From: Vibrio alginolyticus NBRC 15630 = ATCC 17749
Lineage (GTDB): Bacteria > Pseudomonadota > Gammaproteobacteria > Enterobacterales > Vibrionaceae
Direction: 5' to 3'
Assembly: GCF_000354175.2 (NCBI RefSeq)
Contig: NC_022349.1
Coordinates: 1,290,001 to 1,322,000 of the forward strand
DNA: 32,000 nucleotides
Shown: piece by piece, positions 1 to 32,000 of the stretch
Layout of the letters: each line of letters starts with the position of its first letter
Position numbering within the stretch: position 1 is the first letter of the stretch
The notes under the pieces: generated by a model
Database searches by the model: none
What the model saw: the letters and a program-made list of their open reading frames with translations, nothing else
What the model was told of the DNA's origin: nothing
Translations under genes and position numbers: made by a program

Positions 1-103
1 CTTCATTCATTACGGCGCCGACTGCGTCTGTCACTGACTCAGCCTTGGTTTGAATGTTCTGCGAGTAACTTGGCCAGTTTAATTGGGATAAGTGCCAAGT
101 CAT
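1..103 (-). CDS. Late gene cut off by the window edge (first 34 codons only), function unknown
   Basis: The ATG at 101-103 overlaps the TGA of the upstream gene (ATGA coupling). The frame stays open to position 1 (MTWHLSQLNWPSYSQNIQTKAESVTDAVGAVMNE...). Confidence 0.35.
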   Translation of the reverse strand, partial: MTWHLSQLNWPSYSQNIQTKAESVTDAVGAVMNE

Positions 104-501
104 AAGCGGCCTTCAATTGTCATGGATTTCTCCGTAGGGCGTTGTGGTCGAATGGCCATCGTTACTACACCATCCTTTACATAGTCGCGCAGCGCTCTCC
201 GGTAGCTTCTCCAAACTGAAGCAGTTAGCGTAGAACGAGGATCGGAGTCTTCATGTAATGTGACTTGTCTATCCACATAAACCATTTCATGTGCCACCCA
301 TTGATTTTCTGCTTCAGCAAAAATGGATGGCTCTTCTTGACCAGGAACTGCATCTGGATATGTCCATATGCCATTTGATTGTAAGACAGCAGGCAACTTT
401 TCGGGTGGTGAAGGGATCTCTATCCATCCATGCGGAGGGGTACCTCCGACAACTTGAAAGCACCCTGTTCCCACTAATCCATATATTTGCTCTTTATCCA
501 T
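100..501 (-). CDS. Tail fibre assembly chaperone (P2 gpG position)
   Basis: 133 aa ORF starting 4 nt downstream of the tail fibre gene. Size and position match P2-family tail fibre assembly proteins. Confidence 0.6.
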   Translation of the reverse strand: MDKEQIYGLVGTGCFQVVGGTPPHGWIEIPSPPEKLPAVLQSNGIWTYPDAVPGQEEPSIFAEAENQWVAHEMVYVDRQVTLHEDSDPRSTLTASVWRSYRRALRDYVKDGVVTMAIRPQRPTEKSMTIEGRL

Positions 502-504
502 GCC

Positions 505-2283
505 TTACACCTTAACGCCCACAATCTTTCTCAAATAATGCTCACCTGAATAGGCGGTCACACCATCGTATTTTAGAGAAGTACCACCTCTAACCGATTG
601 AACTTCCTTACATGTCAAGGTAAACCCGTACTTGCCATCACTCTGCAAGATGACATAAAACTGGCCCAGCTCCATTGCTAATTGCACATCAACAATCGCG
701 CTAAGACTTAGCCCTGACGCCGCTGCATAACCACCTTCGGCTGTCACTATCAAGAAGTCGAAGTTTGTAATAGGCTCTGACGTTTTTAGCTTCGTATTAC
801 CTGGCGCTCTTCCATTCCACAAAATTGACCGCTTTGTATTTGATTTACTACTGAGTGCTTCTTGTAAACCTCTAATAGTAGAAATCGCTTGAGTGCCCGT
901 ATGATTAGCTCGGTTCTTTAAATGTGCGTCTGTTTGGTTTTTCGTAGCTTGAGTGGCAACTCCATCGAGCTTTTTCTTATCTGCTGCCGTCATTACCCCT
1001 GCATGAGATGCCGTCACCGCACTTAAAACAGCATCTTTACCTGTAGAACTCTTGATCGTTTGAGTTGTGGCATTGCGAGATGCCGTCAAGTTAGTTGCGA
1101 TATTCGCTTGCGCTCCAGCTTGTATGCCATCCAGCTTCTTCTTGTCTGCTGCGGTCATAACCCCGGCGCTAGATGTTGTTGCGGCACTTAAAGTGGCATC
1201 TTTACCCGTAGAGCTATTAACCGTTTGAGAATTGGCGTTGCGAGACACGCTCAAGTTAGTTGCTACATTGACTTGAGCCCCACTCTGAATCCCGTCTAAT
1301 TTTTTCTTATCGCTTGCACTCATCCAACCGGAGGCTGTTTTAGTGGCATTCTTAACATTCTTGTTGATGTATGACGCGACAGACTGAAAGACTCGTTTTG
1401 CACTCCATAGGCTACGGTGTTCATCCTCACCAGCTTCAGCTTGTTGCTGAGTGATAACATCCCACACACGCCAATCAGTAACATTGCCATGGGAGTCAAT
1501 GCCAGCAAGTCGAGCGATGTAATGCTGTTGACCGTTTTCATCAACGTAATTACTGAGTTCTGTTTTTGAGCTTCTTACTGTCGCTATGTTTTCCCAACGA
1601 GAGAGTGCGCTGCCTTGACGTACCACATCTAAGTACAAGCCGCAGGGAACGCCATCACTGACCACCACCTCTTTTTTTGAGAGCTCAACACGTAACCCTG
1701 AGACATAAACAACTCCGGGACTAACAACAAATGTGTTTGACTTTCCTTTAGCGACAACCGAGCAGCCACGTACAAAGGCCGAACCGCCATAATGGTCAAG
1801 GTTCACCAAACGTAAATCATCATCAATGCCCATTAAGCGCGCATGAAAATCTATCTGCCAAGTTCTTGGATCAACATGAATATTTGCTATCGCTGCAGCG
1901 CCACTGTATTCCTGCGCGACGGACTTAATAGTGGTCATGTTTTCTTCTTTAGTTTCCGTGTTCTTATACACGATCAAGCCACAGGAGTTCTCAACATGCT
2001 TGTCATGGAGGTAAATCGCATTGAACTTAAAACTCGGTGTGGTTGACTGAAGAATGACGGAATACACCAACGTATTACTATTAAGTCGCGCAGCCTGGTC
2101 CACTTTTTGACGATGCACGATATACGCTTCACTAGGCAAACCTAGGGCACGGTCAATCGGTGATTCAGCGTCCAAGTTAGGAATATGAGCAAACACAAAC
2201 TCGTTCATGTCTGTCGTACTACCCGCTGTAATTTTATCCACTAAATAGCGCTCAAACTGAGCAGGGATAATGGTTTGGCTCAT
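505..2283 (-). CDS. Tail fibre protein (P2 gpH position)
   Basis: 592 aa. Lies downstream of the gpJ/gpI-like baseplate genes. Has an internal 55-aa tandem repeat with the AGVMTAADKKKLDGIQ motif typical of phage fibre repeats. Confidence 0.8.
   Translation of the reverse strand: MSQTIIPAQFERYLVDKITAGSTTDMNEFVFAHIPNLDAESPIDRALGLPSEAYIVHRQKVDQAARLNSNTLVYSVILQSTTPSFKFNAIYLHDKHVENSCGLIVYKNTETKEENMTTIKSVAQEYSGAAAIANIHVDPRTWQIDFHARLMGIDDDLRLVNLDHYGGSAFVRGCSVVAKGKSNTFVVSPGVVYVSGLRVELSKKEVVVSDGVPCGLYLDVVRQGSALSRWENIATVRSSKTELSNYVDENGQQHYIARLAGIDSHGNVTDWRVWDVITQQQAEAGEDEHRSLWSAKRVFQSVASYINKNVKNATKTASGWMSASDKKKLDGIQSGAQVNVATNLSVSRNANSQTVNSSTGKDATLSAATTSSAGVMTAADKKKLDGIQAGAQANIATNLTASRNATTQTIKSSTGKDAVLSAVTASHAGVMTAADKKKLDGVATQATKNQTDAHLKNRANHTGTQAISTIRGLQEALSSKSNTKRSILWNGRAPGNTKLKTSEPITNFDFLIVTAEGGYAAASGLSLSAIVDVQLAMELGQFYVILQSDGKYGFTLTCKEVQSVRGGTSLKYDGVTAYSGEHYLRKIVGVKV
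961..1323 (-). repeat. 165-bp (55-aa) in-frame tandem repeat inside the tail fibre gene, about 2.2 copies
   Basis: The protein repeats (M)S/TA.DKKKLDGIQ.GAQ.N.ATNL..SRNA..QT..SSTGKDA.LSA.T.S.AGV at residues 321, 376 and 431. The DNA copies are clearly alignable by eye. Confidence 0.85.
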
Positions 2284-2289
2284 ACTGTA

Positions 2290-2886
2290 TTATTCCTCTA
2301 GTTTTGCACTAAATAGCTGCTGACTTTGGCTGAAACAGGCCGTACGAATGTGCACCTGAATGGGATAAACAACTTCAAATCGATATCGACGGCAAGTTCT
2401 CCCATACTGCTCTATGAGCACTTGAACCAACTTGCTGTTTTGCGAGATATCGCCATCACTTAGCTCAATAGTACAAACGTCCCACTGAACTTCGCTTTGA
2501 CGCTCTTTGAACTTAACGATGCCAATGCCTAGCCTTTCAAAAATCCGCTTGAAGCCCGCTACGCTACCTGCGTCTTTGGCGTTCACTTCTGCGTATTTCA
2601 CTCGCTTTCGAAATAGTGAAAGTGGCTCACTCTCAAACCTTTTGATATCTCTATCCCATGCCATTAATTCCAATGCTTTTTCGTTACAGGTCAACGCATC
2701 CATTTGGCGAAGCGGAAATAGCAGACTGCTCCAAACTATCTGGAAGAATGAAAAAACGCCTTTAGATAAAAAGTGAGGTTCTTTGACTTCATCCGCCGTC
2801 GTTCTTCCGTCCTGCCACCATGGGATCACTATTTCTGGTAAGCGAGGGGAATGTCGGCTTTGGTCGTAATTTCGAGACTCAGACAT
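2290..2886 (-). CDS. I: Baseplate/tail protein, gpI-like
   Basis: 198 aa. Its start overlaps the end of the gpJ-like gene and it lies directly upstream of the fibre gene. This is the P2 J-I-H synteny. Confidence 0.65.
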   Translation of the reverse strand: MSESRNYDQSRHSPRLPEIVIPWWQDGRTTADEVKEPHFLSKGVFSFFQIVWSSLLFPLRQMDALTCNEKALELMAWDRDIKRFESEPLSLFRKRVKYAEVNAKDAGSVAGFKRIFERLGIGIVKFKERQSEVQWDVCTIELSDGDISQNSKLVQVLIEQYGRTCRRYRFEVVYPIQVHIRTACFSQSQQLFSAKLEE

Positions 2887-4084
2887 CCACGAGTTCCTTA
2901 ACTGTGAGTGATTTCAAGCGAGGCTGTTCTAGCTTGCTGATAATGTCTTTTTGGACTTTTCCGTCTACGGTAAACCTTACCGATTCAACTTCCGTCATGT
3001 TGGTATGTATCTCAGTACCAAGCAAAGATAAGCTAAAACGATGCTCAGGTTTCGCGCGTGTCATTTCTGGGTAAGCTGCTGTTTCTCGAAAAGCCGCTCT
3101 AATCCTCGCTTCCACTTCAAGAAGTTCATTCACTTTGGTGGTACTGTCTAAGTTCTCAGCTAAGACGACATCCGCCGTGATCTCATGTTTCGTATCGGGA
3201 ATGGCTTTACAGGTAAGTACATCACCGTGACCGTGATGCCCTTTAGACATTATGTGCTCATTTAGCTGTTCAAGAACGGTTAGCGGGGTTGGTCCCACTT
3301 CCATCAAAATCAATGCTTCTGCTGAACCAGGGGTTATGTCCCCTGTATTTCTAAAATAGATGTTATCACTTCGGATCCCCGCTACGCTGGCGATGATAGA
3401 GCGATACACATCATCGATGTGCCATTCACCAGAACTAGTAAAGGCATTTTGAATACGAAGCGCTAACTCTTCATCAGTCTCTGCGTCAGCACCGAGTACA
3501 GAGAGCCAGTCAGGTTCATTCACCGCATCAACAATGCCCGGTATCGCTTCAGGAATAATGTTGAAATACCCCGCCGGCAAGTTAAATGCGGAGCCCGCTT
3601 CAAGTGCTTCGACAAGCACCTTACCCTTTAAGTGACCAGCCTCGATGATTCCAGGCTCAGTAACTTGAACTTTATACATAACGCCATCTATAGGTAGCGT
3701 TTGAATAACCGCCCCTTTCTCAATCGTCACCGCATCAGCAGCATTTGCTTTAGTTAGTGTGATGTAGCCTTGTGCTCTTTGAGCTACTTTCGGCGCGATA
3801 TTGTGCTCCCATGCTTTTAGGTCCAGAGCCCAACGCTCAGCGGTTGCCACGAACATATTGGGCATAACGTGCTGAGCCAATAGATGTCTAATCAGCCAAA
3901 CACATGGCGTGACCACTGCAGCGCGAACCCAACGCCAAAACGGTGACATTTCGGAGTCATTCGAAACCTTGCTACCAGCCCCCACGACTTCTTGTTTTAG
4001 TTTGGTTTCAAAGTCCTTTTCGGTAACTGGCACACCCGATTCACTTAGTACCTGAACAAAATCCGTACTTGGTCGTTTACTCAT
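2879..4084 (-). CDS. J: Baseplate J-like protein
   Basis: 401 aa. Start overlaps the stop of the upstream small baseplate gene. Size and position match the baseplate J/gp47 family. Confidence 0.75.
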   Translation of the reverse strand: MSKRPSTDFVQVLSESGVPVTEKDFETKLKQEVVGAGSKVSNDSEMSPFWRWVRAAVVTPCVWLIRHLLAQHVMPNMFVATAERWALDLKAWEHNIAPKVAQRAQGYITLTKANAADAVTIEKGAVIQTLPIDGVMYKVQVTEPGIIEAGHLKGKVLVEALEAGSAFNLPAGYFNIIPEAIPGIVDAVNEPDWLSVLGADAETDEELALRIQNAFTSSGEWHIDDVYRSIIASVAGIRSDNIYFRNTGDITPGSAEALILMEVGPTPLTVLEQLNEHIMSKGHHGHGDVLTCKAIPDTKHEITADVVLAENLDSTTKVNELLEVEARIRAAFRETAAYPEMTRAKPEHRFSLSLLGTEIHTNMTEVESVRFTVDGKVQKDIISKLEQPRLKSLTVKELVDV

Positions 4085-4431
4085 GCTTTCACCTCAAGTT
4101 CCCCATATTCATAAGCCTTAGCGGTTAAGGTGATATCACCAGTTTCTGTTTCTCTTGCTGTCGCTGAACCCGGTACCACTCTTACATCTCTCTCAGCAAG
4201 TTGCTCAATTTGCACCATTACATCAGCGCGTAACGCTGGGTTTCTTTCTGCAACCAATTGGCGAGCCAATCCTGATTCCATGATCGCGTGCTTAATGTCC
4301 TGCGCGATGCTGTATAAATCACTGCACTCTTTAGGTTGTTGGCCTGCGTCCATATCCCAGCCACCCTCGACCACTTTGATATCGTTGTAGCGCTTGCGTT
4401 CTGTTAAGTCGTTACCCCACATTGAGCTCAT
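4081..4431 (-). CDS. Small baseplate protein (gpW / Mu gp46 position)
   Basis: 116 aa between the tape measure and gpJ-like genes, overlapping both neighbours. Called on synteny only. Confidence 0.5.
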   Translation of the reverse strand: MSSMWGNDLTERKRYNDIKVVEGGWDMDAGQQPKECSDLYSIAQDIKHAIMESGLARQLVAERNPALRADVMVQIEQLAERDVRVVPGSATARETETGDITLTAKAYEYGELEVKA

Positions 4432-6391
4432 CCCACTCGGCTAATTGGTCTGGTGTTATTCCGTTAGGGGCAGTGATATACACGTCGCCAAAAGAGCTAA
4501 CTCGACTAGCATCACTGTGATTGGTTGTTTTCATATTGTTCACCACTTGAGGAGGCAATCGTGGCTCGTTGCTCTTCCCTTTATATTCGATAAACGGTTG
4601 AGGCGATTGAGTATCTAGATTTGGAGCTTCAACATTGATGCTTGGCTGAGAAATAACCTGGCTTTCTGCAATTTTGAACGGCGCCATTTGCTCTGGCTTA
4701 TATCCATAAACGTCTTGGTTCGTCGCTATCGCAGACTCGTAACTCATTTGAGGTTTAAGTAGTTCTAATTGCTTAACTTCTGACGCATCACCCGGAGCTA
4801 GGTTCTGTGATATAGGAGTACTGTGTTCAGCTTGGACGGCCGTTGTCATCTCTGGCGTTTCAATTTGGCTCCCCAGTTCAATATCAACACCTGGGATCAT
4901 ATTGAGTAAATCAACGAGTCCTTCGATAGCATAAGCAATAACATCAAACCAAGCCGTATCTTTAAACGCGGAGGTTAAGTCGTCCCACCAATAGATTGCC
5001 GCAGCAATACCACCTATAAGCAGCGCTATACCAGCGACAACCCAAGTTAACGGGTTGGCCCAAAGCGCGGCGTTAAACAGCCATGCAGCAGCAGTACTCG
5101 CCAGCGTACTAGTACGCAGTAGTTTCATGATGCTATTTAAACTCGTCATGGTAACCGTCCAACCAGCAGACATCATTTGCCCGATACCCATGGCAAGCGA
5201 CAATGTTGCAATCACCCCGCCAAGAGACAGGCCTGCGATAGCGACATAGCCAAGAATTTCAGCAAGCCAAGGAAATTGGTCCGTCCAACCAACAATCACC
5301 ATTAAGCCGTCAGCCATGGTGCCTACAACCGAATTGATTGAAGGAAGAATCGCACCAAATACCGCAGCACGAACCGCAAACCATGCCGCTTCTAACCGTT
5401 CCCACTGATCTGTCATGGTGCTGGCCATTTGCTCAGCCTTCGACATTCCCTCGATTTGACCAAGTTGGTCAATACTGCCTGCGAGTCCTTCGGTATCAGC
5501 CATTAATAACTTAATCATGCTAACGGCTTCTTCTGAGCCGAATGCCTTTTTCAAATCAGCCGCTTCAGCAACACTTAAGGTGTCACCATATTTACCTTTC
5601 AATTGTTCAAGAATATCTAGCATAGGCAGCATCTGACCTTGGCTATCGGTAAACGACAAATTGAGCTTATCTTGAGCGTTGGCCACACCCGCTAAGAATG
5701 CTTTGTATTTGGTACCCGCTTCGCTGCCACTCATGGTTGATTGAAGAGTGCCTAAAATCGCCATCTGCTCTTCGATAGCAACTCCTGCACTGGTCGCATT
5801 CGCTCCGATGCTAGTAAAAGCACTACTCATGCCTGCGCCTGTAGTCTTAAACATTTCAACAGACTGCGCGGTCATGCCGGCAATTTGTTTGGACCAAATA
5901 CCAACCCCAATTTCATCAGCTTGATTTTTGAAAACACCATACATGGTGCCCATATAATCCGTAATAGTTGCTGTATCAGCCTTAGTCGCAGCAGCTAAAA
6001 CGGCAGAGCTTTTGGTGATGTCAGAAAGGCTGCCTCCATCAATATCACCAAATGCTGACTTGATATCATATGAGGCGCCGACAATATCTGTTGCGGATTT
6101 CCCGTACTCTGCCGATGTCCAAAGTGCGGTCTTTGAAAGCTTCGTGAGATCCTCATCCAGAACCCCTAACGACTTCACTTCGCCTAGCTTTCTATCCATT
6201 TCAATCGCTGGCATCAGCGCATTTTGAATAGCAAAGCCCGTGGCAACTAAACCCGCACCACCTGCCGCCATGTTTTGCATGCCTTGCTTACCAGCATCCA
6301 TCGAAGCTTGTACTTCTTTAGTAATCCCCTGCAGCGGCTTGGTGACTTGATCAACCAACGCTATGTGCATCAACAGTTTTTCCATGCTCAT
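4412..6391 (-). CDS. Tail tape measure protein
   Basis: 659 aa, Ala/Gly/Met-rich and helical. Has a hydrophobic central block (residues ~370-470). Lies directly downstream of the frameshifting chaperone gene. Confidence 0.85.
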   Translation of the reverse strand: MSMEKLLMHIALVDQVTKPLQGITKEVQASMDAGKQGMQNMAAGGAGLVATGFAIQNALMPAIEMDRKLGEVKSLGVLDEDLTKLSKTALWTSAEYGKSATDIVGASYDIKSAFGDIDGGSLSDITKSSAVLAAATKADTATITDYMGTMYGVFKNQADEIGVGIWSKQIAGMTAQSVEMFKTTGAGMSSAFTSIGANATSAGVAIEEQMAILGTLQSTMSGSEAGTKYKAFLAGVANAQDKLNLSFTDSQGQMLPMLDILEQLKGKYGDTLSVAEAADLKKAFGSEEAVSMIKLLMADTEGLAGSIDQLGQIEGMSKAEQMASTMTDQWERLEAAWFAVRAAVFGAILPSINSVVGTMADGLMVIVGWTDQFPWLAEILGYVAIAGLSLGGVIATLSLAMGIGQMMSAGWTVTMTSLNSIMKLLRTSTLASTAAAWLFNAALWANPLTWVVAGIALLIGGIAAAIYWWDDLTSAFKDTAWFDVIAYAIEGLVDLLNMIPGVDIELGSQIETPEMTTAVQAEHSTPISQNLAPGDASEVKQLELLKPQMSYESAIATNQDVYGYKPEQMAPFKIAESQVISQPSINVEAPNLDTQSPQPFIEYKGKSNEPRLPPQVVNNMKTTNHSDASRVSSFGDVYITAPNGITPDQLAEWDELNVG

Positions 6392-6421
6392 CGCGTAATA
6401 CTCACTCGCTCTTTATGTCTG

Positions 6422-6888
6422 TTAATGACTAAACAGTCGGCTGATAGCACTCATTACTGCTCTTTCTTCGCGTTCGAACTGGTGTTTGTCCAGCCAGATA
6501 GCGCGACTTAAACTTCTTTCATCGTCTGGCTCACTCGGCAAAAAATGACGACGAAGGGCAAAGGCTTGTTCCAAAGGATTGTCTTCAATCCGCTTTGCCC
6601 TATCTGTTATTTTTTTAGTGTGATTTCGATACCACCTTTAGAAGCGTTACTTACCGTGGCATAAAGCTCGATAGTTAAGCCAGGAACGCTATCAAGTAAC
6701 TCAGTGAGCTCATCTTTTTGCTCTGGGTTCACGGTACGCGTTAAGTACGTATAGGCAGGCGCGACTTTGTTGTTAGGCATCATGTCATTGGTATAGTTAT
6801 TTGCATCCTGTACCGTTGGCGTAAATACGAAGTCAGTGCCACCGATAGCGACTACGACAGGTTTTGATGTGAAGGTAGGTTTAGTCAT
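6422..6888 (-). CDS. Tail assembly chaperone, -1 frameshift form (P2 gpE+E'-like)
   Basis: After the A AAA AAA heptamer the -1 frame stays open for 62 codons (ITDRAKRIEDNPLEQAFALRRHFLPSEPDDERSLSRAIWLDKHQFEREERAVMSAISRLFSH*). It stops at 6422-6424, 31 nt before the tape measure ATG. Confidence 0.65.
6607..6888 (-). CDS. E: Tail assembly chaperone, short form (P2 gpE-like)
   Basis: The likely start is the internal Met (MTKPTFTSKP...) at 6888, giving 93 aa. The gene ends CTA AAA AAA TAA and lies directly upstream of the tape measure gene. Confidence 0.7.
   Translation of the reverse strand: MTKPTFTSKPVVVAIGGTDFVFTPTVQDANNYTNDMMPNNKVAPAYTYLTRTVNPEQKDELTELLDSVPGLTIELYATVSNASKGGIEITLKK
6610..6616 (-). 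promoter_or_regulatory. Slippery heptanucleotide A AAA AAA (programmed -1 ribosomal frameshift site)
   Basis: Seven T on the plus strand, equal to A AAA AAA in the chaperone zero frame, immediately 5' of its TAA. Confidence 0.65.
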
Positions 6889-7183
6889 TTTTACTTCTCT
6901 TCTTGTTTTCGTGCTTAGCACGCCATTGCAAATAATCTTCAATCTGGTTATCACACTCAGTCAGTGCGTTTTTCAGTTTGGGAATGTCGTCGGTAACCAC
7001 TTCCGGCCATGTCCCTTGAACTTGTGGTTTTGAACAGGGCACCAACATTCCAGCAGGTGGCAATTTCATGAACACCTGCATTGCGACGGTTTCAGTAGGG
7101 GTCGCGCAGGCGGTCAGTAACAGTGGCAGGGATATGGCACTGAACGTTTGCCAGCTCTGTTTTAAGTGCTGCCAGGTCTGCAT
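6881..7183 (-). CDS. Outer-membrane spanin lipoprotein (Rz1/LysC-like, overlapped type)
   Basis: Signal peptide with lipobox SLPLLLTAC. Starts out of frame inside the i-spanin gene and extends beyond it. Confidence 0.7.
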   Translation of the reverse strand: MQTWQHLKQSWQTFSAISLPLLLTACATPTETVAMQVFMKLPPAGMLVPCSKPQVQGTWPEVVTDDIPKLKNALTECDNQIEDYLQWRAKHENKKRSKND

Positions 7184-7433
7184 TGAGTTTTTCCTTTGCT
7201 GCTATGTGTTGCCGTTGCCGCTGAACTAACATGTTGTTAGCTTGCTCACTTTCACCCTTCAAAAATTCAATGGTGGTTAAGTTGATTTGGTTGTCTGCTT
7301 CTGCCTTGGTGAGCTTTTCACTTAATGTGGTTTTCTCTGCTTTGACGGTATGAAGCTGCAGCTTCAGCACCGCGATGGTCGTCACCAACACCGCAATACC
7401 AATCCACTTAATCCATTTCCATGCAGCGATCAC
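7092..7433 (-). CDS. Inner-membrane spanin (Rz/LysB-like)
   Basis: 113 aa. N-terminal TM helix (WIKWIGIAVLVTTIAVL) followed by a charged coiled-coil-like region. Lies directly downstream of the endolysin gene. Confidence 0.7.
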   Translation of the reverse strand: MIAAWKWIKWIGIAVLVTTIAVLKLQLHTVKAEKTTLSEKLTKAEADNQINLTTIEFLKGESEQANNMLVQRQRQHIAAKEKLNADLAALKTELANVQCHIPATVTDRLRDPY

Positions 7434-7998
7434 GTTCTAATCCTCTTCGAGTGACGAGTCCTTTAAGCACAACGCCCTGACTCTTTACCCACTCCGTAAT
7501 GTGACCGCAGGCTTTGGGATAATTGCCATATTTGATTGCTTCGTAAATCCGAGTGTCAGAGCCGTCCTTATTTTTGCGAAACTTGGTACACCCGAAGTTG
7601 AAAACAAAGCTGGTAAATGCGTCAAATTGACCCGTGCTCATTTGCGCTCCTGAAATCCTTTCTGCATTGGTCACACATCGTTCGGCCGATTGAATGTTTT
7701 TCACCCAGTCGATCGCGACTTGCTCCAATGTGATTGGCGTATCTGGCACACCATGAGTATTCCCAATTCCATTCGTAGGAATACCTCCCGGACAAACGTA
7801 AGGGTTCTGCCGGCATCCCTCTGCATCACCAATCAACTTCAGTCCTTTAGGGGTGATGCGCAGCGTTCCTAAGTCTCGTTCCGATACCACAACTTGCCCA
7901 ATGGGCTGCGTCAATTCTGGTCCATAAACAGCCGTACCACCTGTTACCAAGCCGATCACAGCGACTACAGAACAAATGATGCGCTTAGTCAGTTTCAC
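7408..7998 (-). CDS. SAR endolysin, T4-lysozyme-like (GH24) muramidase
   Basis: The catalytic triad spacing E-x8-C-x5-T is present in DAEGCRQNPYVCPGGIPTNGIGNTHG. The N-terminal Gly/Ala-rich helix IICSVVAVIGLVTGGTAVYG resembles a signal-anchor-release domain. Confidence 0.85.
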   Translation of the reverse strand: MKLTKRIICSVVAVIGLVTGGTAVYGPELTQPIGQVVVSERDLGTLRITPKGLKLIGDAEGCRQNPYVCPGGIPTNGIGNTHGVPDTPITLEQVAIDWVKNIQSAERCVTNAERISGAQMSTGQFDAFTSFVFNFGCTKFRKNKDGSDTRIYEAIKYGNYPKACGHITEWVKSQGVVLKGLVTRRGLERDRCMEMD

Positions 7999-8194
7999 TC
8001 AGTGCTACTCCTTTTTCGCTAGCAATACGTTGCATTGCTCGCTTGTGCCAATAGTTCAATCCCAGTGCTGCAAGGCCAATCACTAGTGATAAAATGAAAT
8101 ACCACTGTTCAAATGTCAGCTTGCTGAAAGTCATTCCTGCCAATGACACAAGGTAAGCAACTCCACTGGTTAATTTGTCGAACCAATCTTTCAT
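7985..8194 (-). CDS. Holin, 2-TM class (pinholin-like)
   Basis: 69 aa with two hydrophobic segments and a charged C-terminus. Overlaps the endolysin start. Confidence 0.7.
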   Translation of the reverse strand: MKDWFDKLTSGVAYLVSLAGMTFSKLTFEQWYFILSLVIGLAALGLNYWHKRAMQRIASEKGVALSETD

Positions 8195-8198
8195 ATCG

Positions 8199-8405
8199 TT
8201 ACTCCAAATTAGCCTGGCAAGGGGCGCAAAACCGGCACCCCGCTATAGCTATCTGACGCCCTTCAGGGATAGGGTCACCACACTCAAGACATTCTTTTGC
8301 ACTCTCTCGTTCGCTTGTCTTCATAGACTGTTTAAGCTGGTTTGCGATTGCCATTTCAGTAAACTTGGTTTCGTTACTACTAGCATGGTCGATAAAGTCA
8401 GGCAT
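8199..8405 (-). CDS. DksA/TraR-family C4 zinc-finger protein
   Basis: 68 aa with CLECGDPIPEGRQIAIAGCRFCAPCQ, i.e. CxxC-x17-CxxC. Confidence 0.8.
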   Translation of the reverse strand: MPDFIDHASSNETKFTEMAIANQLKQSMKTSERESAKECLECGDPIPEGRQIAIAGCRFCAPCQANLE

Positions 8406-8425
8406 TCGTTCTCTCTCTGATAGGC

Positions 8426-8878
8426 TTAAAGCAAACCGCGGGTATCATCATTACTTAGGTATGAGATGCCATTAATGCGAACAAAGTGAGGGCTCGTCAC
8501 AAAGCCTTTAAGCTTGCGCTTGGTTTTATCACTGCTGTTTGGATCAACACTAAGTAAATCTGAGATTTGAAGCTTCACACCAAACAACTCTACTTTGTCT
8601 TCATCATCGCCAGTATTTGCATAGAACATACAGTCGTGTGGCTTAATACCGCGCCAACTGCCAGCTTCGCGAGCTTTTTGTTGAAGCTTACGGAAGTTGT
8701 TCAAGTCCAGCTCATACTCAACATCACAACTCACAGCTCCATGAGTAAATCCAGTGGGAATGCCGCGCTCTTTATCAACAGCAGACTCATCATTGATGGT
8801 TGCTGTAGCCGACTCCACATGAACCAAAATCCCCAGCATGTTTATGTCGAAGCTTCGCCCTGTATAACGAGAATTCAT
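8426..8878 (-). CDS. Tail tube protein (P2 FII position)
   Basis: 150 aa immediately downstream of the sheath-sized gene. Called on synteny and size only. Confidence 0.55.
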   Translation of the reverse strand: MNSRYTGRSFDINMLGILVHVESATATINDESAVDKERGIPTGFTHGAVSCDVEYELDLNNFRKLQQKAREAGSWRGIKPHDCMFYANTGDDEDKVELFGVKLQISDLLSVDPNSSDKTKRKLKGFVTSPHFVRINGISYLSNDDTRGLL

Positions 8879-8881
8879 TGT

Positions 8882-10012
8882 TTACTCCCCTAGTCGTTGA
8901 TTGAGCATGATGCCGATGGTGATCTTCACTGGGCACTCGTAAGGTGTCACAGCGAGTAGAATTTCAACTTCTTCACTATTAACCCATGTAATGGTGATGT
9001 CATCGTCTTGAGGTGGTTTGATTTCACCAGGGAACTCGTAATCACCGATTTTTTTCACTACCGCCATTTCACGGAGGTCTTGAGTGAAATACAGCTTTGC
9101 GCTGGCTTCACTGCCTGGTGTGGAATTGAACTCTCGATCAGCAATTCGTGCGATTGCTCGTACCCGTACTTTACGTGCTGCTTTCATGGCAACGCGAATG
9201 TGACGAATATCTTGATAATCACCACCAGGGACATCTAGCGTACGTCCAGTTGTCCAATATTGCCCCGGATAGTCCGGATACCACATCGGTACAGCGATTC
9301 GAGAAGCTTCTAGTGCTTTAAGTGTTGCTAGCTCTAATGGCTTTCCATCCTTATCTTTTGCTAATGCCATACTGCCGAGAATGCTGCCTGTTTTTACTCG
9401 TGCCGGTGAGTCAGCAATAGATACTTCTTGATTGGCCAACCGACCTGCATAAATGCCAACTGTAGAGTTTCCTTCGTGTACTTGTGGCACTACGGTGATG
9501 TATTCACTTGCAATGTTCTTTGGCACATTCACCGTTTGCGCTAACCACTCAGCCCATGTTTCACCGTCCTCGGAATCATTAATTCCTGGTAAGGAACAGA
9601 TCATGAAAACTTCTCGTCCAAGCTTGGCTTTAAGTTCATGCCGAAATGCGACTGCATCTTCAAGAGTGGACGCTCCAGTATTTGGCTTATCCAACACAAC
9701 AGCTTCAAAGCTTGATGTCTCATTGGCTTTAAAAACCGCAGCCTGCCAACTATCTGATGGGTTTAAAACGATCACACCGGCAGTCCAGTTCTGTTTCCCA
9801 TTTAACTGAGCAGCTTTTAGCGTGAGCATGTGTACAGGGTCGATGTTATCGAACGTGCTGTCTGAAAAATCCGTGGTGTTATCCACCATAATTAGGTTGC
9901 GCTCTGTTCCTGCAACTGTGCCGTACACAACAAACAGAAAGTGAAATTCAACGCCCGGGATCGGTCCGCGCATCATGTTCAGAATGTTAATAATGACGGT
10001 AGGCCATGCCAT
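8882..10012 (-). CDS. Contractile tail sheath protein (P2 FI position)
   Basis: 376 aa. Called on position between the tail-completion and tube genes, and on size. Confidence 0.6.
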   Translation of the reverse strand: MAWPTVIINILNMMRGPIPGVEFHFLFVVYGTVAGTERNLIMVDNTTDFSDSTFDNIDPVHMLTLKAAQLNGKQNWTAGVIVLNPSDSWQAAVFKANETSSFEAVVLDKPNTGASTLEDAVAFRHELKAKLGREVFMICSLPGINDSEDGETWAEWLAQTVNVPKNIASEYITVVPQVHEGNSTVGIYAGRLANQEVSIADSPARVKTGSILGSMALAKDKDGKPLELATLKALEASRIAVPMWYPDYPGQYWTTGRTLDVPGGDYQDIRHIRVAMKAARKVRVRAIARIADREFNSTPGSEASAKLYFTQDLREMAVVKKIGDYEFPGEIKPPQDDDITITWVNSEEVEILLAVTPYECPVKITIGIMLNQRLGE

Positions 10013-10014
10013 GT

Positions 10015-10674
10015 TTAGTTGCTCCTATTTCGATTCATTTCCCGCTTGATAATCATTGCTGCCCGTTTCGGACTAATGCCTATCAATCGGCGTTCTGGGC
10101 GATCTACTTCCCACTTACGTGATGGCGTTTTATTTTCCAGATCACTAATCAGTTTTGCGGCTTCAGCGACGGTCATATTCTGAGTAATGAATTTGAGCGT
10201 TGGCTTTTTGCCTCTCTTCTGCCTGCCTTGGGGCGGAAGTCTGTAACCTAAATCGCGTAACTCTTTTGCTTGCTCTCTCGTTGCCGGGTCGGTTTTCTTT
10301 GGTTCTTTCGCTTTCTTGGCTTGCTTGAATCTCTGCTGCAATCCGCTTTCCTCTGCTTCACCGGTATGGTGAGCCAGTGCAACGGTTCCTCGTCTTGATG
10401 GCCAACCAACAACCAAAACCCGGTTATTGTCTTTTTGAAAATGCTTTAGCTTCTTAGTGAAACCTTTAAGCATTTTTCGCCTGCCGTTTTTGCGCTTTGA
10501 CCACGCTTTACCGTCTGGGTCACGCTGTGCTCGAATGTTTTTTTTGGTCGTTTTGGTGATGTATTTACCAAGCTCTTTCAGCACTCGGGCTCTGGCTTTT
10601 TTCTCAAGCTTTAGCAGCTCGAATTGCTCTTTAACTCGCAAATAACTGCGCTTATCGGCCCGTATCTCATACAT
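10015..10674 (-). CDS. Virion morphogenesis / tail completion protein (gpS-like)
   Basis: 219 aa, very basic. The N-terminal part resembles phage virion morphogenesis (Phage_tail_S) proteins. Position matches. Confidence 0.5.
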   Translation of the reverse strand: MYEIRADKRSYLRVKEQFELLKLEKKARARVLKELGKYITKTTKKNIRAQRDPDGKAWSKRKNGRRKMLKGFTKKLKHFQKDNNRVLVVGWPSRRGTVALAHHTGEAEESGLQQRFKQAKKAKEPKKTDPATREQAKELRDLGYRLPPQGRQKRGKKPTLKFITQNMTVAEAAKLISDLENKTPSRKWEVDRPERRLIGISPKRAAMIIKREMNRNRSN

Positions 10675-11155
10675 TGCGGAGAACTACATTTGATAGCCTT
10701 TCCGCCTGCCAAATCTCGTACTCTTCAATCTTCCAGCGTTGACCATTCCAATAGATTGGCCCGTCTGGGTCTGCAGCCACTTTGACGGGTTCTTCAAACA
10801 TGACTGAGACCAATACTTCGGCGTTTTTCTCATCTTCCAGTACTACGTCTACGTCTGGGTCGTCTAAGTCTTCGATGCGGAAACGGTCAGAATCGTTGTC
10901 CATCAACCACGCCCCAACATTGGCGAACAGCACCGCTGGGTCGTATTCTTTGAAAGGGAATTTGTCGAAGTAGAAGTCAGCAACATAACGCTGATACAGC
11001 AGGTCAAAACCATGGCCCATGTGCTTGGTTTCTAGTTTCAACTCAACCTTGCCCATTTCACATTCCATGCGCTTGGCTATCTTGTCGCCCACAACGCTGA
11101 TTAAAAATGCATTTAGATCACGCAGCTTGTAGCCTGCTTGGTATTGCGTTCTCAT
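10667..11155 (-). CDS. Head-tail joining / tail completion protein, unassigned
   Basis: 162 aa acidic protein. Its ATG overlaps the TGA of the gpL-like gene (ATGA). Called on synteny only. Confidence 0.4.
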   Translation of the reverse strand: MRTQYQAGYKLRDLNAFLISVVGDKIAKRMECEMGKVELKLETKHMGHGFDLLYQRYVADFYFDKFPFKEYDPAVLFANVGAWLMDNDSDRFRIEDLDDPDVDVVLEDEKNAEVLVSVMFEEPVKVAADPDGPIYWNGQRWKIEEYEIWQAERLSNVVLRNV

Positions 11156-11616
11156 AGCAAATCCACCGATGAACGGTTCAGCCCTTTCATATTTCGAATA
11201 ATGCGCTGGCTTTCTGAAAGTAATTCAGTGCGCACCTCTACGCTTCTGTCTGCGATGTGATCGCCCTTGTCCTTGGTATGAACAGTTGCAATGTCCGGCA
11301 GCAAATCAGCTTTGGCTCTCGCAAATACTGCTGATTCGTATTGATATACAACACGATTTTTATCATTCATTTTCGGAAAAGCAGGAACATCGCCAGCAGT
11401 TGCATGCCCCTCTTCCTGATACATAGCTTTTAAGTCTTCGAGTTGCTGATTAACTTCCGAAACCGCATTAACTAGAGCGATAGCAATACGTTCTGAATCT
11501 TGAGCAGCAGGAATACCGCGACGCTTTTCAAAATCACCGGCATTGATGTTCGGCCAAAAACCGTCATTAGTGATTTCTGTCGCTTGATAATCCGAACCGG
11601 AAGATCCCGTAAACAT
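11152..11616 (-). CDS. L: Head completion/stabilisation protein (gpL-like)
   Basis: The likely start is MFTGSSGSDYQ at 11616, preceded by AGAGGAA. Follows the gpM-like gene as in P2 O-N-M-L. Confidence 0.65.
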   Translation of the reverse strand: MFTGSSGSDYQATEITNDGFWPNINAGDFEKRRGIPAAQDSERIAIALVNAVSEVNQQLEDLKAMYQEEGHATAGDVPAFPKMNDKNRVVYQYESAVFARAKADLLPDIATVHTKDKGDHIADRSVEVRTELLSESQRIIRNMKGLNRSSVDLL

Positions 11617-11724
11617 CGTTATTCCTCTTTTAATAAGTGAGCCTCTAGCCACTGGGTCGACGGTATTGAGTTAGCCTATTGGCACTCTTACCTCACCAGC
11701 CGAGGCTCGGCGGCGTAGGAGCTG

Positions 11725-12441
11725 TTATAAGTTTTTGTTGTCTTTAATCGCTCGAATACGTTGTTCTACCTGACCAATTTTGGTTTTCACCCCAATTTTG
11801 GCGTACTTCTCATGAGCACACTGCAGTAGCAACAAGGCCTTTTCCAAGGTATCTAAACAACCGATAGATGTCGGTTGCGGTTGTCCTTCTTCATTTCGAA
11901 GTAAGTGCAACCCAGCAAATCGATACCACTTGGCATGCACTTCTTCGTGTAGTCGCCATTCGCTCTCAACCTTTTCAAAAACCGCGCTGAAATAAGGCTC
12001 GATAGAATGTCCTCTGCCAGACTCTTTTTCCGCCCAAGCTAAAACTTCATCGGCGCACACGGTTGGCCAGTCACGTCGGAAGTTATCTGGTGTAGGTAAA
12101 TCAAGCGCTATGGCTTTCAAGCACCAATCAATCGCGGTTTCCATGTCGTTGACATCGAACAACCAGATAACCATATTGGTGAAAATTGGGTTCTCGAATA
12201 CTTCGCCTTTTGCTAGGTAAGCTTCCACGTACGGTTTGTACTTGGGCACCAAAACATCACGCTTATGTTTCACCTTGTCTTCGATAGCATTGAGCTGTTT
12301 TAGATATTTGCGGTCTTCTTCAAAATCGATCAGCTTGATGTGCAGGCTTTCGGTATTTGCACTAGCACTCAACTTCGATGCAGAATGACTGACTTGATTT
12401 TCTAGAAGCTGACGACGCTGCCTTGCTAAAGGACTAGCCAT
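11725..12441 (-). CDS. M: Terminase small (endonuclease) subunit, gpM-like
   Basis: 238 aa. The N-terminus MASPLARQRRQ parallels P2 gpM MTSPAQRH. Overall collinear resemblance and synteny. Confidence 0.8.
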   Translation of the reverse strand: MASPLARQRRQLLENQVSHSASKLSASANTESLHIKLIDFEEDRKYLKQLNAIEDKVKHKRDVLVPKYKPYVEAYLAKGEVFENPIFTNMVIWLFDVNDMETAIDWCLKAIALDLPTPDNFRRDWPTVCADEVLAWAEKESGRGHSIEPYFSAVFEKVESEWRLHEEVHAKWYRFAGLHLLRNEEGQPQPTSIGCLDTLEKALLLLQCAHEKYAKIGVKTKIGQVEQRIRAIKDNKNL

Positions 12442-13456
12442 TCATCACCTCTGCAGTGGCTGATTCGACGACTGAAACAGATTCGATAGCCGCGAACTTT
12501 TTAAGATTTCCCACAGCGTAACCTTCCATACGGATATGGTTTTGCTTGAAACGAAGCTCATCTTCATCGTTTTTCTGCTTACGCCACTGAGTGCCTTCTT
12601 GCGTCAGAATCTGTAGGTTCTTGGTATTGGTAACCCAAAGTTGATCAGCCGGGAAAAATGGTGGTGTGTAAGCCTTTTTGCCAGCAATTGTCTTGGCTAG
12701 GCTTTGGGCCGCTTTATGCTCTGTTGGACTATCGGCAGCCTCAAGTAAGCGGTGCTGCTCAGCCGCGACTAGATTCGACCCAACTAAAACAACGAGATCT
12801 GGGTCTTGACGATGTTCGGGAGCAATCGTCGTGTTGATTAGATCTTGCGTAAGTGAATCAAGATTCTTGTATGAATCAGTCGCAGTGCCTGTTGGGTCAA
12901 GCTTTGCTGATGCGAGTACCTGGCTAGATCTCTTCTCTTTAACAATCGTGAGCCAGCCTTTATTTACATCCTGGCCTAATGGATTTTTAATCGGGTCCGT
13001 ATTAGTTGCGATAGACGTACCGTTAAAACCGACACGCAACATATCCAATGCAAAACGACGAGAAATCGCGCTTTTCATCATGCTCAACCAGTGACCTTTA
13101 GAGCCAGAGTTTGCCCATTGCGTCATAGTTTCCCAAAGGATGTGTGCTCCTGAATCTGTCTTTGTAAGCTCGTAGGTATTACCACTTTGGCCCACTTCCA
13201 CGCTAAAACGTCCCGAACCAGATCGACCGGTCGAAAGGCCATCATCACCAACATCAACAACCTGACCTTTGATTTGCTGAACTGGCAGCAATGAAACCAT
13301 ACCTAGGAAAGCATCCGATTCCATAATTGCTTGACGTAGCTTAGTTTCCATTGGGGGCGTCAAGTTAAACGACTGTGTACCTTGCGGAGCATTTGCGGCG
13401 GATAACGTCGCTGTACAAAACTCTTGTAAATAACTGGTAGATAGTGCGTTCAGCAT
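12434..13456 (-). CDS. N: Major capsid protein, gpN-like
   Basis: 340 aa. Recognisable blocks shared with P2 gpN: ...LRVGFNGTS..., ...GWL..., ...QDPDLVVLVGSNL.... Synteny agrees. Confidence 0.85.
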   Translation of the reverse strand: MLNALSTSYLQEFCTATLSAANAPQGTQSFNLTPPMETKLRQAIMESDAFLGMVSLLPVQQIKGQVVDVGDDGLSTGRSGSGRFSVEVGQSGNTYELTKTDSGAHILWETMTQWANSGSKGHWLSMMKSAISRRFALDMLRVGFNGTSIATNTDPIKNPLGQDVNKGWLTIVKEKRSSQVLASAKLDPTGTATDSYKNLDSLTQDLINTTIAPEHRQDPDLVVLVGSNLVAAEQHRLLEAADSPTEHKAAQSLAKTIAGKKAYTPPFFPADQLWVTNTKNLQILTQEGTQWRKQKNDEDELRFKQNHIRMEGYAVGNLKKFAAIESVSVVESATAEVMNG

Positions 13457-14322
13457 TAAAACATCTCCTTAGATGAGAAAGATTCACTAGCACCTGATGG
13501 ATCTGGTTCCTGGTCAGGGACTTCTTGTGATAGTTCAGCAAACTTAGTTTCTAGTCCGTTCACTTTCTCAAACAACGGATTTAGCTTTTCTTCCAGCGCA
13601 GCGGAAAACTGCTCGACCGTCGCATCTTTGCTTGCTACTTCTGGTGTTTCTGGTTGTTCAGGTGTGTTTTGCAAATTGAACTCTTCTTTTAGTTCTTGCT
13701 TAAACTCACCTTTGAAAGCAGAAAACTGCTCTTTTAGTGCGACTTTTAATTGTTCTTCGGTCACGTTGGTGCCCTCTGCTGTTGATAGCGTTTCTGGCTC
13801 TTCATCGTCAGAAGAGAAAAATTCATTGAGTGCCGCAAAAAAGCGGTCTTTGCGAGTAAAGCAATCTGAAAAGTCCACCTCTTCTAAATGGCTTGCTTTG
13901 ATCTCGGTGGTTTCCCCATGAACACGAGAGAATTGAAGGAGCGATGTTCCTGTGGAGGCTGGGGAGTCAGTCGCAGCTAGGCCCATTAGATAGCAACGCC
14001 CTTCCCCCTTGTAGTCGGGATTTGGCTCAATAGATGTGAAAAGTTTTTGTTTTTTACGGTTGGCTTCAAGCAGATAGTCATTCGGCTCTAGCTTGGCGAA
14101 CAGACGTAATTTTCCGCCTTGTTCCTCCGCTTTTACTTCAACCACTCGGCCCCAGTTTTCACCGTAACCGTAAAATCGACGATGCTCAGGCCAAATTAGT
14201 GCGGTGTACTCATCCATCGAATAACTAGCGGCCATTTGCTCAATCCAATCACGGGTTATTTTACGCCCGTCGACGGTCGGTCCTTCTGTCGCGATGATTT
14301 TCCACTCACTAATCTTTGGCAT
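13456..14322 (-). CDS. O: Capsid scaffolding protein/protease, gpO-like
   Basis: The N-terminal block [21 protein letters not shown] parallels P2 gpO. The C-terminus is acidic and helical. The ATG at 14322 is preferred over the TTG at 14343. Confidence 0.8.
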
Positions 14323-14408
14323 TTTTGTACTCAAACTTGTCAATCACATACGGTTCGAGCCAACAATACGCCTTTGAATGTGTCGTTTCAGCTACTTCAA
14401 TTCCTTGT

Positions 14409-14435
14409 AATTCGGATACATTTACTATCCGAATT
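14409..14435. promoter_or_regulatory. 10-bp perfect inverted repeat AATTCGGATA-N7-TATCCGAATT in the divergent O/P late control region
   Basis: Read directly from the sequence. Centred about 66 nt upstream of the terminase ATG (14488). Confidence 0.4.
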
Positions 14436-14487
14436 CATCCGAACTTTGCTTAGTCATCTGCAAGTTTTCGGCGCGTATGATGCGCTT

Positions 14488-16275
14488 ATGGCATATTCTC
14501 CCGAAATACGACAAGCCGCCCGAGCACTCTATTTGAAAGCTTGGACGCCACGTGAAATCGCTACCGAACTGAACCTGAATAATGAGCGCATCATTTATTA
14601 CTGGGCAGATAAATTCGGTTGGCGCGATATGTTGCGTGAACAAACCATTGATGAAGCGATAGCAAATCGAATTCAAACACTGCTTGAACTTGTTGACCCC
14701 AGTAAAAACCAACTAGACATGCTCGATCGGCTTATCAAGCATCACGCTGCATTAAAGAAACAAAGGGCACAAGAAAAGCAGCAAGGTGAGCAACCTTTAA
14801 ATACAGGGAATAAAAAGCACGACGGTACGAATAGCCGTAACAGCCAGAAATCTAGCAGTAATTCAAAGTCTACCAAGAAACGTAAAAGTAAAAAGAATGA
14901 CATCAGCGAACTGAGTGAAGATGACTTTGTCACATGGCATGACTCCCTGTTTGCCTATCAGCATGTAATGCGCAACAACATAAAACAGCGTATTCGAAAC
15001 ATTCTTAAGTCCCGCCAGATTGGCGCAACTTACTACTTCAGTGGTGAAGCGTTAGAAGATGCGATTCTGACCGGCGATAACCAGATCTTTTTGTCAGCAT
15101 CACGAGCTCAAGCGGAAGTTTTCCGCAGCTACATCATTGCTATTGCAAAAGAGTTCTTAGACATAGAGCTAACTGGAAACCCGATCATTCTCTCCAATGG
15201 TGCTGAACTTCGTTTTTTATCTACCAATAGCAAAACCGCGCAAAGTTACCACGGCCATGTTTATGTAGATGAGTATTTCTGGATACCGAAGTTTGACGAA
15301 CTAAACAAACTCGCTTCGGCAATGGCTACCCATAAAAAATGGCGTAAAACCTACTTTTCGACACCATCATCGAAAATGCACCAGGCATATCCGTTTTGGA
15401 CGGGCGACCAATGGCGAAAAGGCAGAGACTCACGCGCCAAAATTGAGTTTCCAACGTTCGATGAATATCGCGATGGGGGTGTACTTTGCCCTGATAAGCA
15501 GTGGCGATATGTCGTCACGATTGAAGACGCTGCTGCAGGCGGCTGTGAACTATTTGATATTGAAGAACTGAAGGACGAATACAGTAAAGACGATTTCGAT
15601 AACCTGTTTATGTGTATCTTCGTCGACGGCTCTTTGTCTGTATTCAAATTCTCTGACCTCGAAAAAGGCATGGTTGACTCTGCCCACTGGCAGGACTTCA
15701 AGCCGAAAACAAAATCACCGTTTGCCGGGCGTGAAGTATGGTTGGGTTATGACCCTAGCCGAACGCGAGACAATGCTTGTTTGGTAGTAATAGCTCCACC
15801 GGCAGTTGCAGGTGAAAAGTTTCGTGTCTTAGAGAAGCACTACTGGAAAGGACTTAACTTCCAGTACCACGTGAGTGAAATTGAAAAGGTATTTCAACGC
15901 TACAAAGTCACTTACATAGGCGTTGATACTACAGGCATTGGTGGCGGTGTTTGGGACTTAATTAAGAAAAAGCACCCTCGTGAGGCCCACGCCATACATT
16001 ACAGCAACGAAAACAAGAATCGCCTAGTAATGAAGATGATCGATATCGTAGAAGCAAAACGACTGCAGTTTGATGCCGAACACAAAGACATTGCTATGGC
16101 ATTTATGGCGATTAAACGAGTGCCGACCAATAGCGGTAACGCTATGACCTTTAAAGCAGAGCGAAGTGAAACAACAGGCCACGCTGATGCGTTTTGGGCC
16201 ATTTCACACGCCATTATCAATGAGCCGCTAGACCACAACACACCAACGAAATCAACCTGGGCGACTGCAGCATGA
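14488..16275 (+). CDS. P: Terminase large (ATPase) subunit, gpP-like
   Basis: The true start is [19 protein letters not shown]... at 14488 (595 aa; P2 gpP is about 590 aa). The upstream extension in the ORF track overlaps the scaffold gene. Contains the [18 protein letters not shown] block. Confidence 0.85.
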
Positions 16276-17303
16276 ACAATCAAAAAGACAAACTAGTACA
16301 ACAGGAGCAACATGTGGAATCGGTTTATCACCTTGACTCCACACCTGAGGCAATTGACTCAACGAGTTGGATGACTTCATATTCTGAGCTTTTCTATAAC
16401 GACACTGATGGTTACTGGGAACCTCCAATCTCACGCCAGGGCTTAGCAGAAACTTCACGTGCAAACGCCTATCACGGGTCTTTACTTAAAGCTCGAGCAA
16501 ATTATGTTGCTGCCCGTTTTATTTCAGGTGGCGGTTCAAGACGTCGGCAGATTCAATCTTTTTGTAATAACTACTTCACGTTTGGTGATGCCGCATTTTT
16601 AAAAATCCGCGACCACTTCAAGCGTGTTGTGCGCTTGTTTCCTCTACCGACCATGTATCTACGTAGACGTAAAAATGGGGACTTCGTTTTGCTAGAGCGA
16701 GACAACAAGCAACGAGTATACAAAGAGAATGACATCATTTTTTTGCCTCAAGAAGATCTGCAGCAACAAGTTTATGGATTACCTGACTATCTAGGTAGTT
16801 TACAAAGTAGCTTACTAAACCGTGATGCAACGCTATTTCGTCGTCGCTATTACAAGAACGGTGCACACATGGGATTCATTTTTTACGCCACGGATCCAAA
16901 CCTTAGTGATGACGACGAACAAATGCTGAAGGAAAAAATCGCGAGCTCCAAAGGGGTGGGTAACTTTAGAAGTATGTTTGTTAATATTCCAGGCGGTGCG
17001 GAAAAAGGGATTCAGCTAATCCCGGTGGGCGATATCGCGACAAAAGATGAATTTGAGCGAATCAAAAACATCACTGCGCAAGATATTCTCGTAGGCCATC
17101 GCTTCCCTATAGGAAAAGCAGGAATAATTCCCCAGGGAACGACTAATCTGGGTGACCCCGTCAAAATTGGCAGTGAGTATGCCAAAGACGAAATCATACC
17201 TGTATGCGAATTAATTATGGATGAAGTTAACAACGATCCAGAGATAAGAAATATCAAAAATCTACATTTAAAATTTGATACTACGTTTGGAGAATGCTCA
17301 TAA
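16272..17303 (+). CDS. Q: Portal protein, gpQ-like
   Basis: 343 aa. Its ATG overlaps the terminase stop. The P-then-Q order on one strand opposite O-N-M-L matches P2. Confidence 0.8.
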
Positions 17304-17368
17304 ACCTGTACAAAAACACAGCCCTTTGACGTATCATTATTTGGTCAGTCAATAAGTTAGGTGCTTGT

Positions 17369-17620
17369 ATGAGAGTATTGTGTCCGGAGTGTGGTTGTAA
17401 AAGCCGAATTCAAAAATCCAATCGACTATCCAATAGTCATGCCGATTTATATTGCAGTTGTAGTGACCCAGAATGCGGGCATAGTTTTGTGATGAACTTG
17501 TCTTATAGTCATACTTTAAGCCCATCGGCAAAAACAACTAGTCAAATAGCTTTTGATTTATGTAAGGCGTTGCCGCCAGAGGCACGACAACAGCTCAAAC
17601 ATCAACTCTCGATACTATAG
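17369..17620 (+). CDS. ogr: Ogr/Delta-family zinc-finger late transcription activator
   Basis: CPEC-x22-C-x4-C spacing (CPECGCKSRIQKSNRLSNSHADLYCSCSDPEC). 83 aa. Confidence 0.8.
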   Translation: MRVLCPECGCKSRIQKSNRLSNSHADLYCSCSDPECGHSFVMNLSYSHTLSPSAKTTSQIAFDLCKALPPEARQQLKHQLSIL

Positions 17621-17848
17621 TGAATCTTGTATAAACGCCGTGCTATCTACTTCAGAAGCCATCTCGACAATGCTCAAGATGGCTTTTTGTTTTTCGGAGT
17701 CCAACTGCCCTTTTGTATCAGCCAGTATTAAGCCAGCAATATATGCACCTGCCGCTCTAGTCCTCTCTGTTGCCTCACTATTAGCCACACCATCAATGAC
17801 GATTTCTAAAGCAGACAACAAGATATCGTTTTGATTTTTATTCGACAT
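17615..17848 (-). CDS. Small acidic helical protein behind an SOS-box promoter; candidate Tum-like antirepressor (function unproven)
   Basis: The preferred start is MSNKNQNDILL at 17848, preceded by AAGGGTG. The longer GTG-initiated version would run through the LexA box. Confidence 0.5.
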   Translation of the reverse strand: MSNKNQNDILLSALEIVIDGVANSEATERTRAAGAYIAGLILADTKGQLDSEKQKAILSIVEMASEVDSTAFIQDSL

Positions 17849-17879
17849 ATCAACACCCTTACCAATCATCAGTGAAATA

Positions 17880-17899
17880 TACTGTATATCCATACAGTT
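17880..17899. promoter_or_regulatory. LexA (SOS) box TACTGTATATCCATACAGTT overlapping a minus-strand promoter
   Basis: CTGT(17882-17885)-N8-ACAG(17894-17897). On the minus strand TGGAAA (17899-17904)-N17-TATATT (17876-17881) brackets the box. Confidence 0.75.
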
Positions 17900-17935
17900 T
17901 TCCACAGTGGTTTTTAGATACCAGTCACTAGTTTG

Positions 17936-17948
17936 TTATGACGACACA
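17936..17948 (+). repeat. Left copy of the 13-bp direct repeat TTATGACGACACA bracketing the cargo segment
   Basis: Exact match to 20775-20787. The flanks are also similar (GTTTG/GTTC before, AA after one variable base). Confidence 0.7.
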
Positions 17949-18216
17949 TAAAGTAGCTAAAACGTATCTCTGCTGGAGAATGTTAGTTGATTAGCAGTGA
18001 GGAGATTTCATTTTGTAATTACTCATTTGAAGCATTTCAATTTTAAAGCAGTATTGCTGCATGACCTTCAGTTTGAAGGTTACTTTTCAATCAAACAAGA
18101 AAGCTGAACACTGATTAATATCACTAATTAAACATCTGCTAATTGAAGAGAATTATTAAAGGTTGCAATATCAGTATTGAAAATTATGTTTTAACACAAG
18201 CAACAATCTGACTTTT

Positions 18217-18681
18217 ATGAGAACTATAACAACAGAAATTCTATTATCATTATTACTTGGAGCTGTGCCGATAATATTGCTCAGCAATCAACCTGATTTT
18301 TCAGCGGCAGAAAGCTTATCGTCTTTGAATCCTGGTGACATTGTACTCAACTACTTCTTATACTTATTATGTATTCATTTAGTTATTTGGTTTTTAAATA
18401 GTCAAGTTTTAAAAACAAACCAGTCTATTTCAGCAACGCTACAAAGGGCACACGAGTTCACTCACAAGCTCGGGTTTGCCATTCATGGTGTTTATCGTGT
18501 TATAGCAGGTGCTGTTCCAGCGGCAATTTGGTTTGAAATTGATAAGCATGGATTTGTTCAAGGTTGGCAAGCGATAACTATTTTCAGTGTGGTTTTATCA
18601 ATATCTAGCTTTATCGCTAGTGTAGCTTTAGCCAAAGCTACTAACTATACAGCACCAAGAGCACTTCTTTTCGGTAAATAA
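18217..18681 (+). CDS. Integral membrane protein (about 4 TM), unknown function
   Basis: 154 aa with four hydrophobic segments. AT-rich cargo context. No good Shine-Dalgarno sequence. Confidence 0.5.
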   Translation: MRTITTEILLSLLLGAVPIILLSNQPDFSAAESLSSLNPGDIVLNYFLYLLCIHLVIWFLNSQVLKTNQSISATLQRAHEFTHKLGFAIHGVYRVIAGAVPAAIWFEIDKHGFVQGWQAITIFSVVLSISSFIASVALAKATNYTAPRALLFGK

Positions 18682-18755
18682 CATCAAAATTATAGTAGGC
18701 ATAAATATCAAGTTGCTTACATTGCAAACAAATGTAACTTTTAGAGAGACTATTA

Positions 18756-19193
18756 ATGAACAAATCAATCATTCTGGCCAGTGTTTTCATTGCATTAACT
18801 GGCTGTGCTTCACAACCTAATAATGAAAAATTCAATGTACATACAGCAGACTTTACAAAATCTAGTGACTTAAACCTATGTGCTGTCTATGGGGCCAGAG
18901 CGAATCGCTCTATTGAAGCTAAGAACGAACTAGTTAAGAGAGGTGTTTTCTCTGATGCTGAGTGGGAAAGCATTGCAGATAACAAAGTATCTGTCGGAAT
19001 GACAGAGTGTGCTGTTAAAGCGGCCTACTCTGTTAATTTTATAAAACAGAAAACCACAAAATTCAAAAATGGTGATAAGGGTATGACTTTCTTTTATGAT
19101 TGTAAGTCAAGCAATGCTACGTATTGTCCATTCACAAAAGTAGACTTTGTAAATGGAAAAGTCTCTGCAGTGTCTAAAGTTCAAAAAATATAA
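18756..19193 (+). CDS. Lipoprotein, unknown function (superinfection-exclusion candidate)
   Basis: Signal peptide with lipobox MNKSIILASVFIALTGCASQ. GAGAGA lies upstream of the ATG. Confidence 0.65.
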   Translation: MNKSIILASVFIALTGCASQPNNEKFNVHTADFTKSSDLNLCAVYGARANRSIEAKNELVKRGVFSDAEWESIADNKVSVGMTECAVKAAYSVNFIKQKTTKFKNGDKGMTFFYDCKSSNATYCPFTKVDFVNGKVSAVSKVQKI

Positions 19194-19303
19194 CACCAAA
19201 AGCTAAAAAATCTTGATCTAATTTAAGTGTACCAAACCAGTAGGATGAGAATCACTAGCTTGGTACATTTATTACCAGAATCTGAGTAATGACTACAATC
19301 TCA

Positions 19304-19882
19304 TCAATCAAATGGATCTGTCAGATTAGAAGAAAATACGAGTCCATTAAGCTGATTTTGTTCACACATAGCCTTGAACCTCTCTGTACAGTATAAGTTG
19401 CTGGCCCCTTCTAATCTTGATTTAAAGATCACTTTATCTTTCACATCATCATCAATGAATGCAAGAACCTCTAACCCATCAGGGCTTCCATATGAGATCT
19501 TCTCTACACACTTTTGTCTATCTTCTTTTCCAAAAGTCAGCGATGTATATAAATACCATTGTTCACTTTGATAATTGACAGGTAAAAAATCCCCGCTTTC
19601 AGATAAGAAACTATTTAAAGCTTCATATGCTCTCGGCGATAAAACAAGATATGTTCGTAACCATAAGCTAATATCAGGCAATACGGAGTTATCGGTTAAT
19701 ACATCTTCAAACTCGACCTCCGCAGACTTCCAAATATCTTTCAGAGATTTATTTTCAACAGCCTGCAATAAGATTCTCTCAAAATAGTCGAAATCCCCCA
19801 ACTGGGTAGCGATTTCATCTGGGCCAGAACATACCGACTGAAACTTAGTTAAATCATCTGTAATTTTATAAACCGTCATCAT
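19304..19882 (-). CDS. Cognate immunity protein for the AHH nuclease (DUF1629/Imm11-like by resemblance)
   Basis: Its ATG overlaps the toxin TGA (GGATGATGA, an ATGA overlap). The block LVLSPRAYEALNSFLSESGDFLPVNY resembles polymorphic-toxin immunity families. Confidence 0.6.
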   Translation of the reverse strand: MMTVYKITDDLTKFQSVCSGPDEIATQLGDFDYFERILLQAVENKSLKDIWKSAEVEFEDVLTDNSVLPDISLWLRTYLVLSPRAYEALNSFLSESGDFLPVNYQSEQWYLYTSLTFGKEDRQKCVEKISYGSPDGLEVLAFIDDDVKDKVIFKSRLEGASNLYCTERFKAMCEQNQLNGLVFSSNLTDPFD

Positions 19883-20610
19883 CCTTTCCAAACTTCATTC
19901 TTAGCTTCCAAGACCTCTTTAGGGTAGGTGCCACTCTTTAACTCCATTTTGACCCGAAGTAAGTTAGCCTCAAAGTGCTGTTTACTCGGAATACCCTTCG
20001 AAAATTTGGAACTAATCCAAGTTTCATAATTAAATGTATGGATCGAACGGTGAGCCGGAGACTTAGGTGCTTCCCAGTTAAAGTCCGTATGCTTCGCATA
20101 ATTTGTTAACCAAACACCATTTACGGGCGCATTTATGCCAATTTTATGCATGTGCAAATTTAATCTTGCGGCTCTCATTTCTGCTTTTCTAAACCTTCCC
20201 GAGCCAGGAATGATATGGTGAGGCTCATGGTTTTTAGTTGGTTTAGGCTCTCCTGCAGCGGTTAGATTATTAGCTAGTTTCGTCGTCGGATGATGCTTTT
20301 CAACGAACAACTCTTTCGCATTTTTTTTTAAGTTTTCTGCAGAGTACGATTGCAACTTAGCTTGCATATCTTCAACTCGAGCATGAGCAATGAGTTCAAT
20401 CCTCATTTTTTTCAAAAACCTCAAGTCTTGTGCTTCAAACTGCAATCGTTTTGCTCTTTGCTGTTCAGTTTCACCCGCAGGTGGAGCCACACGATACTTG
20501 CTATAGAAATCGTCGACTAACGCATCAAAACGATCTAAGGCCAACTCAGCTGCAGTTGGATTACTAGGACGATTCGTTTTTCGTCCAACTATACTCAAAT
20601 TATGCTTCAT
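19879..20610 (-). CDS. AHH-type HNH/EndoVII-fold nuclease toxin with no recognisable delivery domain
   Basis: C-terminal motifs HEPHHIIPGSGRF ... GINAPVNGVWL ... HRSIHTFNY. The preferred start is MKHNLSIVG at 20610, with GGAGGG 8 nt upstream. Confidence 0.7.
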   Translation of the reverse strand: MKHNLSIVGRKTNRPSNPTAAELALDRFDALVDDFYSKYRVAPPAGETEQQRAKRLQFEAQDLRFLKKMRIELIAHARVEDMQAKLQSYSAENLKKNAKELFVEKHHPTTKLANNLTAAGEPKPTKNHEPHHIIPGSGRFRKAEMRAARLNLHMHKIGINAPVNGVWLTNYAKHTDFNWEAPKSPAHRSIHTFNYETWISSKFSKGIPSKQHFEANLLRVKMELKSGTYPKEVLEAKNEVWKG

Positions 20611-20774
20611 ACTCGTATCCCTCCAACAAACAAAGCCGTTGGATAACATTCACATAACTGACGAGCAAATAATCAATAGCCTTTATGTGGCCTACAGCTC
20701 AGATTTTTATGCAAGCAATAGCACTTTAAATCAACTTTAAGAAATAGCGGTTCACTACTCTAACCTTTAAGTTC

Positions 20775-20787
20775 TTATGACGACACA
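20775..20787 (+). repeat. Right copy of the 13-bp direct repeat TTATGACGACACA
   Basis: Exact match to 17936-17948. Lies 7 nt beyond the stop codon of the replication gene. Confidence 0.7.
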
Positions 20788-20794
20788 AACCGGA

Positions 20795-22882
20795 CTAACT
20801 CAATATTGGAAAAAGCCGCCCCTCAAGATAATCTGCCGTAATGCTATGCCAATAAGAAAGCTCACTTTCATCAACTTCCATGTGTTGTATAGATTCATGT
20901 AATAGTGATTGCCAATAGGACTGATTCTCCTTAAATCGCTGATATTCAGATTGATAGAAGTGGCTCGCGTCTTGTTTTATATCGCTCAGGTCCAAATCCC
21001 TGCAGTTCAATGACCACCCTCTTGCACCAGCAGCCCAAACCATAAACTTGTCTACTTTATCCTTAGCCAGTTCTCCCTCAAACGTAATGCAGAAGCGATT
21101 GCTCGTATTCACGTGTACTCCCCTGCTATGCAAGTTCTGACTCAGCTTTTCGGCCTGCTTTTCCAAACGGATGACTCTCTGATAAAGCTTGTTCTGATAC
21201 TCCTCAGATTTCTGCTGCTTTTTGGCGATCGCTTTGGCCTTGATGGTTTGCTCTTTGGCATTTCGTAGCTTGCGGATTTGCCGCTTAATTGGCTTTTTCC
21301 ACTGCTCAAGTTTGTAGCCCAACTCCTTAATTATTGCGGTCATATTGCCAGCTTCAAACGAAGCAAGAGTTTCCCAGGCAGGAGCTCTTGAGCACTTCGC
21401 GATATTGTATCTATTTCCCTTGATTAGCCCTTGATCAGCATTTTCACCTTTCGCGGCATAGCCAACAGCCTTGATAATGTAGGAACCGGCGGCTTTTGGC
21501 TTTTTGATTCGCTCTAGTTTCGCAAATCCATGTCCCCATATTTTTTCAAGTCGCTTAGCCCAAGGGCTAAAGAGATGCTCTGGTACCGTCCAGCGTAGCA
21601 AAATATGAACGTGCGGATTAGGCTCTCCATCTTCATTAGCTGGACACTCGGCTACCCATATGTAATGGAAATCAGCAGGCAAGTAAGTCGGGCCAACATC
21701 GCCGGGCTGAACATGTTTAGCAACTTTCTCCTGAGATAAGTCGCAGTACTTTCGTCCACTATCTTTATCAACTTGGATGGTATGGTCCGCAACCCAGCCG
21801 CGTTGATACATTTTCTTTGCGCCATCAAGAAAACGAGAGACTTCTTTACCTATTGTTGTCTCTAAAGTTTTTTCCATCGAGAACTCTTGCTTGGGCTTTT
21901 GTTTAAGATCGCAATATGGACCGACTATGACATTGCCCTGGTTCATAGCTTTAACACGCTTACTATCTGAGGTTGGAAACAGCCAGTATTCTCCACCAAT
22001 ATCCGTGATTGGTTGGCCAACTTTCTTTTCGCCACGCTTGGGATGTATTGTCACCATGTTGCGCTTATAGATTATTGGGTGATGCGATCCCATACTGACA
22101 CACTCACTTCCATCCAACATTCCACCGAATATGGCCATCCGTTGTGCCTTGGTGAAAGTCAGCGTCAGAAAAGTAGAGAAACCACCATGGCAAGCTGCAG
22201 TGTAAGCCCCTGCCTCAAAGATTTTAGAAACAGAACGGGACGTCAGCTTTTCCGAGAACCTCTCACCACTGTTTTCCGCAGGCGCAGCACTAGATGGCGT
22301 TTCGGTTACCGCCTGAAACTTATAAGTTTCATTCCAAGACCGGTGCATTAGCTGCATTGAAATAGGAATCTTTTTAGGTTCGCCTTGTCCTCGTTTTCCA
22401 TTCTGATTGAGAATGGCAGGTTTGGAGCGCTCGTTCGTTTCATACAAAGCATCATGGCTAAAGTTGGCGTCGGCATTGCTGATGATACTTTTAGGGCGTA
22501 GAGACTTGCTCAGACTCATCAACTGCTTAATTTGCTTGTCTTTTCTGTGGCGAAATTTCTCTGTCGGACTTTTGCGCCCTTTGACTAGCCTATACTCTTC
22601 GGCGATTCTCGCCGCCGCTTCGCGGTCGTGTTTCGAGCAATAATTTACAGATTTATAGAAGTCAGTTCGCTCTTGAAGATCTCGTTCGCGCTTAGACTTT
22701 CGATTGGGAACACGGTCATATATCGCTATTTTTTTGACCATGCCACTATCTAGAAGTGCTTGTTCTTGGTCTGAGTAAATTTTGGAACCTAAAAAACCAG
22801 CATTATAGCTGGCGTCATTTTTCCTGATTCGGTCCAGGGGCATCACTGCCCCACCGATATAGAGAAGATCAGATTGGTTCAT
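20795..22882 (-). CDS. HUH rolling-circle replication initiator (P2 gpA position)
   Basis: 695 aa. HUH-like motif NPHVHILLRW and a Tyr motif GSYIIKAVGYAAKG. Last large gene of the early operon. Confidence 0.6.
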   Translation of the reverse strand: MNQSDLLYIGGAVMPLDRIRKNDASYNAGFLGSKIYSDQEQALLDSGMVKKIAIYDRVPNRKSKRERDLQERTDFYKSVNYCSKHDREAAARIAEEYRLVKGRKSPTEKFRHRKDKQIKQLMSLSKSLRPKSIISNADANFSHDALYETNERSKPAILNQNGKRGQGEPKKIPISMQLMHRSWNETYKFQAVTETPSSAAPAENSGERFSEKLTSRSVSKIFEAGAYTAACHGGFSTFLTLTFTKAQRMAIFGGMLDGSECVSMGSHHPIIYKRNMVTIHPKRGEKKVGQPITDIGGEYWLFPTSDSKRVKAMNQGNVIVGPYCDLKQKPKQEFSMEKTLETTIGKEVSRFLDGAKKMYQRGWVADHTIQVDKDSGRKYCDLSQEKVAKHVQPGDVGPTYLPADFHYIWVAECPANEDGEPNPHVHILLRWTVPEHLFSPWAKRLEKIWGHGFAKLERIKKPKAAGSYIIKAVGYAAKGENADQGLIKGNRYNIAKCSRAPAWETLASFEAGNMTAIIKELGYKLEQWKKPIKRQIRKLRNAKEQTIKAKAIAKKQQKSEEYQNKLYQRVIRLEKQAEKLSQNLHSRGVHVNTSNRFCITFEGELAKDKVDKFMVWAAGARGWSLNCRDLDLSDIKQDASHFYQSEYQRFKENQSYWQSLLHESIQHMEVDESELSYWHSITADYLEGRLFPILS

Positions 22883-22936
22883 AATCCATTCGTAATTTGT
22901 CTTTACCTACAGAGAAAACAGTAAACTTTTGGTGCT

Positions 22937-23164
22937 TCATACCGCCTCCAACTCCTGAGTTGTCACCAACATAAAGCCGCCCTTCCGGTTGCCCTTGCTC
23001 AACACGCCTTTGCTTAGATGAGTGCAGCTAAGGGAAACACATGCTTGTTCGATGGCTTGGTCTAGTGAGTCGAAGTCGCCAACCATTACATTGGCAACTT
23101 CTTGAGTTTCTTCATGGCGGATAACACCGCCAGCAGGACAAAGCATTATTGCGGCGTATTGCAT
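22937..23164 (-). CDS. Hypothetical early protein
   Basis: 75 aa ORF in the early operon. Overlaps the upstream ORF end. Confidence 0.4.
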   Translation of the reverse strand: MQYAAIMLCPAGGVIRHEETQEVANVMVGDFDSLDQAIEQACVSLSCTHLSKGVLSKGNRKGGFMLVTTQELEAV

Positions 23165-23448
23165 AAATCAGCCTCCAGTTCTTTCTCATCGCGACGAACG
23201 GCAATGCGTTCGATCAAGTAATCTTCAATGTTCAGTAGTTCTTCAAGCGCACGCTCTTTATCAATTAACACAACGTTGTGAGCGTAATTCGTTGTGTTTT
23301 CATCAAACACAATCACGTTGATAAGGCTCATTTTTGATGAATACTCGATACGAATACTGATGACATCTGAGCTATCCAACGCCAAAGCGAACAGACTATT
23401 AATAGTTGTTTGGATCGCGAGTTTGTTTGCGACTTCATTTAGATTCAT
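23146..23448 (-). CDS. Hypothetical early protein
   Basis: 100 aa ORF in the early operon. Confidence 0.45.
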   Translation of the reverse strand: MNLNEVANKLAIQTTINSLFALALDSSDVISIRIEYSSKMSLINVIVFDENTTNYAHNVVLIDKERALEELLNIEDYLIERIAVRRDEKELEADLCNTPQ

Positions 23449-23471
23449 CTTTTATGCTCCTACGCTAAGAC

Positions 23472-23500
23472 AAAAAAAGCCCCCTGTTACAGGAGCAAAG
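23472..23500 (-). terminator. Rho-independent terminator-like hairpin inside the early operon
   Basis: The minus strand reads GCTCCTGTAACAGGGGGC followed by TTTTTTT. It lies between the 111-aa ORF and the next early ORF. Confidence 0.5.
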
Positions 23501-23510
23501 GCTTGGAGAA

Positions 23511-23846
23511 TTAATGCGTACTGCTGAATTGGCAATGCTTGAGGCGTCGAACGTCACCAAGATTGCGATCGAACAACGTTGCGATTTCTTTAATCTGTTG
23601 CATGCCGTCACGGATTTTTTGAAGCTCCAAATCATTAAAGCTTTCAAACTCTCGCACATGCTCCGAGGCTTTCAGATCACCGGCTACTAAAACCATACCG
23701 CGAAAGCGTGGTGGCATCGCGTTCCACAACTGCTTCAACTTGCCGCGTGTAGCGGAACCATTGAACAAAGCTTTGCAAGCGGCAATGCTCTCGTTGGCGT
23801 TGGGTATTTGGTTTTGTTGTTCCTGTTGAATAGCTAACTGACTCAT
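23511..23846 (-). CDS. Hypothetical early protein
   Basis: 111 aa ORF directly downstream of the CII-like gene. Confidence 0.5.
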   Translation of the reverse strand: MSQLAIQQEQQNQIPNANESIAACKALFNGSATRGKLKQLWNAMPPRFRGMVLVAGDLKASEHVREFESFNDLELQKIRDGMQQIKEIATLFDRNLGDVRRLKHCQFSSTH

Positions 23847-23855
23847 TGGCTCTCC

Positions 23856-24395
23856 TTAGGCTAAGCCCGGAAGTGGCGCACCGTTGGCGAGGAAATCTGT
23901 GCCCATTTGCATGAGTGGCTGAAAGCCGGTGGTGCGGTTTTCTAAATCGTTGACGAACAAAACTAAGTTGCCGATGGCCGCTTGAACCTTGGCAATGGTT
24001 TTGCGCTTTTGACTGCGGGGTAAACGGTCTGCACTGCACATGTGCATTGCATCGCTAGACAGCTCACCTGAATATTGGTTGTTAAGTAACGTGCGCTCTA
24101 AAAGGTTCTTATCTTCCCCGTCTTGAGGTAACTGAACCGTCACGACACCTAGATCAGCAAAGAGTGTGTTGACAATGGTGTAATCGCCGGATTCTTTACT
24201 CAGCAATGCCAAATCCACAGGGTCCAGTTTGTGAGGCTGTTCTGGGTTTAGCTTGTTACGCAGCATTCTCCCAGTCAGGCCAACGCGTGGAGCCAGCTTT
24301 TCCATATTGTGATTGATGGCGAAGTCGCAACATGCAGCGTTAAAAGATTGCTGTTTGCGTTCGCGGAATCCGCACATAGCGATATTTGAGTCCAT
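23856..24395 (-). CDS. cII: CII-like regulatory protein (186 CII / CP76 family resemblance)
   Basis: The preferred start is MDSNIAMCGF at 24395. Position directly after the cox-like gene matches 186/K139. Confidence 0.55.
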   Translation of the reverse strand: MDSNIAMCGFRERKQQSFNAACCDFAINHNMEKLAPRVGLTGRMLRNKLNPEQPHKLDPVDLALLSKESGDYTIVNTLFADLGVVTVQLPQDGEDKNLLERTLLNNQYSGELSSDAMHMCSADRLPRSQKRKTIAKVQAAIGNLVLFVNDLENRTTGFQPLMQMGTDFLANGAPLPGLA

Positions 24396-24505
24396 GATCC
24401 ACACTCTTACATGAAAGGCGGTACGAGAATGACAACCAACGTAAACACATTTAGCCACATTAGGCTGTGCATTTTAGCTAGAACAAGAGAGTAAAGGCCC
24501 ATTAC

Positions 24506-24718
24506 TTACCCAAGTGCAGCAATGGCTTCACGTGCCGCCATTTCGTGCATAGCAACCATGTTAATCAATGGCTTATCGCGGCGTTTGTCTTTGGGCTTGA
24601 TGATGACGCGACCTTCAGTCACGTATTGCTTGATGGTGCCCATAGGTAAACCAGTAAGGCGGGAGTATTCTTCGTAAGTCACATATGGACTTAGTGGAGG
24701 TATCTTGTACGTTAACAT
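24506..24718 (-). CDS. cox: Cox/Apl-like small HTH regulator/excisionase
   Basis: 70 aa from MLTYKIPPLSPYVTYEEYSRLTGLPMGTIKQYV, with AAGGA upstream. First gene of the early operon, divergent from the repressor. Confidence 0.6.
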   Translation of the reverse strand: MLTYKIPPLSPYVTYEEYSRLTGLPMGTIKQYVTEGRVIIKPKDKRRDKPLINMVAMHEMAAREAIAALG

Positions 24719-24866
24719 GGTGATATCCTTGTATTTATGTCTATCTTCTTCGGTTGTCTCTTGCTTTGGTCGGCGTGACTTCCGAAACACACAAGAATTA
24801 TTGATCGTCATTCTCGAACTTTCAACAAAAAATGACAAATTAATTCGAAAACGAGAACTTTAAGTC

Positions 24867-25505
24867 ATGAGCATTCGTAAAATAGAACCTTTCGATTATT
24901 TGAAAGGCACTGATTTCACAGAAAATTTGAAGGATTTGACGGGATGTAAGAACTTTCAAGAAATGGCGTTCGTATATGGCGTACCAAAAAGCACTTTTAG
25001 CACTTGGAATACTCATAATCGAACTTCCCATGAACTCATGGTAAGAGCTCATTTAGCTTTGGGAATCCCAATGGTGGATTTGGCGTTAAAGCCAGAGGAC
25101 CGGTTTAAGGCTCACTCAGCGACAAAATGTACTGCCGAAGAAGCAAGCGCTACAACTTCACCTAAACACAACTCAGTCCAGATCAAAAGCTATTGCCTGA
25201 CCAATGGGGAGCTTTTAGATACTGGTGAGTTACCTTACGCTATCCGCAGGTTTAACAGCTTTAACCTCAAAGCTGACGCGACAATTGAAGTTGAAACTAA
25301 TGAAGCTATATATCTCGTTGACAAAAGCTCTACAAACCCAGCTTCGGGCAAATACTTAATAGATATTGACGGTACTTTGTCGATCAATCATATCCAGCGC
25401 TTACCAGGCAAAAAACTGGCTGTTGTGTTTGGTGATAGCACCGTAGAAGTTTCAGAGAAAGCTATAAAAGTAATTGGTCGTGTAGCAGTCACGCTAAAAA
25501 CATAG
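24867..25505 (+). CDS. cI: CI-like immunity repressor
   Basis: N-terminal Cro/CI-type HTH (KNFQEMAFVYGVPKSTFSTWNTHNR). The C-terminal beta-rich domain ends IKVIGRVAVTLK, which looks S24-like, but no GDSM-type Ser motif or Ala-Gly site is evident. Confidence 0.7.
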   Translation: MSIRKIEPFDYLKGTDFTENLKDLTGCKNFQEMAFVYGVPKSTFSTWNTHNRTSHELMVRAHLALGIPMVDLALKPEDRFKAHSATKCTAEEASATTSPKHNSVQIKSYCLTNGELLDTGELPYAIRRFNSFNLKADATIEVETNEAIYLVDKSSTNPASGKYLIDIDGTLSINHIQRLPGKKLAVVFGDSTVEVSEKAIKVIGRVAVTLKT

Positions 25506-25627
25506 ATATAAGTAAATATATCTTCCGTTACGTGACGAGTATCATCAGATTTTTATCCTAACGTTAAGCTTTGACATTTTATATGGTACAACATCCATAT
25601 TCACTCAATAGCAAAATAAGTTAGACA

Positions 25628-27181
25628 ATGATTATCGATAAAGTTGACATTTCGAGGTTTAGAGCTTTCGAGAATACGGCATTTACATTAGGTGAATGGG
25701 TTACTCTAATAGCAGGCCAAAACGGCACCCAAAAGAGCACATTATTAGGGATGTTATCCCAACCGTTTACAATAACTGATGAAGATCATCCATTACATGG
25801 TGAATTACCGTTATCAGGAGACAATTTTCGCTCCAGATTCAAAGATAAGTTTCGCTTATCTCCAATATTTGACCAAGCCAAACAACATGAGTGGACTCTA
25901 CATTTAAAAAACAACAATAAACCTTTTACCCTTGAAAGTATTTCTCGAGATAAAGAAAAAGGAAAGATTCGTTTTTGGAGAAAAGGCGATCGGTCTGCAG
26001 GAAGTGGCTATATCCAACTACCAGTTATTTACCTTAGCCTCAAACGATTGATTCCAATAGGTGAAGAAGATGATTCTAAAATATCAACGAGCACTGATGT
26101 CACCCTAACCGAAGAAGAAAATGTTTGGTTCTCTACCTACTATAAAAAGATAATGATTAATCATTCAGAGGTATTAAACTCTGTTGATTATGTAAAAAGT
26201 CCAAACAAAGCTACTTTAGGTGTTAGCACAAAGACATATGATTGGAATACAAACTCTGCAGGCCAAGATAATATAGGCAAAATTTTATTAGCCATCTTGT
26301 CTTTCAAACGATTGAAAGACAAGTATGGCGAGAAGTATGAAGGGGGTATTTTAGCTATAGATGAGATAGATGCAACATTGTATCCTGGCTCTCAAATTAA
26401 GTTACTTGATTCTTTTATGGAAATTTGTCGAGATTACAAAATCCAAGTAATTGCGACAACGCACTCTTTAGAACTACTTAAAAAGGCAGATGCTCTTTCA
26501 AAACGTAAAGCCAAAAAGGTAAAAATCATTTATCTTAAAAAGCAGGATGGAAAAGTTCTTATAGATGACAATCTTGAATATGATCGAATACTTCATAATT
26601 TAAAGTTATCACTAGGAGAGCCAGTACCGCCTAAGCCAAAACTTACAATTTATACAGAAGATCCTGAGTGTATACATTTTGTGAAGGCATCACTAGGAAG
26701 GACTGTAAATAACATTGCCTTTTCAGATATAAGTTTAGGCTGTGGTAATTATGTTCAAATGGCTACAAAAAAAGTTCCAACTTTTACATTCCCGCATTCC
26801 ATCGTTGTCTTGGATGGGGATGCAGCTCCTATTTTACAGAAAAGGCGCCTCAAAAATTTTATATGCATACCTGGGGAGCAAAGACCTGAAGGAACTTTAG
26901 CTAATTTCTTGCATAACCTACCTGAAGCAGATTCATTTTGGACATCTAAGAATCCAGACTATTCTAAACAACATTGCTTTCTAGATTTTACTCTTAACGA
27001 TATATTATTAGATCGCGGTAAAGCAAAAGCTTGGTACAACAGACAATTAGGAACAAATAATTGGGGGCGCCATGCCAGTCACCTCTATAAGCGATATTTT
27101 GAGGCATACCCAGAAGTAAAAGAAGATTTTGTTTCTAGATTCAAGAAAATTCACGAAGAAATATTGAAACATACCGAATAA
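25628..27181 (+). CDS. ABC-type ATPase with C-terminal Toprim-like domain (OLD-family / fused PARIS AriA-AriB-like)
   Basis: Walker A LIAGQNGTQKSTLLG. Signature-like NSAGQDNIGK. Walker B GILAIDEIDATLYPG. H-loop VIATTHSLELL. C-terminal LTIYTEDPECIHF ... SIVVLDGDAAP (a Glu plus DxD, as in Toprim). Confidence 0.6.
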   Translation: MIIDKVDISRFRAFENTAFTLGEWVTLIAGQNGTQKSTLLGMLSQPFTITDEDHPLHGELPLSGDNFRSRFKDKFRLSPIFDQAKQHEWTLHLKNNNKPFTLESISRDKEKGKIRFWRKGDRSAGSGYIQLPVIYLSLKRLIPIGEEDDSKISTSTDVTLTEEENVWFSTYYKKIMINHSEVLNSVDYVKSPNKATLGVSTKTYDWNTNSAGQDNIGKILLAILSFKRLKDKYGEKYEGGILAIDEIDATLYPGSQIKLLDSFMEICRDYKIQVIATTHSLELLKKADALSKRKAKKVKIIYLKKQDGKVLIDDNLEYDRILHNLKLSLGEPVPPKPKLTIYTEDPECIHFVKASLGRTVNNIAFSDISLGCGNYVQMATKKVPTFTFPHSIVVLDGDAAPILQKRRLKNFICIPGEQRPEGTLANFLHNLPEADSFWTSKNPDYSKQHCFLDFTLNDILLDRGKAKAWYNRQLGTNNWGRHASHLYKRYFEAYPEVKEDFVSRFKKIHEEILKHTE

Positions 27182-27187
27182 TAAAAA

Positions 27188-27208
27188 GGCTCCTAATGGA
27201 GCCCTTTT
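27188..27208. terminator. Bidirectional hairpin terminator between convergent genes
   Basis: AAAAA-GGCTCC-TAAT-GGAGCC-CTTTT. Overlaps the methylase stop codon. Confidence 0.6.
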
Positions 27209-28094
27209 ACTTTAGTGGTTTACCAAGATTTTTTAACTTTCTCAGTTCATTAAATGAGATGTCAGGTTTAAACAATACCTTATGGATAGTTGGGCTATGA
27301 ATGATAAGCTCAGAGCCTTTGCGTTTTGTTTGTGCCGTATATGTTAGACCAAATGGTTGTGGATCAAACTCTGCGTATATACCAGCAATCTCGGGAGTAT
27401 CATCATAGGTTACAATCCAAGGATGCTGAATATTTCTCACACTGCGGTAAAGACGATAGTGATCATCATGCTTAAAGAAATTTTGGTAAAGACCTTTGCC
27501 TTTAACATAGTAAGGCGGGTCGATATTAACGAGACATGGGCCGTCGATATCTGGTAGGTATTCATCAATAAACAATGTAGCGTCGACATTAGTTAAAACT
27601 ATGTTTTCCCTACGCGCAGCAATAGCCCTAATTTGCTGAGTCAATCTTTCTTTGTTATATCTACAGTCTAGTAGGTAGTTACCATTTTGCTCTAGACCAC
27701 CGATCACACCAGCTTTAATGATCCCAGAACGGTTTGTTCTATTTAAGAAAAACGTCGCAAATCCCAATTGAAGAGAGTTAGTCTTGTCATTGGAATAAAC
27801 TTCCTTTTGTCTGAACCACTCTTCTATTGTAACGTCGGTGTTTTCTATCAACTGACAAAGCTCATCAGTTCGATTTAACACGCTATACCAGAAAGCATGA
27901 ATCGCAGGGTCTAAATCGTTAACCCACACATTTTCAACATGCCCTTCTAAAAGTAGATACCATGCGATTGCACACCCACCGGCGAATGGCTCCACGTACG
28001 TTCCCCCCTCAAGCCCATTTAGCTTGAGAGTCTCCACGACATATGCGGTAAGCTTGGACTTCCCACCTGGATACCTTAGCGGTGAATAAAACAT
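27207..28094 (-). CDS. Dam-family (D12 class) N6-adenine DNA methyltransferase
   Basis: LRYPGGKSKL, VEPFAGGCAIA (FxGxG) and VNIDPPYYVKG (DPPY), in the alpha-class motif order. Confidence 0.85.
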   Translation of the reverse strand: MFYSPLRYPGGKSKLTAYVVETLKLNGLEGGTYVEPFAGGCAIAWYLLLEGHVENVWVNDLDPAIHAFWYSVLNRTDELCQLIENTDVTIEEWFRQKEVYSNDKTNSLQLGFATFFLNRTNRSGIIKAGVIGGLEQNGNYLLDCRYNKERLTQQIRAIAARRENIVLTNVDATLFIDEYLPDIDGPCLVNIDPPYYVKGKGLYQNFFKHDDHYRLYRSVRNIQHPWIVTYDDTPEIAGIYAEFDPQPFGLTYTAQTKRKGSELIIHSPTIHKVLFKPDISFNELRKLKNLGKPLK

Positions 28095-29647
28095 TATCTT
28101 TCCTTCAATTCAATCAGGACTTTTAGCAGGGGCGTAAGCATATCCCAAAAGCCATTTACAAATCTATAATCAATTTTATGGGTTTCATGTCCATGCATAT
28201 AGCTGTTCAACGTATCTAAACTGTGTTCATTGTTTGGCTGAAGTAGCTTACTGATAACCTTGTTTGCTTGTGTTTCCTTTACATGACTATCGCACAAAAA
28301 CTTAAGACGTTGCTGGAGGATAGTATGATTGTAGTCTTTGTTGTACTGTTTGGCCACGAGCTTTTCTAATTCATTTCTACGAATAAAATCATCGACTGAA
28401 AGATCAAGAAATACGCGAAGAGTTATAGATGCCGAATGAGTATAAAGATGCACTGGCACTTTTTTTAGTTCAGCAAATAGGCTATTGAGTTTTGCGCTAT
28501 GCACCTTGATCGTCGTTTGGGGAATGACCATTCGAAGTCTATTACTCTTAAGCTTAACTGGTACGTCCAACTTAATTTGAGTAGAACCAGATACACTAGC
28601 TTGCTCATTAACGTTATTGGTTGTTTCAGCTTTAGGTTCCGTACCATTACTAGGACTGTTCGGTTCGATTTTTTCTGGAGAGTCTATCGATGTTGAAAGT
28701 ACTTTTTCTTTTCCATTTTCTGGGAAAGTAACTTCTGGAAGTACAGCAAATATACTCTCGTTCCTTTCTGGTATCGAACGAGTGTTCACAGCAAAGTCTA
28801 AGTCATTGGGTTCAATATTAAACATCAGTTTAAGAAACTTACCATACGCATGGAGAAAACTATCTTCGTTCGAAGTTATTTTAACTTTCATTCCATCAAA
28901 CTGAACTCCCCACCGATCTCGAACTGACTCACTAGCAAACCAACGCTCTAGAATAGTCATAGATATACGGTTGCTATAAATCAGCTCTTTTTCTTCCTCA
29001 CTCATCAAGTCTGTAACTTGTTTACGAGTAGCTAAATCACGCAACTGAACATATCTGAGTGCCTGAATTATCTCTGAACGAGTAAAACCTGTGACTGATA
29101 TAATTTTATCAATATCGTGTTCGTACTCATCATACAAACTCACAATGAAGCGCTGTTGCTGCAAACGCTGCCACGGTTTCTGAATAGAGCTAGTCGAATG
29201 ACGCTGTAAAACATACCAGCGTGTTGCTTCTAGGCTTGGTGCTACACAGACTTGCACTTTTTCAATGTCGTTTCGGTCAATGAGCTTTGACTGCTGCAAA
29301 ATGAACTTACGAATTGATTTAGGCGCTTTCTCTGGATTCCGCAGCAGTTTGAGAGCCAAAATACGACGATTTCCTTCTGCAACAATATAGCGTTCAGTCT
29401 CGTCTTTCCAAACAACAATGGGTTCAAAATCCATAAAGCCGAGTTTGATGATCGATTTAATGAGCTCAAAAAAGCTCGCTTTGTCTGAAGGTTCATTGAT
29501 AATTTCTTCAGCAAAGTCAGCTAACTTTATTCTCGATTGGCTTTCTGCCGTATCAAAACGGGGGTTTTCTTTCCAGAGCTTCAAATAGTCAACCGAACGG
29601 GGTGTACGCTTTTCCCACCACTTATTTTTGTTACCAACCACTTTCAT
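28094..29647 (-). CDS. ParB/Srx N-terminal-domain protein with long linker and uncharacterised C-terminal helical domain
   Basis: YIVAEGNRRILALKLL (ParB GxRR box). Ser/Asn/Pro-rich linker (residues ~315-355). C-terminal domain with LNSYMHGHETH. Its stop overlaps the methylase start (TAATG). Confidence 0.6.
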   Translation of the reverse strand: MKVVGNKNKWWEKRTPRSVDYLKLWKENPRFDTAESQSRIKLADFAEEIINEPSDKASFFELIKSIIKLGFMDFEPIVVWKDETERYIVAEGNRRILALKLLRNPEKAPKSIRKFILQQSKLIDRNDIEKVQVCVAPSLEATRWYVLQRHSTSSIQKPWQRLQQQRFIVSLYDEYEHDIDKIISVTGFTRSEIIQALRYVQLRDLATRKQVTDLMSEEEKELIYSNRISMTILERWFASESVRDRWGVQFDGMKVKITSNEDSFLHAYGKFLKLMFNIEPNDLDFAVNTRSIPERNESIFAVLPEVTFPENGKEKVLSTSIDSPEKIEPNSPSNGTEPKAETTNNVNEQASVSGSTQIKLDVPVKLKSNRLRMVIPQTTIKVHSAKLNSLFAELKKVPVHLYTHSASITLRVFLDLSVDDFIRRNELEKLVAKQYNKDYNHTILQQRLKFLCDSHVKETQANKVISKLLQPNNEHSLDTLNSYMHGHETHKIDYRFVNGFWDMLTPLLKVLIELKER

Positions 29648-29773
29648 TAAACCTCAAGCTTATATATCTACAAGTATGATATTCATATAAAACGAGTATG
29701 TTAAGCACCTTAATGCTCATTTGAGAAGGGTTGCTTATATTTGGAGCAAAATTTGACTATTATCAAAGACTAA

Positions 29774-29793
29774 CACTGTATATAAAAACAGAT
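29774..29793. promoter_or_regulatory. LexA (SOS) box CACTGTATATAAAAACAGAT upstream of the ParB-like/methylase operon
   Basis: CTGT(29776-29779)-N8-ACAG(29788-29791). Lies 127 nt upstream of the ParB-like ATG. The 17-mer ACTGTATATAAAAACAG is identical to 30895-30911. Confidence 0.7.
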
Positions 29794-29809
29794 TTGGTGT
29801 AAGTGCCGC

Positions 29810-29839
29810 GTCAAGCTAGAGAGCATGCTCTAGCTTGAC
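29810..29839. other. Perfect 12-bp-arm palindrome GTCAAGCTAGAG-AGCATG-CTCTAGCTTGAC
   Basis: Read directly from the sequence. Followed by a second hairpin, TACCTCTA-N11-TAGAGGTA (29841-29867). Both lie just 3' of the 2-TM gene. Confidence 0.5.
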
Positions 29840-29893
29840 TTACCTCTATCGTTCAATAGTAGAGGTATCATTCCTTTGCCTGAACAAGCCTAA

Positions 29894-30682
29894 CTAAAAT
29901 TGCTTGTTTTTGACGTACTCTTCTAGCTCATTCCGTATCGACGTATTCAAACTTAGCGCAGCGAATGCATTAGAAAATTTGTCCATCGTCAATTTACAAT
30001 CAGAAAATGGCTTCTCATTTCTAGCATAGTCAAACAAATCATCCACCAATACTTGAAGTTCTCCTAAAGAATACAAGCAAGACTTTCTATATGATCGATT
30101 GCCTGAGCTATCCGTCGGAATAGCTCTCATTCTTGCATCATGAATCTGCAGTAGCATTAATATATTTGCCAAATATTCAGCTACATCCGGCGTTGCCGAT
30201 TTTATACATTCTTTGAAAATAGGGATATGACGCTCATATGTGTCTGGTATTTCAGTCTTTAGAGCATTTCTCTTGCGCCTAGGTTCTTTCGAGTTTTCAT
30301 ATGCTTCACTCAGTACCTTAGCGCTTTTTCTAAGATAGTCACATAATTCATTGAGCGCTTGTGGCAAGAAAGCCTTAGCTGCTATAAATTCTCTTTCTAA
30401 CTGTTTAGTGACATGATATCGAGATATGTTAAACGCAATCAAGCTAGAGCCAAAAGCTAGCATGCCCACATTGAGAGCCTGCCATGAGTACCACACGCCA
30501 TGTACATACTGCCAACTCCACTTTCCTTCAATAAAGGGATGGATGAACATTGAATATAAATATACAAGAATTACAACGACACTAAAAAAGTTCAGCGCCC
30601 GAATTAGATTTTCAACCCCAAATAAGGTTCGATACAGTTTCAATATTCCTCCAACCCACGTCGGTTCTTGTTCAACATTCAC
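29894..30682 (-). CDS. 2-TM membrane protein with cytoplasmic helical domain (abortive-infection/exclusion candidate)
   Basis: GTG start with GGAG 7 nt upstream. TM1 FFSVVVILVYLYSMFIHPFI and TM2 ALNVGMLAFGSSLIAFNI, then about 170 aa of charged helical sequence. Confidence 0.55.
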   Translation of the reverse strand: MNVEQEPTWVGGILKLYRTLFGVENLIRALNFFSVVVILVYLYSMFIHPFIEGKWSWQYVHGVWYSWQALNVGMLAFGSSLIAFNISRYHVTKQLEREFIAAKAFLPQALNELCDYLRKSAKVLSEAYENSKEPRRKRNALKTEIPDTYERHIPIFKECIKSATPDVAEYLANILMLLQIHDARMRAIPTDSSGNRSYRKSCLYSLGELQVLVDDLFDYARNEKPFSDCKLTMDKFSNAFAALSLNTSIRNELEEYVKNKQF

Positions 30683-30893
30683 TTTCTAACTCCAAACATA
30701 GTACAAACCCTCGCTAGCCTTCAAAATGATTGGTTGACGCCCTCATAATGTTACTTTTTGCATATAAATACAATTCATAAGAAAAACTCCACCACACAGC
30801 GTCTTTAATCACACCTGATAGCACCAACTATATTATTGTCATTCCTGTTCGTTCATCATCCACTTAAACATTGCAAAATCTCCGACATAGAAA

Positions 30894-30913
30894 TACTGTA
30901 TATAAAAACAGTA
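30894..30913. promoter_or_regulatory. LexA (SOS) box TACTGTATATAAAAACAGTA overlapping a plausible int promoter
   Basis: CTGT(30896-30899)-N8-ACAG(30908-30911). TTGCAA(30871-30876)-N17-TACTGT(30894-30899). The box ends 15 nt before the int ATG. Confidence 0.75.
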
Positions 30914-30927
30914 AAGTTTATACTGAG

Positions 30928-31950
30928 ATGACTACACGAAACCTTAAAGACGGCAGTAAAAAACCTTGGCTATGCGAGTGCTACCCACAAGGTCGAGCAG
31001 GAAAACGTGTCCGTAAACGATTTGCAACCAAAGGCGAAGCTACCGCTTTTGAGTTGCATCTAATGAAAGAGGTGGATGACAAACCATGGTTAGGGAGTAA
31101 ACCCGATCACCGTCGATTATCTAACTTGGTGGAACTTTGGTACATGCTCCACGGAAAGAACCTGAAATCTGGAGAACATACTCGTCTACGTTTAGGGAAT
31201 ATGGTTGAAGACTTAAGCGACCCGATCGCAGCTCAACTAAACTCGAAACACCTCGCGACTTACCGAGCAGCCCGCATGAACAAGGGGCGTGGCCAAGAAC
31301 ACAAAGAGCTTTCTATTGCATCCAACAATGTGGACTTTGGGTTGCTAAAAGCGATGTTCAACAAGTTAATAAAGCTTGGTGAGTGGAAGCTACCAAATCC
31401 GGTTAGCGGTATTGAGGCAATCAAAAAGCCTGAGTCTGAGCTTGCGTTCCTGACCGAACAAGAGATTCATCTCCTGTTTGAAGTAGCTCAACAAAGCCCG
31501 ATTGGTGATGAGCTAACGAAGATATATAAAGTTTGCCTAGCGACTGGTGCGCGTATCAGGGAAGCTATTTATCTGAAGGGTTCTAACTTGACGAAATACC
31601 GCATTACCTACAACAACACCAAAGGTAAGCGCAACAGAACAGTACCAATTTCTGAAGAGTTGTATAACCAAATTTATAAGCCAACCAATGACCGCCTTTT
31701 TACTTGCGGTTACGGCGTAGCATACAAGTGGTTAACTAAAGCCCTCCCCCATTTACCAGAAGGACAAGCGACTCACGTTTTACGTCATACCTTCGCAAGT
31801 CACTTTATGACTAATGGCGGCAACATTCTTGTTCTTAAGGAAATCCTCGGTCATCAGCACATCGATCACACTATGATTTACGCTCATTTTTCGCCAAATC
31901 ACCTGAGTGATGCCGTACGTTTCAACCCACTAACAAATCTTAGTATCTAG
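30928..31950 (+). CDS. int: Tyrosine integrase (P2/HP1 family)
   Basis: The preferred start is MTTRNLKDGSKKPWLCECYPQGRAGKRVRKRF. Catalytic motifs ATGARIREAIYL, HVLRHTFASHF and LGHQHIDHTMIYAH. Confidence 0.9.
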   Translation: MTTRNLKDGSKKPWLCECYPQGRAGKRVRKRFATKGEATAFELHLMKEVDDKPWLGSKPDHRRLSNLVELWYMLHGKNLKSGEHTRLRLGNMVEDLSDPIAAQLNSKHLATYRAARMNKGRGQEHKELSIASNNVDFGLLKAMFNKLIKLGEWKLPNPVSGIEAIKKPESELAFLTEQEIHLLFEVAQQSPIGDELTKIYKVCLATGARIREAIYLKGSNLTKYRITYNNTKGKRNRTVPISEELYNQIYKPTNDRLFTCGYGVAYKWLTKALPHLPEGQATHVLRHTFASHFMTNGGNILVLKEILGHQHIDHTMIYAHFSPNHLSDAVRFNPLTNLSI

Positions 31951-31996
31951 TCGCCAATTATGGCGACAAAATGGCGACAAAGGTCAGCTTTTGTCG
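31951..31996. repeat. Cluster of TGGCGACAAA-type repeats directly 3' of int (candidate arm-type Int sites / att arm)
   Basis: Perfect tandem ATGGCGACAAA x2 (31960-31981). Inverted partial copies TCGCCA (31951-31956) and TTTGTCG (31990-31996). Confidence 0.45.
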
Positions 31997-32000
31997 TGAT

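Follow-up and report, generated by a model that had tools for sequence, protein, structure and literature searches.

In phage 186 the immunity repressor CI is inactivated by Tum, which is made from the LexA-controlled promoter p95 (186 annotation; Lemire et al., PMC3121763). Small LexA-controlled proteins encoded outside the immunity region have also been described for the Gifsy and Fels-1 prophages, where GfoA, GfhA, GftA and FsoA inactivate non-cleavable repressors by binding to them; GfoA and GfhA can each counter a pair of repressors that differ in specificity (Lemire et al., 2011, PMC3121763). In linear plasmid-like vibriophages, the TF-smORF modules place the gene of a small, orphan, non-proteolytic anti-cI protein beside that of a transcription factor read in the opposite direction (Silpe et al., 2023, PMC10432266). 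The LexA-controlled small antirepressor of a non-cleavable repressor is a well-known kind of protein; the family to which the gene described here belongs would be a new and unrelated member of that kind.

The candidate gene lies in a 32,000-nucleotide stretch of the Vibrio alginolyticus NBRC 15630 genome (contig NC_022349.1), referred to below as the window. Over 1 kb around the regulatory site discussed here the window matches Vibrio phage ValB1MD-2, a member of the Peduoviridae that infects V. alginolyticus (MT662115 / NC_055862), with 100% identity, and as a whole it is essentially this P2-like phage. In this region the coordinates of the MT662115 record are those of the window plus 3839; all positions below are window positions unless the record is named.

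Results

Layout of the locus

The gene, which we call S, is located on the minus strand at 17615-17848 and encodes a 77-residue acidic protein, a candidate anti-CI factor. It follows the scaffold, terminase and portal genes (13456-17303) and a plus-strand gene at 17369-17620 for an ogr/delta-type late-gene activator with an Ogr/Delta zinc finger (PF04606, E = 9e-17). S and ogr converge, with a 3' overlap of 6 bp; ogr is unannotated in MT662115. On the other side of S, four accessory genes separate it from the minus-strand gene for the Rep/gpA-like replication initiator (20795-22882), which serves as the landmark for the 'tum slot'. Beyond rep, the early lytic operon begins on the minus strand at 23856-24838 with a Cox/Apl-like gene (24506-24838, the true start of which is probably internal) and a gene for a 186-type CII (23856-24458, PF06892). 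The immunity repressor CI, the proposed target of S, is encoded divergently from the Cox-like gene, on the plus strand at 24867-25505. The first-pass annotation had assigned S to the position that tum holds in phage 186, and the assignment is borne out in that S comes after rep, on the early strand and before portal, but four accessory genes intervene. No RNA family was matched by Rfam between 17200 and 18300.

S belongs to a conserved family of small phage proteins

The S protein has a pI of 4.27, and its AlphaFold2 model, built from a 21-sequence alignment, consists of three helices with a mean pLDDT of 82. A Shine-Dalgarno-like AAGGGTG on the minus strand (17854-17860) ends 5 nt upstream of the ATG at 17848, which is the start common to all homologues; the ribosome-binding site and ATG columns are conserved in the upstream alignment. 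These properties agree with the 77-residue acidic helical reading frame with a good Shine-Dalgarno sequence that had been picked out earlier from the letters alone. The start given in GenBank (record position 21732) falls inside the LexA box described below and is unlikely to be the one used.

Pairwise comparison of S homologues gives a dN/dS of about 0.1, indicative of purifying selection, and an exhaustive profile search collects only 38 clusters at 50% identity, in which the proteins almost always have approximately 50-120 residues. By the measure of dN/dS and family size, S is a real gene. The named close homologues all come from Vibrio or Photobacterium, and S is 64% identical to orf12 of phage K139 and kp18 of phage Kappa. 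More distantly, vB_ValM-yong1 and Salinivibrio SMHB1 have the same box, ribosome-binding site and first codons in front of small acidic proteins (75 and 53 residues, respectively) that have diverged strongly and give only weak matches to the S-family profile.

A match to phrog_5581 (function unassigned) covers residues 2-73 of S with E = 6.3e-33. No family was matched in Pfam, NCBIfam or PADLOC, the DinI, Ant, Bro and defence families included, and a sequence search of the PDB with S gave no match. Foldseek comparison of the S model with the PDB and BFVD returned nothing below E = 0.4, and the model shows a three-helix bundle of a generic kind. The earlier remark that S resembles nothing recognizable is therefore accurate, phrog_5581 with its unassigned function being the sole match.

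That S is the counterpart of K139 orf12 and Kappa kp18 had escaped the first-pass annotation. The orf12 product has carried the label 'hypothetical' from the deposition of the K139 genome record (AF125163) onwards, and the GenBank records of orf12 and kp18 give neither a function nor a LexA site. The literature searched, a set outside which the K139 genome paper lies, assigns no function or LexA site to K139 orf12 and contains no account of how DNA damage induces K139/Kappa-type prophages; a search of it for ValB1MD likewise gave nothing on the S gene.

A predicted LexA box covers the promoter of S

A predicted LexA (SOS) box, TACTGTATATCCATACAGTT, occupies 17880-17899, with its core CTGT-N8-ACAG at 17882-17897. 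It agrees with TACTGTATATATATACAGTA, the 20-base LexA consensus, in 17 of 20 bases; scored against this consensus in the same way, the LexA site of 186 p95 reaches 18 of 20. Among the roughly 32,000 positions of the window it ranks second by consensus match, and the box before int alone scores higher. Exact copies of CTGT-N8-ACAG number 4 in the window against 0.53 expected (a count of 4 was reached in 0 of 100 shuffles), and all four are intergenic and adjoin gene starts.

The box occupies the 17-nt spacer of a predicted minus-strand sigma-70 promoter at 17876-17904, with TGGAAA as -35 (17904-17899) and TATATT as -10 (17881-17876). Both the box and a promoter TGGAAA-N17-TATATT spanning it had been proposed in the first-pass annotation. 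The box proves to have an exact core, to agree with the consensus at 17/20 and to be conserved in 39/41 sequences; the promoter hexamers are present as described but weak (9/12 matches), and a promoter scan of the region, with 5 sites found and 3.8 expected, does not rise above chance. The two hexamers are kept in the ValB-type relatives. K139-type relatives have TTGAGA-N17-TAATAT instead, with the box overlapping that -10, and in K139 itself it lies over what the depositors labelled P12, the orf12 promoter, in a record that leaves LexA unmentioned.

To survey the box, S homologues were taken from a phage collection, GTDB genomes, IMG/VR and assembled contigs. An exact CTGT-N8-ACAG was located 42-85 bp upstream of the matched S-homologue residues in 39 of 41 sequences, K139 orf12 included. 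The 41 sequences represent 28 distinct upstream sequences, the alignment of which is lost beyond approximately 40 bp upstream of the box. Across all 28 the box arms CTGTA...ATACAG are invariant while the spacers and flanks differ, and the spacer changes stay within the LexA consensus (TATGGATATA, TATTAATATA, TATATATATA and others). The box also precedes distant members of the S family at 32-38% identity (loci L073-75 and L084-86) and is found in phages PQ189358 and 1.202.O; at the S homologue of PQ189364 it takes the form CTGT-N8-CCAG, a common natural variant. It is absent before the S homologue in locus L076 and in four satellite-like loci. An exact palindrome, overlap with a core promoter (here a predicted one) and conservation in orthologous promoters, the marks of gammaproteobacterial LexA operators, are thus all found at S, and on this comparative evidence its promoter is very probably under LexA control.

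Other LexA boxes of the window

The convergent ogr gene has a conserved LexA box of its own, which had gone unnoticed in the first-pass annotation. This second CTGT-N8-ACAG (17306-17321) lies 48 bp upstream of the ogr ATG, over what is probably the -35 of the ogr promoter, which has a conserved -10 of TATCAT or TATGAT; the box is kept in 37 of 41 sequences, with 36 distinct upstream sequences. If LexA binds at this site, a host repressor, and not CI, would gate the late genes. A further box precedes int (core 30896-30911), its 20-mer TACTGTATATAAAAACAGTA scoring 18/20 and ending 16 nt before the int ATG at 30928; the arrangement recurs in PQ189364, and a near-identical box is present in the satellite-like contig L072. 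A weaker LexA-like box (15/20) at 29776-29791 stands 129 bp upstream of a minus-strand PD-Lambda-5 defence operon (27207-29647). The sole plus-strand terminator-like site, at 18062-18082, lies beyond the S promoter.

A non-cleavable CI accompanies S

CI of the window combines a Phage_CI_repr domain (PF07022, E = 4e-17) with a Phage_CI_C domain (PF16452, E = 1e-13), and Pfam detects no Peptidase_S24 domain in it. In the C-terminal domain it shares 37% identity with 186 CI, and the 186 CI entries (2FKD, 2FJR, 7JVT) are its only relatives in the PDB. From this domain content and kinship we conclude that CI is a true 186-type repressor that does not possess an autocleavage domain, as the earlier reading had supposed when it saw no obvious autocleavage motifs.

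PV94, which carries the same module of S gene and box, is inducible by mitomycin C (PMC3986222). Since a non-cleavable CI is found together with induction by mitomycin C, these phages must possess a LexA- or RecA-dependent trigger. Pfam finds no Tum/DinI, Bro or Ant domain among the scanned non-structural proteins of the window. S is conserved behind a LexA box and CI is unable to cleave itself, which makes S the best candidate for the DNA-damage switch.

CI was present in 37 of the 42 S loci searched, and the remaining five have flanks of 6 kb or less. In every phage genome that was opened S is paired with a 186-type CI. Prophage loci with S also carry a CP76-type CII, and in them S lies between rep and the ogr/portal genes; among the loci opened, none has S on a bacterial chromosome outside a prophage or satellite context. 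Box, promoter position, conservation, coding status, type of CI and the co-occurrence of S with that type are all taken from sequence and comparison.

Co-variation of the two proteins was also examined. S copies that share 95% identity or more occur beside CI alleles that are 45-100% identical, and the most diverged such CI pair shares 45% identity overall and 52% over the C-terminal 100 residues; the CI of IMGVR_UViG_2870262238_000005 is an example of a heterologous allele, at 60% identity. The identity of S correlates with that of ogr (rho 0.87), CII (0.83) and CI (0.64), so that linkage to ogr dominates, and tight co-variation of S with CI was not found. TumA behaves differently in this respect: between 186, PSP3 and Fels-2 its sequences have diverged as far as the CIs have. 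The lack of co-variation deprives the antirepressor reading of one potential argument. It is compatible with a broad-range antirepressor, although to say so is an excuse rather than evidence; CI has a conserved G-x-YLIDIDG...LPGKKL surface, and a motif conserved towards its C-terminus could be what S recognizes in all these alleles. If S acted across immunity types, as the Gifsy antirepressors do, this would account for the missing co-variation with CI.

Comparison of S with known antirepressors

Tum and TumA gave no BLASTP alignment with S, and in hhalign the probability was 0.1% against 15 Tum sequences and 0.5% against 80 TumA-like proteins that had been gathered with a three-type profile. 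Homology of S to Tum/TumA was rejected on these comparisons, and since S fails this test its place is in phrog_5581 alone. Membership of the DinI family was rejected too, S having no match to PF06183 and an all-helical model; the DinI fold is alpha/beta.

In arrangement, the likeness to 186 Tum and to its split forms, PSP3 TumA and Fels-2 STM2728, is close. Each of these is a small protein encoded after rep, on the early strand and in its own transcription unit, as S is; TumA has 60 residues, STM2728 62 and S 77. A LexA box lies just upstream of 186 tum, PSP3 tumA and Fels-2 STM2728, and in 186 (TACTGTATGTTTATACAGTA) and PSP3 (TACTGTATAAATATACAGTA) it falls over the core promoter, as is predicted for S. 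A partner CI of 186 type without an S24 domain is common to the Tum/TumA phages and the window. The differences are that the Tum homologues all carry PF06183, while S and its neighbours have no DinI-like domain or gene, and that S, unlike tum of the 186-type phages, converges on an ogr gene which itself has a LexA box. By analogy of position, control and partner repressor, we propose that S is a functional analogue of 186 Tum and PSP3 TumA and not a homologue.

The nearest likeness is to K139 orf12 and Kappa kp18, which share with S the family (64% identity), the slot and the LexA box, lying over P12 in K139. The K139-type phages have a divergent Xre-type HTH gene, orf11, where the window has accessory genes instead. 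To the Gifsy and Fels-1 antirepressors S shows no sequence kinship in the family searches; those proteins belong to lambdoid phages, act on another repressor family and have a proven function, whereas that of S is proposed. The layout of the TF-smORF modules is seen again in the K139-type relatives of S, and the copy in the window differs from it in that no transcription factor is adjacent. TF-smORF modules are, moreover, SOS-independent and act on an autoproteolytic cI, while the S gene has a LexA box.

S is retained in satellite-like elements

Three contigs, L071 (9.3 kb), L072 (9.65 kb) and L087 (4.3 kb), have the appearance of satellites; IMGVR_UViG_2908136803_000001 contains an element of this kind. 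L071 and L072 contain, in order, int, a zeta-toxin-like gene, CI, a Cox-like gene, a Replicase/PriCT_1 gene and then an S homologue (63% identity), and L087 covers only the part from CI to S. The contigs hold no ogr, portal or other late genes, and no LexA box was found before their S homologues. Compared with the window, identity is about 88% for their CI and 90% for their Cox, and it reaches 93% in the nucleotide sequence of the CI-cox operator region; judged by these identities, the elements are homoimmune with the window phage. As they keep only integration, immunity and replication functions together with S, the elements tie S to the immunity switch and not to late genes or morphogenesis.

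In the satellite phage P4, the small antirepressor epsilon derepresses the P2 helper prophage through its repressor. The 9-10 kb Vibrio elements with their box-less copy of S could act as epsilon does, although P4 is not known to carry the immunity region of its helper, unlike the satellite-like elements of Vibrio. A LexA-independent S copy of this kind could co-induce or hijack a helper prophage.

In the K139-type relatives an Xre-type HTH gene (orf11 in K139) is transcribed divergently from the S homologue. In L076 the HTH gene is present and the LexA box absent, an arrangement that fits regulation of this S homologue by the HTH regulator alone. In K139-type phages as a group, an S that also answers to the divergent Xre-type regulator would give the prophage two induction inputs.

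Discussion

We consider it somewhat probable that S is an SOS-induced antirepressor acting on CI. In a lysogen, host LexA bound to the box in the promoter spacer would keep the S promoter off. DNA damage would then lead to RecA-stimulated cleavage of LexA and free the promoter; S would accumulate, bind the non-cleavable CI without proteolysis and remove it from its operators, and the loss of CI would open the early operon for Cox, CII and Rep. Release of LexA would in parallel free the ogr promoter and, in the window phage, the int promoter. We infer that LexA binds the box, that DNA damage induces S and, most of all, that S acts on CI, the last because S has no kinship to Tum/TumA or DinI, no fold match and no tight co-variation with CI.

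The same locus can be read in other ways. S might be controlled by LexA and yet act on the host, either by modulating RecA or LexA, as DinI/TumB or GIL01 gp7 do, or by affecting cell division or another process, with CI inactivated by another route. A conserved host protein as the target would lead one to expect the missing tight co-variation between S and CI; the LexA-controlled operons of 186, PSP3, Fels-2 and Gifsy also hold a DinI homologue that is not an antirepressor, and a small, acidic, helical protein is compatible with many binding roles. Such an S would, however, be no DinI, since it carries no DinI domain and its all-helical model departs from the alpha/beta fold of that family, and another trigger for the inactivation of CI is not seen among the scanned non-structural proteins. 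Its retention in minimal satellite-like elements, which have no more than the immunity and replication modules in common with the phage, and its absence from the chromosome outside prophage and satellite contexts in the loci opened, also speak against action on the host, which we regard as unlikely. Still less probable, in our estimate, is that S works with Ogr, be it as a partner or antagonist of the protein or through an S transcript that tunes ogr by transcriptional interference or antisense pairing. The identity of S follows that of Ogr most closely (rho 0.87), but physical linkage alone would give this correlation. The two genes are convergent with a 6-bp 3' overlap, and both promoters have conserved LexA boxes; in addition, the plus-strand terminator-like site at 18062-18082 lies beyond the S promoter, so that an ogr transcript could run antisense through S. 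Strong purifying selection, in contrast, argues that the protein matters and not the act of transcription alone, and the satellite-like elements keep S in 9-10 kb contigs that have no ogr, portal or other late genes.

The alternative that removes SOS control altogether, with the palindrome arising by chance, serving a structural purpose or binding another factor, and S being SOS-independent, seems to us highly improbable. The weak promoter prediction and the missing box in L076 and the satellites are in keeping with it. It would nevertheless have to accommodate a 17/20 consensus match that is second-best in the window, arms that are invariant in 28 distinct upstream sequences with spacers varying within the LexA consensus, four exact boxes against 0.53 expected, all intergenic and beside gene starts, and the same box at the analogous genes of 186, PSP3 and Fels-2.

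If the antirepressor reading is joined to the wider observations, phrog_5581 may be seen as a Vibrionaceae-wide anti-CI family distinct from Tum, standing at the centre of a LexA regulon, shared with satellites and provided with a second, Xre-type input in K139-type phages. We offer this combined proposal tentatively, as a possibility that we hold rather doubtful. The regulon would belong to P2-like phages of the K139/ValB type and would comprise the antirepressor, Ogr and, in some of them, the integrase.

To a specialist the mechanism will be expected rather than surprising; the case is a clean one and widely conserved. Less expected are the LexA box on the ogr promoter and the homoimmune satellite-like elements with their copy of S. 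If S is an antirepressor, it would be the third unrelated family among the LexA-controlled antirepressors of 186-type switches, and a single, nearly invariant protein would face CI alleles that are only 45-60% identical, a combination that should locate the vulnerable surface of 186-type CI. K139 and Kappa are classical prophages of Vibrio cholerae with common relatives in V. alginolyticus, V. parahaemolyticus and V. vulnificus; an S that acts as an antirepressor would provide, through deletion or ectopic expression, a direct handle on the induction of these prophages.

A second candidate LexA site at the late activator

A second CTGT-N8-ACAG box, a further candidate LexA site, is present in the window at 17306-17321, 48 bp 5' of the ogr-type late activator gene (17369-17620, plus strand); its counterpart in the K139 locus (L001) lies at 3531-3546. 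The box overlaps the probable -35 element of the ogr promoter, the -10 element of which is conserved as TATCAT or TATGAT. An exact CTGT-N8-ACAG box precedes ogr in 37 of the 41 sequences, and the box occurs in 36 distinct upstream sequences. The box of the window phage has just 12 of 20 matches to the 20-base gammaproteobacterial LexA consensus; nonetheless, its arms are invariant. The box suggests that the late activator is held silent in the lysogen by LexA rather than by the immunity repressor CI, while in coliphage 186 it is CI that silences the late activator.

The ogr gene converges on the small minus-strand gene for the 77-aa candidate anti-CI protein (17615-17848), and the 3' ends of the two genes share 6 bp (17615-17620). 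Because of this overlap, and because the sole plus-strand terminator-like hairpin is found at 18062-18082, past the promoter of the small gene, the two transcripts, both putatively under LexA control, may be fully antisense to one another. A 9-bp palindrome, CCACAGTGG, at 17902-17910 shares bases with the upstream half of the small gene's -35 hexamer and reaches further upstream; it includes an ACAG half-site and is kept in most upstream regions of the ValB-type relatives.

Predicted LexA boxes at the integrase and defence genes

The top-scoring LexA box of the window, TACTGTATATAAAAACAGTA, is located at 30896-30911, matches the 20-base consensus at 18 of 20 positions, and ends 16 nt before the start codon of the integrase gene (ATG at 30928). 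Phage PQ189364 carries a near-identical box immediately 5' of int, and the satellite-like element L072 also has a near-identical LexA-type box; outside the window, the int box is placed at 1303-1318 of locus L081. Given the position of the box next to int and its counterparts in PQ189364 and L072, the integrase of the window phage may be under SOS control. In K139, unlike the window phage, int lies within the cI operon.

The 16-mer of the int box recurs unchanged in a CTGT-N8-ACAG box at 29776-29791, 129 bp upstream of a PD-Lambda-5 defence system on the minus strand (27207-29647). This system consists of a 517-aa open reading frame (A; family match E = 5e-189) and a downstream D12 adenine methylase (B; E = 2e-118), and judged by its upstream box it could be an SOS-linked defence operon. 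Two further loci carry accessory cargo. Between rep and the small gene, the minus strand at 19304-20649 encodes an AHH-family HNH nuclease (PF14412, E = 5e-10) followed by a 195-aa protein, possibly an immunity protein; adjoining CI, the plus strand at 25628-27181 encodes an AAA_15 ATPase similar to the defence ATPases AriA, PtuA and GajA.

Comparison with the annotation of MT662115

Four intervals of the window were compared with the public record of Vibrio phage ValB1MD-2 (MT662115). In the record, ogr (17369-17620) is left without annotation, the small gene (17615-17893) is given a start codon that falls within its LexA box, and CI (24867-25505) is named 'chromosome partitioning protein ParA'. 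MT662115 also shows the A gene of PD-Lambda-5 as two separate coding sequences, whereas this gene is intact in the window (28094-29647); the record and the window therefore differ by 1 bp.

Small-gene loci in K139-type phages and satellite-like elements

K139-type relatives have, divergent from the small gene, a gene that encodes an Xre-type HTH protein of roughly 110 aa: K139 orf11 (L001, 2407-2745), L039 (5405-5734), L078 (13219-13563), L079 (9998-10333) and L076 (9380-9766). In L076 the HTH gene is present and the LexA box is absent; the window has no Xre-type HTH gene divergent from the small gene. This K139-type layout is similar to that of the TF-smORF induction modules described in vibriophages (PMC10432266).

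The small gene also occurs in recurrent small elements, represented by two contigs of 9-10 kb, L071 (IMGVR_UViG_2908136803_000001) and L072, and by a partial contig of 4.3 kb, L087. Elements of this type carry int, a zeta-toxin-like gene, CI, a Cox-like gene and a Replicase/PriCT_1 gene, together with a small-gene copy that lacks the LexA box; no structural genes were found in the three contigs, of which L087 is partial. Relative to ValB1MD-2, CI shows approximately 88% identity, the Cox-like gene 90% and the operator region 93%. These elements appear to be homoimmune satellites of phages of the ValB1MD-2 type.

Follow-up and report, generated by a model that had tools for sequence, protein, structure and literature searches.

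The window analyzed here, a 32,000-nucleotide stretch of the Vibrio alginolyticus NBRC 15630 = ATCC 17749 genome, corresponds to Vibrio phage ValB1MD-2, a P2-like member of the Peduoviridae. It contains a gene for an AHH-family nuclease toxin that is followed directly by a putative immunity gene (Table 1), and an earlier, sequence-only reading that took this pair to be phage-borne was therefore correct. On one side the pair is bordered by a gpA-like replication gene and on the other by the portal gene, i.e., it occupies the P2 old/tin position. This gpA-portal (gpA-gpQ) interval was defined as a hotspot by Rousset et al. (2022; PMC9122126), its residents including P2 old, tin and defence cargo.

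Table 1. Features in and around the gpA-portal hotspot of the ValB1MD-2 prophage, in window coordinates.
Feature	Position	Strand	Basis or remark
AHH-family nuclease toxin gene, 243 aa, pI 9.9	19879..20610	-	Pfam AHH; phrog_17620, E=4e-61
N-terminal family-specific helical hairpin, aa 1-103	20302..20610	-	AlphaFold2; no known-domain match
AHH nuclease core, aa 104-243	19882..20301	-	E104-x-HHPT109, P/A-H131-H132, N160/N164-G-x-W167, H187, H191, Y195
Immunity gene, 192 aa, pI 4.35	19304..19882	-	Probable divergent Imm11; phrog_17602, E=8e-35
Conserved upstream block	20635..20679	-	TTGATT (20676-20671), 17-nt spacer, GTGAAT (20653-20648); alignment of four alleles
Accessory insert in gpA-portal hotspot	17906..20794	.	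Pair plus two unrelated convergent genes; GC profile, L9-1 comparison
Multi-TM protein gene, 154 aa	18217-18681	+	Co-resident in insert, convergent
Lipoprotein gene, 145 aa	18756-19193	+	Co-resident in insert, convergent
Flank: gpA-like replication initiator gene, 695 aa	20795..22882	-	One hotspot border; Pfam REP_ORF2-G2P, phrog_38601
Flank: portal gene (gpQ-like)	16272..17303	+	Other hotspot border; phrog_68, E=8e-118; RefSeq annotation

The accessory insert that holds the pair has a GC content of 30-40%, as compared to 43-48% in the phage core. Phage L9-1, a relative of ValB1MD-2 with 94% identity up to window position 17905, lacks the whole insert, and only a 264-bp ORF separates its portal and replication genes. 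We considered the multi-TM protein and lipoprotein genes of the insert as possible parts of the module and rejected them, since neither accompanies the pair at any other locus. The early operon is encoded on the same strand as the pair and upstream of it, and no terminator was predicted between the two, the calls of our generic promoter and terminator scan being at background level. PD-Lambda-5 and an OLD/AriA-like ATPase are encoded at a second locus of the ValB1MD-2 prophage.

The nuclease and its immunity partner

The toxin gene begins with an ATG at position 20610, preceded at a distance of 8 nt by a Shine-Dalgarno sequence (GGAGGG, 20624-20619), and homologues begin at the same Met. Its product is in RefSeq as YP_010109759, already under the name "AHH domain-containing protein", and the identical pair of V. 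alginolyticus ATCC 17749 has the accessions AGV17054/AGV17053. Residues 115-204 matched the Pfam AHH model (PF14412) with an E-value of 3.9e-10 and 40.1 bits (gathering cutoff, 22.3), and this search upholds the nuclease family that had been proposed from motifs alone. Those motifs are indeed present, namely HEPHHIIPG (with H131 and H132), NGVWL (N164, G165, and W167), and H187xxxH191 followed by Y195; the Tox-AHH signature is [AG]HH, N, H, H, Y (Zhang et al., 2012; PMC3482391). Among 67 intact relatives, H131, H132, N164, H187, and Y195 were invariant and H191 was conserved in 66. Position 130 is Ala in 52 relatives and Pro in 14, the ValB1MD-2 allele having PHH in place of the commoner AHH. 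Judged by its sequence, the protein is an AHH-type His-Me-finger nuclease with all catalytic residues intact and, by analogy with the Myxococcus AHH/Imm11 and colicin DNase/Im pairs, it would degrade DNA non-specifically. An AlphaFold2 model of the toxin had a pLDDT of 70 overall and <50 in the nuclease core, and Foldseek found no match for it in the PDB. Profile searches of PDB sequences with the toxin and immunity families likewise gave nothing meaningful, and neither protein matched a model in PADLOC-DB or NCBIfam.

The start codon of the immunity gene (ATG, 19882-19880) and the stop codon of the toxin gene (TGA, 19881-19879) overlap as ATGA, which confirms the coupling of the two genes noted previously. 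Searched alone, the ValB1MD-2 immunity protein matched Imm11 (PF07791) through its C-terminal 53 aa only, with an E-value of 0.015 and 15 bits, i.e., below the cutoff of 22.1. Imm11 was nevertheless matched by nine of 11 family members and then by 36 of 41 (best E=1.1e-7), no other family recurred, and four strong members have a precomputed PF07791 match. The search for an Imm family that had been suggested for this protein thus succeeded for its relatives and fell short for the protein itself, and it is by way of these relatives that the protein can probably be placed in a divergent branch of Imm11, which Zhang et al. (2012) listed as a partner of Tox-AHH. Its gene has the position typical of Imm11, directly 3' of an AHH, HNH, or SHH toxin gene. 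In the immunity family, no HTH, RHH, or AbrB DNA-binding domain was detected. The AlphaFold2 model of the immunity protein had a pLDDT of 35. The two proteins differ in charge, the toxin being basic and the immunity protein acidic, and they co-diverge (Spearman rho=0.63), with the immunity gene diverging faster than the toxin. On the model of the Myxococcus AHH/Imm11 and colicin DNase/Im pairs, the immunity protein presumably blocks the toxin by tight binding within the producer cell.

The N-terminal domain of the toxin

In the AlphaFold2 model, the N-terminus forms a helical hairpin of two helices, H20-39 and H49-93, with pLDDT values of about 80-90. The sequence-only reading had described a helical N-terminal region of ~130 aa with no delivery domain. 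Since the conserved core already starts at E104-x-H106-H107-P108-T109, the domain is closer to 100 aa, and it is conserved and family-specific; the statement on delivery domains holds when narrowed to known ones. Indeed, AHH was the only Pfam family matched by the toxin at E<=1, and PAAR, MIX, FIX, RIX, and signal peptide were not found, the MIX and FIX search covering the models held in Pfam and NCBIfam only. RIX was also considered for the arginine-containing N-terminus and was rejected, as hhalign returned a probability of 0.4% against one example, the RIX of WP_080175994, for which we used the RIX-HNH protein sequence from the supplement of the RIX paper.

When 1.84 billion library proteins were searched, residues 1 to ~100 matched only AHH proteins of ~230-260 aa or short fragments, and the few long proteins (400-730 aa) that matched the toxin did so through the AHH core alone (E about 1e-5). 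The domain is therefore not joined to interchangeable toxin domains, as is expected of polymorphic toxins (Zhang et al., 2012), and on present sequences it is unlike MIX, FIX, and RIX, which mark many different toxins. It is also the fastest-diverging part of the toxin, with a mean identity of 34% vs. 50% in the core.

The pair as a mobile cassette

We located relatives of the pair in 79 species-level genomes of marine bacteria, where the carriers are P2-like, Mu-like, and other prophages, Vibrio plasmids of ~100 kb, and chromosomal islets. The toxin gene is followed by the immunity gene in the same order and orientation at about 75 of the 79 loci and, since both recur so regularly, the pairing is not due to chance. 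Among 752 neighbouring ORFs, which fell into 642 clusters, no third gene was conserved. At least four unrelated temperate-phage backbones carry the cassette, and in all phages examined it sits in accessory or early regions and never among the morphogenesis genes. At least 73 of the loci lie outside prophages related to the viral contigs that we retrieved, and several copies may be present in one genome.

A unit of ~1.7 kb is 95.6-97.7% identical among a P2-like phage, Vibrio plasmids, and a chromosome, and the plasmid and chromosomal copies keep 82-190 bp of the 3' end of gpA beside the cassette. Approximately 250-330 bp of DNA 5' of the toxin gene moves with the cassette among phage, plasmid, and chromosome. 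Aligning four alleles, which came from P2-like phages and from a chromosome, revealed within this DNA the conserved upstream block of Table 1, which may be a promoter or operator, although it was not among the sites called by the generic promoter scan. The cassette is also exchanged in place, as a near-isogenic phage has an allele only 66%/58% identical in flanks that are 96-99% identical. Judged by its distribution, the toxin-immunity pair is a self-contained cassette of two genes that a P2-like Vibrio prophage carries among its accessory cargo.

Delivery genes were sought near the pair, as had been recommended for adaptors and VgrG, and none recurred at the 79 loci. PAAR, VgrG, and Hcp were absent from 11 Pfam-annotated contexts and did not appear as a recurring cluster among the 752 ORFs, and the same was true of the T6SS adaptors DUF4123, DUF1795, and DUF2169. 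Among the 146 immediate flanking genes, the families with two or more matches included no delivery family. What does adjoin the pair is YoeB/YefM and CcdAB in one prophage and Rep3 and PemK/MazE on plasmids, and other relatives are near UvrD-PD-(D/E)xK, ResIII, and Xre/MbcA-type genes.

Additional immunity genes are located beside the pair at about 10 loci, making tandem sets of two to three, the window itself having none. One Mu-like prophage has four tandem immunity genes of two types that are ~50-55% identical to each other. Relatives thus show the poly-immunity by which polymorphic toxin systems are recognized. At about eight of the 79 loci, a split or truncated toxin gene accompanies an intact immunity gene, and a widespread chromosomal locus of V. 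parahaemolyticus combines a decayed toxin gene, an intact immunity gene, and an adjoining Imm49 gene. Because immunity genes occur in extra tandem copies and outlast the toxins beside them, a toxin that reaches other cells is favoured. When viral contigs were searched with the immunity profile, close relatives alone were retrieved, and this search is uninformative on orphan immunity genes in phages.

Comparison with known systems

The cassette is a further representative of the AHH/Imm11 toxin-immunity pairs, a kind already known. A literature search by locus tags, accessions, and phage name returned nothing relevant. The nearest characterized counterparts are MXAN_0050/MXAN_0049 of Myxococcus xanthus and their paralogues, which are AHH/Imm11 pairs of T6SS-mediated kin discrimination (PMC12077131, PMC12077181). 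Like the phage pair, these consist of a short, stand-alone AHH toxin with imm11 directly 3', a basic toxin with an acidic immunity protein, and an N-terminal region outside the nuclease core; some loci have additional imm11 genes and several divergent pairs occur per genome. However, every Myxococcus pair adjoins a PAAR gene and needs it for delivery, and no PAAR or other T6SS gene recurs beside the ValB1MD-2 clade. In Myxococcus, high variability marks the N-terminal 40-70 aa, whereas in the phage-toxin clade a ~100-aa helical hairpin is conserved, and the carriers of this clade, unlike those of the Myxococcus pairs, are phages, plasmids, and islets.

The VP1415-type T6SS1 effectors of Vibrio parahaemolyticus have a PAAR-like or MIX N-terminus and a C-terminal AHH domain (PMC9765294). 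They share with the phage toxin its domain family, the host genus, and a downstream immunity gene, but their N-terminus is a recognized T6SS domain and they are found within or near T6SS clusters or auxiliary modules, and the phage protein has neither feature. A parallel in organization is offered by orphan T6SS effector-immunity pairs on mobile elements of Vibrio, for example WP_025789713/WP_025789712 of plasmid pVA1 (bioRxiv 10.1101/2024.06.03.597196). There, too, two overlapping genes reside on a mobile element, no known loading domain is present in the N-terminal ~100 aa, and T6SS genes do not adjoin. That toxin differs in being pore-forming, in having an N-terminus that recurs on other toxin domains, and in a T6SS1 dependence established by experiment. 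We considered this plasmid effector-immunity pair (reported 2024-26) as a member of the same family and rejected it as a different, pore-forming one.

The P2 old/tin cargo has the same position and the same orientation to the early operon and is likewise swapped between near-identical phages (PMC9122126), but the proteins are unrelated, and an anti-phage phenotype has been shown for old/tin while the pair had no match among PADLOC models.

In colicins E2, E7, and E9, a His-Me-finger DNase is followed directly by the gene of a small acidic Im protein on a mobile element, an arrangement that the phage pair shares. The colicins differ in their large receptor-binding and translocation domains, lysis gene, nuclease subfamily, and immunity fold, which is unrelated. 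The MuF-type polymorphic toxins of temperate phages, which Jamet et al. are said to have described in 2017, reportedly occur as fusions with a head-morphogenesis domain, encoded in the structural module. They resemble the present case in that a phage-encoded toxin domain precedes an immunity gene; unlike them, the AHH toxin has no head-morphogenesis domain and is not confined to phages.

Possible biological role

We suggest that the cassette serves as a weapon and shield acquired by lysogenic conversion, the toxin being exported by a secretion system whose genes lie elsewhere, with the T6SS of the host as the most plausible candidate; we give this reading a probability of roughly 0.45. The lysogen would gain both a nuclease that kills cells without the cognate immunity and its own protection from it, and would use the nuclease in antagonism between related bacteria. 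Export of the toxin would be as orphan cargo, for which the family-specific N-terminal helices may be the loading domain, and as a side effect the loss of the carrier would become costly. An antagonistic role is supported by the fact that the characterized AHH/Imm11 pairs are all delivered toxins, by the divergent alleles within the near-identical flanks of near-isogenic phages, and by the faster divergence of the immunity gene. The charge pattern shared with the Myxococcus pairs (PMC12077131) bears on the identity of the pair. Furthermore, the pVA1 pair offers a precedent for an orphan effector-immunity pair on a Vibrio plasmid that has an unrecognized N-terminus and yet depends on T6SS1. Some observations point the other way. 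In none of the 79 loci does a delivery gene recur beside the pair, while the Myxococcus homologues each adjoin a PAAR gene. The N-terminal domain never occurs on another toxin domain, and the contexts (the old/tin hotspot, YoeB/YefM, CcdAB, Rep3, and PemK/MazE) are typical of toxin-antitoxin and defence genes.

These contexts argue for an intracellular module of the toxin-antitoxin type, toward which the sequence-only reading had leaned. In such a module, the nuclease would stay inside the cell until loss of the carrier or infection by a phage freed it from a labile antitoxin, whereupon it would destroy the DNA of the cell and of the invader, and the prophage would thereby exclude competitors and stabilize itself. 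The position of the pair exactly where P2 keeps old/tin and many E. coli P2-like phages keep defence systems fits this, as do the PD-Lambda-5 and OLD/AriA-like genes elsewhere in the prophage, the UvrD-PD-(D/E)xK, ResIII, and Xre/MbcA-type genes near some relatives, and the failure to find a signal peptide, a known delivery domain, or a linked secretion gene. Fixed architecture with several copies per genome is also seen in toxin-antitoxin systems, a two-gene operon with co-divergence would suit a type II system, and in P4 most of the unannotated hotspot cargo that was tested turned out to be defensive. However, no AHH/Imm11 pair is known to work in this way, neither protein matched a known toxin-antitoxin family in Pfam or PADLOC, and the immunity protein shows no DNA-binding domain for autoregulation. 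Divergent immunity arrays and intact immunity genes beside dead toxins would be unexpected of an antitoxin that serves its own toxin, and most loci (at least 73 of 79) lie outside prophages related to the viral contigs retrieved. Considering that the tandem immunity genes, and the decayed toxins with intact immunity genes beside Imm49, suggest exposure to incoming toxins, we do not favour an intracellular module over the classical role and regard it as somewhat less likely. Its more specific form, in which temperate phages and plasmids have domesticated an AHH/Imm11 pair as an abortive-infection or addiction module with the N-terminal helices as its sensor or regulatory part, seems to us rather unlikely. 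It would, if true, be the first anti-phage or stabilization system of the AHH/Imm11 kind, and it would explain why the pair is found in the old/tin hotspot, in a lambdoid-type accessory region by toxin-antitoxin modules, in the early region of Mu-like phages, and at plasmid maintenance sites.

Delivery by the phage itself, whether by colicin-like escape at prophage-induced lysis or by packaging into the virion and injection, is very improbable. The number of unrelated temperate-phage backbones that carry the cassette and its location downstream of the early operon with no predicted terminator would be in keeping with it. Nevertheless, 243 aa are too few for receptor-binding and translocation domains of the colicin type, the cassette is confined to accessory or early regions in phages, the same allele resides on plasmids and chromosomes without phage genes, and most loci are outside recognizable prophages. 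We give still less credence to a nuclease of the phage life cycle, such as an HNH partner of the terminase, a degradase of host DNA, or a homing endonuclease, with the downstream gene merely a regulator. His-Me/HNH nucleases are common in phages, and replication and packaging genes are near the pair. Yet the close relative L9-1 does without the entire insert, the AHH domain is of the toxin type and has an Imm11 partner, and the cassette, most copies of which are non-phage, is swapped in the form of divergent alleles. The terminase-partner and homing-endonuclease readings were rejected on the grounds that L9-1 lacks the insert and that the pair is mostly non-phage.

If the cassette does arm a secretion system of its host, as we tentatively prefer, temperate phages would re-draw the boundaries of kin discrimination in Vibrio populations, since lysogenization would at once make a cell incompatible with siblings that lack the prophage, and the N-terminal helical domain would be a new loading signal with which further effectors could be found. 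If it instead acts inside the cell, it would link the repertoires of polymorphic toxins and anti-phage defence. At present, the locus is an ordinary AHH/Imm11 case, useful mainly because it documents with unusual clarity how a cassette has passed from phage to plasmid and chromosome.

Location of the pair in the phage

The window proved to be Vibrio phage ValB1MD-2 (NC_055862/MT662115; Peduoviridae, Valbvirus; host V. alginolyticus), with one extra base at 28921 as the sole difference from the RefSeq phage record, and the pair is thus phage-borne, as the sequence-only reading had held. It lies between the gpA-like replication gene on one side and the Ogr and portal genes on the other, a site that is occupied in P2 by old and tin and is a recognized defence hotspot (Rousset et al., 2022; PMC9122126). 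Phage L9-1, a relative, is 94% identical to the window across the structural genes, with the match ending at 17905. Since its portal-replication interval contains nothing but a 264-bp ORF, we regard window 17906-20794 as accessory cargo; GC content is 30-40% in this insert vs. 43-48% in the phage core. Two further cargo genes, encoding a multi-TM protein and a predicted lipoprotein, lie on the opposite strand and are convergent with the pair. Neither product matched PHROG or PADLOC, and the lipoprotein matched DUF4947 weakly. Both genes are missing from L9-1, are replaced by other ORFs in L112 (a near-isogenic viral contig with another allele of the pair), and were never found beside the pair at other loci. 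They are possible morons, for superinfection exclusion or surface modification.

Coordinates of the features discussed (window positions unless another locus is named)
Feature	Position	Strand	Remark
Portal gene	16272-17303	+	Flanks the pair, with Ogr
Ogr gene	17369-17620	+	Flanks the pair, with portal
Multi-TM protein, 154 aa	18217-18681	+	Same insert; at least three hydrophobic segments
Predicted lipoprotein, 145 aa	18756-19193	+	Same insert; signal peptide ending LTGC
Immunity gene, 192 aa	19304-19882	-	ORF; assigned to a divergent Imm11 branch
AHH toxin gene, 243 aa	19879-20610	-	ORF; Pfam AHH
gpA-like replication gene	20795-22882	-	Flanks the pair on the other side
AAA_15/AAA_21 ATPase, 517 aa	25628-27181	+	Directly after the CI repressor gene
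PD-Lambda-5 B, methyltransferase-like	27207-28094	-	PADLOC E=2e-118
PD-Lambda-5 A, 517 aa	28094-29647	-	PADLOC E=5e-189
gpA 3' remnants	L002 9747-9828; L007 ~9672-9860		Loci compared with window 20807-20888

Toxin and immunity proteins

A Shine-Dalgarno sequence (GGAGGG) is positioned 8 nt 5' of the toxin ATG at 20610, and the 243-aa start is considered correct because homologues begin at the same Met. The product, already labelled 'AHH domain-containing protein' in RefSeq, matched Pfam AHH (PF14412) over aa 115-204 with 40.1 bits (gathering score, 22.3), confirming the AHH-type nuclease domain previously seen in the sequence. The Tox-AHH signature consists of [AG]HH, N, H, H and Y (Zhang et al., 2012; PMC3482391), and alignment of 67 intact relatives showed H131, H132, N164, H187 and Y195 to be invariant and H191 to be retained in 66. 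Position 130 was A in 52 relatives and P in 14, the window allele being PHH. An additional invariant block in these relatives, E104-x-H106-H107-P108-T109, is clade-specific and lies shortly before the Pfam match. The N-terminal region had been described as ~130 helical residues without known delivery features; its helical nature stood, AlphaFold2 giving a helical hairpin (H20-39 and H49-93) with good confidence, and Pfam, NCBIfam and PADLOC returned no match, but the region extends over only the first ~100 residues. The nuclease core was modelled poorly, and structure searches with the toxin model found no match.

The AHH gene is intact and is translationally coupled to the divergent Imm11 gene, whose ATG overlaps the toxin TGA (ATGA), as the sequence-only reading had stated. 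It had also noted a resemblance to polymorphic-toxin immunity proteins, which was upheld at the level of the family: the 192-aa product ('hypothetical protein' in RefSeq) alone matched Imm11 with E=0.015 and 15 bits (cutoff, 22.1), restricted to its C-terminal 53 residues, whereas Imm11 was matched by 9 of 11 and then 36 of 41 family members (best E=1.1e-7), with no other recurring family among them. Precomputed PF07791 matches were present on four strong members. Judged by these profiles, the family would clearly be a divergent branch of Imm11, which is listed among Tox-AHH partners (Zhang et al., 2012; PMC3482391). An AlphaFold2 model of the immunity protein failed (pLDDT 35). The toxin is basic (pI 9.9) and the immunity protein acidic (pI 4.35), as in the characterized AHH/Imm11 pairs of Myxococcus (PMC12077131).

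Distribution and transfer of the pair

When one genome per species was scanned by profile, 79 loci were obtained, nearly all in marine Gammaproteobacteria (including Vibrio, Photobacterium, Rheinheimera, Arsukibacterium, Pseudoalteromonas, Marinomonas and Microbulbifer) and often in several copies per genome, with an Imm11-like gene directly 3' of the AHH gene in ~75 of them. The 752 surrounding ORFs formed 642 clusters, the most recurrent of which occurred in 8 loci; recurring neighbours were UmuDC, integrases, UvrD-PD-(D/E)xK helicase-nucleases, ResIII helicases and Endonuclease_NS. In the set of 146 genes directly bordering the pair, the commonest families were integrase (7) and UvrD helicase (4). 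The adjacent adaptor or VgrG genes that the sequence-only reading had thought worth seeking did not recur in this set, where T6SS adaptor families, PAAR, VgrG and Hcp each had fewer than two matches. At the loci with precomputed Pfam annotation, the pair occurred at the same site in two further P2-like prophages, directly upstream of antiterminator Q and near YoeB/YefM and CcdAB in an SU10-type-portal prophage, between DUF3164 and Mor in a Mu-like prophage, beside Rep3 and PemK/MazE on ~100-kb V. parahaemolyticus plasmids, in integrase, Tn3 and metal-resistance islands, and in plain chromosomal islets. In IMG/VR, the pair was present on 20 viral contigs representing several backbones, and at least 6 of the 79 genome loci lie in prophages related to these contigs. 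Phages are one of several carriers of the pair, which is an autonomous, self-contained mobile unit whose two genes move together. In a Proteus mirabilis island, a polymorphic toxin gene with Rhs repeats (DUF6531, RHS; L024 1-1217) lies ~8 kb from a cassette with an integrase in between; it is the sole classical polymorphic-toxin gene near any copy examined and probably belongs to an unrelated neighbouring island.

The flanks of L112 are 96-99% identical to ValB1MD-2, whereas its toxin and its immunity are 66 and 58% identical, respectively. The L112 allele is 95.6-97.7% identical to V. parahaemolyticus plasmid and chromosomal copies across ~1.7 kb, a segment that begins ~250-330 bp before the two genes and ends ~55-140 bp after them. 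Since a 3'-terminal piece of a P2-like gpA (82-190 bp) persists directly upstream of the cassette in these non-phage copies, sequence comparison indicates that a P2-like phage was the source of the pair in plasmids and chromosomes. A block at window 20635-20679 (TTGATT, a 17-nt spacer and GTGAAT), upstream of the toxin gene, is shared by alleles just 66-73% identical. A generic promoter scan did not call this site. We infer that the cassette carries its own putative promoter or operator.

Evolutionary signatures

Toxin and immunity proteins co-diverge (Spearman rho=0.63), with mean pairwise identities of 41 and 32%, respectively; within the toxin, the N-domain (34%) is less conserved than the core (50%). 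Near-identical phages differed by 0-1 non-synonymous vs. 4-8 synonymous codon changes in the toxin gene and by 3-12 vs. 4-23 in the immunity gene. Additional immunity genes were present at ~10 loci. A Mu-like prophage of Marinomonas spartinae (L023 8655-11853; also L123 and L115) has an AHH gene and, after it, a tandem array of four Imm11-like genes (195 aa each) of two types in ABAB order (83-85% identity within and ~50-55% between types), flanked by Mu early genes (MuA, MuB, DUF3164) and Mor. The related viral contig L115 contains two separate AHH cassettes. Toxin genes that are split or truncated adjoin an intact immunity gene at ~8 of the 79 loci. One of these loci, widespread on the V. 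parahaemolyticus chromosome with split fragments on hundreds of contigs, lies in a variable region with an Imm49-family gene a few kb away; the toxin is frameshifted into 136-aa and 116-aa ORFs and the 191-aa immunity gene is intact (L135-L139, ~7619-8926).

Classification and biological role

The toxin has the characters of Tox-AHH, and its partner is assigned to Imm11 through family-level evidence. By its defining test the toxin is not a polymorphic toxin, since it has no interchangeable N-terminal module; T6SS-effector linkage and markers were not found, and no defence-system model matched the pair. It is therefore best filed as an AHH/Imm11 toxin-immunity clade of compact, fixed architecture that travels on mobile elements. 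Comparison of the N-terminus with RIX was negative. A literature search turned up nothing published on either the protein or its clade. The identity of the pair is ordinary and already annotated; of note are the clean record of phage-to-plasmid transfer, the phage-borne immunity arrays and the putative role of a pair housed in a defence hotspot.

By analogy with homologues, the toxin would be a non-specific DNase neutralized by direct binding of the immunity protein. We tentatively favour a role in inter-bacterial antagonism (probability ~0.45), because the AHH/Imm11 pairs characterized to date are all delivered toxins, some loci have poly-immunity arrays, immunity genes are retained in orphan-like form, near-isogenic phages show allele replacement, and a plasmid-borne orphan Vibrio pair with an unrecognized N-terminus is T6SS1-dependent (bioRxiv 10.1101/2024.06.03.597196). 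If so, the N-terminal helical domain could serve as a loading domain, and delivery would proceed through machinery encoded elsewhere.

Somewhat less probable, but a serious contender, is action inside the cell as a toxin-antitoxin, addiction or abortive-infection module. It would fit the hotspot position, the TA and plasmid-maintenance genes in the neighbourhood, and an N-domain that is never joined to another toxin domain. Moreover, unlike the PAAR-linked Myxococcus loci, the ~80 loci examined here have no linked delivery gene, a point that weighs on the side of the intracellular module. Release or injection of the toxin by the phage itself is unlikely, and a nuclease acting in the phage life cycle is slightly less likely still.

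Other genes of the phage

The phage also encodes a complete PD-Lambda-5 defence system (27207-29647, minus strand). With the additional G at 28921 relative to NC_055862.1, its A gene is a single intact ORF; the RefSeq record has two overlapping hypothetical CDSs there, probably through a frameshift error or as a real pseudogene. The 517-aa ATPase best matched AriA, ATPase-Toprim, PtuA, GajA and AbiL in PADLOC (E 1e-13 to 1e-18) and is a candidate defence ATPase (OLD-like or PARIS-like), for which no partner gene is obvious. Since the ATPase and PD-Lambda-5 are both located there, the repressor-integrase interval constitutes a second defence locus. Finally, the Ogr gene codes for a late activator of 83 aa with an Ogr/Delta zinc finger (phrog_603; Pfam Ogr_Delta, E=9e-17). 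RefSeq lacks an annotation for this ORF, which has been called in related prophages and which, at its 3' end, abuts or overlaps an annotated opposite-strand hypothetical gene (17615-17893).

Follow-up and report, generated by a model that had tools for sequence, protein, structure and literature searches.

A variable cI-int slot of a Vibrio P2-like prophage carries a PD-lambda-5 homologue beside a linked OLD-like ATPase and a putative stand-alone membrane protein

INTRODUCTION

The segment between the repressor gene cI and the integrase gene int of a Vibrio alginolyticus NBRC 15630 prophage raises the question of whether its genes serve the phage or defend the lysogen, and whether they work together. 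The window, that is, the whole stretch analysed, comprises 32,000 nucleotides (NC_022349.1:1290001-1322000) and corresponds to Vibrio phage ValB1MD-2 (Peduoviridae). An earlier note on this DNA described positions 25506 to 30927 as an AT-rich island with three separate units and as the likeliest place for novel defence functions. P2-like phages are known to have hotspots, fixed-position variable loci full of defence genes (Rousset et al. 2022, PMC9122126; NAR 2026, PMC13586616).

RESULTS AND DISCUSSION

Composition and limits of the island

The island is AT-richer than the other phage genes, as had been claimed, with a GC content of 0.377 versus 0.456 in the phage core, from which a second AT-rich region (17304 to 20794, GC 0.374) was excluded. 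It forms the minimum of the profile when windows of 5.4 kb are slid over the whole 32 kb, with 0.2% of windows equally low; the presence of the second region nevertheless means that the island is not unique in the window for low GC. Per gene, GC is 0.355 for the ATPase, 0.405 for the methyltransferase, 0.391 for A, and 0.387 for the membrane protein, with cI at 0.412 and int at 0.448. DNA homology to 22 related prophages ends at 25486 to 25500 and picks up again at 30824 to 30947, and these sharp breakpoints indicate that 25506 to 30927 are essentially the real limits of the variable segment. The bordering cI is 64% identical to that of K139, and int starts at the ATG at 30928, which is the RefSeq start. 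All four genes expected from the first reading were found, namely an ATPase gene on the plus strand (T) and, on the minus strand, the ParB-like (A) and Dam-like (M) genes and the membrane protein gene (Table 1).

Table 1. Features of the cI-int segment and its borders (positions are those of the window)
Feature	Position	Strand	Description
cI repressor	24867-25505	+	Left border; Pfam Phage_CI_repr 4e-17, Phage_CI_C 1e-13
cI-ATPase spacer	25506-25627	+
T, OLD-like ABC ATPase	25628-27181	+	Pfam AAA_15 2e-18, AAA_21 1e-10; PHROG 3940
Bidirectional intrinsic terminator (TAAAAAGGCTCC/GGAGCCCTTTTA)	27182-27209	.	Inverted repeat with A-run and T-run; terminator scan 27188-27203
M, D12-class N6-adenine DNA methyltransferase	27207-28094	-	Pfam MethyltransfD12 6e-19
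A, 517 aa	28094-29647	-	ParB/Srx-like N-terminal and HEPN-like C-terminal domain; PADLOC PD-Lambda-5_A
A-M operon upstream region	29676-29791	-	Promoter-like sites 29704-29676 (10/12 match) and 29786-29759
LexA-box-like palindrome	29776-29791	-	In upstream region of A-M operon
Perfect 12-bp hairpin	29810-29839	-	Between membrane protein gene and A, 3' of the former
8-bp hairpin	29841-29867	-	Between membrane protein gene and A, 3' of the former
262-aa membrane-anchored all-helical protein	29894-30682	-	Uncharacterised, putative stand-alone family
LexA-box-like site (CTGTATATAAAAACAG)	30896-30911	+	17 bp 5' of int; right slot border
Tyrosine integrase (int)	30928-31950	+	Pfam Int_N 3e-29, Phage_integrase 5e-19

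The division of the units by hairpins and terminators was also confirmed. The bidirectional terminator lies between the convergent ATPase and methyltransferase genes, and the two hairpins on the other side of A, which are kept in the V. parahaemolyticus copies, likely act as a terminator or insulator. Scanning of the spacer between cI and T gave no terminator and no consensus promoter, and T is co-directional with and 3' of cI in every Vibrio prophage copy; T is probably co-transcribed by read-through from the lysogenic (cI) promoter. Four LexA-box-like sites were observed in the window, against 0.5 expected, and a site at the same position before int is found in at least 12 related prophages.

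A swappable slot filled with defence genes

Alignment with related phages and prophages, which had been proposed as a check, showed that cI and int keep their positions in the 19 relatives having both flanks, while the cargo between them varies. The gap spans 588 to 7297 bp in these relatives (8 bp in one Klebsiella relative), its GC is below that of the flanks in 19 of 19, and tblastn gave no match to the four cargo proteins in it. The refuting outcome named beforehand, the same gene set fixed in all relatives, was not seen: all 22 relatives selected by their int are without the island genes, though the rest of the genome organisation is common to them. Moreover, integrases that are 84 to 94% identical are found in prophages with wholly different cargo.

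PADLOC returned at least one family match for the cargo of 10 of 10 relatives scanned, ranging from complete systems (Menshen, IetAS, RM) down to one candidate (PDC) family or a solitary methylase. Phage L9-1 carries Menshen NsnABC together with a type IV REase and a C5-MTase, and the other slots hold a type II RM plus a type IV system (L006), PD-T7-4 (L007), PDC-S20 (L008), PD-lambda-1 (L009), a SIR2 protein (L017), IetAS (L021), and PDC-M11 (L013), the last in a prophage whose cI is 96% identical to the one studied here. Both marks of a hotspot are therefore present, conserved flanks around unrelated cargo and enrichment of that cargo in known defence systems, which supports the cI-int segment as a swappable cargo slot and defence hotspot of Vibrio prophages of the K139/ValB1MD-2 P2-like type. 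The main hotspot described for P2-like phages, between gpA and the portal gene, is a separate locus here, the second AT-rich region, and the surveys that described such hotspots were centred on Enterobacteria. The literature searched held no specific description of a Vibrio cI-int slot with a LexA-box int promoter as its right anchor.

That K139 holds its exclusion gene glo in this same slot, as had been claimed, was confirmed from its annotation, in which cI-orf2-glo-int are transcribed as one lysogenic operon. The present cargo was considered as a homologue of Glo or orf2, but tblastn gave no match to the K139 locus at E values up to 1e-5, and position alone is common.

A and M are homologous to PD-lambda-5

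The genes read as a ParB-like plus Dam operon do form an operon, in which the start codon of M and the stop codon of A share 1 nt. By full-length homology, the pair is PD-lambda-5. A matches PADLOC model PDLC03995 at 5.4e-189 (residues 6 to 516 against model positions 4 to 502 of 503), and M, directly 3' of A, matches PD-Lambda-5_B (PDLC04018) at 2.3e-118 over 2 to 272 of 291. M contains a DPPY motif and matches the NCBIfam Dam family below the cut-off, and the match of A to Pfam ParB_N reaches only 0.015. Across 69 homologues of A, G92-N93-R94-R95, W159, and R411 never vary, and 98% have H485; conservation over this set identified no canonical Rx4-6H motif.

The E. coli (ECOR7) system protected broadly when its two genes were cloned into a strain from which the mrr region had been deleted, and its authors termed protein A "ParB/HEPN" and styled the system a compacted "RM+Abi" (Vassallo et al. 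2022, PMC9519451). Vibrio prophages and islands are already reported to carry PD-lambda-5 (PMC12824646). Since the system is validated in E. coli, the ParB/Dam pair is not novel, and the expectation of novel defence functions in the island keeps its defence part and loses novelty for this pair. The published system and the present one share the A-then-B operon of full-length homologues carried by a prophage. They differ in that the published system has two genes, whereas here there is a third conserved gene, that of the OLD-like ATPase with its predicted nuclease.

The GenBank label of A is "chromosome partitioning protein." The deposited phage genome has a frameshift in A, yet it is the record of a complete phage genome.

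T is an OLD-like ATPase with a predicted Toprim-like domain

T matches phrog_3940 over its full length (2e-105) and is laid out as an ABC ATPase (residues 1 to ~330), a predicted Toprim-like domain (~335 to 430), and a helical tail. The Walker A, Walker B, signature motif, and H-loop that mark the N-terminal ABC ATPase of the OLD family are all present, and the motif residues K36, S210/G212/Q213/D214, D245/E246, and H279 are each kept in at least 129 of 131 homologues. In the same homologues, little or no variation is seen at E344/D345, D396/D398, E421, and K467. With the AF2 model (pLDDT 88.7), Foldseek gave as its best full-length matches the retron Eco8 effector, the Thermus OLD 6p74, and GajA. 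The isolated C-terminal domain had no Toprim profile, Pfam, or PDB sequence match at E values up to 10, and the hhalign alignment with P2 Old was confined to the Walker A region. The predicted fold and the invariant acidic motifs suggest that the C terminus is Toprim-like.

In PADLOC, T gave partial matches only: AriA was the best (6.5e-18, residues 165 to 282, in the C-terminal part of the ATPase), followed by the retron ATPase-Toprim_I-B (1.4e-16, residues 234 to 417) and NsnB (9e-16, residues 3 to 309, the ATPase domain). T was rejected as a PARIS protein, given the short stretch covered by the AriA model and the lack of a DUF4435/AriB match in Pfam or PADLOC. It was likewise rejected as a retron type I-B effector, there being no ORF with an RT domain in or beside the island, where its neighbours are cI and the convergent M gene, and as a Gabija or class 2 OLD protein, with no UvrD/PcrA-type helicase in the island or in any T context inspected. 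From the original description as an OLD/PARIS-like ATPase-Toprim protein, the ATPase and the OLD likeness were upheld, Toprim is retained as a predicted fold, and PARIS was discarded.

T is linked to the methylase

T adjoins M in every context looked up. Where at least 3 kb was available on both sides, M was adjacent to T in 53 of 56 loci, and after dereplication at 90% identity a PD-lambda-5_B-type M was adjacent in 44 of 45 clusters, and at 50% in all 16. None of the 22 int-selected control prophages has such a methyltransferase. The gene order is permuted (A>M>T>, T>A>M>, A>T>M>, T>M<A<, and T>M>), and some T/M operons are collinear, with overlapping or almost abutting genes. T, A, and M occur together in roughly half of the T lineages, and in many M occurs with T alone. 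The hosts include marine Gammaproteobacteria, prophages with S24-type repressor/ImmA-like lysogeny modules (Streptococcus phages among them), and E. coli, and the module is also carried by ICEs (in E. coli, an ICE as well as a prophage) and non-phage islands. Pairwise identities co-vary between T and M (r = 0.60, Mantel p = 0.001) and between A and M (r = 0.84).

In the present prophage, T lies on the opposite strand to A and M in its own transcription unit. Its identity to the copies in L037 and L039 is 64 to 68%, versus 86 to 90% for A and M, and its GC3 is 0.276, versus 0.36 to 0.37. This faster divergence and lower GC3 suggest a partly separate history of T. E. coli PD-lambda-5 functions in the absence of T, so that at least there A and M can do without it. 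The claim of three separate units stands for transcription but probably not for function, with the T family locked to the methylase family. Neither defence tools nor the literature searched described T, M, and A as one module.

These data bear on two other readings. T could be a defence system by itself, a single gene of the class-1 OLD-like or fused-PARIS-like kind that happens to share the crowded hotspot with PD-lambda-5, making three independent systems of the cargo. Its own strand, transcription unit, and GC3 would fit this, as would the single-gene action of P2 Old and the fact that E. coli PD-lambda-5 needs no ATPase. Independence nevertheless appears improbable, given the same methylase family next to T in nearly all dereplicated lineages, in unrelated elements and permuted orders, against none of the controls, and given the tightly packed collinear operons. 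It is very improbable that the cargo serves the phage, with the methylase shielding phage DNA from host restriction and the ParB-like protein and ATPase acting in partition, recombination, or replication control. Orphan Dam-like methylases are indeed carried by many phages, and both the database label of A and its frameshift in a complete phage record could be read this way; against this, relatives of otherwise shared organisation do without the genes, recognised defence systems fill the slot elsewhere, the nearest characterised homologue is an anti-phage system, and the same module is found outside phages.

The membrane protein is separate cargo

The gene read as encoding a 2-TM protein was found, and its first helix is well supported (Kyte-Doolittle 2.19), the second being marginal (1.44). 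The protein had no match in Pfam, PADLOC, PHROGs, or NCBIfam, none of its 88 homologues is named, and its AF2 model (pLDDT 87.5) had no PDB or BFVD match with E < 0.04; homology, structural matches, and conserved neighbours gave no hint of function. It occurs alone in a cassette array on V. cholerae chromosome 2 and in unrelated islands, and between two prophage copies it is 85% identical, versus 94 to 97% for T, M, and A. By these sequence comparisons it is independent cargo and a stand-alone family. The upstream region of A aligns with the A-int intergenic region of V. parahaemolyticus prophage L037, which is without this gene.

Proposed mode of action

Our preferred explanation, to which we assign a probability of roughly 60% as a whole, the unity of T, M, and A included, is a lysogeny-module cargo slot with two unrelated acquisitions, a methylation-based anti-phage T-M-A module and the membrane protein. 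The limits of the slot would be the cI stop codon on the left and, on the right, the LexA-box promoter of int. M would mark host and prophage DNA by adenine methylation, and two effectors, A and T, would be restrained by this mark or aimed at DNA without it. In T, the ATP cycle would govern a putative C-terminal Toprim-type nuclease. T would most likely be expressed in lysogens through read-through from cI, and A and M from a translationally coupled operon converging on the same terminator. The membrane protein gene, along with a second copy of the int LexA-box promoter, would have been inserted into the stretch that separates int from the promoter of A, and its product would most likely act alone as an exclusion or abortive-infection factor.

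T might instead be a guard, silenced by the methylase or the A-M complex and released as an abortive-infection nuclease once a phage anti-restriction protein disables or mimics its target, by analogy with PrrC and EcoprrI or with PARIS sensing Ocr. ABC-ATPase-regulated nucleases are known as guards (Septu, PARIS, PrrC, and RloC are reviewed in PMC12065111), the PARIS ATPase AriA is the top PADLOC match of T, the tight T-M linkage fits a physical partnership, and the "RM+Abi" description of PD-lambda-5 (PMC9519451) points the same way. We regard this as rather unlikely: in many lineages T and M stand alone, with no other nuclease to guard, it is simpler to take T as the nuclease from which M gives protection than as the guard of a methylase on its own, and Pfam searches gave no DUF4435/AriB-type match.

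Extending the preferred explanation, we tentatively suggest, at somewhat less than even odds, that T (PHROG 3940) and the PD-lambda-5_B-type methylase could form an unrecognised, widespread RM-like class in which restriction would fall to an ATP-gated Toprim nuclease sensitive to methylation. A would then be an optional second effector on the same methylase, the prophage studied here would represent the full three-component version, and the membrane protein, which would circulate as a Vibrio integron cassette too, would add a new exclusion or abortive-infection factor encoded by a single gene.

Comparison with related systems

Like T, the OLD family proteins (P2 Old, the class 1 Thermus scotoductus OLD 6p74, GajA, and the Eco8 effector) have an N-terminal ABC ATPase followed by a metal-binding beta-alpha domain (predicted in T) with an E...DxD...E pattern, and a prophage-encoded gene expressed from the lysogen side, as is presumed for T. 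T departs from the family in its missing Toprim profile match and in aligning with P2 Old at the Walker A motif only. It also differs from the Gabija and retron relatives, having neither a UvrD-type helicase nor a reverse transcriptase as partner but a DNA methylase, and the literature searched contained no report of a DNA methylase as conserved partner of OLD-family proteins. Menshen (NsnABC; PMC12065111), which occurs complete in the same slot of phage L9-1, is likewise built from a ParB-superfamily protein, an ABC ATPase of the OLD type, and a nuclease effector (predicted in the case of T). However, the ParB domain of A is not of the DUF262 type, T has its own predicted nuclease domain instead of a DUF3696 tail, there is no NsnC, and the core components here include the methylase. 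PARIS (AriA/AriB) resembles T in coupling an ABC ATPase to a nuclease of the Toprim type (predicted in T) and in its carriage by P2/P4-type elements; it differs in that T is a single polypeptide in a methylase-linked neighbourhood, with no DUF4435 detected.

Should T-M(-A) prove to be a single system, PD-lambda-5 is incompletely annotated, and the abundant, uncharacterised phage family PHROG 3940 gains a role. An OLD-type nuclease would then leave the self/non-self decision to a DNA methylase, and effectors of the Gabija, Old, and PARIS types would be tied to classical restriction-modification logic. Should the genes prove independent, the island would be a prophage defence hotspot of the ordinary kind with one known system. 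The cI-int slot with its conserved LexA-box int promoter is a handy site to mine Vibrio prophages for defence genes, which are relevant to phage therapy in aquaculture. Among 5,426 complete E. coli genomes, the partner methylase occurs in at least 119, and the family is also found in gut and marine metagenomes.

Composition and layout of the island

The stretch between cI and int had been described in the earlier note as an AT-rich accessory island, and its composition agrees with this: its GC content is 0.377 versus 0.456 in the phage core, and a sliding GC profile returned it as the 5.4-kb window of lowest GC in the sequence. It holds one known system (PD-lambda-5), a conserved and undescribed third partner of that system, and one orphan gene. 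The hairpins and terminators said to lie between its units are present, whereas neither a terminator nor a consensus promoter was found by sequence scan in the spacer between cI and the ATPase gene. The mechanically called int ORF begins at TTG 30871 and would cross a LexA-box-like site; the RefSeq start, ATG 30928, is a better fit to the conserved architecture upstream of int.

Features of the cI-int island and of the second AT-rich island
Feature	Position	Strand	Remark
Second AT-rich island	17304-20794		between portal gene and 695-aa replication protein
LexA-box-like site	17882-17897	-	in second island
AHH-nuclease-domain protein	19879-20610	-	in second island, with overlapping 192-aa partner
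cI	24867-25505	+	left flank of island
cI-int island	25506-30927
ABC ATPase (T)	25628-27181	+	in island
Bidirectional terminator	27182-27209		between convergent ATPase and methylase genes
D12 adenine methylase (M)	27207-28094	-	in island
517-aa ParB-like protein (A)	28094-29647	-	in island
LexA-box-like site	29776-29791		129 bp upstream of A
Two hairpins	29810-29839, 29841-29867	-	3' of membrane-protein gene
262-aa membrane protein	29894-30682	-	in island
LexA-box-like palindrome	30896-30911		upstream of int
int	30928-31950	+	right flank of island

The cI-int interval as a variable cargo site

cI and int were located by searching phage records and a single genome of each species, which gave 22 related loci. 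Among the 19 relatives with both flanks the cI-int distance ranges from 588 bp to 7297 bp, and the GC content of the gap is below that of the flanks in every one (19/19). The gap is just 8 bp in a Klebsiella relative; in K139 it measures 1353 bp and contains orf2 and glo, the exclusion gene that the earlier note had placed there. Alignment to the relatives showed the expected pattern of retained cI and int with varying cargo between them. The four cargo proteins gave a tblastn match in 0/22 loci, even where the flanks are close (cI 96% identical in L013, int 91-94% identical in prophages L006-L008), and DNA similarity stops at 25486-25500 and restarts at 30824-30947.

The cargo of the relatives is unrelated and largely of known or candidate defence type, which supports the idea of a hotspot at this position. 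It comprises a C5-methylase, a complete Menshen system (NsnABC) and a type IV restriction enzyme in phage L9-1; a type II restriction-modification system with a type IV enzyme in L006 and L010; PD-T7-4 with PDC-S60 in L007; a KAP/QatA-like PDC-S20 in L008; PD-lambda-1 in L009; PDC-M11A/B in L013; a SIR2 protein in L017; and IetAS in L021. The principle of a variable defence slot in such phages is already known, and no description of the Vibrio cI-int slot itself was found in the literature searched. V. parahaemolyticus prophages L029-L032 carry the same block of int, membrane-protein gene, A, M and T next to another cI, with two added genes between T and cI that encode a DUF4145 protein and a 149-155-aa ORF; these extra genes show that cargo builds up stepwise in the slot.

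The ParB-like and methylase genes belong to PD-lambda-5

The operon described earlier as ParB-like plus Dam stands as a gene pair, but not as a novel one. Defence-system prediction with PADLOC matched A to PD-Lambda-5_A over its full length (5e-189) and M to PD-Lambda-5_B (2e-118), which identifies the operon as PD-lambda-5. Vassallo et al. (PMC9519451) isolated this system from E. coli ECOR7, describe it as "ParB/HEPN, methyltransferase", and cloned just the two genes, in a host strain deleted for the mrr region. No established account of its mechanism was found in the literature searched. G92-N93-R94-R95, W159 and R411 do not vary among 69 homologues of A, and 98% of these have H485. A and T match different "PDC-M38A" models in PADLOC, a hint of a candidate ParB-ATPase fusion.

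The ATPase is OLD-like

T belongs to a large family whose members, of ~520 aa, are conserved over their whole length (1468 matches); it corresponds to PHROG 3940, a family with no function assigned in PHROG. Its AlphaFold model is confident (pLDDT 88.7). Among the Foldseek matches, the three OLD-type proteins (retron Eco8 effector, Thermus OLD 6p74, GajA) align over 520-650 columns, and ATPase-only proteins such as Rad50, SMC and PtuA over 330-480. Residues 339-430 form a beta-alpha repeat with E344/D345 after strand 1 and D396-G-D398 after strand 3; across 131 homologues, with identities as low as 27%, these residues, E421, K467 and all ATPase motifs show little or no variation. A Toprim domain in the C-terminus was matched neither by Pfam (14 isolated C-terminal domains, E up to 10) nor by a PDB profile search, and hhalign aligned T with P2 Old at Walker A alone. 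The case for the OLD family thus comes from fold and motifs, by which T is OLD-like, predicted to work as an OLD nuclease, and a putative member of the family.

Of the earlier description as an OLD/PARIS-like ATPase-Toprim, the OLD-like part is thus retained on fold and motifs, and the Toprim part found no sequence profile. PADLOC has no dedicated model for T and gave partial matches only (AriA, retron ATPase-Toprim_I-B, NsnB, AbiLi, PtuA, GajA). Membership in PARIS, retrons or Gabija was rejected, since the required partner genes are missing.

Linkage of the ATPase to PD-lambda-5

T adjoins PD-lambda-5 genes in every context looked up. Prophages of V. parahaemolyticus and V. cholerae share the convergent layout of the window, and in an Alteromonas element, whose integrases differ, A, M and T form a collinear operon. 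From metagenomes and IMG/VR, 148 loci were gathered by T homology and searched with our own HMMs. Where at least 3 kb was available on each side of T, a PD-lambda-5_B-type methylase adjoins it in 53/56 loci, mostly at a gap of -6 to 80 bp; after dereplication this holds for 44/45 clusters at 90% identity and 16/16 at 50%. As a control, such a methylase occurs in 0/22 int-selected prophages. The genes occur in several orders (A>M>T>, T>A>M>, A>T>M>, T>M<A<, T>M>), and A joins the T-M pair in 22 of the 45 clusters at 90% identity.

In prophages that lack A, the T>M> pair is flanked by the integrase on one side and by a repressor module of S24 or ImmA type on the other, so that unrelated phages use a slot of the same kind. 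In E. coli, T>M> pairs without a PD-lambda-5_A gene occur in an ICE (L204, CP054282) and a prophage (L205, CP066839), with T of 573-577 aa and M 48-49% identical to that of the window; one of these ATPases is named "ATP-dependent nuclease" by NCBI. Methylase DNA is detectable in 119 of 5,426 complete E. coli genomes.

Pairwise identities co-vary (T versus M, r=0.60, Mantel p=0.001; A versus M, 0.84). Several points count against the linkage. GC3 is markedly lower in the ATPase gene (0.276) than in the methylase (0.372) and A (0.357), and in copies where M and A reach 86-90% identity T reaches just 64-68%; T either evolves faster than M and A or is exchanged between modules. T is dispensable for the two-gene PD-lambda-5 of E. 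coli. Citrobacter phage phiNP has a distant 595-aa homologue with no adjoining methylase of the PD-lambda-5_B-type family, so that at such a distance the linkage has exceptions. The literature searched yielded no account of the pairing of ATPase and methylase, a weak negative given incomplete coverage.

From these neighbourhoods we infer that T is not an independent unit but a conserved third partner, which redefines the PD-lambda-5 neighbourhood. Of the three separate units proposed earlier, the physical separation by terminator and hairpins is kept and the independence of T is not.

A possible division of labour

On the likeliest reading, M would mark self DNA, and T and A would be two effectors dependent on that mark: T an ATP-gated Toprim nuclease acting on unmethylated DNA, and A a DNA/NTP-binding protein of ParB type that carries a HEPN-type effector domain. 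In lysogens T is probably made by read-through from cI, given the analogy with the K139 lysogenic operon and the constant position of T 3' of cI on the same strand. The nearest conceptual parallel is Menshen, in which a sensor of the ParB family is combined with an OLD-type ABC ATPase and a nuclease, and which is associated with a methylase in some cases (PMC12065111). As the main alternative, T could guard the A-M system and fire on anti-restriction proteins, as PrrC and PARIS do, but many loci hold T-M alone, which makes a guard less parsimonious than a mark-dependent effector.

The membrane protein gene as a probable separate insertion

The 262-aa protein has 88 homologues, all unnamed, in Gamma- and Betaproteobacteria, and 0 matches in the family libraries searched. 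One clear and one marginal transmembrane helix are predicted, and its model, which is confident, consists of helices throughout; structure searches of PDB and BFVD gave non-significant helical-bundle matches only. A marginal BFVD match (E 0.065, probability 0.97) is P51700, an uncharacterised ORF of Haemophilus phage HP1 that sits in the int-C1 intergenic region, the equivalent slot; not being significant, this match may be a coincidence between helical proteins.

The gene stands alone in a V. cholerae chromosome-2 cassette array and in a Pseudomonas island, and elsewhere adjoins DUF4145, SMODS/DUF6602 or small toxin-antitoxin-like genes. Copies of the T-M-A module in V. parahaemolyticus and V. 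cholerae prophages lack it; where it accompanies the module, it is 85% identical versus 94-97% for T, M and A. The sequence upstream of A, its LexA-box-like site included, can be aligned with the stretch between A and int in a prophage without the gene, and a second, identical site precedes int. This points to a separate insertion of the gene, by which the int promoter would have been duplicated. LexA control of PD-lambda-5 through the box upstream of A was down-weighted because the box, together with the sequence next to it, aligns with the int-type promoter on the plus strand of relatives and resembles a copy left by that insertion. From position and autonomy, a role in exclusion or abortive infection can be guessed at.

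LexA-box-like sites and a second AT-rich island

The LexA-box-like palindrome that precedes the int start codon by 16-35 bp is kept in at least 12 related prophages with differing cargo (loci listed: L002, L006-L008, L010, L011, L013, L021, L029-L032, L037, L133) but is missing in K139, PV94 and yong1. The pattern suggests that int has its own SOS-regulated promoter where cargo breaks the cI-int operon.

The second AT-rich island (GC 0.374) lies at the position of the canonical P2 old/tin hotspot. Besides the AHH-nuclease-domain protein and its partner it holds three small ORFs, and none of its proteins has a PADLOC match. Its LexA-box-like site, CTGTATGGATATACAG, is the 17-nt spacer between TGGAAA and TATATT (within 17615-17930), directly upstream of a small ORF that corresponds to phrog_5581 (no function assigned). 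On the model of Tum of coliphage 186, this ORF is a candidate SOS-controlled, Tum-like antirepressor gene.

The phage record

The window is Vibrio phage ValB1MD-2 (Peduoviridae, Valbvirus; host V. alginolyticus), with 0 mismatches to the record over 32 kb (record position = window position + 3839) apart from one extra G near 28921. This G, at position ~32760 of MT662115/NC_055862, is absent from the deposited genome; there a frameshift interrupts the PD-lambda-5_A gene, which is annotated as two hypothetical proteins, gp41 and gp42. Since exact matches to the intact 517-aa A occur in at least 65 blocks of public assemblies, the frameshift in the record is either an error of sequencing or a genuine inactivating mutation. 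The same prophage with an intact A gene adjoins grx/sodB in Vibrio chromosomes, e.g., CP014045.1.
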